This document shows, one piece after another, positions 1 through 64,000 of a stretch of DNA of 64,000 nucleotides (position 1 is its first letter; every line of letters starts with the position of its first letter). The translations under genes and the position numbers were made by a program. The DNA lies in contig CBDBNA010000011.1 of the NCBI GenBank assembly GCA_965207695.1, positions 4,193 to 68,192 of the forward strand, written 5' to 3'. This DNA comes from Dehalococcoidia bacterium. GTDB taxonomy: Bacteria > Chloroflexota > Dehalococcoidia > Bin125. Under the pieces are notes generated by a model. That model had not been told where the DNA came from and made no database searches. It worked only from the letters and a program-made list of their open reading frames with translations.

Positions 1-164
1 TCCAGGTCGTGGTTCCAGATCAGGTAGGGGAAGGTGCGGGCGCGCTTGGGCAACTCCCGCTTCTCGTCCGGGTAGTGGACCGTCACCGGCGGCCGGGCGA
101 AGACCCGCGCCCCCTGCACGATGGACCGCAGAATTCCTTGCACGTGCTTCCCTCCCCGTCGCAC
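1..164 (-). CDS. Partial CDS running off the window edge. The N-terminus is weakly NuoI-like (NADH-quinone oxidoreductase subunit I) with a PVTVHYPDEK motif.
   Basis: Minus-strand frame gives (V)QGILRSIVQGARVFARPPVTVHYPDEKRELPKRARTFPYLIWNHDL after an in-frame stop at about 165-167. GTG start candidates sit at 164 and 143. The ORF is not listed in the track because it is truncated. Confidence 0.25.
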   Translation of the reverse strand, partial: MRRGGKHVQGILRSIVQGARVFARPPVTVHYPDEKRELPKRARTFPYLIWNHDL

Positions 165-297
165 TCAGCCGCCCCATAATACCCGCAGCCCCGCCTGGGG
201 ACAGCCCGTCGCGGCCCGAGTTCTCCCCAACCCGTTGACACAGCCGCCCGGATGCGCGAATACAGAGCGACCGATCCGCGCAGACGGGAGTGCCGCC

Positions 298-918
298 ATG
301 TCATCCGCCGCCGAACGCCGAGAGAAGCAAGCCGGATTCGTGCGCCAGCGCTATCCCCGCAGCGGCACGCTGCGAGGCGGGCGCAGTTTCGACGTTCGCC
401 TGATGCAGGCGAACGACCGCGACGCGGTCCTCGCCTTCGCCCGCGCCCTGCCGGCCGACGATCTGCTCTACCTGCGAAGCGACATCACCGACCCGGACGT
501 GGTCGACGGCTGGATCAGCGAACTGGAGCGCCTCAACATCGTCACCGTGCTGGCCCTCGAGCAGGGCAGGCTCATCGGCGAGGCATCGCTGATCCAGAGC
601 GGCGCCGGCTGGACGCGGCATCGCGCCGACATCCGCATGATCGTCGCGCCGCAGGCCCGCGGCGAGGGTCTGGGCCACTACCTGGCCGAGGAGATCTTCG
701 TCATCGCCGAGCTGTTCGGCCTGCGCAAGCTCGCCGCGCAGATGTCGCACGACCAGCTGGGCGCGCAGTCGGTCTTCCGCGGCCTGGGCTTCGAGCCCGT
801 GGCGCTGCTGCCCGGCTTCGTCGTCGACCGTGAGGGGGCCGAGCGCGACCTGCTCGTCATGGCCTACGACGTCACGGCCCGCGGCGCGCCGGCCAGCGCC
901 CAGGAGGGCGGCGGCTAG
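298..918 (+). CDS. GNAT family N-acetyltransferase
   Basis: Acetyl-CoA binding fold motifs (IVAPQARGEGLGHYL...). ATG at 298 with GGGAG 10 nt upstream. The longer ORF 121..918 has a non-protein-like N-terminus. Confidence 0.7.
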   Translation: MSSAAERREKQAGFVRQRYPRSGTLRGGRSFDVRLMQANDRDAVLAFARALPADDLLYLRSDITDPDVVDGWISELERLNIVTVLALEQGRLIGEASLIQSGAGWTRHRADIRMIVAPQARGEGLGHYLAEEIFVIAELFGLRKLAAQMSHDQLGAQSVFRGLGFEPVALLPGFVVDREGAERDLLVMAYDVTARGAPASAQEGGG

Positions 919-934
919 AGCCCCGGCGCGCGCC

Positions 935-1909
935 ATGCAGGTCACCCCCCACGTCCGCGCGGTGCAGGTGCCCGAGGACGAGCCCATGCGTCCGGGCTCC
1001 ACCAACATCTACCTGGTGGGCAGCGGCCAGACGCTCACCATCGACTCCGGCGAGGCGATCGACAAGTTCCGCTGGATGCTGCGCGGCTACCTGGCCGCCG
1101 TGGAGCGCTCCGAGATCGGCGTCGCCGCCGTCACCCACCACCACTACGACCACAGCGGCAACCTGAAGGACCTGCGGGCGGCGCTGGGGGCCGAGGTCGC
1201 GGTACCGGAGAACGGCGTCGGGCTGCTGCGCGGCCGCCTCCCGGCCGACGGCGTCCAGACCCTGCACGACGGCGCCACCATCGACCTGGACGACGTGCGG
1301 GTGCAGGTCCTGGCGACGCCCGGGCACAGCGTCGATTCGCTCTGCTACTACATCGAAGAGGACGGGGTGCTCTTCACCGGCGACACGCTGCTCGGCGTCG
1401 GCACGACCACGGTGGGGAATCTGGGCGACTATCGGCGCTCGCTGCAGCGGCTCGTCGAGTTGCCGAACCTGCGGGTGCTCTGCCCCGGTCACGGCCCCCT
1501 CGTCCACGACGCCCGCGAGCGCCTGCAGACCTACATCGACCATCGCAACATGCGCGAGGAGCAGATCCTGCGGGTGCTGCGGCGCGGCGGCCCGCGGACC
1601 AGCTGGGAGATCATGCTGAAGCTGTACCCGGACATCGACAAGCGGCTGCGCGCCGCCGCCGACGGCAACGTGCGGGCGCACCTCGAGCAGCTGCGCGGCG
1701 AGGGGCGGATTCGCGTCACGCCGGGGCGCAAGCGCAAGCCCCGCGCCGACGTCGTCGCGCGGCGCAAGGCGAAGGAGCGCGAGCGCCGGGCGGTGATCCG
1801 CCGCGCCAGGCGCTTCGAGGCCGCCCAGCGCCGCGAACTGTGGCGCCGCCAGGAGGAGCCCCCCACCGACACCTGGACCCGTCAGCCCACCTACGCCATC
1901 GACGAGTAG
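935..1909 (+). CDS. MBL-fold metallo-hydrolase
   Basis: HHHYDHSGN metal-binding motif and TPGHSVDS; a beta-lactamase-like fold with a basic C-terminal tail. Confidence 0.75.
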   Translation: MQVTPHVRAVQVPEDEPMRPGSTNIYLVGSGQTLTIDSGEAIDKFRWMLRGYLAAVERSEIGVAAVTHHHYDHSGNLKDLRAALGAEVAVPENGVGLLRGRLPADGVQTLHDGATIDLDDVRVQVLATPGHSVDSLCYYIEEDGVLFTGDTLLGVGTTTVGNLGDYRRSLQRLVELPNLRVLCPGHGPLVHDARERLQTYIDHRNMREEQILRVLRRGGPRTSWEIMLKLYPDIDKRLRAAADGNVRAHLEQLRGEGRIRVTPGRKRKPRADVVARRKAKERERRAVIRRARRFEAAQRRELWRRQEEPPTDTWTRQPTYAIDE

Positions 1910-1949
1910 CCGCCCCCGCCTTGCTAGGCTGCGGCTGGAGCCGTCCCCA

Positions 1950-2963
1950 GTGCCCGTCTTCCACTACTTCGGCGCCGATGCCCTCTCCCTGCGCGAGGCC
2001 TGCGAGGCGCTTCGCCGGGACCACGACGGCGACGGCGCCCTGGCCAACAACACGCTCGTCCTGGAGGGGCCACGGACCACGCCGGACGAAGTCGTCGCGG
2101 CCGCCATGACGATCCCGTTCATGGCCGAGTACCGCCTGGTGCGCGTCGACGACCTCTGCCGCCCCTACAACCTGCCGCGCGGGGCCGCCGCCGCGCGCCG
2201 TCGCCGTCAGCGCCCGTCCGATGACTGGGCCGCCCTCCCCGACATGCTGGGCCGCCTCCCCCCCAGCACCCTGCTCGTCTTCGTCGACGGCGAGGTCGAC
2301 CGCGGCAATCCGATGAAGGAACTGCTCGCCGGGGTCGCCACCGTGCAGGAGTTCCGCCCCGCGCGCGGAAGAGAGCTGGTCGGCTGGGTGAACCAGCGCG
2401 CGCGGGACCGGGGCGTCGACTTGAGCCCCCGCGCCTCCCGCGCCCTGATCGACTGGGTGGGCGAGGACCAGGGGGCGCTGGCCTCGGAGATCGACAAGCT
2501 GCGCCTCTACGCCGGCGACCGCACCGTCGACGAGGCGGCGATCCGACTGATCTGCCCCCGCAACTTCGACGCCGAGATCTGGGACCTGACCGACGCCGTC
2601 GGTGAGGGGCGGCCGGAGGCGGCCTTGCGGGCGCTGGAGACGCTGCGCGCCGAGGGCCGGCCGTCGGCGGCGCTGCTTGGCGCGCTGGCCAATCAGATGC
2701 GGCGCATCATCGTGGCGCGAGAGATCATCGACGGGGGCGGCGACGCGGACGCCGTGCGAGAGCACTTTCGCATGCGGCACCCCTTCCCTGCCCGCAAACT
2801 CACCGAGCAGGCGCGCCGCTTCCCGCCCGCCCGCGCCGCCGTCGCCCCCCGCCTCATCCGCGACTGCGACGCCGCCGTGCAGCGCTTCCGCCGCGACCTC
2901 CCCGGCGGCCTCAGCGACGAGGTGGCGCTGGAGCTCCTGGTCGTGGACCTGGCGGGCGGCTAG
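1950..2963 (+). CDS. holA: DNA polymerase III subunit delta
   Basis: Length, the N-terminal 'FHYFGAD' region, and delta-subunit-like helical C-terminal domains. GTG start. Confidence 0.65.
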   Translation: MPVFHYFGADALSLREACEALRRDHDGDGALANNTLVLEGPRTTPDEVVAAAMTIPFMAEYRLVRVDDLCRPYNLPRGAAAARRRRQRPSDDWAALPDMLGRLPPSTLLVFVDGEVDRGNPMKELLAGVATVQEFRPARGRELVGWVNQRARDRGVDLSPRASRALIDWVGEDQGALASEIDKLRLYAGDRTVDEAAIRLICPRNFDAEIWDLTDAVGEGRPEAALRALETLRAEGRPSAALLGALANQMRRIIVAREIIDGGGDADAVREHFRMRHPFPARKLTEQARRFPPARAAVAPRLIRDCDAAVQRFRRDLPGGLSDEVALELLVVDLAGG

Positions 2964-3991
2964 CCGAGCTCGGTCGCCTCGATCGGGTTGAAGCAGGCGA
3001 CCCGCGCTTGCGCCGCCGGCGCGAAGCCCGCGGCTCCCCCGTCTTCCGCCGCGGCGACCAGCGGCGGCTCGGGCGCTTCCCGGCAGATCGTCAGCGCCTT
3101 CGGACATCGCTCGATGAAGCTGCAGTGGCCCGTCAGCGCCAGCAGGTCGGGCGGCGCGCCGCGGATCTGCGGCAGCAGACGCCGGCGGCGTCCATCGAGC
3201 CGCGGCAGCGTCTCCAGCAGCGACCAGGTGTACGGGTGGCGCGGCGATCGGAACGTCTCGCGCGTATCGCCGATCTCGACGAGCGCCCCCGCGTACATCA
3301 CCCCCATCACATCCGCGATCTGCGCCACGACGCCCATGTCGTGCGTGATCAACAGGATGGCCGTGCCCCGCTCCTCCCGCAGCGTGTCCAGTTCGTCCAG
3401 GATCTGCGCCTGCACCGTCACGTCCAGCGCCGAGGTCGGCTCGTCCGCGATCAGCACGGCCGGGTCGAGCACCGTCGCGATCGCGATCATCACCCGCTGG
3501 CACATCCCGCCCGACAGCTCCCCCGGCAGCGACCGCGCCACCCGCCTGGGATCGGGCAGGCGCATCCGCGTCAGCGCGTCCATCGTGATCGTCCGGGCGT
3601 CCGCCGGCGTCACGTCGCGATGCGTCAGGATCGTCTCTTCGACCTGCCGACCGACCTCCAGCACCGGGTTCAGGCCGGCGACGGGATCCTGGAAGATCAT
3701 CGACACGGTGTTGCCGCGCACCGTGCGCAGCTCGCTCTCGGGCATCGCCGCCAGGTCGCGCTCGCGGTCGGCCCCCAGCAGCCGGATCGCGCCCGACGTC
3801 ACGACGCCGGGCTCGGGGATGAGCCGCAGGATGCTCAGCGCCACCGTGGTCTTGCCCGCCCCGCTCTCGCCCACCAGCGCCGTCACCCGGCCGCGCTCCA
3901 TCTCCAGGTGGACGGCGCGCGCGGCCGGGACCGTCCCCTCTTTGGTGCGGTACTCGACGGACAGGTCTTCGATGCGCAGGATGGCCGGCAC
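2960..3991 (-). CDS. ABC transporter ATP-binding protein (oligopeptide/dipeptide DppD/OppD type) with no permease in the window
   Basis: Walker A GESGAGKTT, signature LSGGMCQR, Walker B ILIADEPTSALD, and a C-terminal oligopeptide-ABC extension. GTG start with a GGGAGG RBS. Confidence 0.85.
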   Translation of the reverse strand: MPAILRIEDLSVEYRTKEGTVPAARAVHLEMERGRVTALVGESGAGKTTVALSILRLIPEPGVVTSGAIRLLGADRERDLAAMPESELRTVRGNTVSMIFQDPVAGLNPVLEVGRQVEETILTHRDVTPADARTITMDALTRMRLPDPRRVARSLPGELSGGMCQRVMIAIATVLDPAVLIADEPTSALDVTVQAQILDELDTLREERGTAILLITHDMGVVAQIADVMGVMYAGALVEIGDTRETFRSPRHPYTWSLLETLPRLDGRRRRLLPQIRGAPPDLLALTGHCSFIERCPKALTICREAPEPPLVAAAEDGGAAGFAPAAQARVACFNPIEATELG

Positions 3992-4065
3992 GGCGCCTCC
4001 CGACGCCGCGTCGCGGCGGCGTCCGGGTCAGTCTAGGCCGCAGGCCGGGGTCGCGAGGGCCCGGG

Positions 4066-4716
4066 CTAGATCGCCCGGATCGCTCCCATCACGCGGCCCT
4101 GCACCTGCACGTCGTCCGCTTGGTGGTAGATGGGGGCCATCGTGGTGTTCATCGGCTGCAGGCGCACCCGCGCGCCCTCCCGGTAGAACTTCTTCAGCGT
4201 GACCTCGTTCGCGTCCTTCAGCCAGACGGCGGCCATCTCCCCGTCGTCGACCGTCTCCGCCGGCTCCATGATCACGATGTCGCCGTCGTCGATCAGCGCG
4301 TCGATCATCGACGTCCCCTGCACGCGCAGCGCGTAGACGTTCTCCCGCCGGCGCCCCCCCAGCACGTGCGGGGGCACGGGGATGGTCTCGTCGGCGTGGG
4401 CGGCGTCGACGCCCTCGTCCGTCGGGACGGGCAGCGGCCGCCCGGCCGCGATCGTGCCCAGCAGCGGCAGGCGGATCGTGCCCGCCGGCTCGCCGTGCCG
4501 CTCCTCGCCGACCAGCTTGATCCCCCGCGAGACCTCGCGGTCGCGCTGGATCAGCCCCTTCGCTTCCAGCGCCTTGAGGTTGTAGTCGACCACCGAAGTC
4601 GAGGAGATCGCGCAGCCCGTTTGGATGTCGCGAATGCTGGGCGGGTAGTCGTGCCGCGCCAGGAACTCGCGCAGGAAGTCCAAAATGCGTTCTTGTTTGT
4701 CGGAGCGTCGCTTCAT
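4066..4716 (-). CDS. lexA: LexA repressor
   Basis: N-terminal wHTH (ILDFLREFLARHDYPPSIRDIQ) and the S24 peptidase domain, with the Ala-Gly cleavage site and the Ser/Lys dyad region (GTSM...KK). ATG at 4716. The ORF track starts 127 codons upstream in non-protein-like sequence. Confidence 0.9.
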   Translation of the reverse strand: MKRRSDKQERILDFLREFLARHDYPPSIRDIQTGCAISSTSVVDYNLKALEAKGLIQRDREVSRGIKLVGEERHGEPAGTIRLPLLGTIAAGRPLPVPTDEGVDAAHADETIPVPPHVLGGRRRENVYALRVQGTSMIDALIDDGDIVIMEPAETVDDGEMAAVWLKDANEVTLKKFYREGARVRLQPMNTTMAPIYHQADDVQVQGRVMGAIRAI

Positions 4717-4816
4717 GACCTGCTTCCTCCGCCGACTCCCGGATGCCCCTCCGGCCGGCTCGCCCGGCCGTCTGCGTGGCGGCACGCGTCCACATTGTCC
4801 ACATCCGTCCACCGGT

Positions 4817-4828
4817 GGAACGGGTGTT
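4817..4828. promoter_or_regulatory. Cheo-type LexA/SOS box GAAC-N4-GTTC (GGAACGGGTGTTCT)
   Basis: A perfect GAAC-NNNN-GTTC palindrome about 100 bp upstream of the lexA start, in the divergent lexA / PIG-L intergenic region. Confidence 0.6.
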
Positions 4829-4933
4829 CTGGTACTATCACGCATCCGCGCGCCGGTGTCAACGGGCGGCCTCCGAGGGGCGCGAGCGCAGCGTCGGAGA
4901 CACGTCCGGCGGCCCTTCGCGGGCGAGGCCCGT

Positions 4934-5761
4934 ATGCTCGGAGCCGCAGGATCAGTCCGGCGCCGCGGCGCCGCGCCGGCCTCGGCCACCCGGAAGGAGC
5001 CCGTCATCGCCCCAGCCCCCGACGCCCCGGCCCCGCCGAAAATCGCCGCCGTCATCGCCGCGCACCCCGACGATGCCGACTTCGGCGCCGGCGGCACCGC
5101 CGCCCTCTGGACGCAGCAGGGCTGGGAGTTCCACTACATCGTCGTCACCAACGGCGCCAAGGGGTCCGACGACCCGAAGATGACGCGCGACCGCCTCATC
5201 GCCGCGCGCGAGCGGGAGCAGCGCGCCTGCGCCGCCGTCCTCGGCGTCTCCTCCTGCACCTTCCTGGGCGGCGAGGACGGGGAGCTCGACTACTCCCGCG
5301 CCATGCTGGGCGAGATCGTGCGGGAGATCCGCCGGCTCAAGCCCCAGGCCGTGTTCACCCACAGCGACCAGATGATCCACCGGCGCCCGGGCGCACCGGT
5401 CCGCGACGACGAGGACCGCTTCGTGGGCTTCGTCAACCATCGCGACCACCGCAACACCGGCACGATGGCCGTCGACGCGGTCTACCCCACCGCCCGCGAC
5501 CACATGAACTTCCCCGAACACATCGACGAGGAGGGGCTGGAGACGCACAAGGTCGGCCAGCTCTTCATCTGGGGCCATCCCGACGCGAACTTCAAGGTCG
5601 ATATCGGCGACAGCGTCGAGCGCAAGCTGACCGCGCTGATGGAGCACCAGACGCAGTTCGGCTCGCGCGGCGACGACTTCGCAGCCGGCATGCGCGAGCG
5701 CTTCCGCGACGCCGACGGCCACTTCTACGAGCGGTTCCTGCGCGTCGACCTGCCCATCTGA
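4934..5761 (+). CDS. PIG-L family deacetylase (LmbE/MshB/BshB-like)
   Basis: AHPDDADFG zinc-binding motif near the N-terminus, with downstream HxDH-like motifs. ATG at 4934. The longer track ORF overlaps lexA. Confidence 0.75.
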   Translation: MLGAAGSVRRRGAAPASATRKEPVIAPAPDAPAPPKIAAVIAAHPDDADFGAGGTAALWTQQGWEFHYIVVTNGAKGSDDPKMTRDRLIAAREREQRACAAVLGVSSCTFLGGEDGELDYSRAMLGEIVREIRRLKPQAVFTHSDQMIHRRPGAPVRDDEDRFVGFVNHRDHRNTGTMAVDAVYPTARDHMNFPEHIDEEGLETHKVGQLFIWGHPDANFKVDIGDSVERKLTALMEHQTQFGSRGDDFAAGMRERFRDADGHFYERFLRVDLPI

Positions 5762-5786
5762 CCCGCCGAGAGAGGCGGCCGCCGCG

Positions 5787-6293
5787 ATGCCGCACCCCGC
5801 GTTCCAGCCCCCGCCCCGCTACTGCCCCCTCTGCGCCGCGCCGCTGCGGGCGAGCGAGGCGGGGGGCGCGCCGCGCCCCGCCTGCCCCGACTGCGACTTC
5901 GTCCACTACGACGACCCCAAGCTGGCCGTCGGCGCGCTGATCGAGGACGCGGCCGGCCGCCTGCTCTATACGCAGCGGGACCACGAGCCCGCGATGGGGG
6001 CCTGGGCCTGGCCCAGCGGCTACGTGGACCGCGGCGAGGAGTTGCGCGCCGCCGCGGCCCGCGAGGTGCGCGAGGAGACCGGCGTCGAGGCGGCTATCGA
6101 CGGGCTGCTGGGCGCGTACTCCCGGGCCGGCGACCCGCTGGTCTTCATCGCCTTCGCGGGCCGCGCCGTCGGCGGCGAACTGCGCGCCGGCCCGGAGGCG
6201 CGTGATGTCCGCTTCTTCCCGCTCGACGGCCTGCCCCCGCCCGCCTTCCCCCACGACCCCGAGATCCTGCGCCGCTGGCGCGCCGGCCGATGA
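5787..6293 (+). CDS. NUDIX hydrolase with an N-terminal zinc ribbon
   Basis: CPLC...CPDC zinc ribbon followed by the Nudix box GYVDRGEELRAAAAREVREETGV. Confidence 0.8.
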   Translation: MPHPAFQPPPRYCPLCAAPLRASEAGGAPRPACPDCDFVHYDDPKLAVGALIEDAAGRLLYTQRDHEPAMGAWAWPSGYVDRGEELRAAAAREVREETGVEAAIDGLLGAYSRAGDPLVFIAFAGRAVGGELRAGPEARDVRFFPLDGLPPPAFPHDPEILRRWRAGR

Positions 6294-6982
6294 CCGCCCC
6301 GCGCCGCCCCGCGTCCCCGCTGCGCGTCCGTGATCTGGGCCGGCTCGCCTACCCGCCCGCCCTCGCCGAGCAGCGGGCCGCGCACGCCGCCGTCGTGGCC
6401 GGCGACGAGCGCGCCCTGCTGCTCCTCGTCGAGCACGACCCCGTCGTCACGCTGGGACGCCGCGGCTTGCGCGACGGTGTGCGCGCGCCGGAACGGCTGC
6501 GAAGGCTTGGCATCCCCATCGTCGAGAGTGAGCGCGGCGGCGACGTCACCTACCACGGCCCCGGCCAGCTCGTCGCCTACCCCGTCCTGCGGCTGAGCGA
6601 CTTCCGGCTCGACGTGCGGGCCTACGTCGGCGCGCTCGAAGGGGCCGCGCTGCGCCTGCTGGCCTCCTACGGGCTCGAAGGCCGCCGCGACCCCGAGATG
6701 CACGGGGTGTTCACCGTCGGCGGCAAGATCGCCTCGGTGGGCGTGCACGTCTCGCGCGGGGTCACGCGGCACGGCATCGCGGTCAACGTCGACCCCAGCG
6801 CCGAGCACTGGGCCTGCATCGACCCCTGCGGTCAGGCCGATGTCCGGGCGGCCTCCCTGCGCGCCGAACTCGCGGCCGCGGATGCCGCCACGGTCGCCGC
6901 CTGCGCCATGCCGGTCGTCAAGCGCCGCTTCGTCGCGGCCTTCGCCGCCGAGTTCGGCGTCGCGGTGTCCGCGTCTCGTTAG
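6290..6982 (+). CDS. lipB: Lipoyl(octanoyl) transferase
   Basis: RGGDVTYHGPGQLVAYPV motif and a conserved C-terminal Cys region. ATGA overlap with the upstream NUDIX gene. Confidence 0.85.
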   Translation: MTAPRRPASPLRVRDLGRLAYPPALAEQRAAHAAVVAGDERALLLLVEHDPVVTLGRRGLRDGVRAPERLRRLGIPIVESERGGDVTYHGPGQLVAYPVLRLSDFRLDVRAYVGALEGAALRLLASYGLEGRRDPEMHGVFTVGGKIASVGVHVSRGVTRHGIAVNVDPSAEHWACIDPCGQADVRAASLRAELAAADAATVAACAMPVVKRRFVAAFAAEFGVAVSASR

Positions 6983-6997
6983 CAGTCGCCGCCGCCC

Positions 6998-7429
6998 CTA
7001 CTCCTCCGCCCACAGGTCGATCCGCGAGAGGCAGTGCACGCACATCCGCAGGACGTCCGATCCGCGCTCGCCCTGGTGCAGCGCCGCGACCAGCGTGTCC
7101 TGCAAGTGCGCGAAACAGTAGCGCGGCCCGCAGCGCTCGCAGTGGGCGTCGTGCGCGGCGTCGCAGTCGGGCATGCCGCAGCGGCCGTCGGCGTTGCGCG
7201 CTCGGGCGGCGCGCAGAAAGGCGTGGTGCTGTTCGAGGTCGGCCTTCTTGGCCTGGCAGGCGGCGCGGTGGCAGACCTCCTCGCGGTCGCCGAAGCGGTC
7301 GCCGTGGTCCGCGCAGAAGCCGCGGGCACAGTACTGACACTGGCCGGCCAGCGGCTTCCGGCAGCCCAGGCCGAAGACGCGTCGTTCGCATCGCCGCGCC
7401 CGCTTGTACTCCCGCATCATCGCGACCAC
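6998..7429 (-). CDS. Cys/His-rich putative metal-binding protein
   Basis: About 21 Cys/His arranged in CxxC/CxxH-like pairs. The overlapping plus-strand ORF is an Ala/Arg/Val low-complexity artifact. Confidence 0.45.
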   Translation of the reverse strand: MVAMMREYKRARRCERRVFGLGCRKPLAGQCQYCARGFCADHGDRFGDREEVCHRAACQAKKADLEQHHAFLRAARARNADGRCGMPDCDAAHDAHCERCGPRYCFAHLQDTLVAALHQGERGSDVLRMCVHCLSRIDLWAEE

Positions 7430-7492
7430 GCACGCTTTCGACCGGCCGAGGGTCGCCTCAGTCTAGCGGCGCGGGGGGCGGCCCGGCGGGCC

Positions 7493-7837
7493 TCAGTCGC
7501 CGCCCGGCGACTCCCCATCGCCGGTCGCGAGCGCCGCCGAGGCGTTCTTCCCGGCCGGCGCCAGCAGGGCCGCCGCCCGCTCCTCGCCGCCCAGGTCGCG
7601 GCAGTCGACGAAGGTCGTGAAGATCGCGTGGTCTAGCAGGCGGCGTCCCTCGTCGTTGAGATGCGCCTCGTGCGCGTCGCGCAGCGCCAGCAAACGCTGC
7701 AGGCGATCGAGCTGCTGGTGCAGCCAGCCGCCGGGCGGCGGCGCGCCGTCCGGCGTATACAACTGCGGCTCGACGAACTCCTGCACGACCTCACCCCAGT
7801 CCTCGCCCGCGGGCCCGCCGGTGGCGGCGCGACGCAT
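7493..7837 (-). CDS. Hypothetical protein
   Basis: Protein-like composition from an internal Met onward. It lies in tandem, upstream and on the same strand as the Cys-rich ORF. The start is uncertain (the track starts at 7918). Confidence 0.3.
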   Translation of the reverse strand: MRRAATGGPAGEDWGEVVQEFVEPQLYTPDGAPPPGGWLHQQLDRLQRLLALRDAHEAHLNDEGRRLLDHAIFTTFVDCRDLGGEERAAALLAPAGKNASAALATGDGESPGGD

Positions 7838-8039
7838 CGCCGGGCGGCCGCCCGGCGCGCTGCGGCATCGGGGGCCTCTCGCGGGGCGCCGACCCGATCG
7901 GCGGCGAAGGGCCGCCACTCTACCGCCCGCCTTTCCGTAACGGCAACGCGAAGCCGACGCCGCGCGGGCCGTCGTTCACACCCCGTTTACGACGCGTGCG
8001 CCCCGGCGCAGCCCCCGTCGGAAGGGCCTGAGAGCGTCG

Positions 8040-9527
8040 CTAGCGGGCGTTGACCCGGTCGAAGAGGTCGACGATGTCGCGGGAGGGCGGCGGCGTGGCG
8101 AGGGTGACGATGACGGCCACGACCGAGGCGACGATGAAGCCGGGCGTGGCCGGCTGCATGTCCCACATCCCCGAGGGGCCGCCGTCGCTGAAGGCCCAGA
8201 TGGTGGCGACCAGGGTCCCCGCCAGGATGCAGGCAACGGCGCCCTGCAGGTTGAAGCGTCGCCAGAACAGGGCCAGGAGGGTCACCGGCCCGAAGGCCGC
8301 CCCCATGCCACCCCAGGCGTAGGCGACGAGATCGCCCACGGACTCCGGGAGGGAGAGCGCCACGAATACCCCGACCGCGCCGATGACCACCAGCAGCAGG
8401 CGCCCGAGCCAGACCCGCCGATTCTCGCTGAGCGCATACGAGACGCGCTTCAGCAGGGGCAAGTCGTCGGCGGCGACCGCGGAGGCGAGCAGGAGCTGCG
8501 AATCGGCGGTGCTCATGACGGCCGCGATCACCGCGGTGAGCAGGAACCCGGTGACGGCCGGGTGGAAGAAGACCTCGGACACGACGAGGTAGACGCGCTC
8601 GGCATCGGTGAGTTGGTGCAGCGCTGCCCCCTCGGCCAGGGCGCTCTGCGCGACCAACCCGACCGTGAGGGCGAGCCCGTACACGATCACGATCCAGACG
8701 AAGGACAGGTTGCGGCTGCGCGGGATCTGCTCCTCATGTTCCACGGCCATGAAGCGCTGCAGGATTCGCTGGGCGCCGAAGGCGCCGAACGCCCATCCCG
8801 CGGCCGAGAGCACGAACACGGCGCTGATGGGCGAGCCCTCGCGAGTGGTGAAGGGGTTGAAGAAGCCCTGCGCCGAATCGGTCGCGTCGGCGAACGGACT
8901 GTCCGTGGATCCGATGAGGAAGGCGGCGATGAGGAGGAGGCTCACGACCATCAACAGGGCCTGGAACACATCCGTGCGGGAGACGGCGAGGAAACCGCCG
9001 AGGAGGGTGTACGAGCTCACGGTCACGAAGGTCAGCAGAATGCCGGCGGTCGTCTCGATGCCGAACATCGTGTCGAGGAGCTTGGCCCCGCCCAGCAGTC
9101 CCGAGCTCACATAGAAGACGACGAAGAGGATGGTGATGGCGGCCGTCAGCGCTCGCAGCATCCCCGTCGTGTCCCCGAAGCGGACCTCGAAGAACTCGGG
9201 AATGGTGAGCGCGTCGCCCGCCGCAATGGTGTAACGGCGCAGGCGCTTGGCGATCAACGTCCAACTGAGCCAGAGGCCGACGACCAGCGCGATGGGGATC
9301 CACAGTTCGACGAGGCCGCCCACGTAGGCCAAGGCCGGCAGCACGAGCATGGTCCAGGCGCTCGTCGTGGAGGAGCCGGCGCTGAGGGCGGCTGTGATGC
9401 TGCTCAGCCGCCGGCCGCCGAGCACGTACTCGGACATGTTCTTCATGCGGCGGGCACCGTCGGCCGCGATGAGGATGAGAATGAAGAAGTACGCGGAGAA
9501 GACCGCGATGACCCAGGCGCTCGACAC
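8040..9527 (-). CDS. Sodium:solute symporter family transporter (PutP/SSF-like)
   Basis: About 13 predicted TM helices, with SSF motifs such as GRRLSS..AALSAGSS and the conserved Gly-rich TM segments. Confidence 0.8.
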   Translation of the reverse strand: MSSAWVIAVFSAYFFILILIAADGARRMKNMSEYVLGGRRLSSITAALSAGSSTTSAWTMLVLPALAYVGGLVELWIPIALVVGLWLSWTLIAKRLRRYTIAAGDALTIPEFFEVRFGDTTGMLRALTAAITILFVVFYVSSGLLGGAKLLDTMFGIETTAGILLTFVTVSSYTLLGGFLAVSRTDVFQALLMVVSLLLIAAFLIGSTDSPFADATDSAQGFFNPFTTREGSPISAVFVLSAAGWAFGAFGAQRILQRFMAVEHEEQIPRSRNLSFVWIVIVYGLALTVGLVAQSALAEGAALHQLTDAERVYLVVSEVFFHPAVTGFLLTAVIAAVMSTADSQLLLASAVAADDLPLLKRVSYALSENRRVWLGRLLLVVIGAVGVFVALSLPESVGDLVAYAWGGMGAAFGPVTLLALFWRRFNLQGAVACILAGTLVATIWAFSDGGPSGMWDMQPATPGFIVASVVAVIVTLATPPPSRDIVDLFDRVNAR

Positions 9528-9625
9528 AGCGCCCTCAGTCTACGGAGCGGTGATGGCGGGATCGACGAACGGCGACTCGCGCCGGCGGCGGGGCCGGACG
9601 ATGCGGGAAGGGACGGGGGTGGAGC

Positions 9626-9835
9626 CTAGAGGCGCAGCTTGCCGTGCGAGGGCTGCCGGCGTCGCTGGCGGCCTTCCTCGACGGCCTGCTCCTGCTCCAG
9701 TTCGAAGACGGAGATGACGCGGCTCTCGTAGACGTAGCCGCAGGCGAGGCAGGTACTGAACGTGCCGTGGGTATCGGATTCGGCCAGCATCGCACCGGAG
9801 CACCGGGGACACTGGATGGGGGTCGCGACGGTCAT
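9626..9835 (-). CDS. Small zinc-ribbon protein
   Basis: CPRC...CLAC zinc ribbon, an ATG with GGAG 7 nt upstream, and an acidic C-terminal tail. Divergent from the rhomboid gene. Confidence 0.5.
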   Translation of the reverse strand: MTVATPIQCPRCSGAMLAESDTHGTFSTCLACGYVYESRVISVFELEQEQAVEEGRQRRRQPSHGKLRL

Positions 9836-10168
9836 CGTGAGGAGACTCCTGCCTTCTGCTACAGCGGCGACGCGCGATGGTTCGCAGTCGCCCCTGCCGA
9901 CCGCCACCGACTTTGTGACTTCTGGAACATTCTTGAGGGATGGCGATCGGGCTGTCAACCGCTCAACGGCGTCCATCTGCCCCTTCGGCGGCCCGGTTGT
10001 GATGGGATTTACAATCGGTTAACGGCTGGTGGGTCAGAGGGGCTTCGCAGGGGGGATGGCCTATTCTCGGCCCATGCCGTTTGCCGCAGCACTGCCGCCC
10101 GCGATGGCGGACGCCGCCACAGTGGCGGCGTCCCCGACGGCCGGCCCCCGGCCGGCGCGGGTCGCGGC

Positions 10169-11224
10169 GTGATCCCCCTCCGCGACAGCACCTACCGGGT
10201 CGGCACGCCCCACGTCACGCGCGCCCTGATCGTGATCAACATCCTGCTCTGGGGCTTCACGGCCTACGTCCTCAGCGACGTCCCTACGCGCCTGGTCTTC
10301 ATCCCCAAGGCCGACGGCAGCGAGATCCAGCAGTACCTGAACTCGGAGGAGGACCTGGCCATCCTCGCCCTCGGCGCCGTGCCGGAATTCATCACCGGCT
10401 ACCTCGCCGACGACACCCGCTCCCAAGACGCCGTCGAGAGCCAGGGCGTGAGCCTGCTGCCGGGCTTCCTGATCCTGCTCACCCCGCTGACGGCCATGTT
10501 CCTGCACGGCGGCTTCTTCCACCTGGCCGGCAACATGCTCTTCCTCTGGGTCTTCGGTGACAATGTGGAGGACCGCCTGGGGTCGCTGCGCTTCCTGATC
10601 TTCTACGTCGTGACGGGCTACCTGGCCGCCGCGGCCCACATCTACATCGACGCGGGCGATCTGCTGCCCATGATCGGGGCCAGCGGGGCGATCTCGGGCG
10701 TATTGGGCGCGTATCTGCTGCTGTTCCCGCGCGCCCTCGTGCAGGTGCTGATCCCGCTGGTGCTGCTGATCCCCGCCGTCGTGCCGGCCCCGCTGCTGAT
10801 CGGAATCTGGTTCCTGCTGAACCTGCTGCCCGGCGTCGGCTCGGTCGTGATGGAGAGCACGGGGGCGGGTACGGCTTGGTGGGCGCACATCGGCGGCTTC
10901 CTGGCTGGGATGTTGCTGGTGTACCCCTTTCTTGTTGGGCGCTGGCGGGCGCCGCAGCAAGAGGTGACGCCCAGCTGGTCGATGCCGACCTCGTTCGGGT
11001 TCGGCTTCGGCGCGCGGCGCGGCATCCCCCGCCAGGGCCGCCTGCGCAGCGACCCCCCGCCGCAGCCGCCCGCCGTGGGCGACGACGTCGAACTGCCCGA
11101 GAGTTGGCGGGCCACTCCCGCCCCGGCCGGGAGGAAGCGGCGATTCGGATTCGGCGTGCCCGGCCGCCGTCGCCGCGGGCGGCCCGGCGGCGTCGATGCG
11201 TTCCGCGACTCCAAGCGGCGATAG
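10169..11224 (+). CDS. Rhomboid family intramembrane serine protease
   Basis: Catalytic GxSG (GASGAISGVLGAY) and the downstream His-containing TM helix (WAHIGGFLAGML), with six TM helices. The start was moved to GTG 10169 because the upstream part of the track ORF overlaps the zinc-ribbon gene. A Pro/Arg-rich C-terminal tail follows. Confidence 0.75.
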   Translation: MIPLRDSTYRVGTPHVTRALIVINILLWGFTAYVLSDVPTRLVFIPKADGSEIQQYLNSEEDLAILALGAVPEFITGYLADDTRSQDAVESQGVSLLPGFLILLTPLTAMFLHGGFFHLAGNMLFLWVFGDNVEDRLGSLRFLIFYVVTGYLAAAAHIYIDAGDLLPMIGASGAISGVLGAYLLLFPRALVQVLIPLVLLIPAVVPAPLLIGIWFLLNLLPGVGSVVMESTGAGTAWWAHIGGFLAGMLLVYPFLVGRWRAPQQEVTPSWSMPTSFGFGFGARRGIPRQGRLRSDPPPQPPAVGDDVELPESWRATPAPAGRKRRFGFGVPGRRRRGRPGGVDAFRDSKRR

Positions 11225-11325
11225 GCCGGACGGCCGCCCCCGCCGCGTAACGGCGACGGCCGGTATATTTCGGGCGAGCGATCGTGCCGCATCCGTGGGC
11301 GGCGCCGCGGATCGAGGATGCCCCC

Positions 11326-11751
11326 ATGCCCGTCTTCCCCTCCACCGAGTGGTTCCAGGCCCTGGCCGGCCTCGCCAACGACGACCCCGCCTTCCGCAAG
11401 TTCGGCACGATCGATTGCGAGATGGGCGTCGAAATCGGGCCGGCAATGTGGAAGATCGTCTTCGAGGCGTTCGAGGTCACGGAGGTCGCGCCGATCGACG
11501 CGGAGGCCGCCGGAGAGCTCGACTTCGTGCTCAGCATGTCGCCCGACGCCTGGCGGGAGATGGTGGAGAACATCGCGCAGCACGGCGGCGCCGACCTGCA
11601 TCACACCCTCAACACGCTCGACCTGAACGATCCCGAGAACTTCGCGCGCGGCGAGGACTACCACCGGCGCGACAAGTTCTATCGCTTCAATCAGACGTTG
11701 CAGGACTTCTTCGACGGCTCGGCGAAGCTGGAGACGACCTTCGGCGCCTAG
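11326..11751 (+). CDS. SCP2-like / sterol-carrier-like domain protein (tentative)
   Basis: Small alpha/beta hydrophobic-pocket-like sequence. ATG with GAGGA 7 nt upstream. Confidence 0.35.
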   Translation: MPVFPSTEWFQALAGLANDDPAFRKFGTIDCEMGVEIGPAMWKIVFEAFEVTEVAPIDAEAAGELDFVLSMSPDAWREMVENIAQHGGADLHHTLNTLDLNDPENFARGEDYHRRDKFYRFNQTLQDFFDGSAKLETTFGA

Positions 11752-11852
11752 ATCTGGCCTCCAGACAGAACGAGGTCGATATCGACCCCGTTCATGGCGT
11801 ACCGTGAGAAGCCCGAACCGTACGGGTCGGGTCGGCACGAGAGCGACGTCCG

Positions 11853-12674
11853 GTGGCCATCCAGGTCAGGCTGATCGATCACACGGAGGACCCCGTTCGG
11901 GCCCTCTACATGGCTTACCGCGTCTGCTATTCGGCCCTGACGCCCGACCAGGTGCTGGACCGGATCGCCGACGAGCGCATCCCGCGCGAGAAGATGACCG
12001 CCTTCGTGGAGGAGCGGCTCAAGACGGGCCACGTCTCGCCGCTCGAGCAAGTGCACTTCGAGTTCGGCATCAGCGGCGTCTCGCGCGCCTTCTCGCACCA
12101 GTTCGTGCGCCACCGCATCGGCATCTCGTTCGAGCAGCAGAGCCAGCGCTACGTCACCTACAAGGGCGGCGACTTCCCCTACACGGTCCCCAAGACGGTC
12201 GAGGCGGCCGGCATGGCGGACGAGATGGAGGCGCTCTTCCGGGACGTCGGCGACCTCTACGAGCGCCTCGTGCAGGCCGGCGTGCCCGCCGAGGACGCCC
12301 GCTTCCTGCTGCCCAACGCCACCAGCACCAACTTCAAGATCACCGTCAACTTCGCCTCGCTGCTGCACATCGCCGACCTGCGGCTCTGCACCCGCGCCCA
12401 GTGGGAATTCCGCCGCGTCGTCGCATTGATGCGCGCCGAGGTGCTGCGCGCCGCGCCCGAGCTGGGGCGCATGCTGCAGCCCAAGTGCGGCGAGTTGCGC
12501 ATGGGCTACTGCGACGAGGACTACGCGGCCTGGGAGGCCTGCCCCATCGGCCGCAAGCGCCCGCACAAGGAGGAGCTCTTCCAGCTCTACAACGCCTACC
12601 GCCGGGGCGAGTTGGCGCCCCTGGACGCCGACGACTTCGCGATCATCGAGAGTCAGCAGATCGAGGGCGCGTAG
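11853..12674 (+). CDS. thyX: FAD-dependent thymidylate synthase
   Basis: ThyX signature RHRxxxxxxxS (FVRHRIGISFEQQSQRY). GTG start. Confidence 0.9.
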   Translation: MAIQVRLIDHTEDPVRALYMAYRVCYSALTPDQVLDRIADERIPREKMTAFVEERLKTGHVSPLEQVHFEFGISGVSRAFSHQFVRHRIGISFEQQSQRYVTYKGGDFPYTVPKTVEAAGMADEMEALFRDVGDLYERLVQAGVPAEDARFLLPNATSTNFKITVNFASLLHIADLRLCTRAQWEFRRVVALMRAEVLRAAPELGRMLQPKCGELRMGYCDEDYAAWEACPIGRKRPHKEELFQLYNAYRRGELAPLDADDFAIIESQQIEGA

Positions 12675-12750
12675 ATGCCGCGCCTGCGATGATTTCGTCC
12701 GGCGCCGCCGTCCGCGCTCGGACCAGCGCGGCCCCACACCAGGAACGCCC

Positions 12751-13587
12751 ATGCCCGACCTGCCCAGCCCGTCCGTGTCGCCGGCCCCGCCCGTCGCTCT
12801 CGTGCCTGCGGGTGAGGTGCGGCTGGCCTGCGAGGAGCGCGGCGCCGGCGAGGCCGTGCTGCTCGTCGCCGGCGGTGCGATGGACATGGATCAGTGGGAC
12901 GCGCAGATGGCCGCCTTCGCCCCCGGCCGGCGCGCGATCCGCTTCGACCCGCGCGGCGTGGGCGCGTCCGACGGCCCCCCCGACGGCTACACGATCGAGC
13001 AACTGGCCGACGACGCCATCGCGCTCATCGCCACGCTCCGGGCCGCCCCCTGCGTGCTGTTCGGCAACTCGCTGGGCGGCTCCGTCGCCATCGCCGCCGC
13101 CCTGCGCGCGCCGGCCGCCGTGCGCGCCCTGATCCTCGCCGCGACCGACGCCGGCCCCGCCGGCCCCCCCATGCCGCCGGAGACCCAGACGGAGATGTTC
13201 CGCGCCTCGGCCCTGCCCGTCGTCGAGGCCGCCGCCGCCGCGCAGGAGATCGTCTTCGCCGGCGACTACCCGCGCCGCCATCCCGAGGTCCTGCAGCGCG
13301 CCATCGCCAAGCGCGAGGCCAACACCGCGCCGCTCATCGCGACGCTGGGCCCGCTGCAGTCGGTCGCCGCCTTCGACCCGCTGCCCGCACTCAAGTCGCT
13401 GCGCGTGCCCACGTTGATCCTGCACGGCGCCCGCGACCGCATGGTCCCGCCCGGCAACGCCACGCTGCTGGCCGAGCACATCGCCGGGGCTCAGCTCCGC
13501 GTGCTGCCCGACGCCGGCCACGGTCTGGTGATGGAGGCGGCGGGACCGGTCAACGCGGCCGTGCTGGAGTTCCTCGAATCGCTCTGA
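12751..13587 (+). CDS. Alpha/beta fold hydrolase
   Basis: GNSLGG nucleophile elbow, plus Asp and His (DAGHG) triad positions. Confidence 0.8.
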   Translation: MPDLPSPSVSPAPPVALVPAGEVRLACEERGAGEAVLLVAGGAMDMDQWDAQMAAFAPGRRAIRFDPRGVGASDGPPDGYTIEQLADDAIALIATLRAAPCVLFGNSLGGSVAIAAALRAPAAVRALILAATDAGPAGPPMPPETQTEMFRASALPVVEAAAAAQEIVFAGDYPRRHPEVLQRAIAKREANTAPLIATLGPLQSVAAFDPLPALKSLRVPTLILHGARDRMVPPGNATLLAEHIAGAQLRVLPDAGHGLVMEAAGPVNAAVLEFLESL

Positions 13588-13626
13588 GCCGCCGGCGCGG
13601 CCGGCGCACACGGAAGGCCCCACCAA

Positions 13627-13989
13627 GTGATGCGCGTCCACGAACTGACCCTCATGATCGGCACCAACCAGCCCGCGGCGCTGGCCCGCTTCTACGGCGA
13701 CGTGCTGGGCCTGCCCCGGCGAACGCAGTCGCACGATCCCGTCTTCGAGGTCGCCGGGTCGTACATCCGCATCCTCGATCACTCCGGCATCCACGGCCCC
13801 AACGGCGACCCCGCCCGCATGCAGATCAACCTCTTCGTCGATGACGTCCAGTCGGAGTGGCGCCGCCTCCGCGCGGAGGGCGTCGTCTTCGTGCGCGAGC
13901 CCCAGGCGGAGCCCTGGGGCGGCCTCGTCGCCACCATCACCGACCCCGACGGCAACTACGTCCAAGTCCTGGAGTTCATGCCCCGCTAG
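13627..13989 (+). CDS. VOC (glyoxalase/bleomycin-resistance) family protein
   Basis: Single VOC module beta-alpha-beta-beta-beta pattern, ending with the ITDPDGNYVQVLEF motif. Confidence 0.7.
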   Translation: MMRVHELTLMIGTNQPAALARFYGDVLGLPRRTQSHDPVFEVAGSYIRILDHSGIHGPNGDPARMQINLFVDDVQSEWRRLRAEGVVFVREPQAEPWGGLVATITDPDGNYVQVLEFMPR

Positions 13990-14018
13990 GCTCCGACGCC
14001 GCGCGCTACGATGCAGAT

Positions 14019-14249
14019 ATGACCGACGAAGAGCAGCCTGCGACCGCGGATCTCACCGACGAGGTAGAACTCGCCGTGAAGACGCCGCTGAGCGCCATCT
14101 TCTCCGTCCGCTTCGGCCCAGACGACCTCGCGGGGCTGCGCGCGGCGTCGGCCCTTGAGGGCGTGCGCCCCAGCGTTGTGATCCGGCGCGCCGTCTCGGA
14201 ATATCTCGCGTCGCGGACGGCGTCGGGACATCGCGCCGCCGGAGGCTGA
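14019..14249 (+). CDS. Small ribbon-helix-helix-like (CopG-type) protein
   Basis: 76 aa with a beta strand followed by two helices (VRPSVVIRRAVSEYL). ATG start. Confidence 0.35.
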   Translation: MTDEEQPATADLTDEVELAVKTPLSAIFSVRFGPDDLAGLRAASALEGVRPSVVIRRAVSEYLASRTASGHRAAGG

Positions 14250-14261
14250 TCTCCTGGCTCC

Positions 14262-15344
14262 TCAGCGCTGGGAGTCGGCGCCTGCGGGCGGCGCCTCCTC
14301 GTCCGGGGCGGCGCCGCGCAGCAGGCGGCGCACCGGCACGTGGTAGTACCAGAGGAACGCCAGGCCCACCAGCGTGATGGGGACCAGGACCAGCCCGTGC
14401 AGCGAGGCCGCGTAGGCGATGGCGCTCTCCTGCGCGTGCGCCGCCACGAGGTAGATGAGCACGACCTCCTTCGCCGCCCACTCGAAGGGGCCCACGCCGC
14501 CGCTCGTCGAGGGGGCGCTGATAATCACGTTCGCCGCCGCCGCCACCAGCAGGTAGACGGGCAGGGGCAGATCGAGGTCGAACGCCTCGCCGACGAGGAA
14601 GTACATCAGCGCTTCCATCCCCCAGGCCGCCGCGCTCGCGAAGAACGCCGCCGTCAGCAGGGCCGGGTCGCCCGCTGGCCGTACGCCGTCGATCAGCCCC
14701 GATACCCAGGCGCCGTCGTGCCGCCGCAGCACGGGGATGCGCCGCAGCACGCGCACGATGATCGCTTGGGCGCGCTCGGGATGGCGCGCGATGACGTAGA
14801 GCGCGACCACCGTGACCGAGACCCCGAAGATCAGGAAGGCCATCGTCGCGGTCAGGACGTCGCCGGCGGGGGCCATGCCGCCGAGCCCCACCAGGCCCGC
14901 CACCACCCCCAGCACGAGGAAGAGCGTCAGCATGACGCCGTCGAGCACGCGCTCCACGAAGACGTTGGCCAAGCCGGCCGTGTGGCGGACGCCGAACTGC
15001 CGGTACAGCGTGTGCGCCCGCACGATCTCCCCGCCGCGCAGGGGCAGGATGTTGTTGCCGGCGTAGCCCACGGCCATGATCGGGAACAGGCGCTGAGGGG
15101 AGGCGTCGGCGATCGGGCGCAGCAGGATGTGCCAGCGCACGGCGCGGAACCAGACGCCGGCGAAGAACACCGCCATCGCGATCAGGATCAGTTCCACGTC
15201 GGCGCTCGTGAACGCCTCGCTGACCGCGCCGAAGTCGGTATCGCGCAGGAAGAGGAAGACGAAGATCGCGCTGACGCCCAGCCCCAGCAGCGTTCGCGCC
15301 GGCCCGGCGGTCAGGTGCGACAGGACGGCCGAGGGGCGTCGCAT
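14262..15344 (-). CDS. Lysylphosphatidylglycerol-synthase-TM-like / flippase-like domain membrane protein (UPF0104)
   Basis: Eight TM helices and the GYAGNNILPLRGGE motif. The start is ATG 15344, sharing the A of the upstream stop (TGATG). Confidence 0.7.
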   Translation of the reverse strand: MRRPSAVLSHLTAGPARTLLGLGVSAIFVFLFLRDTDFGAVSEAFTSADVELILIAMAVFFAGVWFRAVRWHILLRPIADASPQRLFPIMAVGYAGNNILPLRGGEIVRAHTLYRQFGVRHTAGLANVFVERVLDGVMLTLFLVLGVVAGLVGLGGMAPAGDVLTATMAFLIFGVSVTVVALYVIARHPERAQAIIVRVLRRIPVLRRHDGAWVSGLIDGVRPAGDPALLTAAFFASAAAWGMEALMYFLVGEAFDLDLPLPVYLLVAAAANVIISAPSTSGGVGPFEWAAKEVVLIYLVAAHAQESAIAYAASLHGLVLVPITLVGLAFLWYYHVPVRRLLRGAAPDEEAPPAGADSQR

Positions 15345-16453
15345 CACGGGCCTTCGCGCGCCAGCGCCCGGCTCGGCCCGCTCCGCAGCAAGTCCCACGC
15401 CTGCCGGGCCAGTCGCAGTCCCGACCGCCGCCAGCGCCGCCGCGGCGGCCGGAGGCGCCAGCGGCGTCGTACCGACCAGCGCAGGCCCGGCCCGCGAACG
15501 ATCCGCTCCACGATGAAGCACGACACCAGCGCCGCCAGCCCACCCACGATGATGTCGGCGAAGTAGTGCTCGCCCAGGTAGACCAGCGCGAAGCCCAGGC
15601 CGACGCTATAGACCACACCCGCCCAGACCAAACGCCCCCGCCGCAGGATCAGCGCGATCAGGAAGATCTGGAATGCGGCGGCGAAGTGCAGCGACGGCAT
15701 GGCGGCGCGCGGGTTGGCCTCCGCCGCCAGCGTGTACAGGTCGTCCCACAGCGCCTGGCCGAACACGCGCGGTCCCACGTCCCGCATGATCCGCACGATG
15801 CCCGTGGTGTCGCCCTCCTCGACCGCCAGCCAGGGCGGCACGGTGGGGATCAGGTAGTACATCGCGACGCCGGTGTAGAAGACGCCCAGCATGATCGCGG
15901 CGACCCGGAAGAACATCGGCCGTGCCCACAGATAGGTCGCGATGACCGTGAGGTGGGGGAAGATGAACCAACTCCAGTGCAGGAAGGTCGACAGGTAGGC
16001 CAGCGCGCCGGGATCCCCGCTCGCGCCCCCCAGGTGCTCCTGCAGCCAGGCCGACGGGGTGGTGCCGGCGAACATCCACAGTTCCCAGTGCAGCACGTAG
16101 CCAGTGCTGGCCGGGATCAGGGTCTCGTCGGCCGCGTCGCGCAGTTGCGTGAAGAAGATCATGCCCACGGCGTAGAGGAGCCAGGTGCGGAAGTGGTCCT
16201 GCCGGGGGGCGACCCAGAGGATCACGGCCAGCGCCGGGACCAGCGCGAAGGGCAGCGCCAACGGCGGGAACGACGAGGTGATGCGGATGATCGGGATCGT
16301 CAGCGCCACCAACAGATAGACCCAGGCCAGCAGGCGCACGACGTCGCGCCGGCAGCGGGGGCGGCTCCACTCCGCGCGCAGCGCGGCCCGCCAGTGCGGC
16401 GCCTGCGCCGCTCTCGCCGCGGCGCACTTCTCGTGTCCGGCCGTCGTGTCCAT
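15344..16453 (-). CDS. PAP2 superfamily membrane phosphatase / phosphotransferase (Aur1/Ipt1-like)
   Basis: PAP2 motifs SLHFAAA and GEHYFADI in a polytopic membrane protein. The stop overlaps the start of the downstream flippase-like gene. Confidence 0.7.
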   Translation of the reverse strand: MDTTAGHEKCAAARAAQAPHWRAALRAEWSRPRCRRDVVRLLAWVYLLVALTIPIIRITSSFPPLALPFALVPALAVILWVAPRQDHFRTWLLYAVGMIFFTQLRDAADETLIPASTGYVLHWELWMFAGTTPSAWLQEHLGGASGDPGALAYLSTFLHWSWFIFPHLTVIATYLWARPMFFRVAAIMLGVFYTGVAMYYLIPTVPPWLAVEEGDTTGIVRIMRDVGPRVFGQALWDDLYTLAAEANPRAAMPSLHFAAAFQIFLIALILRRGRLVWAGVVYSVGLGFALVYLGEHYFADIIVGGLAALVSCFIVERIVRGPGLRWSVRRRWRLRPPRRRWRRSGLRLARQAWDLLRSGPSRALAREGP

Positions 16454-16505
16454 TCCGCGTAGTCTAGGTCCGGCGGTCGCGTCTGGTGCTTCGTAGACTG
16501 CGCGT

Positions 16506-18689
16506 ATGCCGATCGCCGCCCCGTTTGCACCGCCGACGCGCCGCCGGATCCATCTGCTGGCGCTGGCCGTTCTGGTGACCGCGGCCGCGCTGACGACGGG
16601 CGGCCTCGCCCCGGGCACGGCGGGCGCCGGCGCCGCGCCCGACGGTCGCCCCGCCCCCGGCGAGATCCTGGCCGCATTTCACACGCTCCCCAGCGCGCGG
16701 ACGCTGGACCGGCTGGGCCTGACCCTCGTCGACCATTCCCCCGCCGCGAACGTCACCCGCCTGCGCGCGGCGGAGACCGATCTCGCCGCCGCGATCGCCC
16801 GGCTGCGAGCCTCCGGCCTGACGGCCTGGGCGGAGCCCAACGGGCGGCTGCGCGCGGCGCAACTGGTCCCCAGTGACGCCCGCTACGGCGAGCAAGCGCC
16901 GACCTGGAACCTGCTGGGCGCCCCCGACGCCTGGGCGATCACGACCGGCAGCCGGGAAGTCGTCGTGGCCGTGCTCGACGGCGGCGTCGACCTCGACCAC
17001 CCCGACTTGGCCGCCAACATCTGGACGAACCCCGGCGAGATCCCCGGCAACGGCGTCGATGATGACGGCAACGGCTACGTCGACGACGTGCACGGCTATG
17101 ACTTCGTGGGCGACTTCCCCGGCGGCGACGGGTCGCCGACGGAGGACAACAACCCCAACGTTTTCGCGGGCGACCCGGCCGCCGGCGACGGGATCGATCA
17201 GGACGAGAACGGCGCCGCCGACTCCGCCGTCGGCCACGGGACGCGGGTCGCGGGGATCATCGCGGCGCGCGGCGACGACGCGCAGGGCGTGGCGGGCATG
17301 GCCTGGCGCGTGCGCATCATGCCCGTGCGCGTGACCGACCCGGAAGGCAGCGGCTTCTACTCGTCGTTCGTGCGGGGCCTGGAGTACGCGACGGCCAACG
17401 GGGCCGACATCGTCAACATCAGCCTCGTCGCGACGCTGCTTCCCGAGTCGGCGAAGGCCGCCGTCCGGGCCGCCGCCGCGGCGGGCGTGATCATGGTGGC
17501 GGCCGGCGGCAACGACGGCGGCCTCGTGGCCTTCCCGGCCGCGATTCCCGAGGTCATCGCCGTCGGGTCGCACGGATCCGGCGACGAGGCCGATGCGCGG
17601 GCGCCGTTCTCGCCCCGCTGGCCGGGCGTGGACCTGGTCGCGCCGGGCTCGGCGATCCTCACGACGGACGTGCTTGCCGAATCCGCCGCGCCCGGCTTCG
17701 CCTGGAAGACGGGCAGCTCCTACTCGGCGCCCTTCGTGACGGGCGCGGTGGCGCTGGCGCTCAGCCTGGAGCCGGGTCTCGACCGGGCGGCGGTGCTGCG
17801 GCTGCTGACCGAGACCGCCACGCCGCTGCCGGACGGCGCGGAGCCCGGCTGGGACGGGGCCGGACGGCTGAACGTCGGCGCCGCCATCGAGCGTCTGCGC
17901 CGCGCGCCGCCCGGCGCCCCCGTGCTGCGCGGCATCGATGTGGAGGCGCCGGACGGGAACTTCATCGTGCAGGGCCTGGCGCGGCCGGGCAGCCGGGTCG
18001 ACCTGCTGGTCTCGCCGGGCGAAACGCGGGCGTCGGCCCCGACCGATGCCGAGGGCCGCTTCCGCATCGGCCTGCCGGCGGCGGACGTGCCCGAGCGCCT
18101 CGCCTCGTTGACGATCACGGCGTGGGCGGTCGCGAGCGAAGCGGACGGCGCGGAGCGGCTCTCCGCCGCCGCGGGCCCGGCGACCTTCGCGCTGCCCCGG
18201 CTCGTGCCGCTCGCGCCGGGCTGGAACCTGGTCGCCTGGCCGGGCGCGGCTGGGCTGGGCGCCACCGTGCTCGCCGATCTTCCGGCCGCCGTGGAGCGGG
18301 TCTTCGCCTGGGACGCGCGCGGCTGGCGCGTGGCCGTCCCCGGCGACGCCCGCTTCCAGATCGATCGGATCGCCGCGGGCGACGCGCTGTGGGTCTTGCT
18401 CGGCGGATCGGAGCCCGCCGTCTGGCTCCAGCGTCGGGCGCCCATCCCGGCGCGGACGCTGGCGGCTGGCTGGCATCTCGTCGCCTGGGCCGGCGAGACG
18501 GGCGCGGCGGTCGAACTGCCGGCGCTCTTGGACGGCCGGGCCACGGTCTTCTTGTGGGGGAGGACGTCGGCGGGCCTGGGGGCCTTCACGCGGGTGGCGC
18601 CGGGTCCGGACGCGACGCACGCGCCCCGCCACTTGGATCCCGTGTGGCTGTTCGTGGAGGACGGAGAACTGCTCTGGCCCGGGTCCTGA
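16506..18689 (+). CDS. S8 family (subtilisin-like) secreted serine peptidase with two copies of the recurrent C-terminal domain
   Basis: Signal peptide, catalytic triad (D in VLDGGVD, HGTRVAG, GSSYSAP), and two tandem ~75-aa C-terminal modules (GWNLVAWPG... and GWHLVAWAG...). Confidence 0.85.
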   Translation: MPIAAPFAPPTRRRIHLLALAVLVTAAALTTGGLAPGTAGAGAAPDGRPAPGEILAAFHTLPSARTLDRLGLTLVDHSPAANVTRLRAAETDLAAAIARLRASGLTAWAEPNGRLRAAQLVPSDARYGEQAPTWNLLGAPDAWAITTGSREVVVAVLDGGVDLDHPDLAANIWTNPGEIPGNGVDDDGNGYVDDVHGYDFVGDFPGGDGSPTEDNNPNVFAGDPAAGDGIDQDENGAADSAVGHGTRVAGIIAARGDDAQGVAGMAWRVRIMPVRVTDPEGSGFYSSFVRGLEYATANGADIVNISLVATLLPESAKAAVRAAAAAGVIMVAAGGNDGGLVAFPAAIPEVIAVGSHGSGDEADARAPFSPRWPGVDLVAPGSAILTTDVLAESAAPGFAWKTGSSYSAPFVTGAVALALSLEPGLDRAAVLRLLTETATPLPDGAEPGWDGAGRLNVGAAIERLRRAPPGAPVLRGIDVEAPDGNFIVQGLARPGSRVDLLVSPGETRASAPTDAEGRFRIGLPAADVPERLASLTITAWAVASEADGAERLSAAAGPATFALPRLVPLAPGWNLVAWPGAAGLGATVLADLPAAVERVFAWDARGWRVAVPGDARFQIDRIAAGDALWVLLGGSEPAVWLQRRAPIPARTLAAGWHLVAWAGETGAAVELPALLDGRATVFLWGRTSAGLGAFTRVAPGPDATHAPRHLDPVWLFVEDGELLWPGS

Positions 18690-18707
18690 GCCCCGGCCGG
18701 GCCGCGC

Positions 18708-19997
18708 CTAGCCGTCGCTCGCGGGCGTCCCCGCCGCGACCACGTCGGCGATGCGTTCCGCCAACGCCGCCCCGAGCGCCAGCAGATCGACGTCCGTCTC
18801 CCCGGCGCCGGCGGAGTCGCTGCCGGTCACGTTCACCGATCGCTGCAGGAAGACCAGACTCCCGTCCTGCGCGAAGATGACCAACTCCGTGGCGACGTCG
18901 CGCGTGCGGCGCCCTCCATCCTCGACGCCGTAGCGCAAGGCGTAGCGGATCGCCCGGCTGCCCAGCAGTGGGTCGGGCCGGCGCTCGCTCTCGAACAGCG
19001 TGTCGATCGGTTCGACGAGCTCCTTGATCTGGATGGACTCTCGCGTGGCGATGTAGTCGACGGCGGCGCGCGCCGCGTCCGCCGATTCCAGCATGATCGT
19101 GACGACGAAGATGAACTCTCCCGTGCCGTCGTTGTGGAAGCCTTGCCCGCTCGGCGCCCCGGCCGCGCCGGCGCGTTGCCCAAGCGCGGCGAGATCCCCG
19201 TCCGGGGATTCGCGCAGCAGTCCGGGGATGTCGTTGTAGAAGGGGATGGCGTCGAAGCCGGCCGGCAGGTCGCCGGGCACGACATCGACGATGGCGGCGA
19301 CCGGGCCGGGCGGATCCGGGTCGGGCGGGGCGTCCGGCGGGTCCGGTTCCCCGGTTCCGGGTTCGTCCCCGGGCCCGTTCCTCTCCGCTTCGGCAGCCGC
19401 GGCCGCCTCCGCGGCTGCCCGCGCCTCTTCGGCGGCCGCTTCGGCGGCCGCCCGCGCCTCCTCCGCGGCCGCCGCCTCGGCCTCCGCGGCCGCCTGCGCC
19501 GCCGCTCGCGCCTCCTCCGCGGCGGCCGCTGCCGCCGCGGCTGCCGCCGCCGCCTCGGCCGCGACCGCCGCCGCCTCGGCCGCGGCTTCCGCCTCCGCCT
19601 CCGTCGCGGCCTCCGCGTCCTCCGCCGCCGCTGCTCGTGCCGCCTCTGCCGCCGCTGCTTTCGCCGCCTCGGCTTCCGCCGCCGCCGCGGCCGCCGCGGC
19701 CGCCGCGGCCGCCTCCGCCGCCGCCGCGGCCGCCTCTGCCTCTGCCGCCGCCGCCTTCGCCGCCGCGGCGGCGGCTGCCGCTGCCGGGGCCTCCCCGGCT
19801 CCCACCTCGATCTGCTGGGGATCCTGCCCGGACGCCCCGTCGCCTTCCTGCAGCGGGACGATCACCCCGTCGCCGTCGCCCTCGCCGCCACAGGCCGTCG
19901 GCAGCAGCGCGCACAGCGCGATCGCGGCCACGGCCAGGGCGAATCGCGGCCGGGAACTCGGCGCGCGCGGGCGCGACGGACCGACGTGCCCTGTCAC
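18708..19997 (-). CDS. Lipoprotein with an approximately 170-aa Ala/Glu low-complexity tract and a globular C-terminal domain
   Basis: Lipobox LLPTAC, a tract of Ala/Glu repeats, and an ordered C-terminal domain. The start overlaps the histidine kinase stop by ATGA. Confidence 0.7.
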   Translation of the reverse strand: MTGHVGPSRPRAPSSRPRFALAVAAIALCALLPTACGGEGDGDGVIVPLQEGDGASGQDPQQIEVGAGEAPAAAAAAAAAKAAAAEAEAAAAAAEAAAAAAAAAAAAEAEAAKAAAAEAARAAAAEDAEAATEAEAEAAAEAAAVAAEAAAAAAAAAAAAEEARAAAQAAAEAEAAAAEEARAAAEAAAEEARAAAEAAAAAEAERNGPGDEPGTGEPDPPDAPPDPDPPGPVAAIVDVVPGDLPAGFDAIPFYNDIPGLLRESPDGDLAALGQRAGAAGAPSGQGFHNDGTGEFIFVVTIMLESADAARAAVDYIATRESIQIKELVEPIDTLFESERRPDPLLGSRAIRYALRYGVEDGGRRTRDVATELVIFAQDGSLVFLQRSVNVTGSDSAGAGETDVDLLALGAALAERIADVVAAGTPASDG

Positions 19998-21541
19998 GCG
20001 AACGGCTCCACCGGCTCCGCCTCCACCGGTTGATGCAGCCGCAGCAGGATGCGGAAGGTCGTGCCGGCGCCCTGTCGGCTGTCGACCTGGATCTCGCCCT
20101 TCTGGGCGCGTACCAGCTCCCGCGCGATGGCCAGGCCCAGCCCCGTGCCCCCTTCCGAGCCCGGGCGATCGGCGCGGTAGTAGCGATCGAAGAGGTGCGG
20201 TACCTGGTCCTCGGGGATGCCGGCCCCCGTATCGGAGACGGCGATGCCCACGGAGATCTCGCTCTCGCGGCGCGCGCTCAGCACCACGTTGCCCCCCGGC
20301 GGCGTGTGCCGCAGCGCGTTGTCGACGAGGTTGGCCAGCACCTGCTCCATGCGGTCCACGTCGCCCGAGACGGCCGGCAGGTCGGCCGGGATCACCTCCA
20401 GCCGGACGTCGAGCTGCTGCGCCCGCAGCACGAACAGTTCGCCGACGTTCTCCAGCACGTCGTTCACGTCGACGGGCTGCAGGTCGACCTGCACGTGGCC
20501 GGCCTCCATCCGCGAGAGGTCGAGCAGCCCCTCGACCAAACGCAGCAGCCGCCGCGATTCCTCCTCGATGATGCGGTAGGCGTTGCGCCGCGCGACCGAC
20601 TCGTCCACGGTGCCGTCCAGCAGCGCCTGGGAGAAACCGTTGATCGAGGTCAACGGCGTCTGCAGGTCGTGCGAAGCGTTGGCCAGGAAGTCACGCAGCG
20701 CCCCCTGCTGGCGCTGCACCTCCTCGGTCATCTGGTTGAAGGACTCGGCCAGGTCGCGCGCCTCCCGCGTGCCCTCCACGCTGACTTTCTGATCGAAGCG
20801 CCCCCGCGCGACGCTGCGGGCGGCGGCCGTCGTGGCCTGCAGCGGGCGGTAGATGGAGCGCGACAACAGCAGCCCCACGACGATCGCCGCCAGCAGCCCC
20901 ACGCCCCCGGCGAGGAGCAACTGCCGCGTCAGGTCGCCCAGCACCGCCTGCCGGTCCTCCACGGGCAGGGCGAGCACAACGAACTCGGCCGCGAAGCGCC
21001 GCGCCGCCTCGCCGGAGAGCGCCGCCGCCAGGTAGTCGAGCCGGGTCTCGTCGCCGGCCGTGAGGCGGCCCTCGATGAAGGTGTCGGTGGTGGCGCCGCT
21101 GAAGTCGATGTCCAGCTGCTCGCCGAGAAAGCGCGGCGAGCCGCTGGCCTCGCTGACGACCGCGCCGTCGCCGTCGACGAAGAGGATGCGCACGTCGGGG
21201 TCCAGCGGGATGCCGCCCCCGGTTGCGCCGGTCGCCAGCTGGCGACTGACCTCGAAGGCCTGGAAGTCGGAGCCCGGCGGCGTGACGACCGAGAGGTACA
21301 CCGGCCCGCCGATCTGGCGCAGCGTGGAGGCCGCCAGCCGGTCCTGGTAGCCGCCCAGCAGGAAGAAGAAGGCGACCCCGGCGATGCCCAGGGTGAGCAG
21401 GATCAGGAAGCCCAGCGTGACGTAGATGCGCGCCTGCAGCGTGGAGAGCAGGCCGGCGCCGCGACGGCGCGCGCGCCGTTGCTGCTCCGCGCTCCCCGCG
21501 GGCAGCGCGGCGCCTTCGAGCCGGACGCTATCCGTGGCCAT
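19994..21541 (-). CDS. Sensor histidine kinase (two TM helices, HAMP, HisKA, HATPase_c)
   Basis: H-box HDLQTPLTSI, plus N, G1 (DTGAGI) and G2 (GGTGLGLAI) boxes. Confidence 0.9.
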   Translation of the reverse strand: MATDSVRLEGAALPAGSAEQQRRARRRGAGLLSTLQARIYVTLGFLILLTLGIAGVAFFFLLGGYQDRLAASTLRQIGGPVYLSVVTPPGSDFQAFEVSRQLATGATGGGIPLDPDVRILFVDGDGAVVSEASGSPRFLGEQLDIDFSGATTDTFIEGRLTAGDETRLDYLAAALSGEAARRFAAEFVVLALPVEDRQAVLGDLTRQLLLAGGVGLLAAIVVGLLLSRSIYRPLQATTAAARSVARGRFDQKVSVEGTREARDLAESFNQMTEEVQRQQGALRDFLANASHDLQTPLTSINGFSQALLDGTVDESVARRNAYRIIEEESRRLLRLVEGLLDLSRMEAGHVQVDLQPVDVNDVLENVGELFVLRAQQLDVRLEVIPADLPAVSGDVDRMEQVLANLVDNALRHTPPGGNVVLSARRESEISVGIAVSDTGAGIPEDQVPHLFDRYYRADRPGSEGGTGLGLAIARELVRAQKGEIQVDSRQGAGTTFRILLRLHQPVEAEPVEPFA

Positions 21542-21560
21542 GGTCGGGGCCGCCCGCCCC

Positions 21561-22250
21561 TCACGCGTCGAGGGCGTCGCGGGGACCGGCGACGAGCTTG
21601 TAACCCACGCCGCGCAGCGTCTCGATCTTCACGGCGCTGCCCGCCAAATGCTGGCGCAGGTGGTTGACGTGCACGTCGACCGTGCGCGTCTCGCCGCTGA
21701 ACGTGTAGCCCCAGACGAGCGACAGCAGTTGCTCGCGCGACATCGCGATGCCCTCGTTCTGGGCCAGCGCGAAGAGCAGGTCGAACTCCTTCGTGCGCAG
21801 CGTCAGGGGGCGCCCCTCCAGGCTCGCCTCGCGCCGCTGCCGGTCGAGCTGCAGCGTGCCCACCTGCACGGTCGTGCCGGAGCGCTGGATGCCGTCGGAG
21901 CGGCGCAGGATCGCCTTGACCCGCGCGACGAGCTCCTTGGGGTTGAACGGCTTCGTCAGGTAGTCGTCGGCCCCCAGTTCCAGCCCGGCGACCTTGACGG
22001 TGTCCTCCTTGCGCACCGTGAGCATCAGGATCGGCACGTCGGATCGTTCCCGGATGCCCTTGGTGACCTCGAAGCCGTCGAGCTTCGGCATCATCAGGTC
22101 GAGCAGCACGAGGTCGGGCTGCGTCTGCAGCGCCTTCTCCAACGCCTCCGGGCCGTTGCTGGCGAACTCCAGGTCGTACCCCTCTTTCGACAGGTAGAGA
22201 CGGACGAGTTCGCGAATGTTGGGCTCATCGTCTGCGACCAGGATGCGCAT
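21561..22250 (-). CDS. OmpR-family response regulator
   Basis: Receiver domain (DDEP...DLVLLDLMMP...K) and a winged-helix output domain (TLRGVGYKL). ATG at 22250. The track ORF starts 68 codons earlier. Confidence 0.9.
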   Translation of the reverse strand: MRILVADDEPNIRELVRLYLSKEGYDLEFASNGPEALEKALQTQPDLVLLDLMMPKLDGFEVTKGIRERSDVPILMLTVRKEDTVKVAGLELGADDYLTKPFNPKELVARVKAILRRSDGIQRSGTTVQVGTLQLDRQRREASLEGRPLTLRTKEFDLLFALAQNEGIAMSREQLLSLVWGYTFSGETRTVDVHVNHLRQHLAGSAVKIETLRGVGYKLVAGPRDALDA

Positions 22251-22460
22251 CGGGGCCTCACTCCGGACCGTTGCCGGGGCAACGTGGATCAGGGGTCCGA
22301 CGGGCCCGCGCGCCGCACGGGGCGCCACTCGCCGACGGCCCGCGCCCCCGGCATCGGTCGCCGTCGCCCCATCGCAGTATAGCCCTGCGGAAGCGCGGAT
22401 ATCGCGCCGCGAATTCAGCCCGCGCCGATGTGTCCGCTCCGCCGCCGCCGCCATCTGGAC

Positions 22461-23384
22461 TCAGGCCGGCGCCCCCGCCAGGAATCGCCCGATCGCCTCC
22501 TCGAACGCGGCCGATTCCTGCGGCGAGAGATCGCGGTTCGGCGGCCGGCAATGCGGGACCGGCAGGCCGCTCGTGATCCCGATCAGCGACTTCAGGGCCC
22601 CGACGGGCTGGAAGGACTGCACCATGTCCTTGACGGCGTTGAGTTGGCGCTGCGCCCGCCCCGCGTCGCCGCCCCGCCGGAACGTCGACTGGATCGCGAT
22701 CGCCAGGGCGGGGACGGCGTTCGCCATCCCGCTGACGCCGCCGCCGCAGCCCGCGGCGTACAGCTCGGCGTGGACGTGGTCGGCCCCGGCCAGCACGACG
22801 AAGGACTCCGCGTCGGCCGTGGCGTCGATGTAGCGCTGCGTGCGGGCGACGTCGCCGCAGGAGTCCTTGATGCCGATCACCTGCTCGCCGAACAACTCCA
22901 GCAGCGCCAGCACGACCTCGTCGGCGATGTCCATCTTCGTGCGCGGCGGGATGTTGTAGAGCAGCACCCGCGCCTGCGCCGGCAGCGCCTCGATGACGCT
23001 GCCGAAGTAGTGCACCTGCCCCGCCGCATCGGTGTTGTCGTAGAAGTGCGAGGGCAGCAGGGCGACGGCGTCCGCCCCGGCGTCGAGCGCCTCGTTGGCG
23101 GCGCGGATCGTGTCGGGCAGCGCCAGGCAGCCCGCCCCCGCGACCACGCCCAGCCCGCCTCCCAGCGCGTCGCGCTGGGCCACCACCGCCTCCACGACCC
23201 GCCGCCGCTCCGCCAGCCCCACCGACGGCCCCTCGCCGTTGGTGCCCAGCGTCAGGATCGACGAGACGCCCTGGCCCTCCAGCCAGGCGATGTGGGCGGG
23301 CAGCCAGTCCAGGTCGACGCCGGCGCCGCCCTCGCCGAACGGCGTCACCTGGGCCACCATCAGTCCGGTCAAGTCGAGAGACAT
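22461..23384 (-). CDS. Dihydrodipicolinate synthase / N-acetylneuraminate lyase family protein (DapA-like)
   Basis: TIM-barrel DapA-family pattern (GTNGEG, the Schiff-base Lys region IGIKDS). Confidence 0.75.
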   Translation of the reverse strand: MSLDLTGLMVAQVTPFGEGGAGVDLDWLPAHIAWLEGQGVSSILTLGTNGEGPSVGLAERRRVVEAVVAQRDALGGGLGVVAGAGCLALPDTIRAANEALDAGADAVALLPSHFYDNTDAAGQVHYFGSVIEALPAQARVLLYNIPPRTKMDIADEVVLALLELFGEQVIGIKDSCGDVARTQRYIDATADAESFVVLAGADHVHAELYAAGCGGGVSGMANAVPALAIAIQSTFRRGGDAGRAQRQLNAVKDMVQSFQPVGALKSLIGITSGLPVPHCRPPNRDLSPQESAAFEEAIGRFLAGAPA

Positions 23385-23417
23385 CGGTCCTCCTCCGTTC
23401 GGCGCGCGCGCTTGGCG

Positions 23418-24602
23418 CTAGATCGCGCCGCTCTCCTGCAGTTCGGCCAGGGCGTCCGCGTCCAGCCCGAGCCGACCGTAGATCTCGCCGTTGTGCTCGC
23501 CCAGCAGCGGCGCGCGTCGGCGCACCCGGCCGGGCGTGTCGGTCAGTCGCGGCACCACGCCCGGCTGCAGCAGCGGTCCGAAATCGGCGCTCTCCACTTC
23601 CAAGACCTGCTCGCGCGCCGCGTAGTGCGGATCGGCGGCGATGTCGCTGGTGGTGTAGAGCTTGACCGCCGGCACGCCGTGCGCGTCGAAGGTCGCCTGG
23701 CACTCGGCCAGGCAGCGCTCGGCCACCCAGGCCCGGATGATGGCGTGCAACTCCTCGTGATGCTCGCGGCGCTGCTCCCCCCGGGCGTAGGTGGGGTCGT
23801 CGGCGAGATCCGGCCGCTCGATCGCCGCCGCCAGCCGGGCGAAGACGCGGTCGGTCGTGGCGTTGATGATCAGGTGCTCGCCGTCGGCGGTCTGGAACTG
23901 CTCGGCCGGCACGACGCCGGGGAAGTAGTTGCCGGAACGCTCGCGGTTCCGCCCCGTCTGCCCGAACGCGCCGACGTGGGTGCCGCTCATCCGCCAGATC
24001 GCTTCGTACAGCGCCTGGTCGACGTCCTGCCCGCGGCCGGTGCGCTGCCGGGCCTGCAGCGCCAGCAGCGCGCCCAGCGCCGCGAACGTACCTGCCCCGT
24101 AGTCGGCGATCATGTAGCCGGGGCGCACGGGCGGGCGGTCCGCCTCGCCCGTCAGCGCCGTGAGGCCGCCGAAGCTCAGCGCCACCCGGTCGAAGCCGGC
24201 CCGCTCGCGGTAGGGGCCGGTCTGCCCGTAGCCGCTGATCCGCACGACGATGAGCCCCGGGTTCGACGCGCGCAGGCCCTCGGGCGCCAGGTCGAGCCGC
24301 TCCAGCGTCCCCGGACGGAAGTTCTCGACCAGGATGTCGGCGGTGTCGATCAGCTGCTTCAGCACGGCGATGCCCGCGGGAGACTTGAGGTTGCACGTCA
24401 CCGACAGCTGGCCGCGGTTGTCCTGCGGGAAGGCGATGCTGCCGCGCAGGCCGTCGCCGCTGCCGGGCCGCTCGACCTTGATCACCTCCGCGCCGAATTC
24501 GCCCAGCAGCGTCGCGCAGTACGACGCCGCCAGCACCTGCCCCAGCGACACGACGCGGATCCCGGAGAGGGCGGCGGGCTCGGCCGGTTCGGGAGGCGTC
24601 AT
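23418..24602 (-). CDS. CoA transferase, family III (CaiB/BaiF)
   Basis: N-terminal GIRVVSLGQVLAASYCATLLGEFGAEVIKVE motif and the conserved Asp region. Confidence 0.85.
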   Translation of the reverse strand: MTPPEPAEPAALSGIRVVSLGQVLAASYCATLLGEFGAEVIKVERPGSGDGLRGSIAFPQDNRGQLSVTCNLKSPAGIAVLKQLIDTADILVENFRPGTLERLDLAPEGLRASNPGLIVVRISGYGQTGPYRERAGFDRVALSFGGLTALTGEADRPPVRPGYMIADYGAGTFAALGALLALQARQRTGRGQDVDQALYEAIWRMSGTHVGAFGQTGRNRERSGNYFPGVVPAEQFQTADGEHLIINATTDRVFARLAAAIERPDLADDPTYARGEQRREHHEELHAIIRAWVAERCLAECQATFDAHGVPAVKLYTTSDIAADPHYAAREQVLEVESADFGPLLQPGVVPRLTDTPGRVRRRAPLLGEHNGEIYGRLGLDADALAELQESGAI

Positions 24603-24662
24603 GCCCGGAGGATAGGGGGTGTGGCCGCGCGGGGAATGTCGGCGGCGCCCCGCCGAGACCGG

Positions 24663-25397
24663 CTAGGGCGCTTCGTCCTCCTCCGACTTCTCCCGCATCA
24701 CGAGGTGCAGGACTGCCGCGACGACGGCGCCGAGGATCGGTCCCGCCCAGTAGATCCAGTGGTGCTCCCAGAACCAGGCGATCGCGCCCGGGCCGAACGA
24801 CCGCGCGGGGTTCATCGACGCGCCCGAGATGCCGCCGGCGAACGTCGCCTCGAGCCCCACGACGGCCCCCGCCGTCGCCGCCACCAGCGGCAGCGACGCG
24901 CGCCACTGATGCCCGACCGCCAGGATCGCGTACATGAGGAAGAACGTCAGCATGAACTCCATGCCAAACGACTGCTCCCACGTCCCCGACGGCACGGTCG
25001 AGCCCAACTCCCCGCCGCTGTTGCGGAACAGGCCGTGCAGCACCGAGGCCGCGATCAGCGCGCCCACGATCTGCGCCGCGATGTAGCCCGGCACGCGCCG
25101 CCCCGGGAACTCGCCCGCCAGCCACAGCCCGATCGTCACGGCCGGGTTGATGTGCGCGCCGCTGACCCGCCCGAACGCCAGCACCATCGTGAAGACGGCC
25201 AGGCCGAAGGAGAGACCGATGCCCACGCGGCCCAGCGAGCCGTCGGTCGCGTAATCGACGACGGCGGCCCCCGCGCCCAGGAAGACCAGGCCGAAGGTGC
25301 CGAACATCTCGGCCGCCAACTGCCGCAGCGGGCGGGGCAGCGGGCGCGCGATGGCGCTCAGGCCGTCCTGGATCAGTCGTGGTGTGTGTAGGGTCAT
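24663..25397 (-). CDS. aqpZ: MIP family channel (aquaporin Z-like)
   Basis: Two NPA motifs (HINPAVT and MNPARSFG) across six TM helices. ATG at 25397. Confidence 0.85.
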
Positions 25398-25555
25398 GGC
25401 GTTCCTCTCCGCGTTGCGGGACAAGAAACCACGTCCGTCACGGCAGGGAAAGCACCGGCCGGTTAACATCGCGCGATCTTCCGCCGAAGCATCAGGCACG
25501 TGCGGTGCAGGTCGCGCCACCGCTGCTAGGCTCGATTCCCAGCCCCGAGAGGATG

Positions 25556-27667
25556 CGCATGGCTCCCCCCGACGACGCCCCGCGGAACCCGCCGCCGCAC
25601 ACGAACCGACTCGCGGACGAGACCAGCCCCTACCTGCTGCAGCACCAGCACAACCCGGTCGATTGGCAGGCCTGGGGCGACGACGCCTGGCAGCGCGCCC
25701 GAGACGAGGACAAGCCCGTGCTCGTGAGCATCGGCTACGCGGCCTGCCACTGGTGCCACGTGATGGAGCGCGAGTCGTTCGAGGACGAGGGGCTGGCGGC
25801 CCGCCAGAACGAGCTCTTCGTTAGCATCAAGGTCGACCGCGAGGAGCGGCCCGACGTCGACGAGATCTACATGGAGGCCGTGCAACTCATGCGCGGTCAG
25901 GGCGGCTGGCCGCTCAACGTCTTCTGCCTGCCCGACGGACGGCCGTTCTTCGGCGGCACGTATTTCCCGCCCGTCGCGCGGCAGGGGATGCCGTCCTGGC
26001 GGCAGGTGCTCGACTCCGTCGCCGCCGCCTACCGGGAGCGGCGCGCCGACCTGGAGGGCCAGGCGGCCCAGATCGTCGCGCACCTGGAGCAAGCGCCCGG
26101 CCCGCTGGAGCCCGGGGAGGAGCGGGCCGATCCCGCCGCCGCGCGGCGCGCCGCCGTCGCGCAGATCATGAAGAGCTACGACAAGCGCTTCGGCGGCTTC
26201 GGCGGCGCGCCGAAATTCCCCCAGCCCTTCTTCCTGGCCCTCGTCCTGCAGCACGCCGTCGCCGACAACCACCCGCTGGCCCGCGACCAGGTGCTCGCGA
26301 CGCTGCGCCAGATGGCCGAGGGCGGCATCTACGACCAACTCGCCGGCGGCTTCCATCGCTACTCGGTCGACGAGCGCTGGCTGGTGCCGCACTTCGAGAA
26401 GATGCTCTACGACAACGCCCTCCTCGTGCCGCTGTTCCTCGACGCCGCGCGCCTCAGCGACGACTCGTTCTTCTCCCGCATCGCCGAGGAGACGCTCGAC
26501 TACCTCCTGCGCGAGATGCGCACCCCGGAGGGCGCGTTCTACGCCTCGACCGACGCCGACTCGGAGGGCGAGGAGGGCAAGTACTTCGTCTGGTCGCTGG
26601 ATGAGGTGACGGCGCTGCTCGGGGACGACGCGCCTCTGTTCGCGCGCTACTACGACGTGACCGAGGACGGCAACTTCGAGGGGCGCAACATCCTGCATCC
26701 GCGGATGCCCCTGGCGCAGGCGGCCGCCTGGTACCAGCAGGAGGAGGACGCCGCGGCGGAGAGGCTCGCGTCCTCCCGCGCGACGCTGCTCGCGGCCCGC
26801 GCCGGGCGCGTGCCGCCCGCGACCGACACCAAGGTGATCGTCGCCTGGAACGGCATGGCCATCGACGCCCTGGCCCGCGGCGGCGCGATCCTCGACGCGC
26901 CCCGCTTCATCGACGCCGCGCGCGAGGCGGCCGCCTTCCTGCTCGGAACGATGCGCCCCGACGGCGACGCGGGGGGGCTGCTGCGCATCTTCGCCGGCGG
27001 GCGGGCGTCGGTGCCGGGCTTCCTGGAGGACTACGCCGGCCTCGCCGACGGCCTGCTCTCGCTCTACGAGGCGACCGGCGAGGAGCGCTGGTTCGTCGAG
27101 GCGCGCCAGATCGCCGACGCGATGCTCACGCGCTACTGGGACCGGGACGCGGGCGGTTTCTTCACGACCGGCTCGCGAAACGAAGCGCTGGTCAGCCGCA
27201 AGAAGCCCACCTACGACGGGGCCACGGCCTCGGGCAACTCCCAGGCCGCCCGCGTCCTGGCGCGGCTCTACGCAATGACCGGCGGGGGCCTCTACGCCGA
27301 CCGGCTCGAGGCGATGGCGGGCGCGTTCGGCGTCATCCTCACGCGCGCGCCCGTGATGATGAGCGGCTTCGTCGCCGCGCTCGACTGGCTGGACCGGCAT
27401 CGGGCGGTCGCGATCGTCGGCGACGATGCGGACCCCGCGACGCAGGCCCTCGTGCGCGCCGTCTGGGAGGGTCCGCCCGGCCCGACGCTTGTCATGCGCC
27501 ATGCGGCCGAGGAGGGGCGCGCGGAGAGCGCGGTCCCGCAGCTCCAGGGGAAGGCCCCGCTCGACGGCGCGCCGGCGGCCTACGTCTGCCACGGCTTCGC
27601 CTGCAGCGCGCCCGTGACCACGCCCGAGGCCTTGCGCGGCCTGCTCGCCCCGGACCCGCCCGCCTAG
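25556..27667 (+). CDS. Thioredoxin-domain protein of the YyaL/DUF255 family (Trx-like N-terminus plus an alpha/alpha-toroid)
   Basis: [20 protein letters not shown]...[12 protein letters not shown] motif. Long C-terminal six-hairpin glycosidase-like region. Confidence 0.8.
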
Positions 27668-27714
27668 CGATCCCGCGGGCGCACCGCCGGGCGATCGAGC
27701 GTACAATCGGGACG

Positions 27715-29154
27715 GTGGAACACCCCCCGCTGCCCGCGCACATCTTCCGCGCCTACGACGTGCGCGGCCTCGCCGGCGACGAGTTGACGGCGGACGTCGT
27801 CTATCGCACGGCGCGGGCGCACGGCACGTTCCTGCAACGACGCTTCGAGGCCCAGACCGCGATCGTGGCGCGCGACAGCCGTCCCAGCTCCCCCGCGCTG
27901 TACGACGCGGCGCTGCGCGGGCTGCGCGAGTGCGGCCTGCGGGTGACCGCCCTCGGTCTGGCGCCCAGCCCGCTGCTCTACTACGCGCTGCACCGCTGGG
28001 GCCTGGGCGGTGGCATCGTCGTCACGGCCAGCCACAACCCCGTCGAGTTCAACGGCCTGAAGCTGCTCCGCGAGGAGGCGATGCCCCTCCTGCCGGACGA
28101 GATCCAGGCCGTGCGGCGCCTCGCCGAGGCGGGCGACTTCACCGCCTCGACCCTCGATCCGGCACCCCCCATCCAGCGCGACCCGGCCCCCGACTACCTG
28201 GAGATGCTGCGCGGCCGCTTTCGCCTGGAGCGGTCCCTGAAGATCGTGGCCGACCCCGGCAACGGCGTCGCGACGCTGACCGGGCCGCCGGCGCTGCGGG
28301 CGCTGGGCGCCGAGGTCGTCGGACTGCACACGGAGTTGCTCGAAGGCTTCCCGCACCACCTGCCCGACCCGCAGGAGCCGGGCAGCATGCGGGAGCTGGC
28401 GGTCCGCGTCGTCGCCGAGGGGGCGGATCTGGGCATCGCCTGGGACGGCGACGGCGACCGCGTCGGCCTGGTCGACGAGACCGGCCGCCGCTACGACCCC
28501 GATTGGATTGCGGCGCTGCTGGCCCGCGATGTGCTCTCCCGCCACCCCGGCGCGCGCATCCTGATGGACCTCAAGAGTTCGCGCTCCCCCATCGCCGACG
28601 TGCGGGGCCACGGCGGCGAGCCCGTCCTGGCCCGCACCGGCTACTCGATCTTCCGCCGCCGCATGCGCGACGAGGGCATCGTCTTCGGCGGCGAGGCCAG
28701 CGGGCACATGATCTTCGGCGAGGACTACCCCTGCCTCGACGACGGCGTCTTCGCCGCCTGCGCCATCGCGCGCATCGTCTCGGCCGGCCCGGAGCCGCTC
28801 TCGGCGCACTTCGCGGGCATGCCCCGCTACGTGACCTCGAACGAGATCAAGCTGCCCTGCCCCGACGCCGCCAAGTTCGGCGTCGCCGAGGCCGTCGCCG
28901 ACGCGTTCCGGGGTCGCTACGAGATGCTGGAGGTCGATGGCGCGCGGGTCGAGTTCCCCGACGGCTGGTTCCACCTCCGTGCGTCGAACACCAGCCCCTA
29001 CCTCTCGCTGCGCATTGAGGCCGAGACGCGGCCCGCCTTCGACGAGATCCGGGCGGCGGTCTGGGACGCCCTGGCCCCGCACTCGGAGGTGACGCTGGCC
29101 GGCGCCGCCGCGGAGCCGCTGCCGCCCGAGGGCTTCTTCGAGGCCGCTCCCTAG
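27715..29154 (+). CDS. Phosphomannomutase / phosphoglucomutase (alpha-D-phosphohexomutase family)
   Basis: Active-site TASHNP, the Mg loop DGDGDR, and the GEASGH sugar-binding motif. GTG start. Confidence 0.85.
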   Translation: MEHPPLPAHIFRAYDVRGLAGDELTADVVYRTARAHGTFLQRRFEAQTAIVARDSRPSSPALYDAALRGLRECGLRVTALGLAPSPLLYYALHRWGLGGGIVVTASHNPVEFNGLKLLREEAMPLLPDEIQAVRRLAEAGDFTASTLDPAPPIQRDPAPDYLEMLRGRFRLERSLKIVADPGNGVATLTGPPALRALGAEVVGLHTELLEGFPHHLPDPQEPGSMRELAVRVVAEGADLGIAWDGDGDRVGLVDETGRRYDPDWIAALLARDVLSRHPGARILMDLKSSRSPIADVRGHGGEPVLARTGYSIFRRRMRDEGIVFGGEASGHMIFGEDYPCLDDGVFAACAIARIVSAGPEPLSAHFAGMPRYVTSNEIKLPCPDAAKFGVAEAVADAFRGRYEMLEVDGARVEFPDGWFHLRASNTSPYLSLRIEAETRPAFDEIRAAVWDALAPHSEVTLAGAAAEPLPPEGFFEAAP

Positions 29155-29184
29155 GACCTGTTCACATGTGATGGGCGTTCTGGC

Positions 29185-29480
29185 GGGACGGTTGACTTCC
29201 CTTCGCTCTACCCGCTAAACTGCGTTTATGGACCGCACACCGCGTATTCTGTCACCGGACCGACGCCCCTCGCGGACTCGGATGAGCCCGTGAAAGATCG
29301 TGAAAGATCGTGAAAGATCAGGCAAGTTCATGTCGGTTTTCTGCTCTCCGATGCTCCCCAATGCGCGCCGGTGCAAGCCCATGACCCCCGATGACTCATC
29401 GTGCCCGACCAAGATCCCCAGTAAACATGGGGTTTTCTGCCTCTCCGGCTCTCGCCGGGCGCCCCACAGAAAAAAAACGC
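29185..29480. repeat. Left copy of the inverted promoter-plus-leader module (IR-A)
   Basis: Aligns at about 80-85% identity, with short indels, to the reverse complement of 35185-35485. It contains CGTGAAAGAT x3 (29289-29318), two GGTTTTCTGC(C)TCTCC copies, and a CTCGCCGGGCGCCCCACAGAAAAAAAAC block. Confidence 0.8.
29192..29221 (+). promoter_or_regulatory. Sigma70-like promoter TTGACT-18-TAAACT reading into the hbd operon
   Basis: Near-consensus -35 and -10 hexamers at the outer edge of IR-A. The equivalent TTGCCT-17-TATATT sits at the outer edge of IR-B on the opposite strand. Confidence 0.5.
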
Positions 29481-29599
29481 GGCTCGAACCGTTCGTTTTG
29501 GGGCCCAGGATCCCCCTCCGCGATGCGCCGACGCCGATGTGAAGGGGCCCCGGCTGCCGGGCGGGTTGCCCTACGATGCACGGCGGATTAGGAGCCCCC

Positions 29600-30496
29600 A
29601 TGTCCGACACCGAACAGGCCGCCTCCGCGGCTGTCCCCCCCGTCCGCACGCTGGCCGTCATCGGCGCGGGCAGCATGGGCCATGGCATCGCGCAGACGGC
29701 CGCGCTGGCGGGCATCACGACGATCCTCCACGACGTCGACCAGCCCGCCGTCGACCGGGGCGTGGCCGGCATTGAGGTCGGCCTGGCGCGAATGGTCGCG
29801 CGCGACCGCCTCAGCGCCGATGAGCGCGACGCGACGCTCGGCCGCCTCCACGCCACGACCGACCTGGAGGCCGCGGCAGACGCGGACGCCGTCATCGAGG
29901 CCGCGCCGGAACGGCTGGCGCTGAAGCAGGAGATCTTCGCCCGGGTGGACGCGCTCTGCGAGCGGGCGATCTTCCTGGCCAGCAACACCTCGTCGCTGTC
30001 GTTGCAGGCCATCGCCGCGAGCACGGCCCGTCCCGAGCGCGTCTTGGGCCTGCACTACTTCAACCCGGCCCAGGTTCTGCCCCTGGTAGAGGTCGTGAGC
30101 CCGATGACCGTCGATCCGGCCGCCGTCGACGCGGCCGAGGCCTACTGCCGCGCGACCGGCAAGACGCCGATCCGCGTCCAGGACACGCCGGCGTTCGTCG
30201 TCAACCGGCTGTTCGTCCCCTTCGCGCTCGACGCGATCCGGCTGCTGGAGTCGGGCGTCGCCTCGGCGGAGGACATCGACCGGGCCTGCCAGCTCGGCGT
30301 GGCGCACAAGATGGGCCCCCTGGCGACGTGCGACCTCTCCGGCCTCGACGTGCTCCTCGACGTCGCCGACGCGATGCGGGCCGAGACCGGCGACGCTCGC
30401 TGGAACGCGCCCACCCTGCTGCGCCGCCTCGTGTCGGCGGGGCGCCTCGGGCGCAAGACCGGACGCGGCATCTTCGATTACTCGGAAGTCGGCTAG
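29600..30496 (+). CDS. hbd: 3-hydroxyacyl-CoA / 3-hydroxybutyryl-CoA dehydrogenase
   Basis: NAD-binding VIGAGSMGHGIAQ, and the catalytic region SNTSSL...HYFNPA (HFFNP motif). ATG with GGAG 9 nt upstream. Confidence 0.85.
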   Translation: MSDTEQAASAAVPPVRTLAVIGAGSMGHGIAQTAALAGITTILHDVDQPAVDRGVAGIEVGLARMVARDRLSADERDATLGRLHATTDLEAAADADAVIEAAPERLALKQEIFARVDALCERAIFLASNTSSLSLQAIAASTARPERVLGLHYFNPAQVLPLVEVVSPMTVDPAAVDAAEAYCRATGKTPIRVQDTPAFVVNRLFVPFALDAIRLLESGVASAEDIDRACQLGVAHKMGPLATCDLSGLDVLLDVADAMRAETGDARWNAPTLLRRLVSAGRLGRKTGRGIFDYSEVG

Positions 30497-30537
30497 TCTG
30501 ACCCCCGGCCGACGCAAGCAGCGCCGATACCAAGGCC

Positions 30538-31737
30538 ATGACGAGAGGAGACGCCGTGCCCGGGCCGCTCGACGGAATTCGCATTCTCGACTTCTCGCGC
30601 TTCCAGCAGGGGCCGGCCGCCACCGTCATGCTCTCCGACCTCGGCGCGGACGTGATCAAGGTCGAGCCGCCCGGCGGCGGCGACCTCGGGCGCAGCCTCG
30701 GCCTCGAACCCGACGGCTGGTGCTCGTACTTCGAGGCGCATAACCGCAACAAACGCTCTATGACGCTCAACCTCAAGGCGCCGCGGAGTCTGGACATCCT
30801 GCAAAAGTTGATCCCCGAAATCGATGTCGTAGTGGATAATTTCCGGCCCGGCGTATCGGCGCGGTTGGGCATCGACCTGGAATCGCTGCGTCCGTATAAC
30901 CCCATGATCATCACCGCCAGCGGGACGGGTTACGGCGAACGCGGACCGATTGCCCAGGAGCCCTCGTTCGATATCAACGGCATGGCGATGGGCGGCATCA
31001 TGTATTCGCAGGGCGGCGGCCCCGACCGGCCGCCGGAGACCGTGCAGCTCGGCTTCGCCGATCAGGTCGGCGCGATGAGCCTCGCCCTCGCCATCGTGTC
31101 CGCGATCGTCGCCCGCGACCGCCAGGGCGTCGGCCAGCACGTCGAGTCGTCGCTGCTGGGCGCGCAGATCAGCCTGCAAACCTGGTACATCACCGACTTC
31201 CTGCGGCGCGGCGAGCAGGGCCCCACGCCGCAGCGGCGGATGCCCATCTTCAACTACTACCGCGCCGCCGACGACCGCTACCTGACCATCGCCATCCTGG
31301 ACCCGCGCTGGTTCCGGCCGCTCTGCGAGGTCCTGGGCCGCCCCCACCTGGCCGATGATCCTCGGTTCACCGACGCGTTCGCGCGCCAGGAGCAGCGCGA
31401 CGTGCTCATGGCGGAGCTGGACGCCGTCTTCGCCGAGCGCCCCCGCGACGAGTGGCTGCAGGTGCTGCGCGAGGCCGGTATCCCGGTCGCGCCCGTGCAC
31501 GACTACGCCGCCGTGACCGAAGATCCGCAGGTGCTCGCCAACGAGTACATCACGACGCTGGAGCATCCGTCGCTGGGCACGATCGGCGTGACCGGCACGC
31601 CGATCAAGATGTCGGAGACGCCGACCGGGCCGCGCGCCACCGCCCCGGAACTCGGCTTGCACACCGAGGAGATCCTGCTCGGCCTCGGTTACGACTGGGA
31701 CGACATCGCCGCGCTCAAGGACGAGGGTGTGATCTGA
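30538..31737 (+). CDS. CoA transferase, family III (CaiB/BaiF)
   Basis: GIRILDFSRFQQGPAATVMLSDLGADVIKVE and conserved family III core motifs. Confidence 0.85.
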   Translation: MTRGDAVPGPLDGIRILDFSRFQQGPAATVMLSDLGADVIKVEPPGGGDLGRSLGLEPDGWCSYFEAHNRNKRSMTLNLKAPRSLDILQKLIPEIDVVVDNFRPGVSARLGIDLESLRPYNPMIITASGTGYGERGPIAQEPSFDINGMAMGGIMYSQGGGPDRPPETVQLGFADQVGAMSLALAIVSAIVARDRQGVGQHVESSLLGAQISLQTWYITDFLRRGEQGPTPQRRMPIFNYYRAADDRYLTIAILDPRWFRPLCEVLGRPHLADDPRFTDAFARQEQRDVLMAELDAVFAERPRDEWLQVLREAGIPVAPVHDYAAVTEDPQVLANEYITTLEHPSLGTIGVTGTPIKMSETPTGPRATAPELGLHTEEILLGLGYDWDDIAALKDEGVI

Positions 31738-31870
31738 TCCGCCGTTCCTGTTGCGGCGTTTTCGTATCGACCGCCCGCCTGCGTCAAGCGCGTGGTATAT
31801 TCGCGCGGCAGTGAAACGTCCGGCGCGACTCCGTCCCCCTTGGCGTAAGCCGCGCTGGGCAAACGCAGAA

Positions 31871-32677
31871 ATGGATGTTGTCACCGTGAACGATACGCAA
31901 TCCGAATCGACCGCCGCCGCTAAGGCCCGGCAGCCCGCATACGTCAGCTACCCGATGTTCGAGGCCTGCCTCGACTGGCTGGGCGGCATGGACCCCGTCC
32001 CCGCCCAGATCGACCGCCCGCAGTGGAGCGCGCGCTTCGGCGGCGCCAGCGGTGCCCAACTGCTGGTCGGCCTGCGTTCGCTGGGCCTGCTCGACGGCGG
32101 CGCGCCGACGACCGCCCTCGTCGACCTGGCCAAGGCCTCCGGCGACGCCAGGCAGGAACAGCTGCGCGCCGTCCTGCGCACCGCCTACGGCGACGACCTC
32201 GTCGACAACCTCGCCGGCATGAGCCTCGCATCGGTCGAGGAGGCGATCCGCGCGCTGGGCACGACCGACGCCACCCATCGCCGCGCCCTGCCCTTCTTCA
32301 TCAACGCCGCCAAGGCCGCCGGCATCGAGATGCAGGACGAAGTCTCGAAGCGCGCCCGCAAGCGGCGCAGCGACGCGGGCGTGAAGCGGGCCGGGAAGAA
32401 GGCCGCGAAGAAGGCTGCCAAGAAGCGCGCCCCCGCGGCCAAGCGCGGCCGCAAGCGCCGGGCGCGCAAGGCGCCGGCGGCTCCTGCCCCCGCCCCCCCG
32501 CCCCCGCCCGCTCCGGAGCCGCCCGCCCCGCCCGCCGCGCCGAAGGACTACGGCGTCGTCAACGCGATCGTCAGCCGGCTGCCGGCCGACGGCATCTGGA
32601 CGGCCGAGGCCCGCGCCCAGTGGCTGGCCGCCCTGACGGCCGTGGTCGACCTCGAGGTCGGCGTCTCCGACGGCTGA
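31871..32677 (+). CDS. Hypothetical protein with a Lys/Ala/Pro-rich histone-H1-like basic tail
   Basis: Ordered N-terminal domain, then KRARKRRSDAGVKRAGKKAAKKAAKKRAPAAKRGRKRRARK...PAPAPPPPPAPEPPAPP, then a short ordered C-terminus. ATG at 31871. Confidence 0.5.
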   Translation: MDVVTVNDTQSESTAAAKARQPAYVSYPMFEACLDWLGGMDPVPAQIDRPQWSARFGGASGAQLLVGLRSLGLLDGGAPTTALVDLAKASGDARQEQLRAVLRTAYGDDLVDNLAGMSLASVEEAIRALGTTDATHRRALPFFINAAKAAGIEMQDEVSKRARKRRSDAGVKRAGKKAAKKAAKKRAPAAKRGRKRRARKAPAAPAPAPPPPPAPEPPAPPAAPKDYGVVNAIVSRLPADGIWTAEARAQWLAALTAVVDLEVGVSDG

Positions 32678-32729
32678 GCCCGATGCAGCCGTTTGACGCT
32701 GCCCCGCCTCCCCGGGAGGATCGGGGGGC

Positions 32730-33488
32730 ATGGCTCGCACCACTCGCCTGAAGCGACGGCTGGTCCGGCGCCCCGACCCCGCGGCGTCCCGTCGGACGAC
32801 GCTGCCCTGGCGGCGGCGCTACCGGCTGCTGGTACAACTCGGCGCGCTGGCCAGCCTGGCCGTGGTGCTGGTGGCCGTAGTGCTGCTGTTCCCCCGCACT
32901 GACGACGGCCCCACCGCGCGCGAGGAGCGGGCGCTAGCGGAACTGTCCCTCGCGCGGTCGATCGATGTCGCGCCGGCCGACTTGCCCGCCGACTGGGGCC
33001 CGACGGGCCTGGGCTTCGGCCTCTGGGTCAACCTGCGCCGCAGCAACCTCGGCGCCGCCACCGCCTTCGCCGACTCCCCCTCGGGTGGCGGCCAGGGCTG
33101 GGCCTCCAGCGACCCCGCCGCGCGCATCGACATCAGCACGGGCATCATCATCGGCGATGACGAGGCCCAGGCCGCCGCCGCCCTCGCGCGCCTGCGGGAG
33201 GCCACCCCCGCCGAAACCGCCGCCTACGTCGAGCCCACCCACCACCAGGTGCTCGGTATGACCGTGCTCCCCACCGACGACGCGCGTACCTTCGCCTTCG
33301 CCCTCGAATTCCGCCGCAACACCGTCGAGAGCCGCATGACCGTCTACTGGCGGCAGGTGGGCCGCTCGCTCATCTTCGCCGCCCAGATCAGCGCCCGCGC
33401 CGCCGGGCCCATCCCCTGGCAGCCCGACCTGCCCTCCAGGCTCGACGACATCACCGCCTCCGTCGAGGCGGCCTCGGCCGGGCCCTAG
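32730..33488 (+). CDS. Membrane-anchored hypothetical protein (N-terminal TM helix, extracytoplasmic domain)
   Basis: Basic N-terminus followed by a TM helix (LVQLGALASLAVVLVAVVLLF). Protein-like composition. Confidence 0.5.
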   Translation: MARTTRLKRRLVRRPDPAASRRTTLPWRRRYRLLVQLGALASLAVVLVAVVLLFPRTDDGPTAREERALAELSLARSIDVAPADLPADWGPTGLGFGLWVNLRRSNLGAATAFADSPSGGGQGWASSDPAARIDISTGIIIGDDEAQAAAALARLREATPAETAAYVEPTHHQVLGMTVLPTDDARTFAFALEFRRNTVESRMTVYWRQVGRSLIFAAQISARAAGPIPWQPDLPSRLDDITASVEAASAGP

Positions 33489-35077
33489 GGCAGCGGCACG
33501 ACCAGGTCCGTGTCCGCCGAGGTGACCACCCAGAAGGCGTCGCCGCGGACGATGGCGATGTCGGCGCGCAGCCGCGGCGGCAAGCCGGGGCTGTCGAGGC
33601 GCCAGCCGTTGACCTGATCCCAGACCCAGATCCGGACGATCGCCGGGTTGCCGTCGATGATCGCGCGGGAACTGCTGGGCGTGCCGAACCAGCCGACCAG
33701 CGAGAAGCCGGCCGGCAGCGGGACCAGCGCCTGGTTCAGGTGGTCGTTGTCGGTGATGGTGACGTCGAGCGTGACGACGCCCAGCCCCGCGCCGGTGGCG
33801 ATGTGGTGGATGTGGTGGACGTGCTCGCCCTCGTCGCGGTCGTCATCGATCGCCTCGACCAGCACGGTCCGCGGCTGCGCCCAGTCGCGCGGCTGGAACA
33901 CGATCCGGATCGGGCTGACGCGCAGGTCGTCCTCGGCCTGGATGGAGACGGTGACGGGGACGGACGGACGCCGGCGCAGCGCGACGGTGTAGGTGTCGTG
34001 GCCGCCGTCCTCGGCGACGGCCGTGCCGCCGCCGGACTCCGTGATGTGCACCGCGGGCGAATGATCGTCGGCGATGGGGATGGGGACTTCGACCGCGGGG
34101 GCGCTGCGCGGCCCGGTCTTGAGCGTGAAGGTGAGGACGCCGGTGTGATCGCCTTCGGGATCGTCGTCATCGACCGCGAAGACGGCGAACTCGACCAGGC
34201 TGTTCCAGTTGGAGGCGTCGAAGCGGAACTCCGAGCTGGAGACGGTGAGCTCGTCGTCCGGCGTGACGGTCACGGTCGCATCGCCGCCGGGGTTCGCGCT
34301 CAGACGCAGGGAGACGAAGTCGGGGCGGCCCCCCTCGATCAACTCCGTGCTGCCGCCGGAGTGCGTGACGATGATGGTGAAACTGTCGTCGCCGATGATG
34401 GTGACGGACAGCGGGTGGTTGCCGGAGCCGGTGTAGCCGCCCCCCGTCGCGGCATGGGTGATGACGATGTCGCGGGTGCCGGCGCGGCGCGGATCGTCGC
34501 GGGCCCTCAGCGTGACCCGTTTGGGCGTGGCGTAGTCGGCGGCGGAGAAGCGCAGCGTGTGGGGCGAGATCTCGATGTGCTCGGCGCCGGAGATCGCGAT
34601 CGTCACGGGGCCGGTGGGGCGCATGCTCAGCGCGACGGTGTAGACGCCCGAGGTGCCGCGCTCGGTGAGGCGGAGGCCGGCAACCCCCCCGAACGTCAGG
34701 CTGGGCACGACGTAGGTGAAGGCGCCCACGCCGGCGCCGGCGCTGACGCCGTCGGGGCTGGTGACGACGACGTCGATGAGGCCGGCCCGCGAGACGGTCG
34801 GCACGGTGGCTTCGATCGCCCGGTCGTTGCGGACGCTGAACTCGGCCCGGCGTCCCTCGAAGGTGACGGCGGTCGCGGCGGTGAAGTGCTCCCCGGTGAT
34901 GGTGACGACGGTTCCCGCGAGGCCCGTGTCGGGCGTGACGCCGGTGACGACGGGCGGCCCGACGGCCCCGACGGCGGCGGGCGAGAGCGCCGCGCCGGCC
35001 AAAACGGCGCCGATCAGGAGCAGCAGGGCACGCCAAGGCATCGATCGGATCGCTTTCCCGCCGACCCGGCGACGCAT
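33485..35077 (-). CDS. Secreted IPT/TIG-domain protein with Ig-like repeats and one copy of the recurrent C-terminal domain
   Basis: Signal peptide, an IPT/TIG-like N-terminal domain (PVVTGVTPDTGLAGTVVTITGEHF), and a GFSLVGWFG...WVWD...GDAFWVV C-terminal module. The start could be M1 or M13. Confidence 0.75.
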   Translation of the reverse strand: MRRRVGGKAIRSMPWRALLLLIGAVLAGAALSPAAVGAVGPPVVTGVTPDTGLAGTVVTITGEHFTAATAVTFEGRRAEFSVRNDRAIEATVPTVSRAGLIDVVVTSPDGVSAGAGVGAFTYVVPSLTFGGVAGLRLTERGTSGVYTVALSMRPTGPVTIAISGAEHIEISPHTLRFSAADYATPKRVTLRARDDPRRAGTRDIVITHAATGGGYTGSGNHPLSVTIIGDDSFTIIVTHSGGSTELIEGGRPDFVSLRLSANPGGDATVTVTPDDELTVSSSEFRFDASNWNSLVEFAVFAVDDDDPEGDHTGVLTFTLKTGPRSAPAVEVPIPIADDHSPAVHITESGGGTAVAEDGGHDTYTVALRRRPSVPVTVSIQAEDDLRVSPIRIVFQPRDWAQPRTVLVEAIDDDRDEGEHVHHIHHIATGAGLGVVTLDVTITDNDHLNQALVPLPAGFSLVGWFGTPSSSRAIIDGNPAIVRIWVWDQVNGWRLDSPGLPPRLRADIAIVRGDAFWVVTSADTDLVVPLP

Positions 35078-35184
35078 GATCGCTCCGTCCGTCTCATTCT
35101 AGAGCCTGTTCACAACCGCGCCAGGCATCGCGGATGAGGGCGAAGCCGGGCCGCTGGGGGGGTCATGGGCCTCGAAATGCAAGG

Positions 35185-35485
35185 AGTTTTTTTTCTGCGG
35201 GGCGCCCGGCGAGAGGCTGCGAGGAGAAAACCGCCATGTTCATTGGCGATCTTGCTCGGTCACGCTGGAGCATCGGCGGTCATGGGCGTGCACTGGCGTG
35301 CACCGGCGCGCATTTGGGAGCATTGGGGAGCACGAACCTGCACGCACTTTCACGCACTTTCACGTTCTTTCACGTTCTTTCACGGGCTCAGGCGAGTCCG
35401 CGGGGGGCGCGCCGGGCCGGTGTCAGAACACGCGATATGCGTTCCATGAACGCAATATAGTGGATGGCACCAGGGAAGGCAAGCC
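35185..35485. repeat. Right copy of the inverted promoter-plus-leader module (IR-B)
   Basis: Reverse complement matches IR-A. It carries CTTTCACG-type tandem repeats x4-5 at 35337-35394 and a T8 run at 35187-35194. The promoter TTGCCT-17-TATATT is on the minus strand at about 35454-35482. Confidence 0.8.
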
Positions 35486-35578
35486 CTCGCCCATGGCGAC
35501 GCGGCGGAGCCGCCGGTCGGGTAGACTAGTGTGGCTCACCCGGGCGCCCGGTCACCGGACGAAGTAAGGCAGGACGGC

Positions 35579-36292
35579 ATGGTCACCGCCGCCAAGATCG
35601 ACCCCAAGTCGCCCGTCTTCGCGCCGCGGTACTCGTACGCGGAAGCGGAGCGCCTGGCCGGCGTCTCCCGCGGGACCGCGAAGCGGTGGCTGAGGGGCTA
35701 CCACCACCGCGGGCCGGATGGCGAGCCGCGGTTCCGTGCGCCCGTGATCCCCGGGGAACGACTGGACGATGCGGATGGGTACGTCTCGTTCGCTGATCTC
35801 GTGGAAATCGCGGCGCTCAAGCGCTGGCGAGACCTGCGATGGCCCCCTCCCACGATCCGGAAGGTCGCCGAAGGATGCCGGCAGATCTTCGGAGTCGACC
35901 GGCCGCTGATCACGGAGCGCTTCCAGCGGGAGGCCCCAGGCGTCTTCGCGGACGCGATCGCCCATTTCGCCGATCTGTCCCCCCGGCAGCGCAAGCAGGC
36001 GTGGGAGACGATGCGGGCCTTTGTGGACACCCTGGACTACGAGGGCGATTTCGTTTCGGCTTGGTGGCCCCGTGGCAGGGATGTTCCGGTCGCCATCGAT
36101 CCCGACTACGGATTCGGGCTGCCGGTGGTGGTGTGCTCGGGGCTGCGCACGCTCCTGCGCACCGAGATCGTGCTGGAGCAGTTCCGCGCCGGCGAGACGG
36201 CGGCGGCGATCGCGGCGGACTACCGCCTTCCCGTGCGATCGATCACCGCGGCGATCGATTTCGAGGCGTCACTGTCTCCCGAGCCCGCATGA
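35579..36292 (+). CDS. DUF433-domain protein with an N-terminal HTH extension (antitoxin-like)
   Basis: C-terminal DUF433 signature (LRTEIVLEQFRAGETAAAIAADYRLPVRSITAAIDFEA) and an N-terminal HTH (YAEAERLAGVSRGTAKRWL). Confidence 0.65.
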   Translation: MVTAAKIDPKSPVFAPRYSYAEAERLAGVSRGTAKRWLRGYHHRGPDGEPRFRAPVIPGERLDDADGYVSFADLVEIAALKRWRDLRWPPPTIRKVAEGCRQIFGVDRPLITERFQREAPGVFADAIAHFADLSPRQRKQAWETMRAFVDTLDYEGDFVSAWWPRGRDVPVAIDPDYGFGLPVVVCSGLRTLLRTEIVLEQFRAGETAAAIAADYRLPVRSITAAIDFEASLSPEPA

Positions 36293-36681
36293 TCCTGATC
36301 GACGCGTCGGTCGCGCAGCGCGTCGCGCGGGAACTCGGCGAGGCTCGCGGCGACGTGCTGTCGGGCGCCGACATCTACCCGAGCGGCACCGAGGACACGA
36401 TCTGGCTCATGGAGGCCGGCGTCAACGGCTGGCTCGTGATCACACGGGACAAGAGGATCGTCAGGCGGCCGGCCGAGCGGCAAGCGATCCGGGATCACGC
36501 CGTCGGGGCGTTCATCATCGCGCAGAAGCGGGATCCGACGGCCGCGGAGTACCGGCGTATCATCTCCGCCACCCTCGCGAAGATGGAGGCCCTCTTCGAG
36601 AGCACGCCGCGTCCGTTCGTCTTCCGGATCGACTCGGAGTTGCAGTTCCGCCAGGTCCTCGCTGCGGAATCACCCTCGTAG
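36289..36681 (+). CDS. DUF5615 (Mut7-C / PIN-like) protein (toxin-like partner of DUF433)
   Basis: MILIDASV...GTEDTIWLMEAGVNGWLVITRDKRI pattern. ATGA overlap with the upstream DUF433 gene. Confidence 0.65.
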   Translation: MILIDASVAQRVARELGEARGDVLSGADIYPSGTEDTIWLMEAGVNGWLVITRDKRIVRRPAERQAIRDHAVGAFIIAQKRDPTAAEYRRIISATLAKMEALFESTPRPFVFRIDSELQFRQVLAAESPS

Positions 36682-36702
36682 CCCTCGGCCCTGCCCCCTG
36701 AC

Positions 36703-36761
36703 GCCGCCGCCGCGTCCCCCCTCTCCATCGTCCAGATGGAGAGGGGGACAGGGGGTGAGGT
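36703..36761. repeat. 57-bp hairpin repeat, copy 1 (CCCCCTCTCCATC-GTCCA-GATGGAGAGGGGG followed by ACAGGGGGTGAGGT)
   Basis: 13-bp perfect stem with a 5-nt loop. Three copies occur within 720 bp. Confidence 0.85.
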
Positions 36762-36777
36762 TTGGGGCGGCGCCGCG

Positions 36778-37032
36778 CTACAGGCGCGTCAGCAGGGCGA
36801 CGATGGCGGCGACGATCCCGGCGAACACCACGGACTGAATCACCATCCCCCGGTAGAGCTGGGCGCGCCATTCCTTGGTGTCGGCGCGAAGCTGCGCCCG
36901 GAACGCCGCGCGCTCCGCCCGAAGCTGCGCCCGGAACTTCGCGGACTCCGCCCGGAACGCCGCGAACTCCGCGCGCAGGATCTCCTGCGTCACCAGCGGG
37001 CTGGACGCGTCCCCCACCGTCACGATCGGCAC
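36778..37032 (-). CDS. XhlA-like small membrane-anchored coiled-coil protein (84 aa)
   Basis: N-terminal repeats AEFAAFRAESAKFRAQLRAERAAFRAQLRA followed by a C-terminal TM helix VVFAGIVAAIVALL. Confidence 0.5.
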   Translation of the reverse strand: MPIVTVGDASSPLVTQEILRAEFAAFRAESAKFRAQLRAERAAFRAQLRADTKEWRAQLYRGMVIQSVVFAGIVAAIVALLTRL

Positions 37033-37067
37033 TCCTTCGACTTCCCCCGGGCGGGCAGCCTAGCATC

Positions 37068-37124
37068 CCGCCGCCACGTCCCCCCTCTCCATCGTCCAGA
37101 TGGAGAGGGGGACAGGGGGTGAGG
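37068..37124. repeat. 57-bp hairpin repeat, copy 2
   Basis: Stem and loop identical to copy 1. It lies between the two divergent small genes. Confidence 0.85.
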
Positions 37125-37176
37125 TCCGGTCCCCGCTCCTGTATGATGGCCCCACAAGCGACCCGGAGGCGCACCC

Positions 37177-37365
37177 ATGGCCCAAGACGCGATCAGCCGA
37201 GCGGAACTCGACGCGGATCAAGCCCGCCAGGAAGTCTCGTTCACCGAGGCGATCTATCAGATGCGCGTCGACCTGCGGGCCGAGATGCACCAACTCGAAC
37301 GCCGCATCTACCTCGTGGTGGCGCTGGCGACGGGGCTCATCATCGGCGCGATGCAGATCAGCTAG
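37177..37365 (+). CDS. XhlA-like small membrane-anchored coiled-coil protein (62 aa)
   Basis: N-terminal helix followed by a C-terminal TM helix (YLVVALATGLIIGAM). Same architecture as its divergent neighbour. Confidence 0.45.
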   Translation: MAQDAISRAELDADQARQEVSFTEAIYQMRVDLRAEMHQLERRIYLVVALATGLIIGAMQIS

Positions 37366-37422
37366 CCGCCTCCACGTCCCCCCTCTCCATCCCCGATGGA
37401 GAGGGGGCCAGGGGGTGAGGTT
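37366..37422. repeat. 57-bp hairpin repeat, copy 3 (same stem, loop changed to CCCCG)
   Basis: Stem conserved and loop variant, followed by CCAGGGGGTGAGGT. Confidence 0.8.
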
Positions 37423-37788
37423 CCGGCCCCCCGACGTTTTACCCCCCGACCGTTGATTCCCCGGCGACCGCCCGCGACCCTCGACCCCATGGCCCCGCGA
37501 CGGCCGCCCGAGCGGCGTAAAACTCTAGTAAACCCCCCGAAAAGTGCGTCCGGTGCATTGCCCGCCTGCTCGGGGGGAGCCTATCTTTGCTGGGAATCAT
37601 CCCTGGGGCCCGTGTGAGGGCCCCCGCTGGGCGCGTGCCGCGTCCGCAACGCCCACGGTGAGGACCACCGCGGGCGACGACCAGGAAGGAGCTTGCTGCG
37701 ACAGCTCAACAGGAAACGGACCATGCCGGCCGCCAACGGCCGGGCTCTCACAACAAAGGGGAGAACAGCTTTGACTAAGCAAGGAATC

Positions 37789-39678
37789 ATGGAGAGAGGA
37801 CTGGGGCGGCGGGCCCTGATGCTGGTCGTCCTGGCGGCGGTCGTCGCCCTGGGCGCCTTCCTCGTCGTGCGGCCGGCCGAGGCCGCTGACATCCCGCTGG
37901 CCGCTGACACTAATTCGGTGTCCGCGGCGCCGGGCGACACGGTCCAGATCGCGGTGCTCGGCGCGCTCGCGCAGGTCAGCATCACCGGCACGGGCGACGG
38001 CGTCAGCGCGAGCTTCGCCGCCAACGACGGTCAGTCGATCTCGTGCGCCGACAACACGTCGTGCGACGAGAACGACACCGCCAACGAAATCCAGATCGAC
38101 CTGAATGTCGCCGATGACTCCGCCGAGGGGTACATCCTGCTGAGCGTCGCGGGCGTCGCCGGGACCACCCCGACGGCCCAGGTCACCAAGGTTATCACTG
38201 TCTCCAAGGCGACGCAGTTGGGTTCGCTCGACGTCGCGACGAGCAGCAAGACGATCGCGGCGAACGACGACAACACCACCGCGGACGACGGCGGCCCGAA
38301 CGAGGCGGACATCCTGGCGACGGTCAAGAACGCTTCGTCGCCGGCGGGTGGACTCAACGGCCAGCAGGTGACCTTCATCACCACGCTCGGCACCCTGGCC
38401 TGTCCTGGGTCTTCGGACGCGAACGGTGCCAACACCATTGCGGCGGTGTCTGGGGTGCAGGTCTGCTCGGTCTGGACCACGAACCAGGACAACCCGCTCA
38501 CTGCTGACACCGACGCCGCTGACGGCTTCGCCACAGTCAGGCTGGACGGCGCGAAGCGCGAGGGCGTGGCCACCGTCACGGTCACCACGGGCGGCCTCAC
38601 CGAGCAGCTCGAGGTGACGATGTACGGCACGGCCAAGAACCTGACGGCCGAGCCGCAGCAGGGCTCCATCGAGATCGGCGGCGAAGTGTACGTCGTGCTG
38701 ACCGTCACCGACGACGCCGGCAACCCCGTCGCGGGCCAGGTGGTCGCACCTGTCACGTCGCCGGATAAGGAAGTGGAAGGTCCCACTGACGACGCCGTGC
38801 TCGTCGTGGCCACGAAGGACACGCCGGCGGCGGACTCGACCACCGACAGCGTGGGCGTGGGGTACAGCAAGGACTTCATCCACGCGACGGACGCGTCGCA
38901 GAACCTCCCGGCGTGTGGTAACGACGCTGTCGGCGACTTGGCGGGCCCGTCCACCGAGGTGTTCGCCACCGACGGCACCAACGCCGACGGCAAGTGCGTC
39001 GTCCACGTGACGGCTCCGGACGAGGACGGAACCGATGACGACGCGACGCGCGGCGCGCACACGCTCAACTTCGCGATCGGCACGATCAAGGCTTCGGCCA
39101 CGATCGACGTCGCCGGTTCGCCGAACAGCATCACGACGGATGCTCCGGCGTCGGTTGACCCGGCCAGCGTGACCAAGATCACGGTCTCGGTGTGGGACGA
39201 CACGAACGTGCTCGTCGGCATTACCGAGGTCAAGGTCCGCAAGGTCGACGGCGGCGGTCTGATCGAGGACCAGGGCGACGGCGGCTCAGAGATGACCGTC
39301 GACGGCCAGTCCGCGTTCACCTTCATTGCCCCGTCCGGCGCGGGCACGGCGGAGATCCTGATCACCGCCGGCGATGTCAGCCAGCGCGTGATGCTCACCA
39401 TCGGCGAGCCGGAGGACACCGGCCCGACCGTGATCGAACTGACGGACGGCCCGGCCTCGACGTACGTCGCCTGGAGTGACGACTGGGGCACGGTGTCCTC
39501 GTCGACCTTCGAGAACGTCGCGGGTCTGGTGGTCGTTTGGAAGTGGACCGGCACCATGTGGATCGGCTACACCTCCAGCCCGACCGCTCCGGCCGCGACC
39601 AAGACCAACTTCACCGTGGGCCCCGCCGATGTTCTCTACGTCATCGCCAACGGGGCGGTGACGATCACGATCTACTAG
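37789..39678 (+). CDS. Large secreted Thr/Asp/Ala-rich cell-surface protein with Ig-like (Big-type) repeats and one copy of the recurrent C-terminal domain
   Basis: Signal peptide (LMLVVLAAVVALGAFLVVRPAEA), repeated beta-rich modules (VTVTDDAGNPVAGQVV), and the C-terminal VAWSDDWG...WKW...ADVLYVI module. ATG at 37789. Confidence 0.75.
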   Translation: MERGLGRRALMLVVLAAVVALGAFLVVRPAEAADIPLAADTNSVSAAPGDTVQIAVLGALAQVSITGTGDGVSASFAANDGQSISCADNTSCDENDTANEIQIDLNVADDSAEGYILLSVAGVAGTTPTAQVTKVITVSKATQLGSLDVATSSKTIAANDDNTTADDGGPNEADILATVKNASSPAGGLNGQQVTFITTLGTLACPGSSDANGANTIAAVSGVQVCSVWTTNQDNPLTADTDAADGFATVRLDGAKREGVATVTVTTGGLTEQLEVTMYGTAKNLTAEPQQGSIEIGGEVYVVLTVTDDAGNPVAGQVVAPVTSPDKEVEGPTDDAVLVVATKDTPAADSTTDSVGVGYSKDFIHATDASQNLPACGNDAVGDLAGPSTEVFATDGTNADGKCVVHVTAPDEDGTDDDATRGAHTLNFAIGTIKASATIDVAGSPNSITTDAPASVDPASVTKITVSVWDDTNVLVGITEVKVRKVDGGGLIEDQGDGGSEMTVDGQSAFTFIAPSGAGTAEILITAGDVSQRVMLTIGEPEDTGPTVIELTDGPASTYVAWSDDWGTVSSSTFENVAGLVVVWKWTGTMWIGYTSSPTAPAATKTNFTVGPADVLYVIANGAVTITIY

Positions 39679-39693
39679 GCGAACGGAGCCTCA

Positions 39694-39723
39694 GCGGGGC
39701 GCCTCACCAGGGGGCGCCCCGCT
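39694..39723 (+). terminator. GC-rich hairpin (AGCGGGGCGCC-loop-GGCGCCCCGCT) downstream of the surface-protein gene
   Basis: An 11-bp perfect inverted repeat 16 nt after the stop codon, with no U-tract. Confidence 0.4.
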
Positions 39724-39756
39724 CCTCATCAGGAAGCATCGGAAAGGAAGCCCCAC

Positions 39757-40383
39757 ATGATGAAAGCAAGCTCGAAGTGGCGCTGGCTGGCGGTGATGAG
39801 CGCGGCGGCGTTCGCGCTCGCCATCGCGGCCAGTGCCTTCGCGCAGGCGCCGCCGGCGCCGCCGCACCAGTTCTACGGCAGCGGCGCGACGCTCGACGGC
39901 GAAACGTCCGACGGCACCGTCACGGCGACCAACCAGGACGGCGAGGCCGTCGGTTCGTCCTCGATCGACATGGGCGCATGGGCCATCAACGTCGACGCGG
40001 CCGACGCGGACAGCGTCACGTTCAGCATCGACGGGTCGGACCCGAGTGACTCGTACGATGTCGAGGGTGCCGGCGTGACCGAGGTCAGCCTCGCTCTCAC
40101 GTCCCCCATGGCCGACGAAGACGACATGGGTGACACCGAGGACGACATGCCCGGCGACGACGCCGAAGACATGCCCGGTGACGACATGGGCGACGACATG
40201 CCCGGCGACGACGCCGAAGACATGCCCGCCGACGACATGGGCGACATGCCGGACGGCCTGCCCGACACCGGTAGCGGTGGTCTGGCCGGCGGCAGCAGCC
40301 TGCCCGCCCTCCCGCTGGCTCTCGCGATCAGCATCGCGGTGGCCCTGGGTGGCGTGCTGGCAGTGCGTCGCATCCGCGCCTAA
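39757..40383 (+). CDS. LPXTG-anchored secreted protein with Asp/Met-rich DDMPGDD repeats
   Basis: Signal peptide, then (DDMPGDD / AEDMPGDD) x about 6, then the LPDTG sorting motif, a hydrophobic segment and an RRIRA tail. Confidence 0.8.
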   Translation: MMKASSKWRWLAVMSAAAFALAIAASAFAQAPPAPPHQFYGSGATLDGETSDGTVTATNQDGEAVGSSSIDMGAWAINVDAADADSVTFSIDGSDPSDSYDVEGAGVTEVSLALTSPMADEDDMGDTEDDMPGDDAEDMPGDDMGDDMPGDDAEDMPADDMGDMPDGLPDTGSGGLAGGSSLPALPLALAISIAVALGGVLAVRRIRA

Positions 40384-40503
40384 GGCGTAAGCGGACGCTC
40401 AATCCGAGCGTGCGATCGGGGCGGGGCGGGGCGCGCAAGCGCCTCCCCCGCCTCGATTTATTCGGGGAACCTCACGCCCTGAGGGGCGGTGGGGGCGGGC
40501 CGA

Positions 40504-40944
40504 TCAGACCAGTTCGAGTGTGACTCGGGATTCTCGCGTGGACACGGTCAAACGGAAGTCCTCCAGGACATCACGGCCCAGCAGAGACGGCAGCTGGGCC
40601 TCGGTCGCCGGCTCCGCCAGGAAGAAGCGCACGCCCCGCTTCGCGACCGAACCCACTCGGTCGTCATTGAAGACGATCGCCCCGTCGCGGGTGATGACCC
40701 GCCGGCCCCCGGCCGTCACCCCGCGCACGCTGCGCAGGGAGGGGTCGTTGTCCCAGTCGAGTGCGCTGCCGGGCGGGAGCACCTCGGCCGTGTCACCGGG
40801 GTTGAGCATGGTGCAGTCGGCGCCCGTGTCGATCAGGAACACAACCTCCACAAGACGCCCCGGTGTCAACGTAACCCGGGCGCGGACGGTGGGCATCGGG
40901 GAGACCCGGGGATGATCCGTATCGAACGCCCCCCGGATGGTCAT
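40504..40944 (-). CDS. Retropepsin-like (clan AA) aspartic protease domain protein
   Basis: DTGA active-site motif (LIDTGADCTMLNPGD) in about 146 aa. Confidence 0.65.
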   Translation of the reverse strand: MTIRGAFDTDHPRVSPMPTVRARVTLTPGRLVEVVFLIDTGADCTMLNPGDTAEVLPPGSALDWDNDPSLRSVRGVTAGGRRVITRDGAIVFNDDRVGSVAKRGVRFFLAEPATEAQLPSLLGRDVLEDFRLTVSTRESRVTLELV

Positions 40945-41252
40945 ACGATCATGACCTCTGGCGGCTCCACCAGCAGCTCGTCTACCCCATGCTGGCGCTC
41001 TTCGAACGGAACCGCGGCATTGAGGGCGTCCCGGTCGGGGAAGAACCGCACCGTGGCGCCGCCGTCGGTCACCAGCACGGTCTCGCCGGGATGCTCGCGC
41101 AGGAGGTCCGGGCGCATCGCCTCAAGGGCCTCTGCGTTGGCGAAGAACGCCTGCATCCACTCCTGGAACTCCGCGGATTCTACGTCGCCGACCTGGTACC
41201 ACCCGGTGTCCCCAATCGGGGTCCATCCGTCCCTCGGCACGATGCACTCCAC
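40941..41252 (-). CDS. Small hypothetical protein translationally coupled to the retropepsin-like gene
   Basis: ATGA overlap with the downstream gene. Protein-like composition. Confidence 0.45.
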   Translation of the reverse strand: MECIVPRDGWTPIGDTGWYQVGDVESAEFQEWMQAFFANAEALEAMRPDLLREHPGETVLVTDGGATVRFFPDRDALNAAVPFEERQHGVDELLVEPPEVMIV

Positions 41253-41366
41253 TCACTGCGAGGCGAAGTTGCCTGCGCGGGGATTATACCGGCCGGGGCG
41301 AGGATCGGCGATGCGCCGCCGTGCGGTGCGCGGCGCGCATGAGCGACGCGAACTGGGGCGCAGCCC

Positions 41367-42938
41367 ATGACTCCCCGCCCCCTGGCGACCCTCGTCCTCG
41401 CGTTGCTGGCGCTGCTGCTGGCGTGGTCGCCGGAGGCGGCGCAGGCGGCGCCGCTGCGCATCGACGGGCTCAGCGCGAGCCCCCGCGAGGCCGCCGCCGA
41501 CGGCGGGCGCATCACCATCACCGTCTCCGTCTCCGACGTCGCTCCCGCGGGCGAGTCGATCACCCTGGCCACGACGCGCGGCGCGTTCGGGGCGGCCGCC
41601 GGCCCCACCCGGATCGTGCTGCCCGTCACGCCCAGCAGCGATGGGTCGGCCGTCGTCACGGCGGTCCTCGTCGGCAACGGCAGCGCGGGTCGCGCCACGG
41701 TCACGGCGACGTCGCCCGGCGTCTCGCGCCGCGTCAGCGTGCGCTTCATCGGCGAGCCCGCCTTCCTCACGTTCATCGGCCCGGCGGCCGGCGTGCAGCC
41801 GGCGCAGCAGGCCCGCGACGTGACGGTGGAGGTCTACGACGCGGTCGGCACGCCGGTCCCCGGCGCCGCGATCACGCTCTCGGCCGATCAGGGCCGGCTC
41901 AGCGGCGGCGGCGCGCAGGGGGCGACGATCACCGTGACGAGCGACGCGCGGGGCCGCGCCGCCGCCCAGCTCGATGCGCCGCTGGGGCCGGTGCGCCTGG
42001 AAGCGCGCGCGGGCTTCGCGAGCGCGGCGGTCACGCTGCGGCTCGTCGGGCCGCCGGTCAGCATGGACCTGGCCGCCCTGCGCCCCACCATCAACCTGCA
42101 CGACGATCCCTTCCCGGCGCCGCCGCGCTCGCTGGTGGTCGTCGTGCGCGACGAGATCGGGCAGGCCGTGGCCGGCGTGCCGGTGACGTTCGAGATCGAC
42201 GCCCCGGGCGTGAGCGTCGTGTCGGACGCGGCCGGCGGCTCCTTCCAGACCGACGCGGCCGGGGCGGTGCGCGCCCACCTGTCGTCGGGGGCGGGGTCGG
42301 CGCCGGGGCTGATCACCGTCACGGCGCGCGCGGCGGGGCTGGAGCGCCGCGCCGAGGTCCGCGTCGCGGGCCCGCCCGCCTCGATGATCCTCTTCCTCGG
42401 CGAGCTGGGCGGCGCCGACTTCGCCCTGCGCGCGCTGCTCCGCGACGCCGCCGGGGAGCCCGTGGCGACCGGCTACGAGGTGCAGTGGCGCGCGCTGAAC
42501 GTCCCGGCCGGCGGGACCGTGAGCTTCGCCCCGGCGCAGTCGCTGTCGCGCGGCGGCGCGGCCACCACGGTCGCCACGGTCACGACCGACCCGCCGGCGT
42601 CGGTCACCGTGCAGGCGGTCGTCGTGGGCAGCGATCCGGTGGTCGCGGCCGCCGTGCGGCTGCCCACGCCGCTGCCCGCCAGCGGGACACCGCTGCAGGC
42701 CGGCCTCAACGTGCTCACCTGGGACGGCGCCCACAGCTTCATCAGCGCCGCCGTCGCGCCCATCGCGCGCGTCGTCGCCTCGGTCTGGCGGCTCGACCAG
42801 GGCGCGGGCTGGCAGGGCTACTTCCCCAGCCTGGGCTTCGGGCAGGACTACCTCGTCGCCCCCGGCGACACCCTCTGGATCCGGGTGACGCAGGCCGTCC
42901 TCCTGCCCAACGTCGAAGCGGCCGGCGCGCCCCCCTAA
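41367..42938 (+). CDS. Secreted protein with four bacterial Ig-like (Big/invasin-type) domains and one copy of the recurrent C-terminal domain
   Basis: Signal peptide, four Big-like repeats (ITLSADQGRLSGG..., ITVTARAAG...), and the C-terminal GLNVLTWDG...WRLD...GDTLWIRV module. Confidence 0.75.
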   Translation: MTPRPLATLVLALLALLLAWSPEAAQAAPLRIDGLSASPREAAADGGRITITVSVSDVAPAGESITLATTRGAFGAAAGPTRIVLPVTPSSDGSAVVTAVLVGNGSAGRATVTATSPGVSRRVSVRFIGEPAFLTFIGPAAGVQPAQQARDVTVEVYDAVGTPVPGAAITLSADQGRLSGGGAQGATITVTSDARGRAAAQLDAPLGPVRLEARAGFASAAVTLRLVGPPVSMDLAALRPTINLHDDPFPAPPRSLVVVVRDEIGQAVAGVPVTFEIDAPGVSVVSDAAGGSFQTDAAGAVRAHLSSGAGSAPGLITVTARAAGLERRAEVRVAGPPASMILFLGELGGADFALRALLRDAAGEPVATGYEVQWRALNVPAGGTVSFAPAQSLSRGGAATTVATVTTDPPASVTVQAVVVGSDPVVAAAVRLPTPLPASGTPLQAGLNVLTWDGAHSFISAAVAPIARVVASVWRLDQGAGWQGYFPSLGFGQDYLVAPGDTLWIRVTQAVLLPNVEAAGAPP

Positions 42939-43014
42939 GTCGCGCCCTGGCCGCTAGCCGGGCGCGGGCCTAGAGTGCGCGGGCCGGCCGGGCGGGGCCG
43001 ACGCGAGGACCGCC

Positions 43015-45513
43015 GTGCGCGCTCGTCGTCTGCTTCCCGCCTGGCTCGGGTTCATCGTGCTGGCGGCGCTGCTCGCGGGGCCGATGGGCGCGCCCCCCGC
43101 CGGGGCGCAGACGACGACGCTCGTCGTCACCTCCGCCGCCTCCACCGGCGATGGCCGCTGCGACGCCGACTGCACCCTGCGCGACGCGATCCACGCGGCC
43201 AACGCGGGGTCGGGGCCGGCGCGGATCGTGTTCGCGATCGGCAGCGGCCCCGTCGTCATCCGGCTCGACGCCCCGCTCCCCGCCCTCACGGCCCCCGGCA
43301 CGTCCATCGACGGCCGCACTCAGCCCGGCTACGACGGCGCGCCGCTGATCTACCTCGAGGGCGGCGCCCTGGCCGCGGGCAGCGGCCTCGAGTCGCGGGC
43401 GGCGGACGTGGAGATCCGGGCCCTGGCGGCCGGCGGCTTCGGGCAGTTCGGCTTCCTCGTCATCGGCGAGACCGCGCGCGACAACCGCCTGCTGGGCAAC
43501 TGGGCCGGCCTCAGCCCCGACGGCGCGGCGGCGAATCCCAACGCCCTCAGCGGCATCGCCGTCGTGGGCGGCGCCCGCGGGGCGCACATCGGCGACGCCT
43601 GCGCGGGCTGCGGCAACCGCGTCGCGGGCAACAGCGTCGAGGGCCGCACCGGGCACGGCATCCTCGTCGGCGGGGCCGGCACGCTGGGGGTCCGCGTCCG
43701 GGGCAACGTCGTGGGACTGGGCCCCGGCGGCCGCCCCCTGCCCAACGACGACGGCATCCTGATCGTCGATGGCGCGCATGCGATCGTGGGCGGCGTCGCG
43801 GCCGGGGAGGGCAACGTCGTGGGCGCGTCGCGGGTGGCCGGCGTCGAATTGCGTGAGACGTGGGCGTCGGCGCCGGTCCGGCTGATGGGCAACCGCATCG
43901 GCCTCGACGAGGCCGGCCGTCCCGCCCCCAACGACGTGGGTGTCTTCGTGCACGGCGACTCGGCCGGCATCGACATCGGCGGGCCCTGGCCCGGCGCGGG
44001 CAACGTCATCTCCGCCAACCGGGTGGGCGTCGCGATCGAGAACCGCGCCCACGACGTGCGCGTGCTGGGCAACCGCATCGGCCTGACCCCGGACGGCGGT
44101 CCCGCCCCCAACAGCGAGGATGGCATATCCGTGATCGAGGGAACGCGGGTCGTGCAGGTGGGCGGCGGCGGACCGGGGGAGGGCAATCGCATCGTCGGCG
44201 GGCGCAACGGCGTCGTCATCGCGGAGCTCACCACCCGCGACGTGCGCCTGCTGGGCAACCACCTGGAGGGCAGCGACGTGGGGGTGCGGGTGTCGGACGG
44301 CGCCCGGATCACCATCGGCCGCGCGGGGGAGGGGCGCGGCAACGTCGTCGTGCGCGCGGCGGAGGCCGGCATCCTGCTGGACGGCGTCGCGCAGGTGATC
44401 GTCGAGGGCAACTGGATCGGCCTGACCCGCGACGGTTCGCCCGCGGGCAACGGCGTCGGGCTGCTGCTGCGCGAGCGCGGCGGCGAAGGGGCGCGCGACA
44501 ACGCCGTGCGGGGCAATCGCATCGGCGGCAACGTCGGGGCCGGGATCGTGGTGCTGGGGGAGGGGTCGGTGCGCAACGGCCTGCACGACAACGTGTTCCT
44601 GCCCAACGGGGGGCTGGGCATCGACCTCGGCGGCGACGGCGCCACTCCGAATGATCGCGGCGATCGCGACAACGGCCCCAACCGTCTGCTGAACGCGCCC
44701 GTGATCGACACGGTCGTGCACGACGGCGCGCAGGCCGAGATCAGCGGGCAGGCGGGGCGCCGGCATCGGGTGGCGCTGTACCGCGTGGGCAGCGGCGCCC
44801 TGCCGTCGCTGCTGCCGCACGAGAGCGGCCACGGGCCCGGCGTCGAGTTGCTCACGGTCGTGCGCGCCGGCGCCGACGGCGCCTGGACGGCGCGGCACCC
44901 GATCGCGCCGGGGGCCGTGCTCACGGCGGTCGCGATCGACGGCTTCGGGAACACGTCGGAGTTCGGGCGCAACGTCGTGACGGAGCCGCCGGCGCTGCTG
45001 AGGGCCGGCTTCACCCCGGCGGCGTGGCTCGGGCCCGCGCTGCCGGTCGGAGAGGCGCTCGGGTGGCTGGGGGAGCGATTGCAGGCCGTGTTCCGCTTCG
45101 ACGCCGCGCCGCAGACGTGGTCGAGCTACCGGCCCGGGCTGCCCCGGCTCTCGAACGTGGAGGTGTTGCAGCCGGGCGACGTCCTGTGGCTGCTGCTGGG
45201 TCCCGGCCCCGACGTTCCCTGGGTCCAGCCCGATGCGGCGCCCCCGCACGGCGCGGCCGACCGTGCGCCGGCCCCCGTCCTGTTGGAGCCGGGCCTGAAC
45301 TTCGTCCGCTGGAGCGGGGATCCCATCGGCATGCGGGACGGCCTGGCGTCGATCGCGGACGCACTGGCGACGGCGTTCCGCTGGGATCCGCGCGGGCAAC
45401 GCTTCGAGACGGTGTTCCCGGTCGGGCCGGGCGCGGCGCCCACGACGCTGCAGCGAGGCGATTTCCTGTGGCTGCGAGTCGAGGCGCCCGCCGAATGGCG
45501 TCAGCTGCGTTGA
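43015..45513 (+). CDS. Secreted parallel beta-helix repeat protein with two copies of the recurrent C-terminal domain
   Basis: Signal peptide, then about 10 repeats of LGNRIGL / GNVVGLGPGGRPLPNDDGI (PbH1-type), then two C-terminal modules (WLGPALPVGEALGWLG... and GLNFVRWSGDP...). Confidence 0.75.
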   Translation: MRARRLLPAWLGFIVLAALLAGPMGAPPAGAQTTTLVVTSAASTGDGRCDADCTLRDAIHAANAGSGPARIVFAIGSGPVVIRLDAPLPALTAPGTSIDGRTQPGYDGAPLIYLEGGALAAGSGLESRAADVEIRALAAGGFGQFGFLVIGETARDNRLLGNWAGLSPDGAAANPNALSGIAVVGGARGAHIGDACAGCGNRVAGNSVEGRTGHGILVGGAGTLGVRVRGNVVGLGPGGRPLPNDDGILIVDGAHAIVGGVAAGEGNVVGASRVAGVELRETWASAPVRLMGNRIGLDEAGRPAPNDVGVFVHGDSAGIDIGGPWPGAGNVISANRVGVAIENRAHDVRVLGNRIGLTPDGGPAPNSEDGISVIEGTRVVQVGGGGPGEGNRIVGGRNGVVIAELTTRDVRLLGNHLEGSDVGVRVSDGARITIGRAGEGRGNVVVRAAEAGILLDGVAQVIVEGNWIGLTRDGSPAGNGVGLLLRERGGEGARDNAVRGNRIGGNVGAGIVVLGEGSVRNGLHDNVFLPNGGLGIDLGGDGATPNDRGDRDNGPNRLLNAPVIDTVVHDGAQAEISGQAGRRHRVALYRVGSGALPSLLPHESGHGPGVELLTVVRAGADGAWTARHPIAPGAVLTAVAIDGFGNTSEFGRNVVTEPPALLRAGFTPAAWLGPALPVGEALGWLGERLQAVFRFDAAPQTWSSYRPGLPRLSNVEVLQPGDVLWLLLGPGPDVPWVQPDAAPPHGAADRAPAPVLLEPGLNFVRWSGDPIGMRDGLASIADALATAFRWDPRGQRFETVFPVGPGAAPTTLQRGDFLWLRVEAPAEWRQLR

Positions 45514-45596
45514 CGGCCGCGCGGGCGCGTGGGTAGCCTGATTATCGCCCCGAGGCCATGGGAATCGTGAGATTGCCCCGCAGGCGCGGGGGGCGT

Positions 45597-45674
45597 GGTG
45601 GGCGTCGCCTAGAGGCCTAAGGCGCCAGGTTGTGGCCCTGGTATTCGCGGGTTCGAATCCCGCCGTCCACCCCA
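45597..45674 (+). tRNA. tRNA-His (GTG)
   Basis: Cloverleaf, read from 45597: G-1 paired to C73, acceptor GTGGGCG/CGTCCAC with one G-U pair, anticodon stem CCAGG/CCTGG, loop TTGTGGC, T-arm GCGGG-TTCGAAT-CCCGC, and an encoded CCA. Confidence 0.85.
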
Positions 45675-45739
45675 CACGTACCTTCAGCAGAGCGCACCGA
45701 CCATCCGGCCGGAGCGGCGCGAGTCTGCCGGGAGTTCCC

Positions 45740-46270
45740 ATGCCGCGAGCTTTGCCTATCCGCCGTCGTTGGGCGCCGACCGTGTTCCTGGTCGTGGCGC
45801 TGATCGTCCTGGCGCCGCTGCTGCTGATGGCCGCCGCCTGCGATTCGTCGGACAACTCGGAGCGGCTGGCGGCGCAGCGGCTGTTCCGCAACCTGCTGCT
45901 CGAACAGGACGCCACGGCCGAGGCGGACGTGCGCATCGAGGGCTTCGTCGATGAGTTGCCGCCCGACTTCCCCCTGCCGGAGGACATGACCCTGCTGGGC
46001 TCGGCGTTCACCGACACCGACGAGCGCCGCCGGTTGATCGTGGGCTGGGAATCGAACACCGACGCCGACGCGCTCTTCGAGTTCTACAACGACGCGCTGC
46101 GCGAGGAGCCCTGGTCGATCGAGGCGGATCCGCGCGTGCGCGGGATCGACTTCATCCGCTTCCGCGACGCCGACAACCCCGGCTTCAGCGGGGAGTTGCG
46201 GATCAATCAGGAGGACCGCGCGGTCGTGATCCTGATCGCCGACCTCGACCTGGGGGAGACCGACTCCTAA
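45740..46270 (+). CDS. Lipoprotein (hypothetical)
   Basis: Signal peptide with lipobox LMAAAC. ATG with GGAG 9 nt upstream. Confidence 0.6.
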   Translation: MPRALPIRRRWAPTVFLVVALIVLAPLLLMAAACDSSDNSERLAAQRLFRNLLLEQDATAEADVRIEGFVDELPPDFPLPEDMTLLGSAFTDTDERRRLIVGWESNTDADALFEFYNDALREEPWSIEADPRVRGIDFIRFRDADNPGFSGELRINQEDRAVVILIADLDLGETDS

Positions 46271-46340
46271 CCCGGCCGCGGCGGGCCCCCGGGCGCTACG
46301 ATTGCGAGGACCGGGACGTCACGCCCCGGCACGACGGCAG

Positions 46341-46417
46341 GCGCCCGTAGCTCAGTGGAACAGAGCATCAGACTTCGGATCTGAGGGTCGGGGGTTCGAG
46401 TCCCTCCGGGCGCGCCA
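46341..46417 (+). tRNA. tRNA-Arg (TCG)
   Basis: Acceptor GCGCCCG/CGGGCGC, D-arm GCTC-AGTGGAACA-GAGC, anticodon stem TCAGA/TCTGA with loop CTTCGGA, T-arm GGGGG-TTCGAGT-CCCTC, discriminator G, and an encoded CCA. Confidence 0.85.
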
Positions 46418-46509
46418 GCCCTCCTGCCCGTTGGCGATCCGGGCCGCCGACGCGATAGACTTGCGCCGGACCGGGCACGCCCTCGGGCGAACGATGGGGA
46501 GCGCAGCCG

Positions 46510-47451
46510 ATGTCGCAGACGCTGAGCGCGGAGCAGGTGCGGTTCTACCGCGAGAACGGGTATGTGGTGCTGCCGGGCGCGCTGCCCGCCGAGATGCTGC
46601 GGGCGATGCGCGCCGAGACGGACCGCATCGTGGCGGAGGCGGCCTCGCTGACCGAGAGCGACGCGAGCTACGACCTGGAGGACTCGCACACGCCGGAGGC
46701 GCCACGCGTGCGTCGGATCAAGGATCCCGTGAACGCCTCGCCGGTGTTCAAGGACCTGATGGCCAGCGAGACGATCTGCGCGATCCTGCGGCCGCTGCTG
46801 GGCGACGACATCCGCTTCCACCACGGCAAGATGAACATGAAGCACGCGGAGTACGGCGCCCCCGTGGAGTGGCACACCGACTGGGCGTTCTATCCCCACA
46901 CGAACGACGACGTCCTGGAGGTGGGGATGCTGCTGGACGACTGCGACGAGGCGAACGGTCCGCTGCTGGTGATTCCGGGCAGCCACACCGGCCCCGCCTA
47001 CAACCACCACGCCGGCGGTTACTTCTGCGGGGCGATGGACCCCCGCGCGCGGGAGGTGGACTTCGCCAAGGCGGTGGCGCTAACCGGCCCGGCGGGGACG
47101 ATCACGCTGCACCACGTGCGCACCGTGCACGGGTCGTCGCTGAATCGGTCGGACCATCCGCGGCGGCTGCTGCTCTACGGCTACACGGCCGCCGACGCCT
47201 GGCCGCTGACCGGCGGTGTCGGCCCCGCCTTCGATCTGGCCGCGTTCAACGCGCAGATGGTGACGGGCGAGCCCACGCTCCGGCCTCGCTTGGCGGCGGT
47301 GCCGGTGCAGCTGCCCCTGCCGCCGGCGCCCAAGGGGGGCTCGATCTACGAGAACCAGAAGGGGACCGCCGCGCGCTACTTCGACACGTACGAGGCGGTC
47401 ACGCCCGCGGCGGGGAACGGCGCGACGGCCGAGGCGCCGGCGGGCAGCTGA
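46510..47451 (+). CDS. Phytanoyl-CoA dioxygenase (PhyH) family Fe(II)/2OG oxygenase
   Basis: HxD...H facial triad context (WHTDWAF...H) in the PhyH-like fold. Confidence 0.75.
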   Translation: MSQTLSAEQVRFYRENGYVVLPGALPAEMLRAMRAETDRIVAEAASLTESDASYDLEDSHTPEAPRVRRIKDPVNASPVFKDLMASETICAILRPLLGDDIRFHHGKMNMKHAEYGAPVEWHTDWAFYPHTNDDVLEVGMLLDDCDEANGPLLVIPGSHTGPAYNHHAGGYFCGAMDPRAREVDFAKAVALTGPAGTITLHHVRTVHGSSLNRSDHPRRLLLYGYTAADAWPLTGGVGPAFDLAAFNAQMVTGEPTLRPRLAAVPVQLPLPPAPKGGSIYENQKGTAARYFDTYEAVTPAAGNGATAEAPAGS

Positions 47452-47467
47452 GGCGCGCCCCCAGCGC

Positions 47468-49042
47468 TCAGGGCCGGTACGGGGCGGGCGGCGGGCCCAG
47501 TTGGTCGCGCAGGATGGCCTGAGCGTCGCGGACGAACTCCACGGCCAGCGGGCGCGTCCGGCGGGGGTCGATGATCTCCTGCCCGGAATTCTCCGCCGTG
47601 CGGAACGGTGAGGCGAGCGACTTCAGCATCGCCTCGATGCGGCGCTCCTCGGCGGCCGGGTCGTCGGCCTCGTCGATGCGGCGCCGGTAGGCGGCGCGCG
47701 TGCCCCCCTCGATGTGCATCGAGCCCCACGAGGCGGACGGCCAGACGAAACGCTCGAACATGCCGGTCGGCCGGTGCTGGCACTGCCCGGCGACGCCGAA
47801 CAACTGCCCCAGGACGATGGCCAGCCAGGGGGCACGGCTCTCGCACACGGCGGCGACCAGGCGCGCGCCCGCCCGCTCGATGCCCATCAGCTCCGACTGC
47901 AACCCGACCAGGAAGCCGGGCTCGTCGGCGAACGAGATGATGGGCAGGTGGAACGTGTCGCAGAGGGCGAGCAGGCGGATCACCTTGTCGCCCTCCTGCG
48001 GGCCGGTCGCGCCGCCCTGATGCAGCGGGTTGTTGCCCATCACCGCGACCGGGTAGCCGTCGATCCGGGCTAGGCCGGTGACCCGCGCCTTGCCGTAGAA
48101 CGGCGCGATCTCGAAAAAAGATCCCTCGTCGATCACGCTGTTGATGATCCTGCGCACGTCGTACGGGCGGCGGCGGTTGCGCGGCACGGCCTCCAGCAGC
48201 CACTCGTCCTGCCGCATCGGGTCGTCGCCGATCTCCTGGCGCGGGGCCATCTCCCAGACGCTGGGCGGGAGGTAGCCCAGGAAGTCGCGGATCATGGCGA
48301 AGGCGTGGTCCTCGGACTCGGCGAGGTTGTCGACGGAGCCCGTGGCCTGGTGGATGTGGACGTCCTCGCCGCCCAGATCCTCCTTCGTGATGTCGTAGCC
48401 CAGCGACGCCTTGACGACGGGCGGCCCGCCGGGGAAGAGCTGGCTGATGCCGGAGACCATGAGATTGAAGTGCGCGAGGCAGGCGTCAACCGCCGGCAGG
48501 CCCGCCACCGACCCCATCACGGCGGACACGACAGGCACTTCGCTCAGCAGCGCGACCGAGATCTGCGACCACTCGTTTCCGTCGGGCAAGTAGGTCCGCC
48601 CGATCTCCTCGAAGTGGGCCACGCTGCCGCCGGCGGCGTCGAGCAGGCGGACGTAGGGCAGGCGCCAGCGGCGGGCGCGGTCGCTGGCGCGGATCTCCTG
48701 GCCGATGCCCTCGCCGCTGCCGCCGGAGCCGCCGCGCACCGTGAAGTCGCCGGCGGAGACGACGACCTTGCGTCCGTTGAGCCGCATCGTGCCCTCGACG
48801 CTGCCGCTGGGCAGGAACGACTCGAGTTGGCCGTCCTCGTCGTAAGTTCCCGTGCCCATGAAGCTGCGGAATTCCTGGAAGGAGCCGGGGTCGGCCAGAC
48901 CGTCCATGCGCTCGCGGACGGTGAGCTTCCCGCGGCGGCGCTGCCGGGCGATGCCCTCCGGTCCCCCCATGCCGGCCGCGAACTCGTGGCGTCGCCGGAT
49001 CTCTTCGACTTCGGGTTCCCAGGACATCGCATACTCCCGCAC
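47468..49042 (-). CDS. Acyl-CoA carboxylase carboxyltransferase subunit (propionyl-/methylmalonyl-CoA carboxylase beta-like)
   Basis: Two carboxyltransferase half-domains (GGSGGSGEG and AVMGNNPLHQGG motifs). Confidence 0.85.
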   Translation of the reverse strand: MREYAMSWEPEVEEIRRRHEFAAGMGGPEGIARQRRRGKLTVRERMDGLADPGSFQEFRSFMGTGTYDEDGQLESFLPSGSVEGTMRLNGRKVVVSAGDFTVRGGSGGSGEGIGQEIRASDRARRWRLPYVRLLDAAGGSVAHFEEIGRTYLPDGNEWSQISVALLSEVPVVSAVMGSVAGLPAVDACLAHFNLMVSGISQLFPGGPPVVKASLGYDITKEDLGGEDVHIHQATGSVDNLAESEDHAFAMIRDFLGYLPPSVWEMAPRQEIGDDPMRQDEWLLEAVPRNRRRPYDVRRIINSVIDEGSFFEIAPFYGKARVTGLARIDGYPVAVMGNNPLHQGGATGPQEGDKVIRLLALCDTFHLPIISFADEPGFLVGLQSELMGIERAGARLVAAVCESRAPWLAIVLGQLFGVAGQCQHRPTGMFERFVWPSASWGSMHIEGGTRAAYRRRIDEADDPAAEERRIEAMLKSLASPFRTAENSGQEIIDPRRTRPLAVEFVRDAQAILRDQLGPPPAPYRP

Positions 49043-49169
49043 TGTGGCTTCAGTAATGAGGGCTCGGCCGCCGGCACACCGGCCGGGACGGCGCGAGATT
49101 TTCCAACCGCCGCCTGAGGCTACCGCGCGCCGCCGCAGCGGACGATAGGCTGCGCGGCAGGAGTGCGGT

Positions 49170-49739
49170 ATGGCGAGCCCCGGCCCGGACGACGACTGGC
49201 AGCGCTATCTGAACTTTCGCTGCACCGGCTGCGGCAACTGCTGCCGCCGCACGCACGTGCTCATCACCGAGGACGACGTGCGGCGCATCGAGCGCGGCGC
49301 GGGGCGGCCCGTGTCGGAGTTCGTGCGCTTCGTGCCGGAGGAGGACATGGCGCTCGAGAAGCGCAGCCCCTGGTGGATCCGCTTCAGCGGCGGCCGGGCG
49401 GCCATGACGCTGCGGCACCGTCCGGGCGGCGCCTGCGTCTTCCTCGACGATGCCGACCGCTGCACGATCTACGAGCACCGGCCCGTGACCTGTCGCGAGC
49501 ACCCGTTCGAACTCGAGGTGTCGGCCGGGGGCGCGCTGGAGTTCATCGCGCTGAGCGACATCGTCGAGTGCCCGCACGACTGGGACGGCTGCATCAGCCG
49601 CCGCGACTTGGTGGCGGTCGCACGCTGGAACCAGCGCCAGTCCGACGCGTACCTGGACGACGTGCAGCGCTGGAATCGGCGGCGCAAGGGTCGCAAGACG
49701 CGCCCCGGCTTCCTGCGCTACCTGGGTTTCGAGGTCTGA
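49170..49739 (+). CDS. YkgJ family cysteine-cluster protein (UPF0153)
   Basis: CTGCGNCC...C motif typical of YkgJ/FliB-type zinc or Fe-S proteins. Confidence 0.75.
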   Translation: MASPGPDDDWQRYLNFRCTGCGNCCRRTHVLITEDDVRRIERGAGRPVSEFVRFVPEEDMALEKRSPWWIRFSGGRAAMTLRHRPGGACVFLDDADRCTIYEHRPVTCREHPFELEVSAGGALEFIALSDIVECPHDWDGCISRRDLVAVARWNQRQSDAYLDDVQRWNRRRKGRKTRPGFLRYLGFEV

Positions 49740-50547
49740 GCCGCCGCGACGGGGCATCGCGCCAGATGCGTGCACCGCTTGTCCCCCGCTTCTGCACCGA
49801 GGCATGGCGGCTCGTCCACCAGAAATGGTCCCTCGCTCGTCGACAGAAGATGGCTGTTCGCGTCCGAACCAATGCTGTCGGGTCCACCGCGATCGACCGG
49901 TGCAGGCTGCCATCGATCAGCTTTGGATCTCGCGTTATCTCCCGAACGCGCTCGGAATCGCCATGATCGATGGTTTTCAAGGGTGCTAACTTGTTCCTGG
50001 CTTCGGGAGGGGCGCAAGCCCGGACTGAAGTCCCGAGGGGCAAGCGGCCCAGGACGCGGATGTGGCATGCATCCGCCCGGGACGCGGAGCAAGGCCCGGG
50101 GGTGTCGGCTGCAGCCGAGATAGCGCCTCCAGCCAGCGACCGCGAACCGGCCGTCCCGGCACTTGGGGTCCGTGAGGACCGAATTTGCCGGGAGCCGCCT
50201 GGGGTCTTGAGAGGCGGACTGGAGATCCGCCGCTGTGCCGCCTATCCGGCGCCCCGGCCATCGGCCCTCCGTTTCGATGGGGATGGATGTCGATCCCCGG
50301 CGAAACGCAGGGACGTCGGGCACTCCACGCGCAGCCCGGTGGGCGCTCAAGGGCTTCGGCCGAAGGCCCAAGAGCGACCCCCGGGCTGTTGTCGTTAACG
50401 ACGCGTCGCGCCCACCCGCCGGCGCCGCTGCCGCTCGTTGGCCGCCCGCCGCGCTTGATTGCCGCCCCCGGTCGGGGGTGTTACCGTTTCGCCGTTCACG
50501 CGACCGCGCGCCGCCGTTGGACGGCGCAGTTTCCGGAGAGTGCCCGA

Positions 50548-50748
50548 GTGCTGCAGGTCACGCGCAAGGACGGTGAGGACGGCGAGGCCCTCCTGCGCCG
50601 CTTCAACAAGCTGGTCCAGCGCGATGGGGTTCTGCAGGAGGCGCGCCGGCGCCGGCACTTCATCTCGAACCGCGAGAAGCAGCGCCAGGCGGAGCGCCGC
50701 GCCGCGCGCCGCCGCCGTCGCTCCGCGATCAAGGCCCGCCCCCGCTAG
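50548..50748 (+). CDS. rpsU: 30S ribosomal protein S21
   Basis: VLQVTRKDGEDGEALLRRFNKLVQRDGVLQEARRRRHFI...[12 protein letters not shown] start with GGAGAG 8 nt upstream. Confidence 0.8.
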   Translation: MLQVTRKDGEDGEALLRRFNKLVQRDGVLQEARRRRHFISNREKQRQAERRAARRRRRSAIKARPR

Positions 50749-50777
50749 TTCCGCATCGATTCCCCGGCGCTGCCGGT

Positions 50778-51728
50778 TCAGCCCAGCCGCGACTCCGGCG
50801 TGGGGCCGAACAGCACGCGCAACTCCGCGTCCGCGACCAGGCAGGCGGCATCGAAGTGGGCGAAGCTGGCGGGGTCGAGGCCGCGCAGGGCGATCGAGGC
50901 CGTCTCCTCCTGGATGGCGCGGAAGACGCCGACGTACGTGATCAGCCGCACGCTCTCCGGGAACCGCCCCAGCGCGGCGATCGCCGCGCGCGTGCCGGCG
51001 CGGAGCATCTTGCGCACCGGGCCGCCGTGCTCTGGTTCGGCCGCGGGCGCGGCGGCGACCACGCGCGGGCCGGCCAGTCCGGGCAGCCGCTGCAGGCTCC
51101 AGGCGTCCTCCGCGGGTGCGGTGGTCGTGTTGCCGGCGGTGCGGATCCCGTTCGCGACAAGCACGAGGAAGTCGACGAGCTGCGTGACCTTGTCGGAGTC
51201 CTCCGGCAGGCGATGCAGCGCCGTGCTGTCGAGCTGGAACTGCCCGAACACCTGGTTGGTGAAGCGCGCCCAGTGCGGCGACAGCCCGCCCTGCACGCTC
51301 AAGTAGGAGCCCTCGTCGCCGACCTTGCGAATGCCCAGCGTGACGGGGAAGCCCACCTCGGCGCGGTCGCCCGGAGCGAGTCCGGCAGCGGCCTCGCGGA
51401 TGCGTTGGAGCGCGGCGTGGTCGTCCGGCTCGGGGATTGGCGCGCCGGGCGGCGTCCACAGGACCAAGCCGTCGAGCTCGGCGCCGGCGGCGTCCGAGAG
51501 GGCCTGCGCGAGGGCCGCGCAGCGGGCGTCGGTCTCCTCGTCCGGGCTGAAGAGGGGTACGACCGCGAGCGTGGCGTCGCGGTCGTCCGGCAGGGCGAGC
51601 CGGGCCAGCCCGACGCCCTCGGCCGACGACAACTCCCGCGGATCGGCCGGGAGGCCGCGTTCGCGCCGCAGCCAGTCGAGCGTCTGGGCGACGCCGATTT
51701 CCGTGAAGCTGTGGATCGACTCGGGCAC
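50778..51728 (-). CDS. Hypothetical protein
   Basis: 316 aa of protein-like composition. The alternative frame, a 450-aa Arg/Gly-rich ORF, is rejected. Confidence 0.5.
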   Translation of the reverse strand: MPESIHSFTEIGVAQTLDWLRRERGLPADPRELSSAEGVGLARLALPDDRDATLAVVPLFSPDEETDARCAALAQALSDAAGAELDGLVLWTPPGAPIPEPDDHAALQRIREAAAGLAPGDRAEVGFPVTLGIRKVGDEGSYLSVQGGLSPHWARFTNQVFGQFQLDSTALHRLPEDSDKVTQLVDFLVLVANGIRTAGNTTTAPAEDAWSLQRLPGLAGPRVVAAAPAAEPEHGGPVRKMLRAGTRAAIAALGRFPESVRLITYVGVFRAIQEETASIALRGLDPASFAHFDAACLVADAELRVLFGPTPESRLG

Positions 51729-51906
51729 CGCGTCCTCGTGGTGGCATGCATCCGTCGCGCGCGCCGGCGCGCGTGACGCCCGGAGCCTACCCAGGCTGCC
51801 GCGCCCCGGCTACTCGGCGCGGCGGTCGATGGGCCGGCGCCCGCCGGGGCGTAGGATGGTCGCGCGCCGTATGGCGACCGATCGGTCGATCGGGGAGGGA
51901 GACGGC

Positions 51907-52971
51907 GTGCGCAGCGGCAAGCTCGACCCGGCACTGCTGGAGGCGTTGCTGGCGGCGGCGTTAGCCCCGCCCGCCGCCGGGAATGCCGCCGCGGGCGCGC
52001 TGGCGCTGGGACCGGGCGCCGGCCGCGACGCGGCCGCCATCCGCCTGCCCGACCGCTACCTCGTGCTCGCGGCCGACCCGATCACGTTCGCCGGACAGTC
52101 AGGCGCGGCGGATGCGGCGCGGGTCGGGCAGGCGGCGGTGCACGTCAACGCGAACGACGTGGTCTGCCTTGGGGCGGAGCCCCGCTGGTTCCTCGCCACG
52201 GTGCTGCTCCCGCACGATGGCGACGCCGACGACCTTGCAGGCCTGTTCGATGGGATCCGGGGGGCCTGCGCGGCGGTGGGCGCGACGCTCGCCGGGGGGC
52301 ATACGGAGGTCAGCGAGGCCGTGTCGCGGCTGGTGGTGGCGGGCACGATGGTGGGGGAGGCGCCGCTCGAGAGGCTCTACGCGCCGACGCGGATCGCGGC
52401 CGGCGACGCCCTGGTCCAGATCGGCCCGGCCGCGATTGAGGGGACGGCGCTGCTGGCGGCCGATGCCGCGGGGGCGCTTCGGCGGGCGGGCCTCGCACCG
52501 GCGACCATCGCCGCCGCGGCGGCCCTGGCCGACGACCCGGGGATCAGCGTCGTGGGGATGGCGCGGGCGGCCTGGGACGCGCCGGGGTTGCACAGCCTGC
52601 ACGATCCGACGGAGGGCGGGGTCGCGACGGCCTGCTGGGAGATGGCGCTCGCGGCCGGGCTGGGGGTCGAGGTCGATGAGGCGGATGCCCTCGTGCACCC
52701 GCTGACGACCGTGGTCGCGGAGGCGCTGGGGATCGATTGGCGGGGGCTGCTGGCGTCGGGCTGCCTGCTGGCGGCGGTGGAGGCGCGGGAGGCGGATGCG
52801 TTCGTGGCGCGGCTGCGGGCCGCGGGGGAGTCCGCGTGTCGCATCGGCCGGTTCACCGCCTCGCAAGGCGACCCGGGCCGACCCGCTATACTCCGGGCGT
52901 CAACGGGGCCCCGCGCACTCCCCCGGTTCACGCGTGATGAAGCGCTGCGGGTCCTCAGCCCGGAAGGCTGA
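51907..52971 (+). CDS. AIR synthase-related (PurM-superfamily) protein
   Basis: PurM-like N- and C-terminal domains (VHVNANDVVCLGAEP..., GGHTEV...). GTG at 51907 preceded by GGGAGGGAGA. Alternative ATGs lie at 51856 and 51871. Confidence 0.6.
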   Translation: MRSGKLDPALLEALLAAALAPPAAGNAAAGALALGPGAGRDAAAIRLPDRYLVLAADPITFAGQSGAADAARVGQAAVHVNANDVVCLGAEPRWFLATVLLPHDGDADDLAGLFDGIRGACAAVGATLAGGHTEVSEAVSRLVVAGTMVGEAPLERLYAPTRIAAGDALVQIGPAAIEGTALLAADAAGALRRAGLAPATIAAAAALADDPGISVVGMARAAWDAPGLHSLHDPTEGGVATACWEMALAAGLGVEVDEADALVHPLTTVVAEALGIDWRGLLASGCLLAAVEAREADAFVARLRAAGESACRIGRFTASQGDPGRPAILRASTGPRALPRFTRDEALRVLSPEG

Positions 52972-53031
52972 TCTTCAGCCCCGGGCTGCGAGCCAGGCGC
53001 GGATGCAGCCGCGCGCCGAAGGGACCCGGCA

Positions 53032-54459
53032 GTGGCCACTCCCGCCGACACTCCGACCGACGCCGCGCCCCGTCCGACGACGCTGGGGGCGCTGCGCGCC
53101 AGTGGCTACCGCCCGCGTCCGCTGCGCGCCGAGATGCGGGAGAACCTCGTGGCGCGGTTGCGAGCGGGCGCGCCGCTCTTCCCGGGCATCCAGGGCTACG
53201 ACGAGACCGTGCTGCCGGCGTTGCAGAACGCGATCCTGGCCGGGCAGGACATGATCCTGCTGGGCGAGCGCGGGCAGGCGAAGAGCCGCATCATCCGCGC
53301 GCTGGTCTCGCTGCTCGACGACTGGGCGCCGGTGCTCGACGGCCCCGAGATCCCCGAGAACCCCTTCGCCCCGATCTCCGAGCAGGGGCAGCGCCTGGTC
53401 GCGGAGCAGGGGGATGAGGCCCCCATCCGCTGGCTGGCGGCCGAGGAACGCTACGGCGAGAAGCTGGCCACGCCCGACATCACGATCGCCGACCTGATCG
53501 GCGAGGTGGACCCGATCAAGGTCGCGGAGGGGCGCTATCTCTCCGACGCGCTCACGATCCACTTCGGGCTGGTGCCGCGCACCAACCGCGGCATCTTCTG
53601 CATCAACGAACTGCCGGACCTCGCGGAGCGCATCCAGGTGGGGCTGCTGAACATCATGGAGGAGCGCGACGTACAGATCCGCGGCTTCCGGGTGCGGCTG
53701 CCGTTGGACATCCTGATCGTCGCCAGCGCGAATCCGGAGGACTACACCAACCGCGGGCGCATCATCACGCCGCTCAAGGACCGCTATGGCGCGCAGATTC
53801 GCACCCATTACCCGGAATTAGTGGAGACCGAGATCGCGATCATGCGCCAGGAGGTCGCGCCGATCTCGGTCGAAGGACTGCGCGTCGACGTGCCTGCCTA
53901 CATGGAGGAGGTCGTCGCCGAGGTGACGCGGCTGGCGCGGCGCAGCCCCGACATCAGCCAGCGCTCGGGCGTGTCGGTGCGGGCGTCCATCGCGGCGATG
54001 GAGACGCTGGTCGCGAACGCCGTGCGGCGCGCGATCGCGCTCGAGGAATCGCACGTCGTGCCGCGGGTTAGCGACCTGCCGCACGTGCTGCCCGCGATCC
54101 AGGGCAAAATGGAGATGGAGACGGTCGACGACGACAAGGACGCGCAGGTCTTGGAGAAGATGCTGCAAGGTGGCGTCGCCGCCGTGTTCAACCGCCGCTT
54201 CAACGTCGTGGATCTCGAGGAGGTCGTGACGGTGTTCAAGACGGGCACGTCGGTGGAGGTGGGCGAGGCCGTCCCCGCGGCCGACTACCCGGCCCTGCTG
54301 ACGTCGGTGGAAGGCCTCCGCGAGGCCTTGCAGCCCATGCAGGTCGGCGAAGACCCGGCCGACCTCGCGGCCGCCGTGGAGTTCGTCCTCGAGGGGTTGC
54401 ACCTGAACAAGCGCCTCAACAAGGACCAAGTGGGCGCGCGGATCCAGTATCGGGGCTGA
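53032..54459 (+). CDS. ChlI/BchI-like AAA+ ATPase (Mg-chelatase subunit I family)
   Basis: Walker A GERGQAKS, sensor region FCINELPDL, and ChlI-like ILIVASANPEDYTNRGRIITPLKDRYG. Confidence 0.8.
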   Translation: MATPADTPTDAAPRPTTLGALRASGYRPRPLRAEMRENLVARLRAGAPLFPGIQGYDETVLPALQNAILAGQDMILLGERGQAKSRIIRALVSLLDDWAPVLDGPEIPENPFAPISEQGQRLVAEQGDEAPIRWLAAEERYGEKLATPDITIADLIGEVDPIKVAEGRYLSDALTIHFGLVPRTNRGIFCINELPDLAERIQVGLLNIMEERDVQIRGFRVRLPLDILIVASANPEDYTNRGRIITPLKDRYGAQIRTHYPELVETEIAIMRQEVAPISVEGLRVDVPAYMEEVVAEVTRLARRSPDISQRSGVSVRASIAAMETLVANAVRRAIALEESHVVPRVSDLPHVLPAIQGKMEMETVDDDKDAQVLEKMLQGGVAAVFNRRFNVVDLEEVVTVFKTGTSVEVGEAVPAADYPALLTSVEGLREALQPMQVGEDPADLAAAVEFVLEGLHLNKRLNKDQVGARIQYRG

Positions 54460-54481
54460 GCGGCTCGCCGCCGCCGCGCAC

Positions 54482-56635
54482 ATGGGAGGCGCCATGGCGC
54501 TCCGCTATCGCTACAGCCGCTGGGACGGCAGCCAGGACGTCGCCGATCTGGACGCGGACGAGGTGCTGTCGGGCCTGACCGACGACCTGATGAACTTCGG
54601 CGACCTGCAGCACGCACTGCGCAACCTGATGCAGCGCGGCATGCGCTCGCCCGAGGGAGCGCGCCGGCAGGGCCTGCGGGACTTGCTGCAACGGCTGCGC
54701 CAGCAGCGCCGGCAGGCGCTCGATCGCTTCGACCTGGGGTCGGTGTTCGACGACATCCAGCGGCAGATCGACGAGATCGTCGATCTGGAGCGCGACACGC
54801 TGGACGAGCGGCTGGAAGAGGCCGGACCGCCGCCCGCGCCTGCGCCCGCGCCCGGCGACGGGGAATCGGATCCCGACGAGGCCGGCGGCGATGCGGCATC
54901 GGAGCGGGCGGACGAGTCCGAGGGCGGAGAAGCTGGGAGCGGGTCGCCCCAGGCCGGCGCGCCCGATGCGCCCTCCGAGTTCGGCGACATGCTGCGGGCG
55001 ATCGTCGAGCGCAAGCAGGCCCAATTGGACGATCTGCCCGATGACGCGCCGGGCCGCATGCGGGCGCTGCAGGACTACGAGTTCATGAACCCCGAGGCGG
55101 CGCAGAAGTACCAGGAACTGGTCGACTCGCTGCGCCAGCAGATGCTCAACGCCTTCTTCAAGGACATGTCCCAGTCGATCCAGGACATGTCGCCGCAGGA
55201 CATGGAGCGGATGCAGGAGATGGTCCGCGACCTGAACACGATGATGCAGCAACGTCTGTCCGGCGAGGAGCCGGACTTCGAGGCGTTCATGGAGAAGTAC
55301 GGCGATCTGTTCGGGGACGACCCGCCGCAGTCGCTGGACGAGCTGCTGCAGCAAATGCAGCAGCAGGCGGCGGCGATGCAGAACCTGATGGATTCACTGC
55401 CGGGGGGCATGCGCCAGCAGTTGCAGGACCTCGTCGCCGACCGGCTGGGCGATCCGGGGATGCAGCAGCAATTGGCGGAACTCGCGTCGAACCTGGAGGC
55501 GCTGATGCCGATGCGCGACCTGCGCAATCAGTATCCGTTCCGCGGCGGCGAGGAACTCGACCTGCAGGCGGCCATGCGCCTGATGGGCGAGATGCAGGAC
55601 ATGGACCAGGTCGAGCGCCAGCTGGAGCGCACGCAATACGGCGGCGACCTGGACGAGATCGATGCGGACAAGCTGGAGGAGTTGCTGGGCGAGGAGGCGC
55701 GAGAGACGCTGGAGCAGTTGCGGCAGCTGCTGCAGATCCTGGAGGACGCCGGCTACATCCGCAGGAAGGGCAACTCCTGGGAATTGACGCCCCGCGGCAA
55801 CCGCAAGATCGGCGAGGGGGCGCTGGCGGAGATCTACGCCAACCTCAAACGGCAAGACTTCGGCAAGCACAACGTGGCGGAGTTCGGCCGCTACGGGGAG
55901 CGCGCCGACGACAGCAAGCACTACGAGTTCGGCGACCCGTTCCACCTCGACCTGCGGCAGACGCTGATGAATTCGATGTACCGCGAGGGCCCGCAGGTGC
56001 CGGTGTCGCTGGACCCGGACGACTTCGAGGTCTATCGCTCCGAGACGCTCACGCAGACGGCGACGGTGTTGATGCTCGACCTCTCCTGGTCGATGGCGCT
56101 GCGCGGGTCGTTCCAGGCGGCGAAGAAGGTCGCGCTGGCGCTCAACAACCTGATCCGCATGAAGTACGCCCGCGACAGCCTGTACTTGGTGGGCTTCAGC
56201 GCTTACGCACGCGAGCTCAAGACCGAGGATCTGCCTTACGCGCGCTGGGACGAGACGGTGCTGGGCACGAACATGCACCACGCGCTGCTCATCGCCCAGC
56301 GGCTGCTCGCCAAGCACAAGGTGGGCACGCGCCAGATCATCATGATCTCCGATGGCGAGCCGACGGCGCACCTGCAGGACGGGGTGAGCCACTTCTCGTA
56401 CCCACCCAGCCAGATGACGATCCGGGAGACGCTCAAGGAGGTCCAGAACTGCACGAAGAAGGACATCGTGATCAACATCTTCATGCTGGACCGCAACTAC
56501 TACCTCAAGGAGTTCGTCTCCCGCGTCGCCCGGATCAATCGGGGCCGGGTGTTCTACACGACGCCGGATGAACTGGGCGAGTACATCCTGGTCGACTTCG
56601 TCAGCAACAAACGCAAGAGCCTCTCCAGCGCCTGA
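54482..56635 (+). CDS. vWA-domain protein with an acidic/Gln-rich linker (BchD C-terminal-like partner)
   Basis: C-terminal vWA with MIDAS DLSWSM...SDGEPT. Long acidic and Q-rich middle region. Located immediately downstream of the ChlI-like ATPase. Confidence 0.75.
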   Translation: MGGAMALRYRYSRWDGSQDVADLDADEVLSGLTDDLMNFGDLQHALRNLMQRGMRSPEGARRQGLRDLLQRLRQQRRQALDRFDLGSVFDDIQRQIDEIVDLERDTLDERLEEAGPPPAPAPAPGDGESDPDEAGGDAASERADESEGGEAGSGSPQAGAPDAPSEFGDMLRAIVERKQAQLDDLPDDAPGRMRALQDYEFMNPEAAQKYQELVDSLRQQMLNAFFKDMSQSIQDMSPQDMERMQEMVRDLNTMMQQRLSGEEPDFEAFMEKYGDLFGDDPPQSLDELLQQMQQQAAAMQNLMDSLPGGMRQQLQDLVADRLGDPGMQQQLAELASNLEALMPMRDLRNQYPFRGGEELDLQAAMRLMGEMQDMDQVERQLERTQYGGDLDEIDADKLEELLGEEARETLEQLRQLLQILEDAGYIRRKGNSWELTPRGNRKIGEGALAEIYANLKRQDFGKHNVAEFGRYGERADDSKHYEFGDPFHLDLRQTLMNSMYREGPQVPVSLDPDDFEVYRSETLTQTATVLMLDLSWSMALRGSFQAAKKVALALNNLIRMKYARDSLYLVGFSAYARELKTEDLPYARWDETVLGTNMHHALLIAQRLLAKHKVGTRQIIMISDGEPTAHLQDGVSHFSYPPSQMTIRETLKEVQNCTKKDIVINIFMLDRNYYLKEFVSRVARINRGRVFYTTPDELGEYILVDFVSNKRKSLSSA

Positions 56636-56719
56636 GCGGTCCGGCGGCGCGATAGCGGGGGTCACCGGCGAGGGCTACCCTCCCCACCGACCTATTCTTC
56701 CCACCCGAAAGGATCCCCC

Positions 56720-57511
56720 ATGCCTGGACGACTCGATGGCCGTGTCGCGATCGTGACCGGCGGCAACAGCGGTATCGGCGAGGCGACCGCCCACACGTTC
56801 GCCCGCGAGGGCGCCCGCGTGGTGCTGATGGCCCGTCGCGAGGAGCAGGGCGTCGCGGTGCAGGACGCGATCCGGGCTGCCGGCGGCGAGGCCACGTTCG
56901 TGCGCTGCGACATCTCCGACAGCGCCTCGGTGAACGCCGCCGTGGCGCAGGCCGTGGATACCTACGGCGGCATCGACGTGCTCTTCAACAACGCCGGCTA
57001 TGGCTCCGGCGCGGCGTTCCCCGACGAGTCGGAGGAGAACTGGGCGGAGATCATCGGCGTCAACCTCACGGGCACCTTCCTCATGTCGCGGGCGGTCTGG
57101 CCGCACCTCATCGCCCGCGGCGGCGGCGCCGTGGTCAATATGTCGTCGCTGGCCGCGACGCGCGGCTTCAGCCAGGCGCAGCAGGAGTTGGGACCGGGGA
57201 CGGCCGCGGCGTCGTACTACGCGGCCAAGGCCGGCGTCGATGCGTTCACCCGCTGGACCGCCGGCGCGGGTGGCCGCCACAAGATCCGCGTCAACTGCGT
57301 GCGCCCCGGACAGGTCCTCACGCCCGGCGCGACCAACCCCGACACCGGTGAGCACTGGTTCAAGCGCGGCTTCGACCTGCACCAGATCCTGGAGCAGCCC
57401 GGGCTGCCCGAGGACGTCGCCAACGTCGTGCTCTTCCTCGTCTCCGACGAGGCCAAGTTCCTGACCGGCGAGATCATCAACGTCGATGGGGGCTGCGCCG
57501 TCAAGCTGTAG
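56720..57511 (+). CDS. SDR family oxidoreductase
   Basis: TGGNSGIGEA cofactor motif, NNAG, and a YxxxK catalytic motif (YYAAK). Confidence 0.85.
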   Translation: MPGRLDGRVAIVTGGNSGIGEATAHTFAREGARVVLMARREEQGVAVQDAIRAAGGEATFVRCDISDSASVNAAVAQAVDTYGGIDVLFNNAGYGSGAAFPDESEENWAEIIGVNLTGTFLMSRAVWPHLIARGGGAVVNMSSLAATRGFSQAQQELGPGTAAASYYAAKAGVDAFTRWTAGAGGRHKIRVNCVRPGQVLTPGATNPDTGEHWFKRGFDLHQILEQPGLPEDVANVVLFLVSDEAKFLTGEIINVDGGCAVKL

Positions 57512-57532
57512 GCGAGCCGGCCGCGGGGCGCG

Positions 57533-58102
57533 TCAGGGGTCGAGCTCCGGGGGCTCCTCCTCGTCGGTCGCGCCCTGGGCGCGCAGGGCCAGGAAGTCCT
57601 GCCAGGCCGCGGAGAACTGCCGCAGGCCGCGCCGGTAGGCGTAGTCCTGGATCGCGACGTTGCCCAGGTACGAGGCGATGTAGTACGAGCCCACGATGAG
57701 AAAGATGATCGCGAAGATCTTGGTCCAGTCGGGCAGGATCACGATCAGCCCTGTGGACACCGCGGTCCCGAACAGGATGCCCGCCCAGGCGGCGCCGTGG
57801 ACGTAGCGGCCCTCGCGCTTGCGCTTCGCGGTGTAGACCTGCGCGACCGTGCGCGAGATCTTGTCGCGCGCGGGGACGTCGTCGGCGGACGTGTCGCAGG
57901 TGGGGCAGACCCGGCGGCCCGCCTCCAGCGGGGTGTAGCAGTAGCCGCAGAAGCGACCCAGGTTGGGCGCGTTGCCGGCGCGCACCTCGGCGATCATGGC
58001 GTCCAGCGCCTCGCTGAAGGGCACGTCGCGCGTGGGCACGAACTTCCCGTCGACGATCGTCGGCTCGGGGGGCGTCATGGATGGGGACTGGGCCTGCGCC
58101 AT
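57533..58102 (-). CDS. Zinc-ribbon membrane protein (hypothetical)
   Basis: CGYC...CPTC ribbon followed by two TM helices. Only the 3' 570 nt of the 605-aa track ORF is protein-like. Confidence 0.5.
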   Translation of the reverse strand: MAQAQSPSMTPPEPTIVDGKFVPTRDVPFSEALDAMIAEVRAGNAPNLGRFCGYCYTPLEAGRRVCPTCDTSADDVPARDKISRTVAQVYTAKRKREGRYVHGAAWAGILFGTAVSTGLIVILPDWTKIFAIIFLIVGSYYIASYLGNVAIQDYAYRRGLRQFSAAWQDFLALRAQGATDEEEPPELDP

Positions 58103-58173
58103 CGCCGTCTCCGCACGCCGTCTCCGCCCGTCCGGGCCTAGCGCGACGTGGCCGCGTCGCTCCCGACAGTGTG

Positions 58174-58641
58174 CTACTCCGCGGCCCCGAAGTCCGTCAG
58201 CGGGTTGTCCGGCCCGTGGCCGGGCAGCCATTCGAAGAGCTGGTAGAGGATGCCGCCGCTGTCGCGCGGGTGGATGAAGGTCTGACGCCACTGCCCGTCC
58301 GACCAGATGCCGCGGTAGGGCTCGATGCCCAACTCGTCGCGCAGGTACTCGACCGCGGCGTCGATGTCCTCCACCTCGATGGTGATGTGGTGCAGCCCCG
58401 GCCCGCGCTTCTCCAGGAAGTCCTGCACGAAGGAGTCGTCGCCGTAGGGGGCCAGGATCTCCACTTGGCCCTGCCCGTCCGGCATGTTGAGCAGCGCGCC
58501 GCGGAAGCCCTCGCTGGGCGACCGGAAGACGTGGTCGCGTTCCAGTCCGAACAGCTTCTCGTGGAACGCGATCGCTTGCTCCGCGTCCGGCGCCGCGATT
58601 GAGTAGTGGTCGAACCGTACCCAGCCCAGCGACTTCGCCAT
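58174..58641 (-). CDS. VOC family protein (methylmalonyl-CoA epimerase / glyoxalase-like)
   Basis: Two beta-alpha-beta-beta-beta modules (HYSIAAPDAEQAIAFH..., HHITIEVEDIDAAVEYL). Confidence 0.7.
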   Translation of the reverse strand: MAKSLGWVRFDHYSIAAPDAEQAIAFHEKLFGLERDHVFRSPSEGFRGALLNMPDGQGQVEILAPYGDDSFVQDFLEKRGPGLHHITIEVEDIDAAVEYLRDELGIEPYRGIWSDGQWRQTFIHPRDSGGILYQLFEWLPGHGPDNPLTDFGAAE

Positions 58642-58820
58642 GCGCGCTCCCCCTTCCCGGTCCACCGCCGCGGCGGCGGCGGCCTGCGTTCTGCGCCGAC
58701 TTCCGGATATCGTGGGGGCTCGCGATCATGCGCGTGCGCCCCGTCGCGCGCGCATGATGCCCTCCGGCCGGGGGCCGGTCAACGATGCCGCGCGCGGCAA
58801 GACCCGTGGAGGCAAGTGTC

Positions 58821-59840
58821 ATGCCCGGACGGCGCGTCCTGTGCATCGCGAACCCGGGCGCGCGGGGTCTCGCCGCGGGCAAGCGGCTCGACAGCGCCGT
58901 CGAGACGGTGGCGGCCGAAGCCGGGATCGACGCCGAACTGGTCTGGACGCAGCGCCCAGGGCACGCGGGTTCGCTGGCCCGCGAGGCCCACGGGGCGGGT
59001 GTCGATCTGATCTTCGCCTGCGGCGGCGACGGGACCCTCAACGAGGTGCTGAACGGGCTCGACGGCGTGGCGGCCGAGGCGGCCCCCGCAGTGGGGATCG
59101 TCCCGGGCGGAACGGCGAACGTCTGGGCGCGCGAGGCGGGGATCCCGCGCCGCAGTCCCGCCGCGGCGATTCGCTCGCAACTCGACGCCGCGCTGCTGAC
59201 GGTGGACCTGGGTCGGATCGCGTTCGGAGACGGAGAGGCGGACGGCGACAGTCGCCGCTTCCTGCTGATGGCGAGCTTCGGCTTCGACGCCGAGTCGGTG
59301 GCGACGGTCAATCCCGCGCTCAAGCGGCGAGTGGGGCAGCTGGCGTACATCTGGGCCGGGCTGCGAACGTCGTGGGGCTATCCCGGCTTCAACATCGACC
59401 TGGCGCTCGACGGGGCGACGGCGGAGCGGGCGCACGGATCCATGCTGGTAGTGGGGAACACGCGCAACTACGGGGCGCTGGCCTACATCACGGCCGAGGC
59501 GTCGGTGGTGGACGGGGAGTTGGACTACGTCGCCTTCCTGGGTCACGGGTGGCTCAAGCGGACGCTCCACCTGCCGCGGCTGTTCGCGCGGCGGCATCTG
59601 GGGAACCGGAGCGTGCTGTTCCGCCGGGCGGCGACGGGACGGATGACGCCGGCGCCGGGCGAACTGCTGCCGCACGTGCAGCTCGACGGCGAGGTGGGCA
59701 TGGAGCCGTCGCCGGGACCGATCACGCTCTCGGTCGAGCAGGGAGCCGTGCGCATGCCCGTGCCGCGCCCGGACTCCCCGCTGTTCCGGCCCCCGCCGCG
59801 GCCGGCGCCGGCGCCGGCGTCGCGGGACGTGCGCGGCTAG
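58821..59840 (+). CDS. Diacylglycerol kinase family lipid kinase (DAGK_cat, YegS/BmrU-like)
   Basis: GGDGT motif (IFACGGDGTLNEV), with GGAGG upstream of ATG 58821. Confidence 0.8.
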   Translation: MPGRRVLCIANPGARGLAAGKRLDSAVETVAAEAGIDAELVWTQRPGHAGSLAREAHGAGVDLIFACGGDGTLNEVLNGLDGVAAEAAPAVGIVPGGTANVWAREAGIPRRSPAAAIRSQLDAALLTVDLGRIAFGDGEADGDSRRFLLMASFGFDAESVATVNPALKRRVGQLAYIWAGLRTSWGYPGFNIDLALDGATAERAHGSMLVVGNTRNYGALAYITAEASVVDGELDYVAFLGHGWLKRTLHLPRLFARRHLGNRSVLFRRAATGRMTPAPGELLPHVQLDGEVGMEPSPGPITLSVEQGAVRMPVPRPDSPLFRPPPRPAPAPASRDVRG

Positions 59841-61111
59841 GCGCTCGTCAGCGGACGCAGGGCGCTGTCGACGATCCGATAGCTCGCCGCCGGCGGCGGC
59901 AGCCCCGGAGGCAGCGCGGCGGCGTCGGCCGTCGTGACCAGCAACTGGCCGACTCCCGGCTCCGTCGCCGGGCCCGCGCGGCCGCCGCCGGCGTCGTGCA
60001 GCGCCTCGGCGAGCGCCGCGGCCGTGGCCTCGCGGCGCGCGGCGTCCAACTCCGAGAAGAGGTCGTCGAGTAACAGGATCGGCGCCTCGCCGGCGCGCTG
60101 CCGCAACAGGTCCGCTTCCGCCAAGCGCAGGGCCAGCGCGATCGAGCGCTGCTGCGCGCGGGAGGCGTAGCGGCCCGCCGGGCGATCGCCGAGCAGCAGG
60201 GCCACGTCGTCGCGGTGGGGCCCCACGAGCGTGGCGCCGGCGGCGACCTCGCGCCGGCGCGCGGCCGCCATCGCATCGCGCAGCAGCGCGCCGGCGTCGG
60301 CTGGGTCGGGGCGGTCGCCAGCCAGCCATGGCGTCGTGTGCAGGGCCGGCTGGTAGTCCAGGCGCAGCGGCCCGGCTTCCGCGCCCGGCTCCGGCGCCAG
60401 GAAGCGGTGCCGCGCCGGCGCCAGGTCGCTCAGCGCCGCGACGGCCGATGCGCGCGCCGCCAGCACGGCTCCCCCCGCCTCCGCCAGGACGTCGTCCCAG
60501 GGCGCGAGCTCGCCGGCGCCGGCGGCTCCCTCGGACATACGCTTGAGCACCGCGTTGCGCTGGGTGACGGCCTTGTCGTAGCGGCCGTAGGCGCGGGCGT
60601 AGCCGCGGTCCGACTGCGCGATGAGCAGGTCGAGGAAGCGCCGCCGCCGGGAGGGCGGGCCGGTCAGGATCTCGATGTCGAGCGTGGTGAACAGCACGGC
60701 GCTGATCCGGCCTACGACTTGCGTCGCGCGGCGGGCGACGCCGTTGAGCCGGAGACGCTTGCTGGTCAGCGGCGCGCCGGTACGCGTGGGCGCCGGGCGG
60801 CCCTGGGCGTCGGCGCGCGCGACCAAGGCGATCTCGACCTGGACCGGTCCGTCGGCGCGCTCGGCGCGTCCGCCGACGCGCGCGACGGCGGGCTCCTCGA
60901 GGCTGGCGGCGGCGAGCGCGGACCAGCCGATCATCTCCCCCTCCGTGGAGGCACGGGGCGAGCGCGTCATCGCCAGGAGCGCGACGGCCTCCAGGAGGTT
61001 CGACTTGCCGGCGGCGTTGTCGCCGACGAGCAGCGTCAAGCCCGGGCCGAGGGAGAGCCGCAGCTGCTCGTAGGATCGGAAGCGATCGAGTTCCAGCTCG
61101 CGCAGGTACAC
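59837..61111 (-). CDS. recF: DNA replication and repair protein RecF
   Basis: N-terminal LELDRFRSYEQL...VGDNAAGKSNLLEA Walker A, plus a C-terminal signature/D-loop. Confidence 0.85.
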   Translation of the reverse strand: MYLRELELDRFRSYEQLRLSLGPGLTLLVGDNAAGKSNLLEAVALLAMTRSPRASTEGEMIGWSALAAASLEEPAVARVGGRAERADGPVQVEIALVARADAQGRPAPTRTGAPLTSKRLRLNGVARRATQVVGRISAVLFTTLDIEILTGPPSRRRRFLDLLIAQSDRGYARAYGRYDKAVTQRNAVLKRMSEGAAGAGELAPWDDVLAEAGGAVLAARASAVAALSDLAPARHRFLAPEPGAEAGPLRLDYQPALHTTPWLAGDRPDPADAGALLRDAMAAARRREVAAGATLVGPHRDDVALLLGDRPAGRYASRAQQRSIALALRLAEADLLRQRAGEAPILLLDDLFSELDAARREATAAALAEALHDAGGGRAGPATEPGVGQLLVTTADAAALPPGLPPPAASYRIVDSALRPLTSA

Positions 61112-61126
61112 GGACGGCGCCTCGCC

Positions 61127-62407
61127 TCAGCGCCCGGCGCGGGCGGGCCGGGAGGGGCGCGGAATGCGGAACCAGTCGTCGGCCATGGCCGCGATCTCCT
61201 GCCCGATGCCCAGGGAGGCGGTCGCGCCCGGGGAGGGGGCGTTGAGGACGTGGATCATGCCGGCCTCCGCGATGAGCCGGAAGTCGTCAACGAGGCCCCC
61301 GTCGGCGTCGAGGGCTTGCGCGCGCACGCCCGCCCCGGCGCGGACGAGGTCGCCGGCACGCACGCCGGGGACGAGCTCTTGCAGCGCCCGGGTGAAGGCG
61401 CGCCGGCTGACCGAGCGATAGACCTCGCCCAGACCGGTGCGCCAGTAGCGCAGCGCCAGGCGCTGGAAGCCCGGGGAGCTGAGCGCGTCCCACACGTCCC
61501 CCACGTCGACGTCGCGCCAGCGGTAGCCCTCGCGGCGCAGGGCGAGGACGGCGTTGGGCCCGGCCTCCACCGTGCCGTCGACCCGCCGCGTGAAGTGGAC
61601 GCCCAGGAAGGGGAAGTTGGGGTCGGGGACCGGGTAGATGAGGTTGCGCACCAGTCCCGCCGCGTGCGGTCGCAGCGTGTAGTACTCGCCGCGGAAGGGA
61701 ACGATGCGCAGGCCGGGCCGGAAGCCGGCCAGCCGCGCGACCCGGTCGGCCATGAGGCCGGCGCAGTTGACGAGGTGGCGCGCTTCGATCGGCCCGGCGG
61801 TGGTGTCGATGCGGAGGCCATCGGCCCCGGCGTGCAGCCCGGTGACCGCGACGCCCGTGCGAACGACCCCGTCCTCCGCCTCGACGAGCGTGCGGTAGCG
61901 CCGCGTGACGGCGTCGTAGTCGGCGATGCCCGTCGAGGGAACGTGCAGGGCGCGGACGCCGCGGGCGGCAGGCTCCAGTTCGGCCAGTTCGCCGGGGCCG
62001 ATCTCGCGGATGCCGGGGACGCCGTTGGCGCGGCCGCGCTCGGCCAGGGCGCGCAGGCGGCCCGTCTGCGACTCATCGGTCGCGACGACCACCTTGCCGC
62101 AGCGCTCGTGGGGGATGTCGTGCTCCCGGCAGAACTCCAGCATCTGTTCGGCCCCGCGCACGGCGAGCCGGGCCTTGGCGGAGCCGGGCCGGTAGTAGAG
62201 GCCGCTGTGGATGACGCCGCTGTTGTGCCCGGTCTGGTGCTGGCCGACGTCGGGCTCCTTCTCGATCACGACGACCGACAGCCCGTCGAAGCGCTGGACG
62301 AGCGCCAGGGCGGTGGCCAGCCCGATGATGCCGCCGCCGATGACCGCGACATCGCAGGCCCCCTCGCCGGGGGTGATCGGGGCGCCGGGGGAGGTCGCGT
62401 CGTTCAT
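61127..62407 (-). CDS. lhgO: L-2-hydroxyglutarate oxidase / FAD-dependent oxidoreductase
   Basis: FAD-binding VAVIGGGIIG, and the HQTGHNSGVIHSGLYYRPGS motif typical of LhgO/L2HGDH. Confidence 0.8.
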   Translation of the reverse strand: MNDATSPGAPITPGEGACDVAVIGGGIIGLATALALVQRFDGLSVVVIEKEPDVGQHQTGHNSGVIHSGLYYRPGSAKARLAVRGAEQMLEFCREHDIPHERCGKVVVATDESQTGRLRALAERGRANGVPGIREIGPGELAELEPAARGVRALHVPSTGIADYDAVTRRYRTLVEAEDGVVRTGVAVTGLHAGADGLRIDTTAGPIEARHLVNCAGLMADRVARLAGFRPGLRIVPFRGEYYTLRPHAAGLVRNLIYPVPDPNFPFLGVHFTRRVDGTVEAGPNAVLALRREGYRWRDVDVGDVWDALSSPGFQRLALRYWRTGLGEVYRSVSRRAFTRALQELVPGVRAGDLVRAGAGVRAQALDADGGLVDDFRLIAEAGMIHVLNAPSPGATASLGIGQEIAAMADDWFRIPRPSRPARAGR

Positions 62408-62454
62408 GCAGGCATGCTATCGGGCGGCCCGACTCGTGAGGCGGCGAACCCGGC

Positions 62455-63522
62455 TCAATCGGTCACCCGGACGCCGCCGCTCTCGGCGTCTGGCGAGGCT
62501 ACGACGGTCCCGACGCGCCAGTTGCCGATGCCGGCCGCTTGCAGCCGTGCGCCGAGCTCGGCGGCGGCGGACTCCGGCAGGACGATGAGCAGCCCACCGG
62601 TCGTCTGCGGGTCGTAGAGCAGGGTGTCCTCCAGCGAGGTGAGCGCGCGGGCCGTCGCGACGCGGGCCGAGAAATAGTCGCGGTTGTTCGCCTGGCCGCC
62701 GGTCATGAGGCCCTGCGCGACGCCGGCCTCGAGGCCTGGCAGGGCCGGCAGCGCGCCGAGCGACAGTTCGACGCCGACGCCGCTGGTCATCGCGACCTCC
62801 ACGGCGTGCCCGGCGAGTCCGAAGCCCGTCACGTCGGTGAGGGCGTGCACGGGCGACTCGCGCGCCAGCTCGGCCGCGCGTTTGTTCAACTCGGACATCT
62901 GCGCGACCACGATGGCCTCGTGCGCCGCCGGGACCTCGCCCCCGCGCATGCCGTTGAGCAGCACGCCCGTGCCCAGCGGCTTGGTCAGCAGGATGGCGTC
63001 GCCGGGCTGCGCGCGGGCCTTGCGGAGCACCGCCTCGGGGTGGGCGATCCCGGTGACGCAGAGACCGTACTTGGGTTCGCGGTCGACGATCGTGTGCCCG
63101 CCCGCGACGGCACCGCCGGCCTCACGCACCTTGCTCGCGCCCCCCTCCAGCACCGCCACGATGGTCTCGACCGGCAGATCGTCGGGGAAGGCGGCGATGT
63201 TGAGCGCGAAGAGCACGTCGGCGCCCATCGCGTAAACGTCGTTGAGGGCGTTGGCGGCGGCGATCTGACCGAACTGGAACGGGTCGTCGACGGTGGGGGC
63301 GAAGAAATCGAGCGTCTGCACGATCGCCTGATCGGGGTTGAGGCGATACACGGCCGCATCGTCGGCCTTGTTCAGCCCGACGAGCAGTTCGGGATGCTCA
63401 TGCTCCGGGAATTGATGTCCAAGCGCGCGCACGACCTGCGCGAGGGCCGCGGGCCCGTACTTCGACGCTCAACCGCCGCAGGTGGTGAGGTCGGTCAGCC
63501 GGACATTCTCTTGCTGGGCCAC
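62455..63522 (-). CDS. selD: Selenide, water dikinase SelD with an in-frame TGA (selenocysteine) at codon 18. The track ORF 62455..63432 is the part downstream of the TGA.
   Basis: The reading frame continues upstream of ATG 63432 through TGA (63469-63471) to GTG 63522, which is preceded by GGAAGGAGG. The translation VAQQENVRLTDLTTCGG-U-ASKYGP aligns with E. coli SelD SENSIRLTQYSHGAGC17GCK, placing U at Cys17. The downstream region contains a GGUC-loop hairpin. Confidence 0.75.
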
Positions 63523-63625
63523 CGCCGCCTCCTTCCCCGCGCCCGCGCCCCGATCACGCGACCCGGGGCGCGCTCCCATTCTACCGGGCCGGCCATCCTA
63601 CCGGGCCGACGAGCGGCGGGCCGGG

Positions 63626-64000
63626 CTACGGGTCGTCCAGGGCCGCGCGGGCGATCATCTCCAGCCCGCGCGGCGTGATGGGCGGGTTGGCCAGGGGGCC
63701 GCGGACGTCGCGGTAGTACCGCTCAAGGGGCTCGCTGCGCTGCAGGGAGACGCCGCCGACCACCCGCATGCAGCGATCGACGATGGCGACGGCGAGGTCG
63801 GTGACACGCAGCTTCGCGGTCGCGACGCGGGGGGCGAGCCGGGCCCGCCGCGCGGAGGCATCGGGGCCCGCGGCGGCGTCCCAGGCCTCGGCCGTGGCGA
63901 AGAGGAGCGCCTGGGCGGTGAAGATGTCGGCGTCGATGCGGCCGACCTCGTGCCGGACGTACGGCACGGTCGCGATCGGCGCGCCGAGACCGGTCGGCCG
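63626..64000 (-). CDS. Acyl-CoA dehydrogenase family protein. Only the C-terminal part lies in the window; the gene continues beyond 64000.
   Basis: ACAD C-terminal helical domain motifs (RYYRDVRGPL...). Confidence 0.6.
   Translation of the reverse strand, partial: RPTGLGAPIATVPYVRHEVGRIDADIFTAQALLFATAEAWDAAAGPDASARRARLAPRVATAKLRVTDLAVAIVDRCMRVVGGVSLQRSEPLERYYRDVRGPLANPPITPRGLEMIARAALDDP

Follow-up and report, generated by a model that had tools for sequence, protein, structure and literature searches.

A low-copy, probably MITE-like element with a predicted promoter and a 10-nt minisatellite, present in two diverged copies in a Chloroflexota genome

Promoter-bearing MITEs and the minisatellite-bearing BrickBuilt element are already known (PMC10969869, PMC4596501). 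BrickBuilt, a MITE of Porphyromonas gingivalis, resembles the element described here in being short, intergenic and non-coding, with small inverted ends and promoter elements, and in framing a spacer-less minisatellite of variable copy number with a ‘leader’ and a ‘tail’ (PMC4596501). It differs in its 23-nt unit, 19 copies per genome, bidirectional promoter activity and occurrence in Bacteroidota (PMC4596501), whereas the present element, which we liken to BrickBuilt by description only, is built on a 10-nt unit, equal to one turn of the helix, whose R-T-G core is conserved and whose copies form a gradient of degeneration; it has a single directional predicted promoter, low copy number, CTAG flanks and a Chloroflexota host. 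The Correia elements (CREE) of Neisseria are MITEs located at TA, immediately upstream of genes, with sigma70-like promoters that can drive the neighbours; they contain an internal binding site for the IHF protein and influence transcript termination and processing (PMC10969869). They are, however, about 100–155 bp long, with long terminal inverted repeats (TIRs), hundreds of copies and no tandem array, and their promoters arise at or near the element ends, unlike that of the present element (PMC10969869).

With respect to target site, MITEPsy1 and ISPsy2 (IS5-type) of Pseudomonas syringae use CTAG (or YTAA) with duplication (PMC3189936), while the target of IS630 is the TA in CTAG (Tenzen & Ohtsubo 1991, as cited in PMC2170065). 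TIRs beginning with GG/GA are common to MITEPsy1/ISPsy2, IS630 and the present element (PMC3189936; PMC2170065), but MITEPsy1 is 100 nt long and without promoter or array (PMC3189936). Insertion between operon genes was described for Chunjie, a MITE from Geobacter uraniireducens (Chen et al. 2008, summarized in PMC10969869). Similarly, the left copy at our locus and a copy in another Chloroflexota MAG (L010) split gene pairs that lie 40–54 bp (PGM–hbd) and 130–183 bp (thrS–accC) apart in relatives. Chunjie differs in its length of 178–235 bp and in its copy number, about 38 full plus 57 partial, and the summary in PMC10969869 describes neither an internal promoter nor a 10-nt array for it.

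Two diverged copies of one element

We analyzed a 64-kb stretch of DNA, hereafter the window, for which a preliminary description had reported two inverted copies of one module of ~300 bp at 80–85% identity. The inverted pair was recovered by gapped blastn, which aligned 29212–29478 (+) with 35454–35186 (−) at 223/281 identities (79%, E = 3e-50), and by an inverted-repeat search returning arms I1 (137 nt, 79%) and I2 (75 nt, 81%). Every conserved block listed earlier was found in the sequence. Homology of the two regions therefore stands, but the identity had been set slightly too high, being 79% in the core and about 70% over the full element. The homologous unit also exceeds the length first given and reaches outward to CTAG-flanked inverted termini in both copies:

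29155..29549, + strand: left copy, ~395 bp, 61% GC, after the stop codon of PGM/PMM and before the ribosome-binding site of hbd; delimited by homology to the right and L010 copies, empty sites in relatives and a GC dip
35103..35525, − strand: right copy, 423 bp, 64% GC, upstream of the IPT/TIG gene, with CTAG at both edges

The GC content of the elements (61–64%) compares with about 72–75% in the flanks and 72% in the window. No reading frame is conserved between the copies, and blastn detected no further copies within the window. We regard the modules as probably two copies, inserted independently and since diverged, of a single MITE-like element of 395–428 bp that is non-autonomous, non-coding and low in copy number. 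In the best reading, it represents a new MITE family of low copy number that targets CTAG in the manner of IS630 or IS5.

Termini and CTAG flanks

The element ends are inverted termini of the form G(G/A)NCCTGTTCACA adjoining CTAG. Exact matches to the 10-mer CCTGTTCACA are confined to two positions in the window, 29157 (left 5′ end) and 35105 (right 3′ end), each just 3′ of a CTAG. The 5′ terminus of the right copy (35513–35525) is degenerate, with no recognizable 5′ TIR. In the L010 copy, the 5′ end and the reverse-complemented 3′ end match over CTGTTCAC and then imperfectly for ~40 nt. The same 13-nt terminus was also seen in L018, on an unrelated 265-bp MITE with TA flanks inside CTAG/CTAA. 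Termini and flanks in the window are as follows:

29151..29154, no strand: CTAG, 5′ flank of the left copy, containing the PGM/PMM stop codon TAG
29155..29167, + strand: 5′ TIR of the left copy, GACCTGTTCACAT, from terminus alignments
29536..29549, + strand: 3′ TIR of the left copy, partly degenerate, GATGTGAAGGGGCC
29550–29553, no strand: 3′ counterpart of CTAG at the left copy, reading CCGG
35099..35102, no strand: CTAG, 3′ flank of the right copy
35103..35116, − strand: 3′ TIR of the right copy; the + strand reads AGCCTGTTCACAAC, equal to the left copy 5′ end
35526..35529, no strand: CTAG, 5′ flank of the right copy, forming a perfect direct duplication with 35099–35102

The flank pairs are thus CTAG/CTAG for the right copy, CTAG/CCGG for the left copy and CTAG/CCAG for L010, and the CCGG at 29550–29553 is probably a decayed CTAG. 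CTAG is scarce, with 34 occurrences in the 64 kb of the window. In a 72% GC genome this rare site is frequently one whose TAG serves as a stop codon, so that the element lands right after an upstream gene and right before the next. Insertion would have duplicated either TA inside CTAG, as for IS630, or the 4-bp CTAG, as for IS5-type elements; because CTAG is a palindrome, the 2-bp and 4-bp duplications are indistinguishable. A transposase recognizing these termini would have mobilized the element in trans; our searches found no autonomous IS with matching termini.

Filled and empty sites in relatives

Sister lineages at 76–88% protein identity preserve the gene order PGM-hbd-CoA-transferase-x-x-...-TIG. 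The PGM–hbd spacing, 445 bp in the window, is 48 bp in L001, 54 bp in L003 and L004 and 40 bp in L015, and after excision of the left element the window aligns straight through the empty site of L001. A closer relative, L016 (96% hbd identity), contains the element, as its 3′ end shows. At the TIG junction of L015, a single CTAG precedes the TIG start by 17 nt. The third copy, in L010, is located between thrS and accC, where the two genes stand 563 bp apart when the element is present (L010, L011, L012 and L014) and 130, 183 and 146 bp apart when it is absent (L013, L023 and L025, respectively); the empty site of L013, as that of L015, has one CTAG. At three separate sites, some close relatives have the element and others lack it, and three independent insertions are known (PGM–hbd, IPT/TIG and thrS–accC). 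The earlier suspicion of something mobile is borne out by this insertion polymorphism, the element’s own termini and the CTAG flanks.

With 76.6% overall and 87.5% over the 3′ half, the copy from the other genome resembles the left copy more than the right copy does (69.9% overall, 79% in the core); local duplication is therefore not the origin of the pair in the window. Across 185,579 species genomes the exact conserved block was matched once, JGI metagenomes gave no match, and about 170 kb of relatives’ sequence contained no additional copies. With so few known copies, the high copy number usual for MITEs is not seen here.

Two homologous 300–400-bp sequences in inverted geometry, 5.7 kb apart, could also be the terminal inverted repeats that bound a composite transposon of 6.3 kb or an invertible (phase-variable) segment, as the preliminary description had proposed, with a cargo that might be missing in relatives. 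We give this reading next to no credence. The cargo is present in L001 and L015, which lack both copies but keep the internal genes (PGM, hbd, CoA-transferase, two unknown genes, ..., TIG) in identical order and orientation. Moreover, every copy is bounded by two ends and CTAG flanks of its own, and the only two termini still intact (29157+ and 35105+) run the same way along the + strand, as direct rather than inverted repeats. Identity of 70–79% is a poor substrate for homologous inversion, and no transposase, invertase, integrase or recombinase was found among the 48 ORFs of the window.

Predicted promoter, 10-nt array and downstream genes

A promoter scan of 29000–35700 returned exactly two sigma70-like sites, one per copy, where shuffles expect 0.2. 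Both near-consensus promoter sequences noted earlier were recovered and are conserved across copies, and each copy has, as predicted, an inward promoter-like site about 370 nt before a start codon. The internal features are listed below:

29192..29221, + strand: sigma70-like promoter, left, TTGACT-18-TAAACT, kept in the L010, L011 and L014 copies
29228..29230, + strand: conserved ATG at the predicted +1, 7 nt past the −10 hexamer
29289..29429, + strand: 10-nt minisatellite, left, three perfect CGTGAAAGAT units, then ~10 degenerate units with an N-R-T-G core
29411..29438, + strand: terminator-like hairpin AAGAUCCCCA-N7-UGGGGUUUU; terminator scan match at 29416–29432
29449..29478, + strand: best-conserved block CTCTCGCCGGGCGCCCCACAGAAAAAAAAC with an A8 tract, 29 of its 30 positions shared by the left, right and L010 copies
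35186..35215, − strand: conserved block of the right copy, CTCTCGCCGGGCGCCCCGCAGAAAAAAAAC
35235..35384, − strand: 10-nt minisatellite, right, 15 consecutive units, R-T-G in a single register in 14
35454..35482, − strand: sigma70-like promoter, right, TTGCCT-17-TATATT, from the promoter scan

The ORF following the conserved ATG differs between copies (21, 19 and 28 codons). The ATG may be a relic of a leaderless transposase start; the 5′ part of the element (TIR, TTGACT-18-TAAACT and ATG at +1) would then derive from the leaderless transposase promoter and start of a parent IS. In all three independent insertions the promoter faces the adjacent downstream start codon, although the same orientation in 3/3 insertions (p = 0.125) is statistically not compelling.

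The reported direct repeats at 10-bp phasing were confirmed by TRF and a repeat search, which counted 3.1 perfect CGTGAAAGAT copies in the left array and 4.4 copies in the right one. Beyond the preliminary count, the 10-nt register runs on for 13–15 units with an N-R-T-G core. The left array contains one +1 register shift at 29349, and the right array opens with four CGTGAAAG(AA/TG) units. RTG recurs in one phase 14/17 times in the right copy and reaches six in the left, compared to at most about four in any 150-nt window on either strand outside both copies. Columns of the R-T-G core vary less between copies than the other positions (2/21 versus 19/49, Fisher p = 0.02), while repeat number ranges from 2 to 5 and differs even between the near-identical contigs L010 and L011. 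The array would be a slippage-prone minisatellite and, judged from its sequence, the helically phased core most likely provides a one-face platform for protein binding or bending by a transposase, host factor or regulator.

RNAalifold pairs the hairpin at alignment columns 199–225, with one compensatory change (C-G to G-C) in the right copy. Together with the less variable core and promoter-like sites at equal orientation and distance (~370 nt) from both start codons, this small hairpin and its U-tract would fit a native leader, a riboswitch- or attenuator-like RNA or operator array co-regulating the hbd operon and the IPT/TIG gene, as first suggested. We consider such a leader very improbable. 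Rfam gave no match to the module even at E ≤ 10, the MFE z-scores of the two copies were +0.30 and −1.74, and the RNAalifold covariation term was unfavorable (+1.56). The module has TIRs and CTAG flanks, is missing from orthologous intergenic regions of relatives at 76–88% protein identity and precedes the unrelated accC in another genome, there too as an insertion; the empty sites and the accC insertion largely refute a shared native leader.

Somewhat less improbable, but still unlikely, is that the main product is a small RNA of ~210 nt, starting (+1) near 29228 or 35447 and ending at the hairpin/U-tract near 29438 or 35225, with phased RUG repeats as a sponge or platform for an RNA-binding protein and downstream genes touched by read-through only. 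Small RNAs derived from MITEs are known (PMC5896051; PMC10969869), which counts in its favor. Promoter and terminator-like hairpin, with its compensatory change, are conserved in all copies, and the array lies wholly between them. Against it, the hairpin is weak (five G-C-rich pairs, four U), an overall folding signal is lacking and repeat number is variable, even between L010 and L011. We also know of no RNA-binding system with a 3-nt core at 10-nt spacing.

For the preferred reading, a MITE-like insertion, the predicted promoter would read over the minisatellite, the weak hairpin/U-tract and the 3′ end into the downstream gene, reaching the hbd operon, the IPT/TIG gene and accC. Insertion would thereby supply a promoter and a leader of about 370 nt, and the downstream genes may be driven or attenuated by the element.

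Copies, termini and target site of the element

The preliminary description had proposed that two modules in the window are similar in inverted orientation, and gapped blastn bore this out, aligning 29212-29478 (+) with 35454-35186 (-) over 223 of 281 positions (79%, E = 3e-50). All sequence blocks listed in that description are present in both copies, and a repeat search delineated two ungapped inverted arms, one 137 nt long at 79% identity and the other 75 nt long at 81%. Homology between the copies runs outwards on both sides as far as defined ends, a feature previously overlooked. No further matches to either copy were found elsewhere in the 64-kb window (blastn).

Features of the window referred to in the text
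29155-29549 (+), left copy of the element, between PGM/PMM and hbd
29192-29221 (+), sigma70-like promoter TTGACT-18-TAAACT, consensus scan
30538-31737 (+), CoA-transferase of the hbd pair
35103-35525 (-), right copy of the element, upstream of the IPT/TIG surface-protein gene
35482-35454 (-), sigma70-like promoter TTGCCT-17-TATATT, consensus scan
35531-36292, HTH_66 and DUF433, member of a toxin-antitoxin-like pair
within 35839-36681, ORF with PIN_10 domain, member of the same pair
45598-45671 and 46341-46414 (+), two tRNA genes

A genome-wide scan identified a third copy between thrS and accC in the metagenome-assembled genome COS3_bin_15 (JAPOXB010000071.1), the one exact-block match in the species-representative genome set. 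Four contigs carry the thrS-accC copy (L010, L011, L012 and L014). Overall identity of the left copy is 76.6% with the L010 copy, rising to 87.5% in the 3' half, versus 69.9% with the right copy; the two window copies are, therefore, not a local duplication. These identities imply descent from source copies that had already diverged, and thus a family with a history of movement.

Termini conforming to the consensus G(G/A)NCCTGTTCACA mark the left copy at its 5' end, the right copy at its 3' end and the L010 and L014 copies at both ends. In the left copy the 3' terminus is degenerate, and in the right copy a 5' terminus is absent or not recognizable; the right copy is, therefore, probably immobile. 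The exact 10-mer CCTGTTCACA is found twice in the window, at 29157 and 35105, each time starting 2 nt past a CTAG; the first position belongs to the left copy's 5' end and the second, as read on the + strand, to the right copy's 3' end. The ends of the L010 copy match one another as G[CT/GC]CTGTTCAC, followed by an imperfect match of ~40 nt.

Flanking sequences are CTAG/CTAG for the right copy (35099, 35526), CTAG/CCAG for L010 and CTAG/CCGG for the left copy, while empty sites have one CTAG or TAG, revealing a target-site duplication. CTAG is scarce in the window (34 sites versus 62 expected). In the two co-directional cases, the TAG stop codon of the upstream gene lies within the surviving 5' CTAG, which is presumably why only this CTAG outlasted GC-biased decay. 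A 2-bp TA duplication is characteristic of IS630 and a 4-bp CTAG or YTAR duplication of the IS5 group; because CTAG is palindromic, with CTAG[X]CTAG equal to C-TA-[GXC]-TA-G, the two are indistinguishable here. Both have precedents, with CTAG duplicated by MITEPsy1 (PMC3189936) and IS630 targeting TA within CTAG (Tenzen & Ohtsubo 1991, as cited in PMC2170065).

Among viral contigs, a search for matching IS termini returned only an unrelated MITE (miniature inverted-repeat transposable element) with an identical 13-nt terminus. This textbook 265-bp MITE (L018:1803-2071, IMGVR_UViG_2551306410_000001) has 25-bp perfect terminal inverted repeats (TIRs; GGGCCTGTTCACATTTAATCTGCGAG), whose first 13 nt are identical to the window element's termini, and its interior is an unrelated long palindrome. 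It is flanked by TA inside CTAG...CTAA, which fits an exact TA duplication better than a 4-bp one. The common 13-nt terminus hints at a wider element group served by related transposases.

Insertion polymorphism among relatives

Relatives of the source organism (Chloroflexota, Dehalococcoidia/Tepidiformaceae) were retrieved at the first locus through the CoA-transferase and hbd. They keep the gene order PGM, hbd, CoA-transferase, two unknown genes, ..., IPT/TIG. The PGM-hbd gap measures 445 bp in the window versus 48 bp in L001 (83% CoA-transferase identity) and 54 bp in L003/L004 (76%), with 40 bp in L015 (88% hbd identity). Excision of 29155-29550 lets the window align straight across the L001 junction (...GCTCC[C/A]TAG|CGG...). 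In L016, a relative with 96% identity, the 3' end of the element is present upstream of hbd; the PGM-hbd insertion is, therefore, younger than the split from the 88% lineage. This contig (Logan SRR16090825_480616, 1144 nt) breaks off within the element at a point 89 nt upstream of hbd, and its end resembles a repeat-induced assembly break, hinting at further copies in that genome.

At the TIG site, the comparison covers the gene-proximal flank only, since on the distal side a different and variable toxin-antitoxin island is found. Here L015 shows one lone CTAG, located 17 nt upstream of the TIG start at the very junction reached by the right copy. Relatives with 83-87% AccC identity contain 130-183 bp and no element between thrS and accC. 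Presence/absence polymorphism was thus found at orthologous sites in a comparison of three sites, and at PGM-hbd and thrS-accC the flanks align across the gap after element removal. The element is a TIR-bounded, CTAG-flanked non-coding insertion, polymorphic for presence and absence.

These comparisons bear on two readings offered previously. A cis-regulatory RNA or operator native to both transcription units is unsupported, as the module is missing at the orthologous sites of relatives yet present before accC. Rfam searches of the whole window at gathering thresholds and of the left copy at E <= 10 returned only two tRNAs and noise. A structured leader RNA likewise found no backing in folds and RNAalifold analysis of four distinct copies, which showed neither a stability nor a covariation signal apart from a single small hairpin: MFE z-scores were +0.30 and -1.74, the covariation term was unfavourable (+1.56 kcal/mol) and a double change occurred in 5 of 68 pairs (4 sequences). 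The second reading, a composite transposon or invertible segment bounded by the repeats, conflicts with synteny of the cargo genes in relatives without repeats and with the lack of a transposase or invertase in the window. None of the 48 GC3-supported ORFs of the window encodes a transposase or recombinase, and its context is that of an ordinary chromosome. A template/variable repeat pair of a diversity-generating retroelement was also rejected, as the copies are intergenic, their differences are not adenine-specific and no reverse transcriptase is present. For annotation, the module pair should be taken neither as a riboswitch-like leader nor as a cassette boundary.

Other features of the window were recorded alongside. 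The toxin-antitoxin-like pair (35531-36700) lies directly outside the right copy, while in L001 and L015 such genes occupy the opposite side of the TIG gene; the 35.1-37.7 kb region, with its lower GC3, resembles a variable islet. An unknown 308-aa protein (31751-32677) without a Pfam match contains several short GC-rich tandem repeats at 32389-32541 (periods 12, 15, 30 and 9). A second family-III CoA-transferase with an adjoining DHDPS-family gene (22461-24602, -) is located about 6 kb upstream of hbd and its CoA-transferase, an arrangement kept in L001 and L015. A 212-aa ORF (45632-46270), also without a Pfam match, passed the GC3 filter and overlaps the first tRNA gene with its 5' end.

Predicted promoter, hairpin and phased array

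The sigma70-like promoters proposed earlier were recovered as the only two sites in 29000-35700, where a consensus scan expects 0.2. All three insertions face the adjacent start codon, located 21-135 nt past the end of the element. A hairpin, AAGAUC[C/G]CCA-N7-UGG[G/C]GUUUU, is conserved among copies with one compensatory change, and it resembles a weak intrinsic terminator. Six-frame translation revealed no reading frame conserved across four copies; indels of 1, 2 and 10 nt break the frame between copies.

TRF detected the predicted period-10 tandem arrays in both copies, and the 10-nt register, as had been overlooked, reaches well beyond the perfect repeats. The right copy contains 15 consecutive 10-nt units (35384 to 35235), with 14 of 17 RTG in one phase, and the left copy 13 units with one +1 slip. 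Background phasing on both strands outside the copies is <= about 4 RTG in one phase per 150 nt; the left copy has 6. Information per unit position is 0.64, 1.01, 1.40, 1.77, 0.77, 0.19, 0.40, 0.83, 0.33 and 0.09 bits, and columns variable between copies number 2/21 in the R-T-G core versus 19/49 elsewhere in the array (p = 0.02). Perfect CGTGAAAGAW units number three (left), four (right), three (L010), two (L011) and two (L014), differing between L010 and L011 although these are 99.8% identical, as is typical of replication slippage.

On sequence grounds, the helical phasing and conservation of the R-T-G core suggest that a protein binds on one face or that bendability is directed. The array is the sole feature of the element without a ready explanation and the only one that could hide something new. 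We regard it as improbable, while worth stating, that the element serves as a portable cassette of 'promoter plus operator', in which 13-15 helically phased R-T-G(M) units form a one-face platform coated or wrapped by a specific protein. An alternative, likewise improbable, is that these repeats act as a protein sponge in an approximately 210-nt transcript. The array protein of the cassette reading might be a winged-helix regulator that binds in tandem, a nucleoid protein or the transposase of the element itself. Were the cassette reading true, genes downstream of new insertions would fall under control of the array protein, a mobile regulon-rewiring device in Chloroflexota.

OmpR-type regulators bind direct repeats phased at 10-11 bp, and the window encodes an OmpR-type two-component system (19994-22454, -; HAMP/HisKA/HATPase_c kinase and Response_reg/Trans_reg_C regulator). 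It was rejected as a partner of the array, being syntenic in relatives without the element, with nothing tying the pair to the array. In the viral-contig scan for the tandem unit, the only match was a giant-virus minisatellite (L006:6510-6755, GVMAG-M-3300009182-61, 30% GC) of about 25 tandem 10-bp units GACGTGAAAR, which shares the 8-mer core CGTGAAAG with the window array; the match was judged a probable coincidence arising from the search pattern.

Family assignment, proposed mobilization and significance

At 395-428 bp, the copies fall within the MITE size range (under about 600 bp, without a transposase ORF) and have terminal inverted repeats. They probably constitute a new, apparently low-copy family belonging to an already known element kind (MITE-like). 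MITEs with sigma70-like promoters are well documented, including Correia, MITEAba12, QMITE1 and SonMITE_1 (PMC10969869), and in P. gingivalis the BrickBuilt element has inverted ends and an internal minisatellite together with promoter activity (PMC4596501).

The window contains no cognate autonomous IS with the termini of the element. Neither the element nor the L018 MITE matched plasmid and phage collections (blastn, distant mode). In JGI metagenomes, the best-conserved 21-mer yielded no true copy, with three matches, all by chance, in sulfatase-like coding sequence, and the terminus string retrieved only unrelated primer sequences from the literature. We propose that the element would be mobilized in trans by an IS630-like (TA in CTAG) or IS5-like (CTAG) transposase. 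A leaderless transposase gene start may survive as a remnant in the 5' TIR, the promoter and the ATG at the predicted +1; the mini-ORF starting at this ATG is not kept among copies. Transcription from the promoter could cross the element and enter the next gene, and the weak hairpin may attenuate it.

The findings add a MITE-like family to the record for poorly studied, uncultured Chloroflexota. The scarcity of CTAG in a genome of high GC content channels insertions to the junction of a stop codon and the next gene, and insertion splits once-tight gene pairs (PGM-hbd and thrS-accC) while bringing a new predicted promoter. If this promoter is active, the family would represent a natural case of promoter mobility reshaping operon structure.

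Follow-up and report, generated by a model that had tools for sequence, protein, structure and literature searches.

We found that three hairpin units in the window (the whole 64 kb stretch analysed), here named HP1, HP2 and HP3, are probably copies of a non-coding, dispersed family of palindromic repeats of the REP/REPIN-MITE kind. In the reading that we favour, the three are singlets, each equivalent to the right half of an inverted doublet that is found in relatives. Copies of the family are numerous and lie almost always outside genes, compensatory changes maintain the hairpin, and copies are gained and lost between relatives. Gain or loss was seen at two of the three window sites, those of HP1 and HP2; at the HP3 site one relative has the tail alone. 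A small MITE- or REP-like family had been proposed in the first-pass annotation of this DNA, and the dispersal in many genomes, the compensated stem and the presence/absence polymorphism described below bear this out. Literature searches on the motifs and on repeats of Chloroflexi/Dehalococcoidia returned no earlier description of the hairpin family. We regard the family as a new repeat of the REP/MITE type.

The three units lie on the same (+) strand. Each is ~60 nt long, with a stem-loop of 13 perfect bp between a C-rich arm and the tail AGGGGGTGAGGT. A repeat finder placed direct copies of ~58 nt at 36704-36761, 37068-37125 and 37364-37421. A covariance model built from 65 family members found the same three sites, in agreement with the three copies originally annotated, and scored them at 71-75 bits; the next-best match in the window reached only 15 bits. 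HP1 (36703-36763; 73.4 bits) has the arm CCGCCGCCGCGTC, stem strands at 36717-36729 and 36735-36747, the loop GTCCA and the tail ACAGGGGGTGAGGT. HP2 (37067-37127; 74.6 bits) has stem strands at 37081-37093 and 37099-37111 and the same loop, GTCCA. HP3 (37365-37423; 71.3 bits) has stem strands at 37379-37391 and 37395-37407, the tail CCAGGGGGTGAGGT and a loop of 3 nt, CCC, in place of the CCCCG that had been read there. The stem, CCCCCTCTCCATC/GATGGAGAGGGGG, is 13 bp long and perfect in 3/3 window copies, as had been noted, and its context is CCGCC(G/T)CC(G/A)CGTC on the 5' side and (A/C)CAGGGGGTGAGGT on the 3' side. The 81-nt RNA folds of HP1, HP2 and HP3 had energies of -53.3, -44.0 and -41.4 kcal/mol, respectively (z-scores of -4.4, -3.4 and -2.3). 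A pattern search allowing up to 3 mismatches found no fourth copy in the 64 kb, and 0/100 shuffles matched. A candidate fourth copy at 53362-53422 was rejected as a weak covariance-model match inside coding sequence.

Two small genes, which are context and lie outside the repeat element, separate the units. HP1 sits between the convergent stops of a PIN_10 gene (36289-36681, + strand; Pfam) and a gene for an 84-aa protein (36778-37032, - strand). It begins 21 nt past the PIN_10 stop, and its end is 14 nt from the stop of the 84-aa gene. HP2 sits between the divergent starts of the 84-aa gene and a gene for a 62-aa protein (37177-37365, + strand), and so is upstream of both. HP3 overlaps the 62-aa gene by one base, the last of its stop codon. 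The placement of the hairpins relative to the two small genes had been described correctly. The sequence ATGGAGAGGGGG in the hairpin seeds spurious ORFs, present in the ORF list as MERGTGGEV... and MERGPGGEV..., which the first-pass annotation had also pointed out.

We found that the hairpin is maintained by paired changes. We gathered 196 copies from the sampled sequences, allowing up to 2 substitutions per arm and not requiring complementarity. The commonest stem variants were fully compensated (...CCATT/AATGG..., 19 copies; ...CCAGC/GCTGG..., 14 copies), as were ...CCACC/GGTGG... (3 copies) and CTCCC.../...GGGAG (2 copies). Because the search did not demand complementarity, yet the variants were compensated, these data support selection for the hairpin. 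In an alignment of 65 sequences, 97.9% of the cells of the 13-bp helix were paired and 7 helix pairs varied on both sides. For example, pair 26-36 was UA in 41 sequences, GC in 13, CG in 6 and AU in 2, and pair 27-35 was CG in 50 and UA in 13. The observed pairing statistics were reached by 0/500 shuffles and by no slid register. The stem pairing, with its compensatory changes, thus holds on careful alignment; the near-invariance of the lower stem is partly ascertainment, as the family sample was gathered by exact stem match.

The family is widely dispersed. The exact hairpin, with a loop of 3-6 nt, was present in more than 112 8-kb tiles of species-representative public genomes, so the unit does occur elsewhere in relatives. 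Among the matches listed, most tiles came from high-GC (~0.71) MAGs of Dehalococcoidia/Chloroflexota. The other carriers listed were MAGs labelled Chloroflexia, Anaerolineae, Thermoanaerobaculia/Acidobacteriota (three MAGs), Margulisiibacteriota and Saganbacteria (three MAGs), and the GC content of the carrier MAGs that were not of the Dehalococcoidia type ranged from 0.48 to 0.72. The closest complete chromosome, OZ244557.1 (Dehalococcoidia), contributed at least 17 tiles, with 25 copies in those 17 tiles. No pattern of replication-strand bias was seen among the matches listed, and a scan of viral contigs for the hairpin gave 0 matches.

Part of the unit is the same in all of these genomes. 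The sequence nnAGGGGGTGAGG was conserved on one side of the hairpin in every group, and a 45-nt core (the 13-bp hairpin plus AGGGGGTGAGG) was base-for-base identical in MAGs labelled Chloroflexota, Thermoanaerobaculia/Acidobacteriota, Margulisiibacteriota and Saganbacteria. The element is conspicuous in AT-rich genomes, where it reads CCTCACCCCC-hairpin-(~20 nt)-GGGGGTGAGG. Two contigs labelled Vicinamibacterales and Gammaproteobacteria look mis-binned, because their flanks match Dehalococcoidia loci. The remaining non-Chloroflexota groups have their own subfamily flanks.

Neighbouring copies have a preferred arrangement. Among adjacent copies (9-137 nt apart, commonly ~37 nt), 22 pairs had their tails outward and 0 had their tails inward. 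The inverted doublet in relatives has the form ACCTCACCCCC-nn-hairpin, spacer, hairpin-nn-GGGGGTGAGGT. In the closest relatives, the doublet consensus is ACCTCACCCCCTGT, a hairpin, a spacer of ~37 nt ending ...CGCCTCCACGTT, a second hairpin and ACAGGGGGTGAGGTTC, and the palindromy runs a few bases past the consensus ends. The inverted ends of the Thermoanaerobaculia doublets extend ~40 nt. Only relatives had doublets. In the window all three copies are singlets in direct orientation, and the part of the doublet to which they align is its right half, from the spacer end through the hairpin to the tail. A few arrays were head-to-tail: those in L011 (period ~82-86), L063 (period 178) and L115 (L-numbers denote sampled loci). 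The inverted doublet may be the complete element.

The boundaries of the element are uncertain, because the C-rich left arm CCGCCGCC found at HP2 also occurs at hairpin-free sites. An arm at such HP2 sites might stem from a preferred target, from insertion guided by homology or from imprecise loss, and the CCGCCNCCAC arm is the candidate for any target motif. The first-pass annotation had raised target-site duplications as a possible mark of the copies. No clear target-site duplication was seen when filled and empty sites were compared in four cases, at 80-96% identity; outer inverted repeats were seen in the doublets.

We found that the units differ between related loci. The window is collinear with OZ244557.1 at 83-90% identity, and more syntenic loci were added through homologues of the small proteins. 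An orthologue of HP1 was present in L120 and absent from L114/L115. The site of HP2 was filled in L120 and hairpin-free in L114/L115 and in L116. The divergent pair of small genes is also found in L114/L115, where the region between the genes is hairpin-free and no hairpin follows the gene for a 91-aa protein, the counterpart of the 84-aa protein. L120 has equivalents of HP1 and HP2 at matching positions together with an intact 91-aa gene; hence the 84-aa gene of the window was truncated at its 5' end in a separate event. L120 is without the 62-aa gene, and only the tail and flank of the HP3 unit remain there, beside the HP2 unit. An element of ~100 nt in L114 was missing in L115, between flanks that are 96% identical. 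From this presence and absence across related loci, we conclude that the units come and go between related lineages.

The units are located where modules join in a hypervariable islet that contains toxin-antitoxin genes and small genes. An HTH/DUF433 gene (35531-36292, + strand; Pfam) and the PIN_10 gene form a toxin-antitoxin-like pair (35531-36681), which together with the small genes makes up the variable islet. The islet is syntenic with L065, L113, L114 and L115, and the order of modules differs. In L065, a VapBC pair and one hairpin replace the two small genes, and a TIG-domain gene is located elsewhere. The hairpins may promote rearrangement of the islet.

The two genes for small membrane proteins have no specific functional connection with the hairpins. 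It had been suggested that the hairpins have captured, or regulate, these genes. This did not hold up: most family copies adjoin unrelated genes, the 62-aa gene occurs elsewhere without hairpins, and relatives carry both genes without the intervening hairpin. A 62-aa gene that is 85% identical to that of the window was found in an unrelated context, with no hairpins, in L116-L119, and in L116 the sequence upstream of this gene can be aligned with the window sequence to the left and to the right of HP2.

The family copies are found mainly between genes. With simple GC3-based gene calls in the high-GC loci, 165/182 copies (91%) were outside called genes. The largest cluster of proteins encoded in the loci was that of SBP_bac_5-like ABC substrate-binding proteins (35 loci), followed by their permeases. 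SBP_bac_5-like genes made up 27/113 of the genes with a 3' end facing a hairpin, compared to 5.8% of all called genes (binomial p 2e-10). They were the only gene family over-represented beside copies. The first hairpin was usually 19-46 nt past the stop of the substrate-binding-protein (SBP) gene, and in 12 cases the order was SBP gene, hairpin, permease gene. The orientation of copies relative to the upstream gene was mixed after non-SBP genes (48 vs 45), compared to 23 vs 7 after SBP genes.

Classical REPs located after periplasmic binding-protein genes protect the upstream message. REP hairpins in malE-malF and hisJ-hisQ of enterobacteria were reportedly described by Higgins and co-workers in the 1980s. 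The present family resembles those REPs in its location after an SBP gene and before permeases, and this location would fit a barrier to 3'-5' decay that raises SBP expression. The sequences are unrelated, however, and the three window copies are outside any ABC operon. By analogy, transcribed copies probably act as stable 3' hairpins. A hairpin within a transcription unit would serve as a 3'-end barrier at the RNA level, as an mRNA stabiliser or as a partial stop to transcription or decay. HP1 and HP3 would then cap the 3' ends of the PIN_10, 84-aa and 62-aa transcripts, and HP2 would be an insertion in the shared upstream region of the small genes. The copies themselves would spread as selfish DNA, either through a trans-acting enzyme or by recombination or template switching at short C-rich homologies.

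We looked for such an enzyme near the copies. Among the 150 ORFs nearest to copies, Pfam revealed no recurrent transposase family; only 2 ORFs had DDE_Tnp_1, and Y1_Tnp did not recur. A tblastn search for Y1/RAYT proteins, with sequences of IS608 TnpA and E. coli RAYT as queries, gave nothing below E=1.9 in 917,562 bases of sampled loci; RAYTs are single-copy genes, and this negative result applies to the sampled loci. Clustering of the ORFs of all loci yielded ABC-transporter families and no transposases, and the ORFs between distant tails-outward pairs were OsmC or unknowns, with no transposase. The one transposase gene seen between two hairpins, an IS5-like gene in L071, was rejected as the mobiliser. 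The orthologous locus L049 is without the IS, which shows that the IS has inserted into a repeat cluster and is not bounded by it.

A different proposal, also made in the first-pass annotation, is that the units are transcription terminators, possibly bidirectional, selected in place for the flanking genes. Some features fit. Two of the window units are at gene ends, HP1 between convergent stops and HP3 starting at a stop codon; the hairpins are also very stable, and family copies are often 19-46 nt past stop codons. However, there is no T/U run on either side of the hairpin, the flanks being ACAGGGGGTGAGG on one strand and GACGTGG on the other, and a terminator scan was negative at the units. 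The tandem/convergent/divergent split of the copies was 80/29/28, matching the background of 351/107/97, with no enrichment between convergent genes. In addition, HP2 is upstream of both of its neighbours, and many copies are within operons, between SBP and permease genes. We consider a terminator function of this kind unlikely.

The reading as an ordinary REP or MITE leaves the identity of the core under four phylum labels unaccounted for. REP families are normally lineage-specific, in contrast to the cross-phylum core found here (PMC3733652, PMC3337134). Such a core is unusual for these elements and could point to a mobiliser or to a partner at the RNA level. We tentatively raise the possibility, itself not a likely one, that the 45-nt core is recognised by a conserved partner, which would be either an undescribed mobilising enzyme that crosses phyla or the ribosomal anti-Shine-Dalgarno end. 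If the partner is an enzyme, the family would rank with the GTAG and CGTC REPs as a third superfamily. If it is the anti-Shine-Dalgarno end, the unit would be a mobile 'hairpin + SD-like' module that stabilises mRNA.

A related notion, which we regard as doubtful, is that the unit is a functional RNA module, with the hairpin and a Shine-Dalgarno-like tail, AGGGGGUGA, binding the 30S subunit or another conserved factor. This would account for the identity of the core across phyla (identical from 48% to 72% GC and under four phylum labels). Paired by eye with the known anti-Shine-Dalgarno sequence at the 3' end of 16S rRNA, the tail AGGGGGUGA forms 8 contiguous pairs, one of them G.U. However, a plausible start codon was within 15 nt of the tail in only ~5/186 copies, and a role of the tail as a Shine-Dalgarno donor was rejected on this count. 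The orientation of copies relative to genes is mixed, and the prediction for doublets is that the tail pairs with its own complement. There was also no Rfam match: at the gathering score Rfam found only two tRNAs, and at E<=10 there were only chance matches to miRNA hairpins, far below threshold.

The units might also be recombination sites, attC-like or other, that delimit mobile cassettes in an integron-like array. They are imperfect palindromes of ~60 nt, in one orientation, and bracket single small genes in the window, in L114 (an AF2212 gene) and in L120 (the 91-aa gene). The toxin-antitoxin-rich module content varies between relatives, and the 62-aa gene is missing from between two units in L120. 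Several properties argue against this. The units have no GTTRRRY/RYYYAAC cores and no extrahelical bases, the stem is perfect, and the scanned neighbours (TIG, HTH/DUF433, PIN_10 and unknowns) included no integrase or recombinase. Most copies are solitary or in inverted doublets, beside housekeeping and ABC-transporter genes throughout the chromosome. Moreover, the homology of the 62-aa region with L116 spans the site of HP2, which places HP2 inside a shared segment and not at its edge. Cassette boundaries thus appear quite improbable.

Last, it is very unlikely that a local DNA-binding protein, for instance the product of the adjacent HTH/DUF433 gene, uses the palindrome as an operator to control the two small genes, a form of the protein-binding site envisaged in the first-pass annotation: the palindrome is perfect, beside an HTH gene and in one case in a divergent promoter region, but the family is dispersed across phyla, more than 190 sampled copies are without a DUF433 neighbour, the loop-proximal pairs run through all four base-pair types, and relatives carry the gene pair without the intervening hairpin.

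We compared the REP/REPIN-MITE-like family proposed here with known systems. Like the REP/REPIN-RAYT systems of Proteobacteria, it consists of short, GC-rich, extragenic palindromes in many copies, with inverted doublets that can be folded into a longer hairpin and singlets that resemble half-doublets. A REPIN is two inverted REPs, with singlets resembling half-elements (PMC3337134, PMC3116915). The clusters and tandem arrays are comparable to BIMEs, and copies are frequent after ABC binding-protein genes. Unlike REPs and REPINs, the present family has a perfect 13-bp stem, a conserved G-rich tail of 11 nt and no GTAG tag, and no RAYT was found near it in the sampled loci.

A further comparison is with the CGTC-tagged REPs. 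The 4 nt preceding the stem are CGTC in all three window copies and CGTT, GGTC or GGTT in most relatives, with no GTAG. CGTC, CGTT or GGTC is directly before the stem in many copies. The CGTC-tagged REPs are known without a dedicated enzyme (PMC3733652), and no dedicated transposase was found with the present family in the sampled loci. Those REPs have 8-9-bp stems that open with A/T pairs, loops of 4-5 nt and a CCA tail (Di Nocera et al. 2013; PMC3733652), and so differ from the present family in stem length, stem composition and tail. They have been reported in Proteobacteria, Chlorobi, Bacteroidetes, Spirochaetes and Thermotogae, and not in Chloroflexi (PMC3733652).

MITEs such as Correia/NEMIS of Neisseria, and ERIC, share with the family a non-autonomous size, terminal inverted repeats and an expected co-transcription with neighbouring genes. 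The family differs from them in that neither a target-site duplication nor a parent IS with matching ends was found.

REP-type repeats have been studied almost entirely in Proteobacteria. The present family is a well-defined case in uncultured, high-GC Dehalococcoidia, and combines the classical association with ABC binding-protein genes and REPIN-like doublets without a known transposase. The unit can also confuse annotation and MAG assembly, since it seeds spurious ORFs (MERGxGGEV...) and marks rearrangement junctions. For the small genes, the comparison removes the suggested link to the hairpins and corrects their family assignment.

Both small ORFs look like real genes. Their GC content by codon position was gene-like, with a GC3 of 0.95 for the 84-aa gene and 0.85 for the 62-aa gene, and we found 6 homologues of the 84-aa protein and 13 of the 62-aa protein. 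Each protein has a coiled coil and a C-terminal hydrophobic (TM) helix, the architecture first described for them. The first-pass annotation had also called them XhlA-like and products of a duplicated gene. Neither small protein matched XhlA (PF10779) or DUF883 in Pfam at E<=1, and there was no match to either among 10 + 11 family members at E<=0.1. Instead, members of the 84-aa family match the CCDC90-like/DUF1640 profile (PF07798). A profile-profile comparison (hhalign) of the 84-aa and 62-aa families gave a probability of 3.5%, and the two families are therefore not detectably related.

The CCDC90-like/DUF1640 profile matched 8/10 homologues and paralogues of the 84-aa protein (best E 3.5e-9); one family member scored 29.8 bits against PF07798, with a cut-off of 33.5. 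Full-length members of the family are 91-113 aa long and begin MAMTFDTRRAAQKLTEAGV... The window copy and one relative (P0002) are without the N-terminal ~27 residues, and the window copy itself, being short at the N terminus, gives no match to PF07798. Judged from its sequence, the 84-aa gene appears to be a 5'-truncated member of a DUF1640/CCDC90-like family. The 62-aa protein matched no Pfam family, and its family is unnamed. Members have conserved ends (MAQDAISRAELDADQARQE...ATGLIIGAMQ) and a central coiled coil of variable length. The internal triplicated repeat that had been noticed was confirmed as a 33-nt tandem repeat, in three copies, at 36892-36978 in the 84-aa gene. The number of AEFRAE-type repeats varies across the 84-aa family, and the 33-nt triplication in the window is part of this variation.

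We compared the window with homologous loci of relatives (L065, L113, L114, L115 and L120) and found that the stretch from a conserved 252-aa gene to the 661-aa Ig-like surface-protein gene (32730-40383) was hypervariable. The position of the TIG-domain gene varied. Presence or order also varied for the two small membrane-protein genes (36778-37032, minus strand; 37177-37365, plus strand), as it did for the DUF433/PIN_10, VapBC and AF2212-like modules. A short tandem repeat, cacgcactttcacgcactttcacgttctttcacgttctttcacggg (35320-35400), sits in a relatively AT-richer gap of ~450 nt that extends from the start of the TIG-domain gene to the HTH/DUF433 gene. In the leader of the 661-aa gene and around its start (37593-37774), the window matched L065 at 73% over 190 nt; the sequence upstream of this leader differed between the two. 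The conserved leader may be a regulatory leader. Genes for tRNA-His (GTG) and tRNA-Arg (TCG) are located at 45598-45674 and 46341-46417, respectively.

A direct repeat, CCCCCCGACGTTTTA/CCCCCCGACCGTTGA (37427-37456), immediately follows HP3, the hairpin repeat at 37365-37423. This flank recurs on the other strand in L120 (~2840-2870; GGGGGGTAAAACGTCGGGG), beside a tail remnant that lacks the hairpin.

The dispersed unit with the 13-bp stem, to which HP3 belongs, also occurs in head-to-tail arrays. In a Chloroflexia MAG (L011, 6847-7126), five units follow one another every ~82-86 nt; in a Dehalococcoidia MAG (L063, 5908-6644), five units recur every 178 nt. Many loci (e.g., L031, ~515-560, and L049, 6945-7030) also carry a shorter hairpin of a second type, CCCCTCTCCC-TGGG-GAGAGGG with TTAGGGTGAGGG after it, which had no copy within the window. 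It is a frequent neighbour of the 13-bp type, and the two have a stem-plus-tail design in common.

In contig L098 (labelled Vicinamibacterales), the hairpin flanks are 79-92% identical in nucleotide sequence to Dehalococcoidia loci, a match that makes mis-binning of the contig probable. The hairpin and tail of L111 (labelled Gammaproteobacteria) are of the Dehalococcoidia type.

One hairpin cluster contains an insertion sequence. In the collinear Dehalococcoidia chromosome OZ244557.1, an IS of ~1.2 kb encoding an IS5-like transposase (DDE_Tnp_1 and DUF772) lies within a hairpin-repeat cluster (L071, 3625-4808). The orthologous site in another genome (L049) has the hairpin cluster without the IS. 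This comparison suggests that the IS5-like element targets palindromic repeats.
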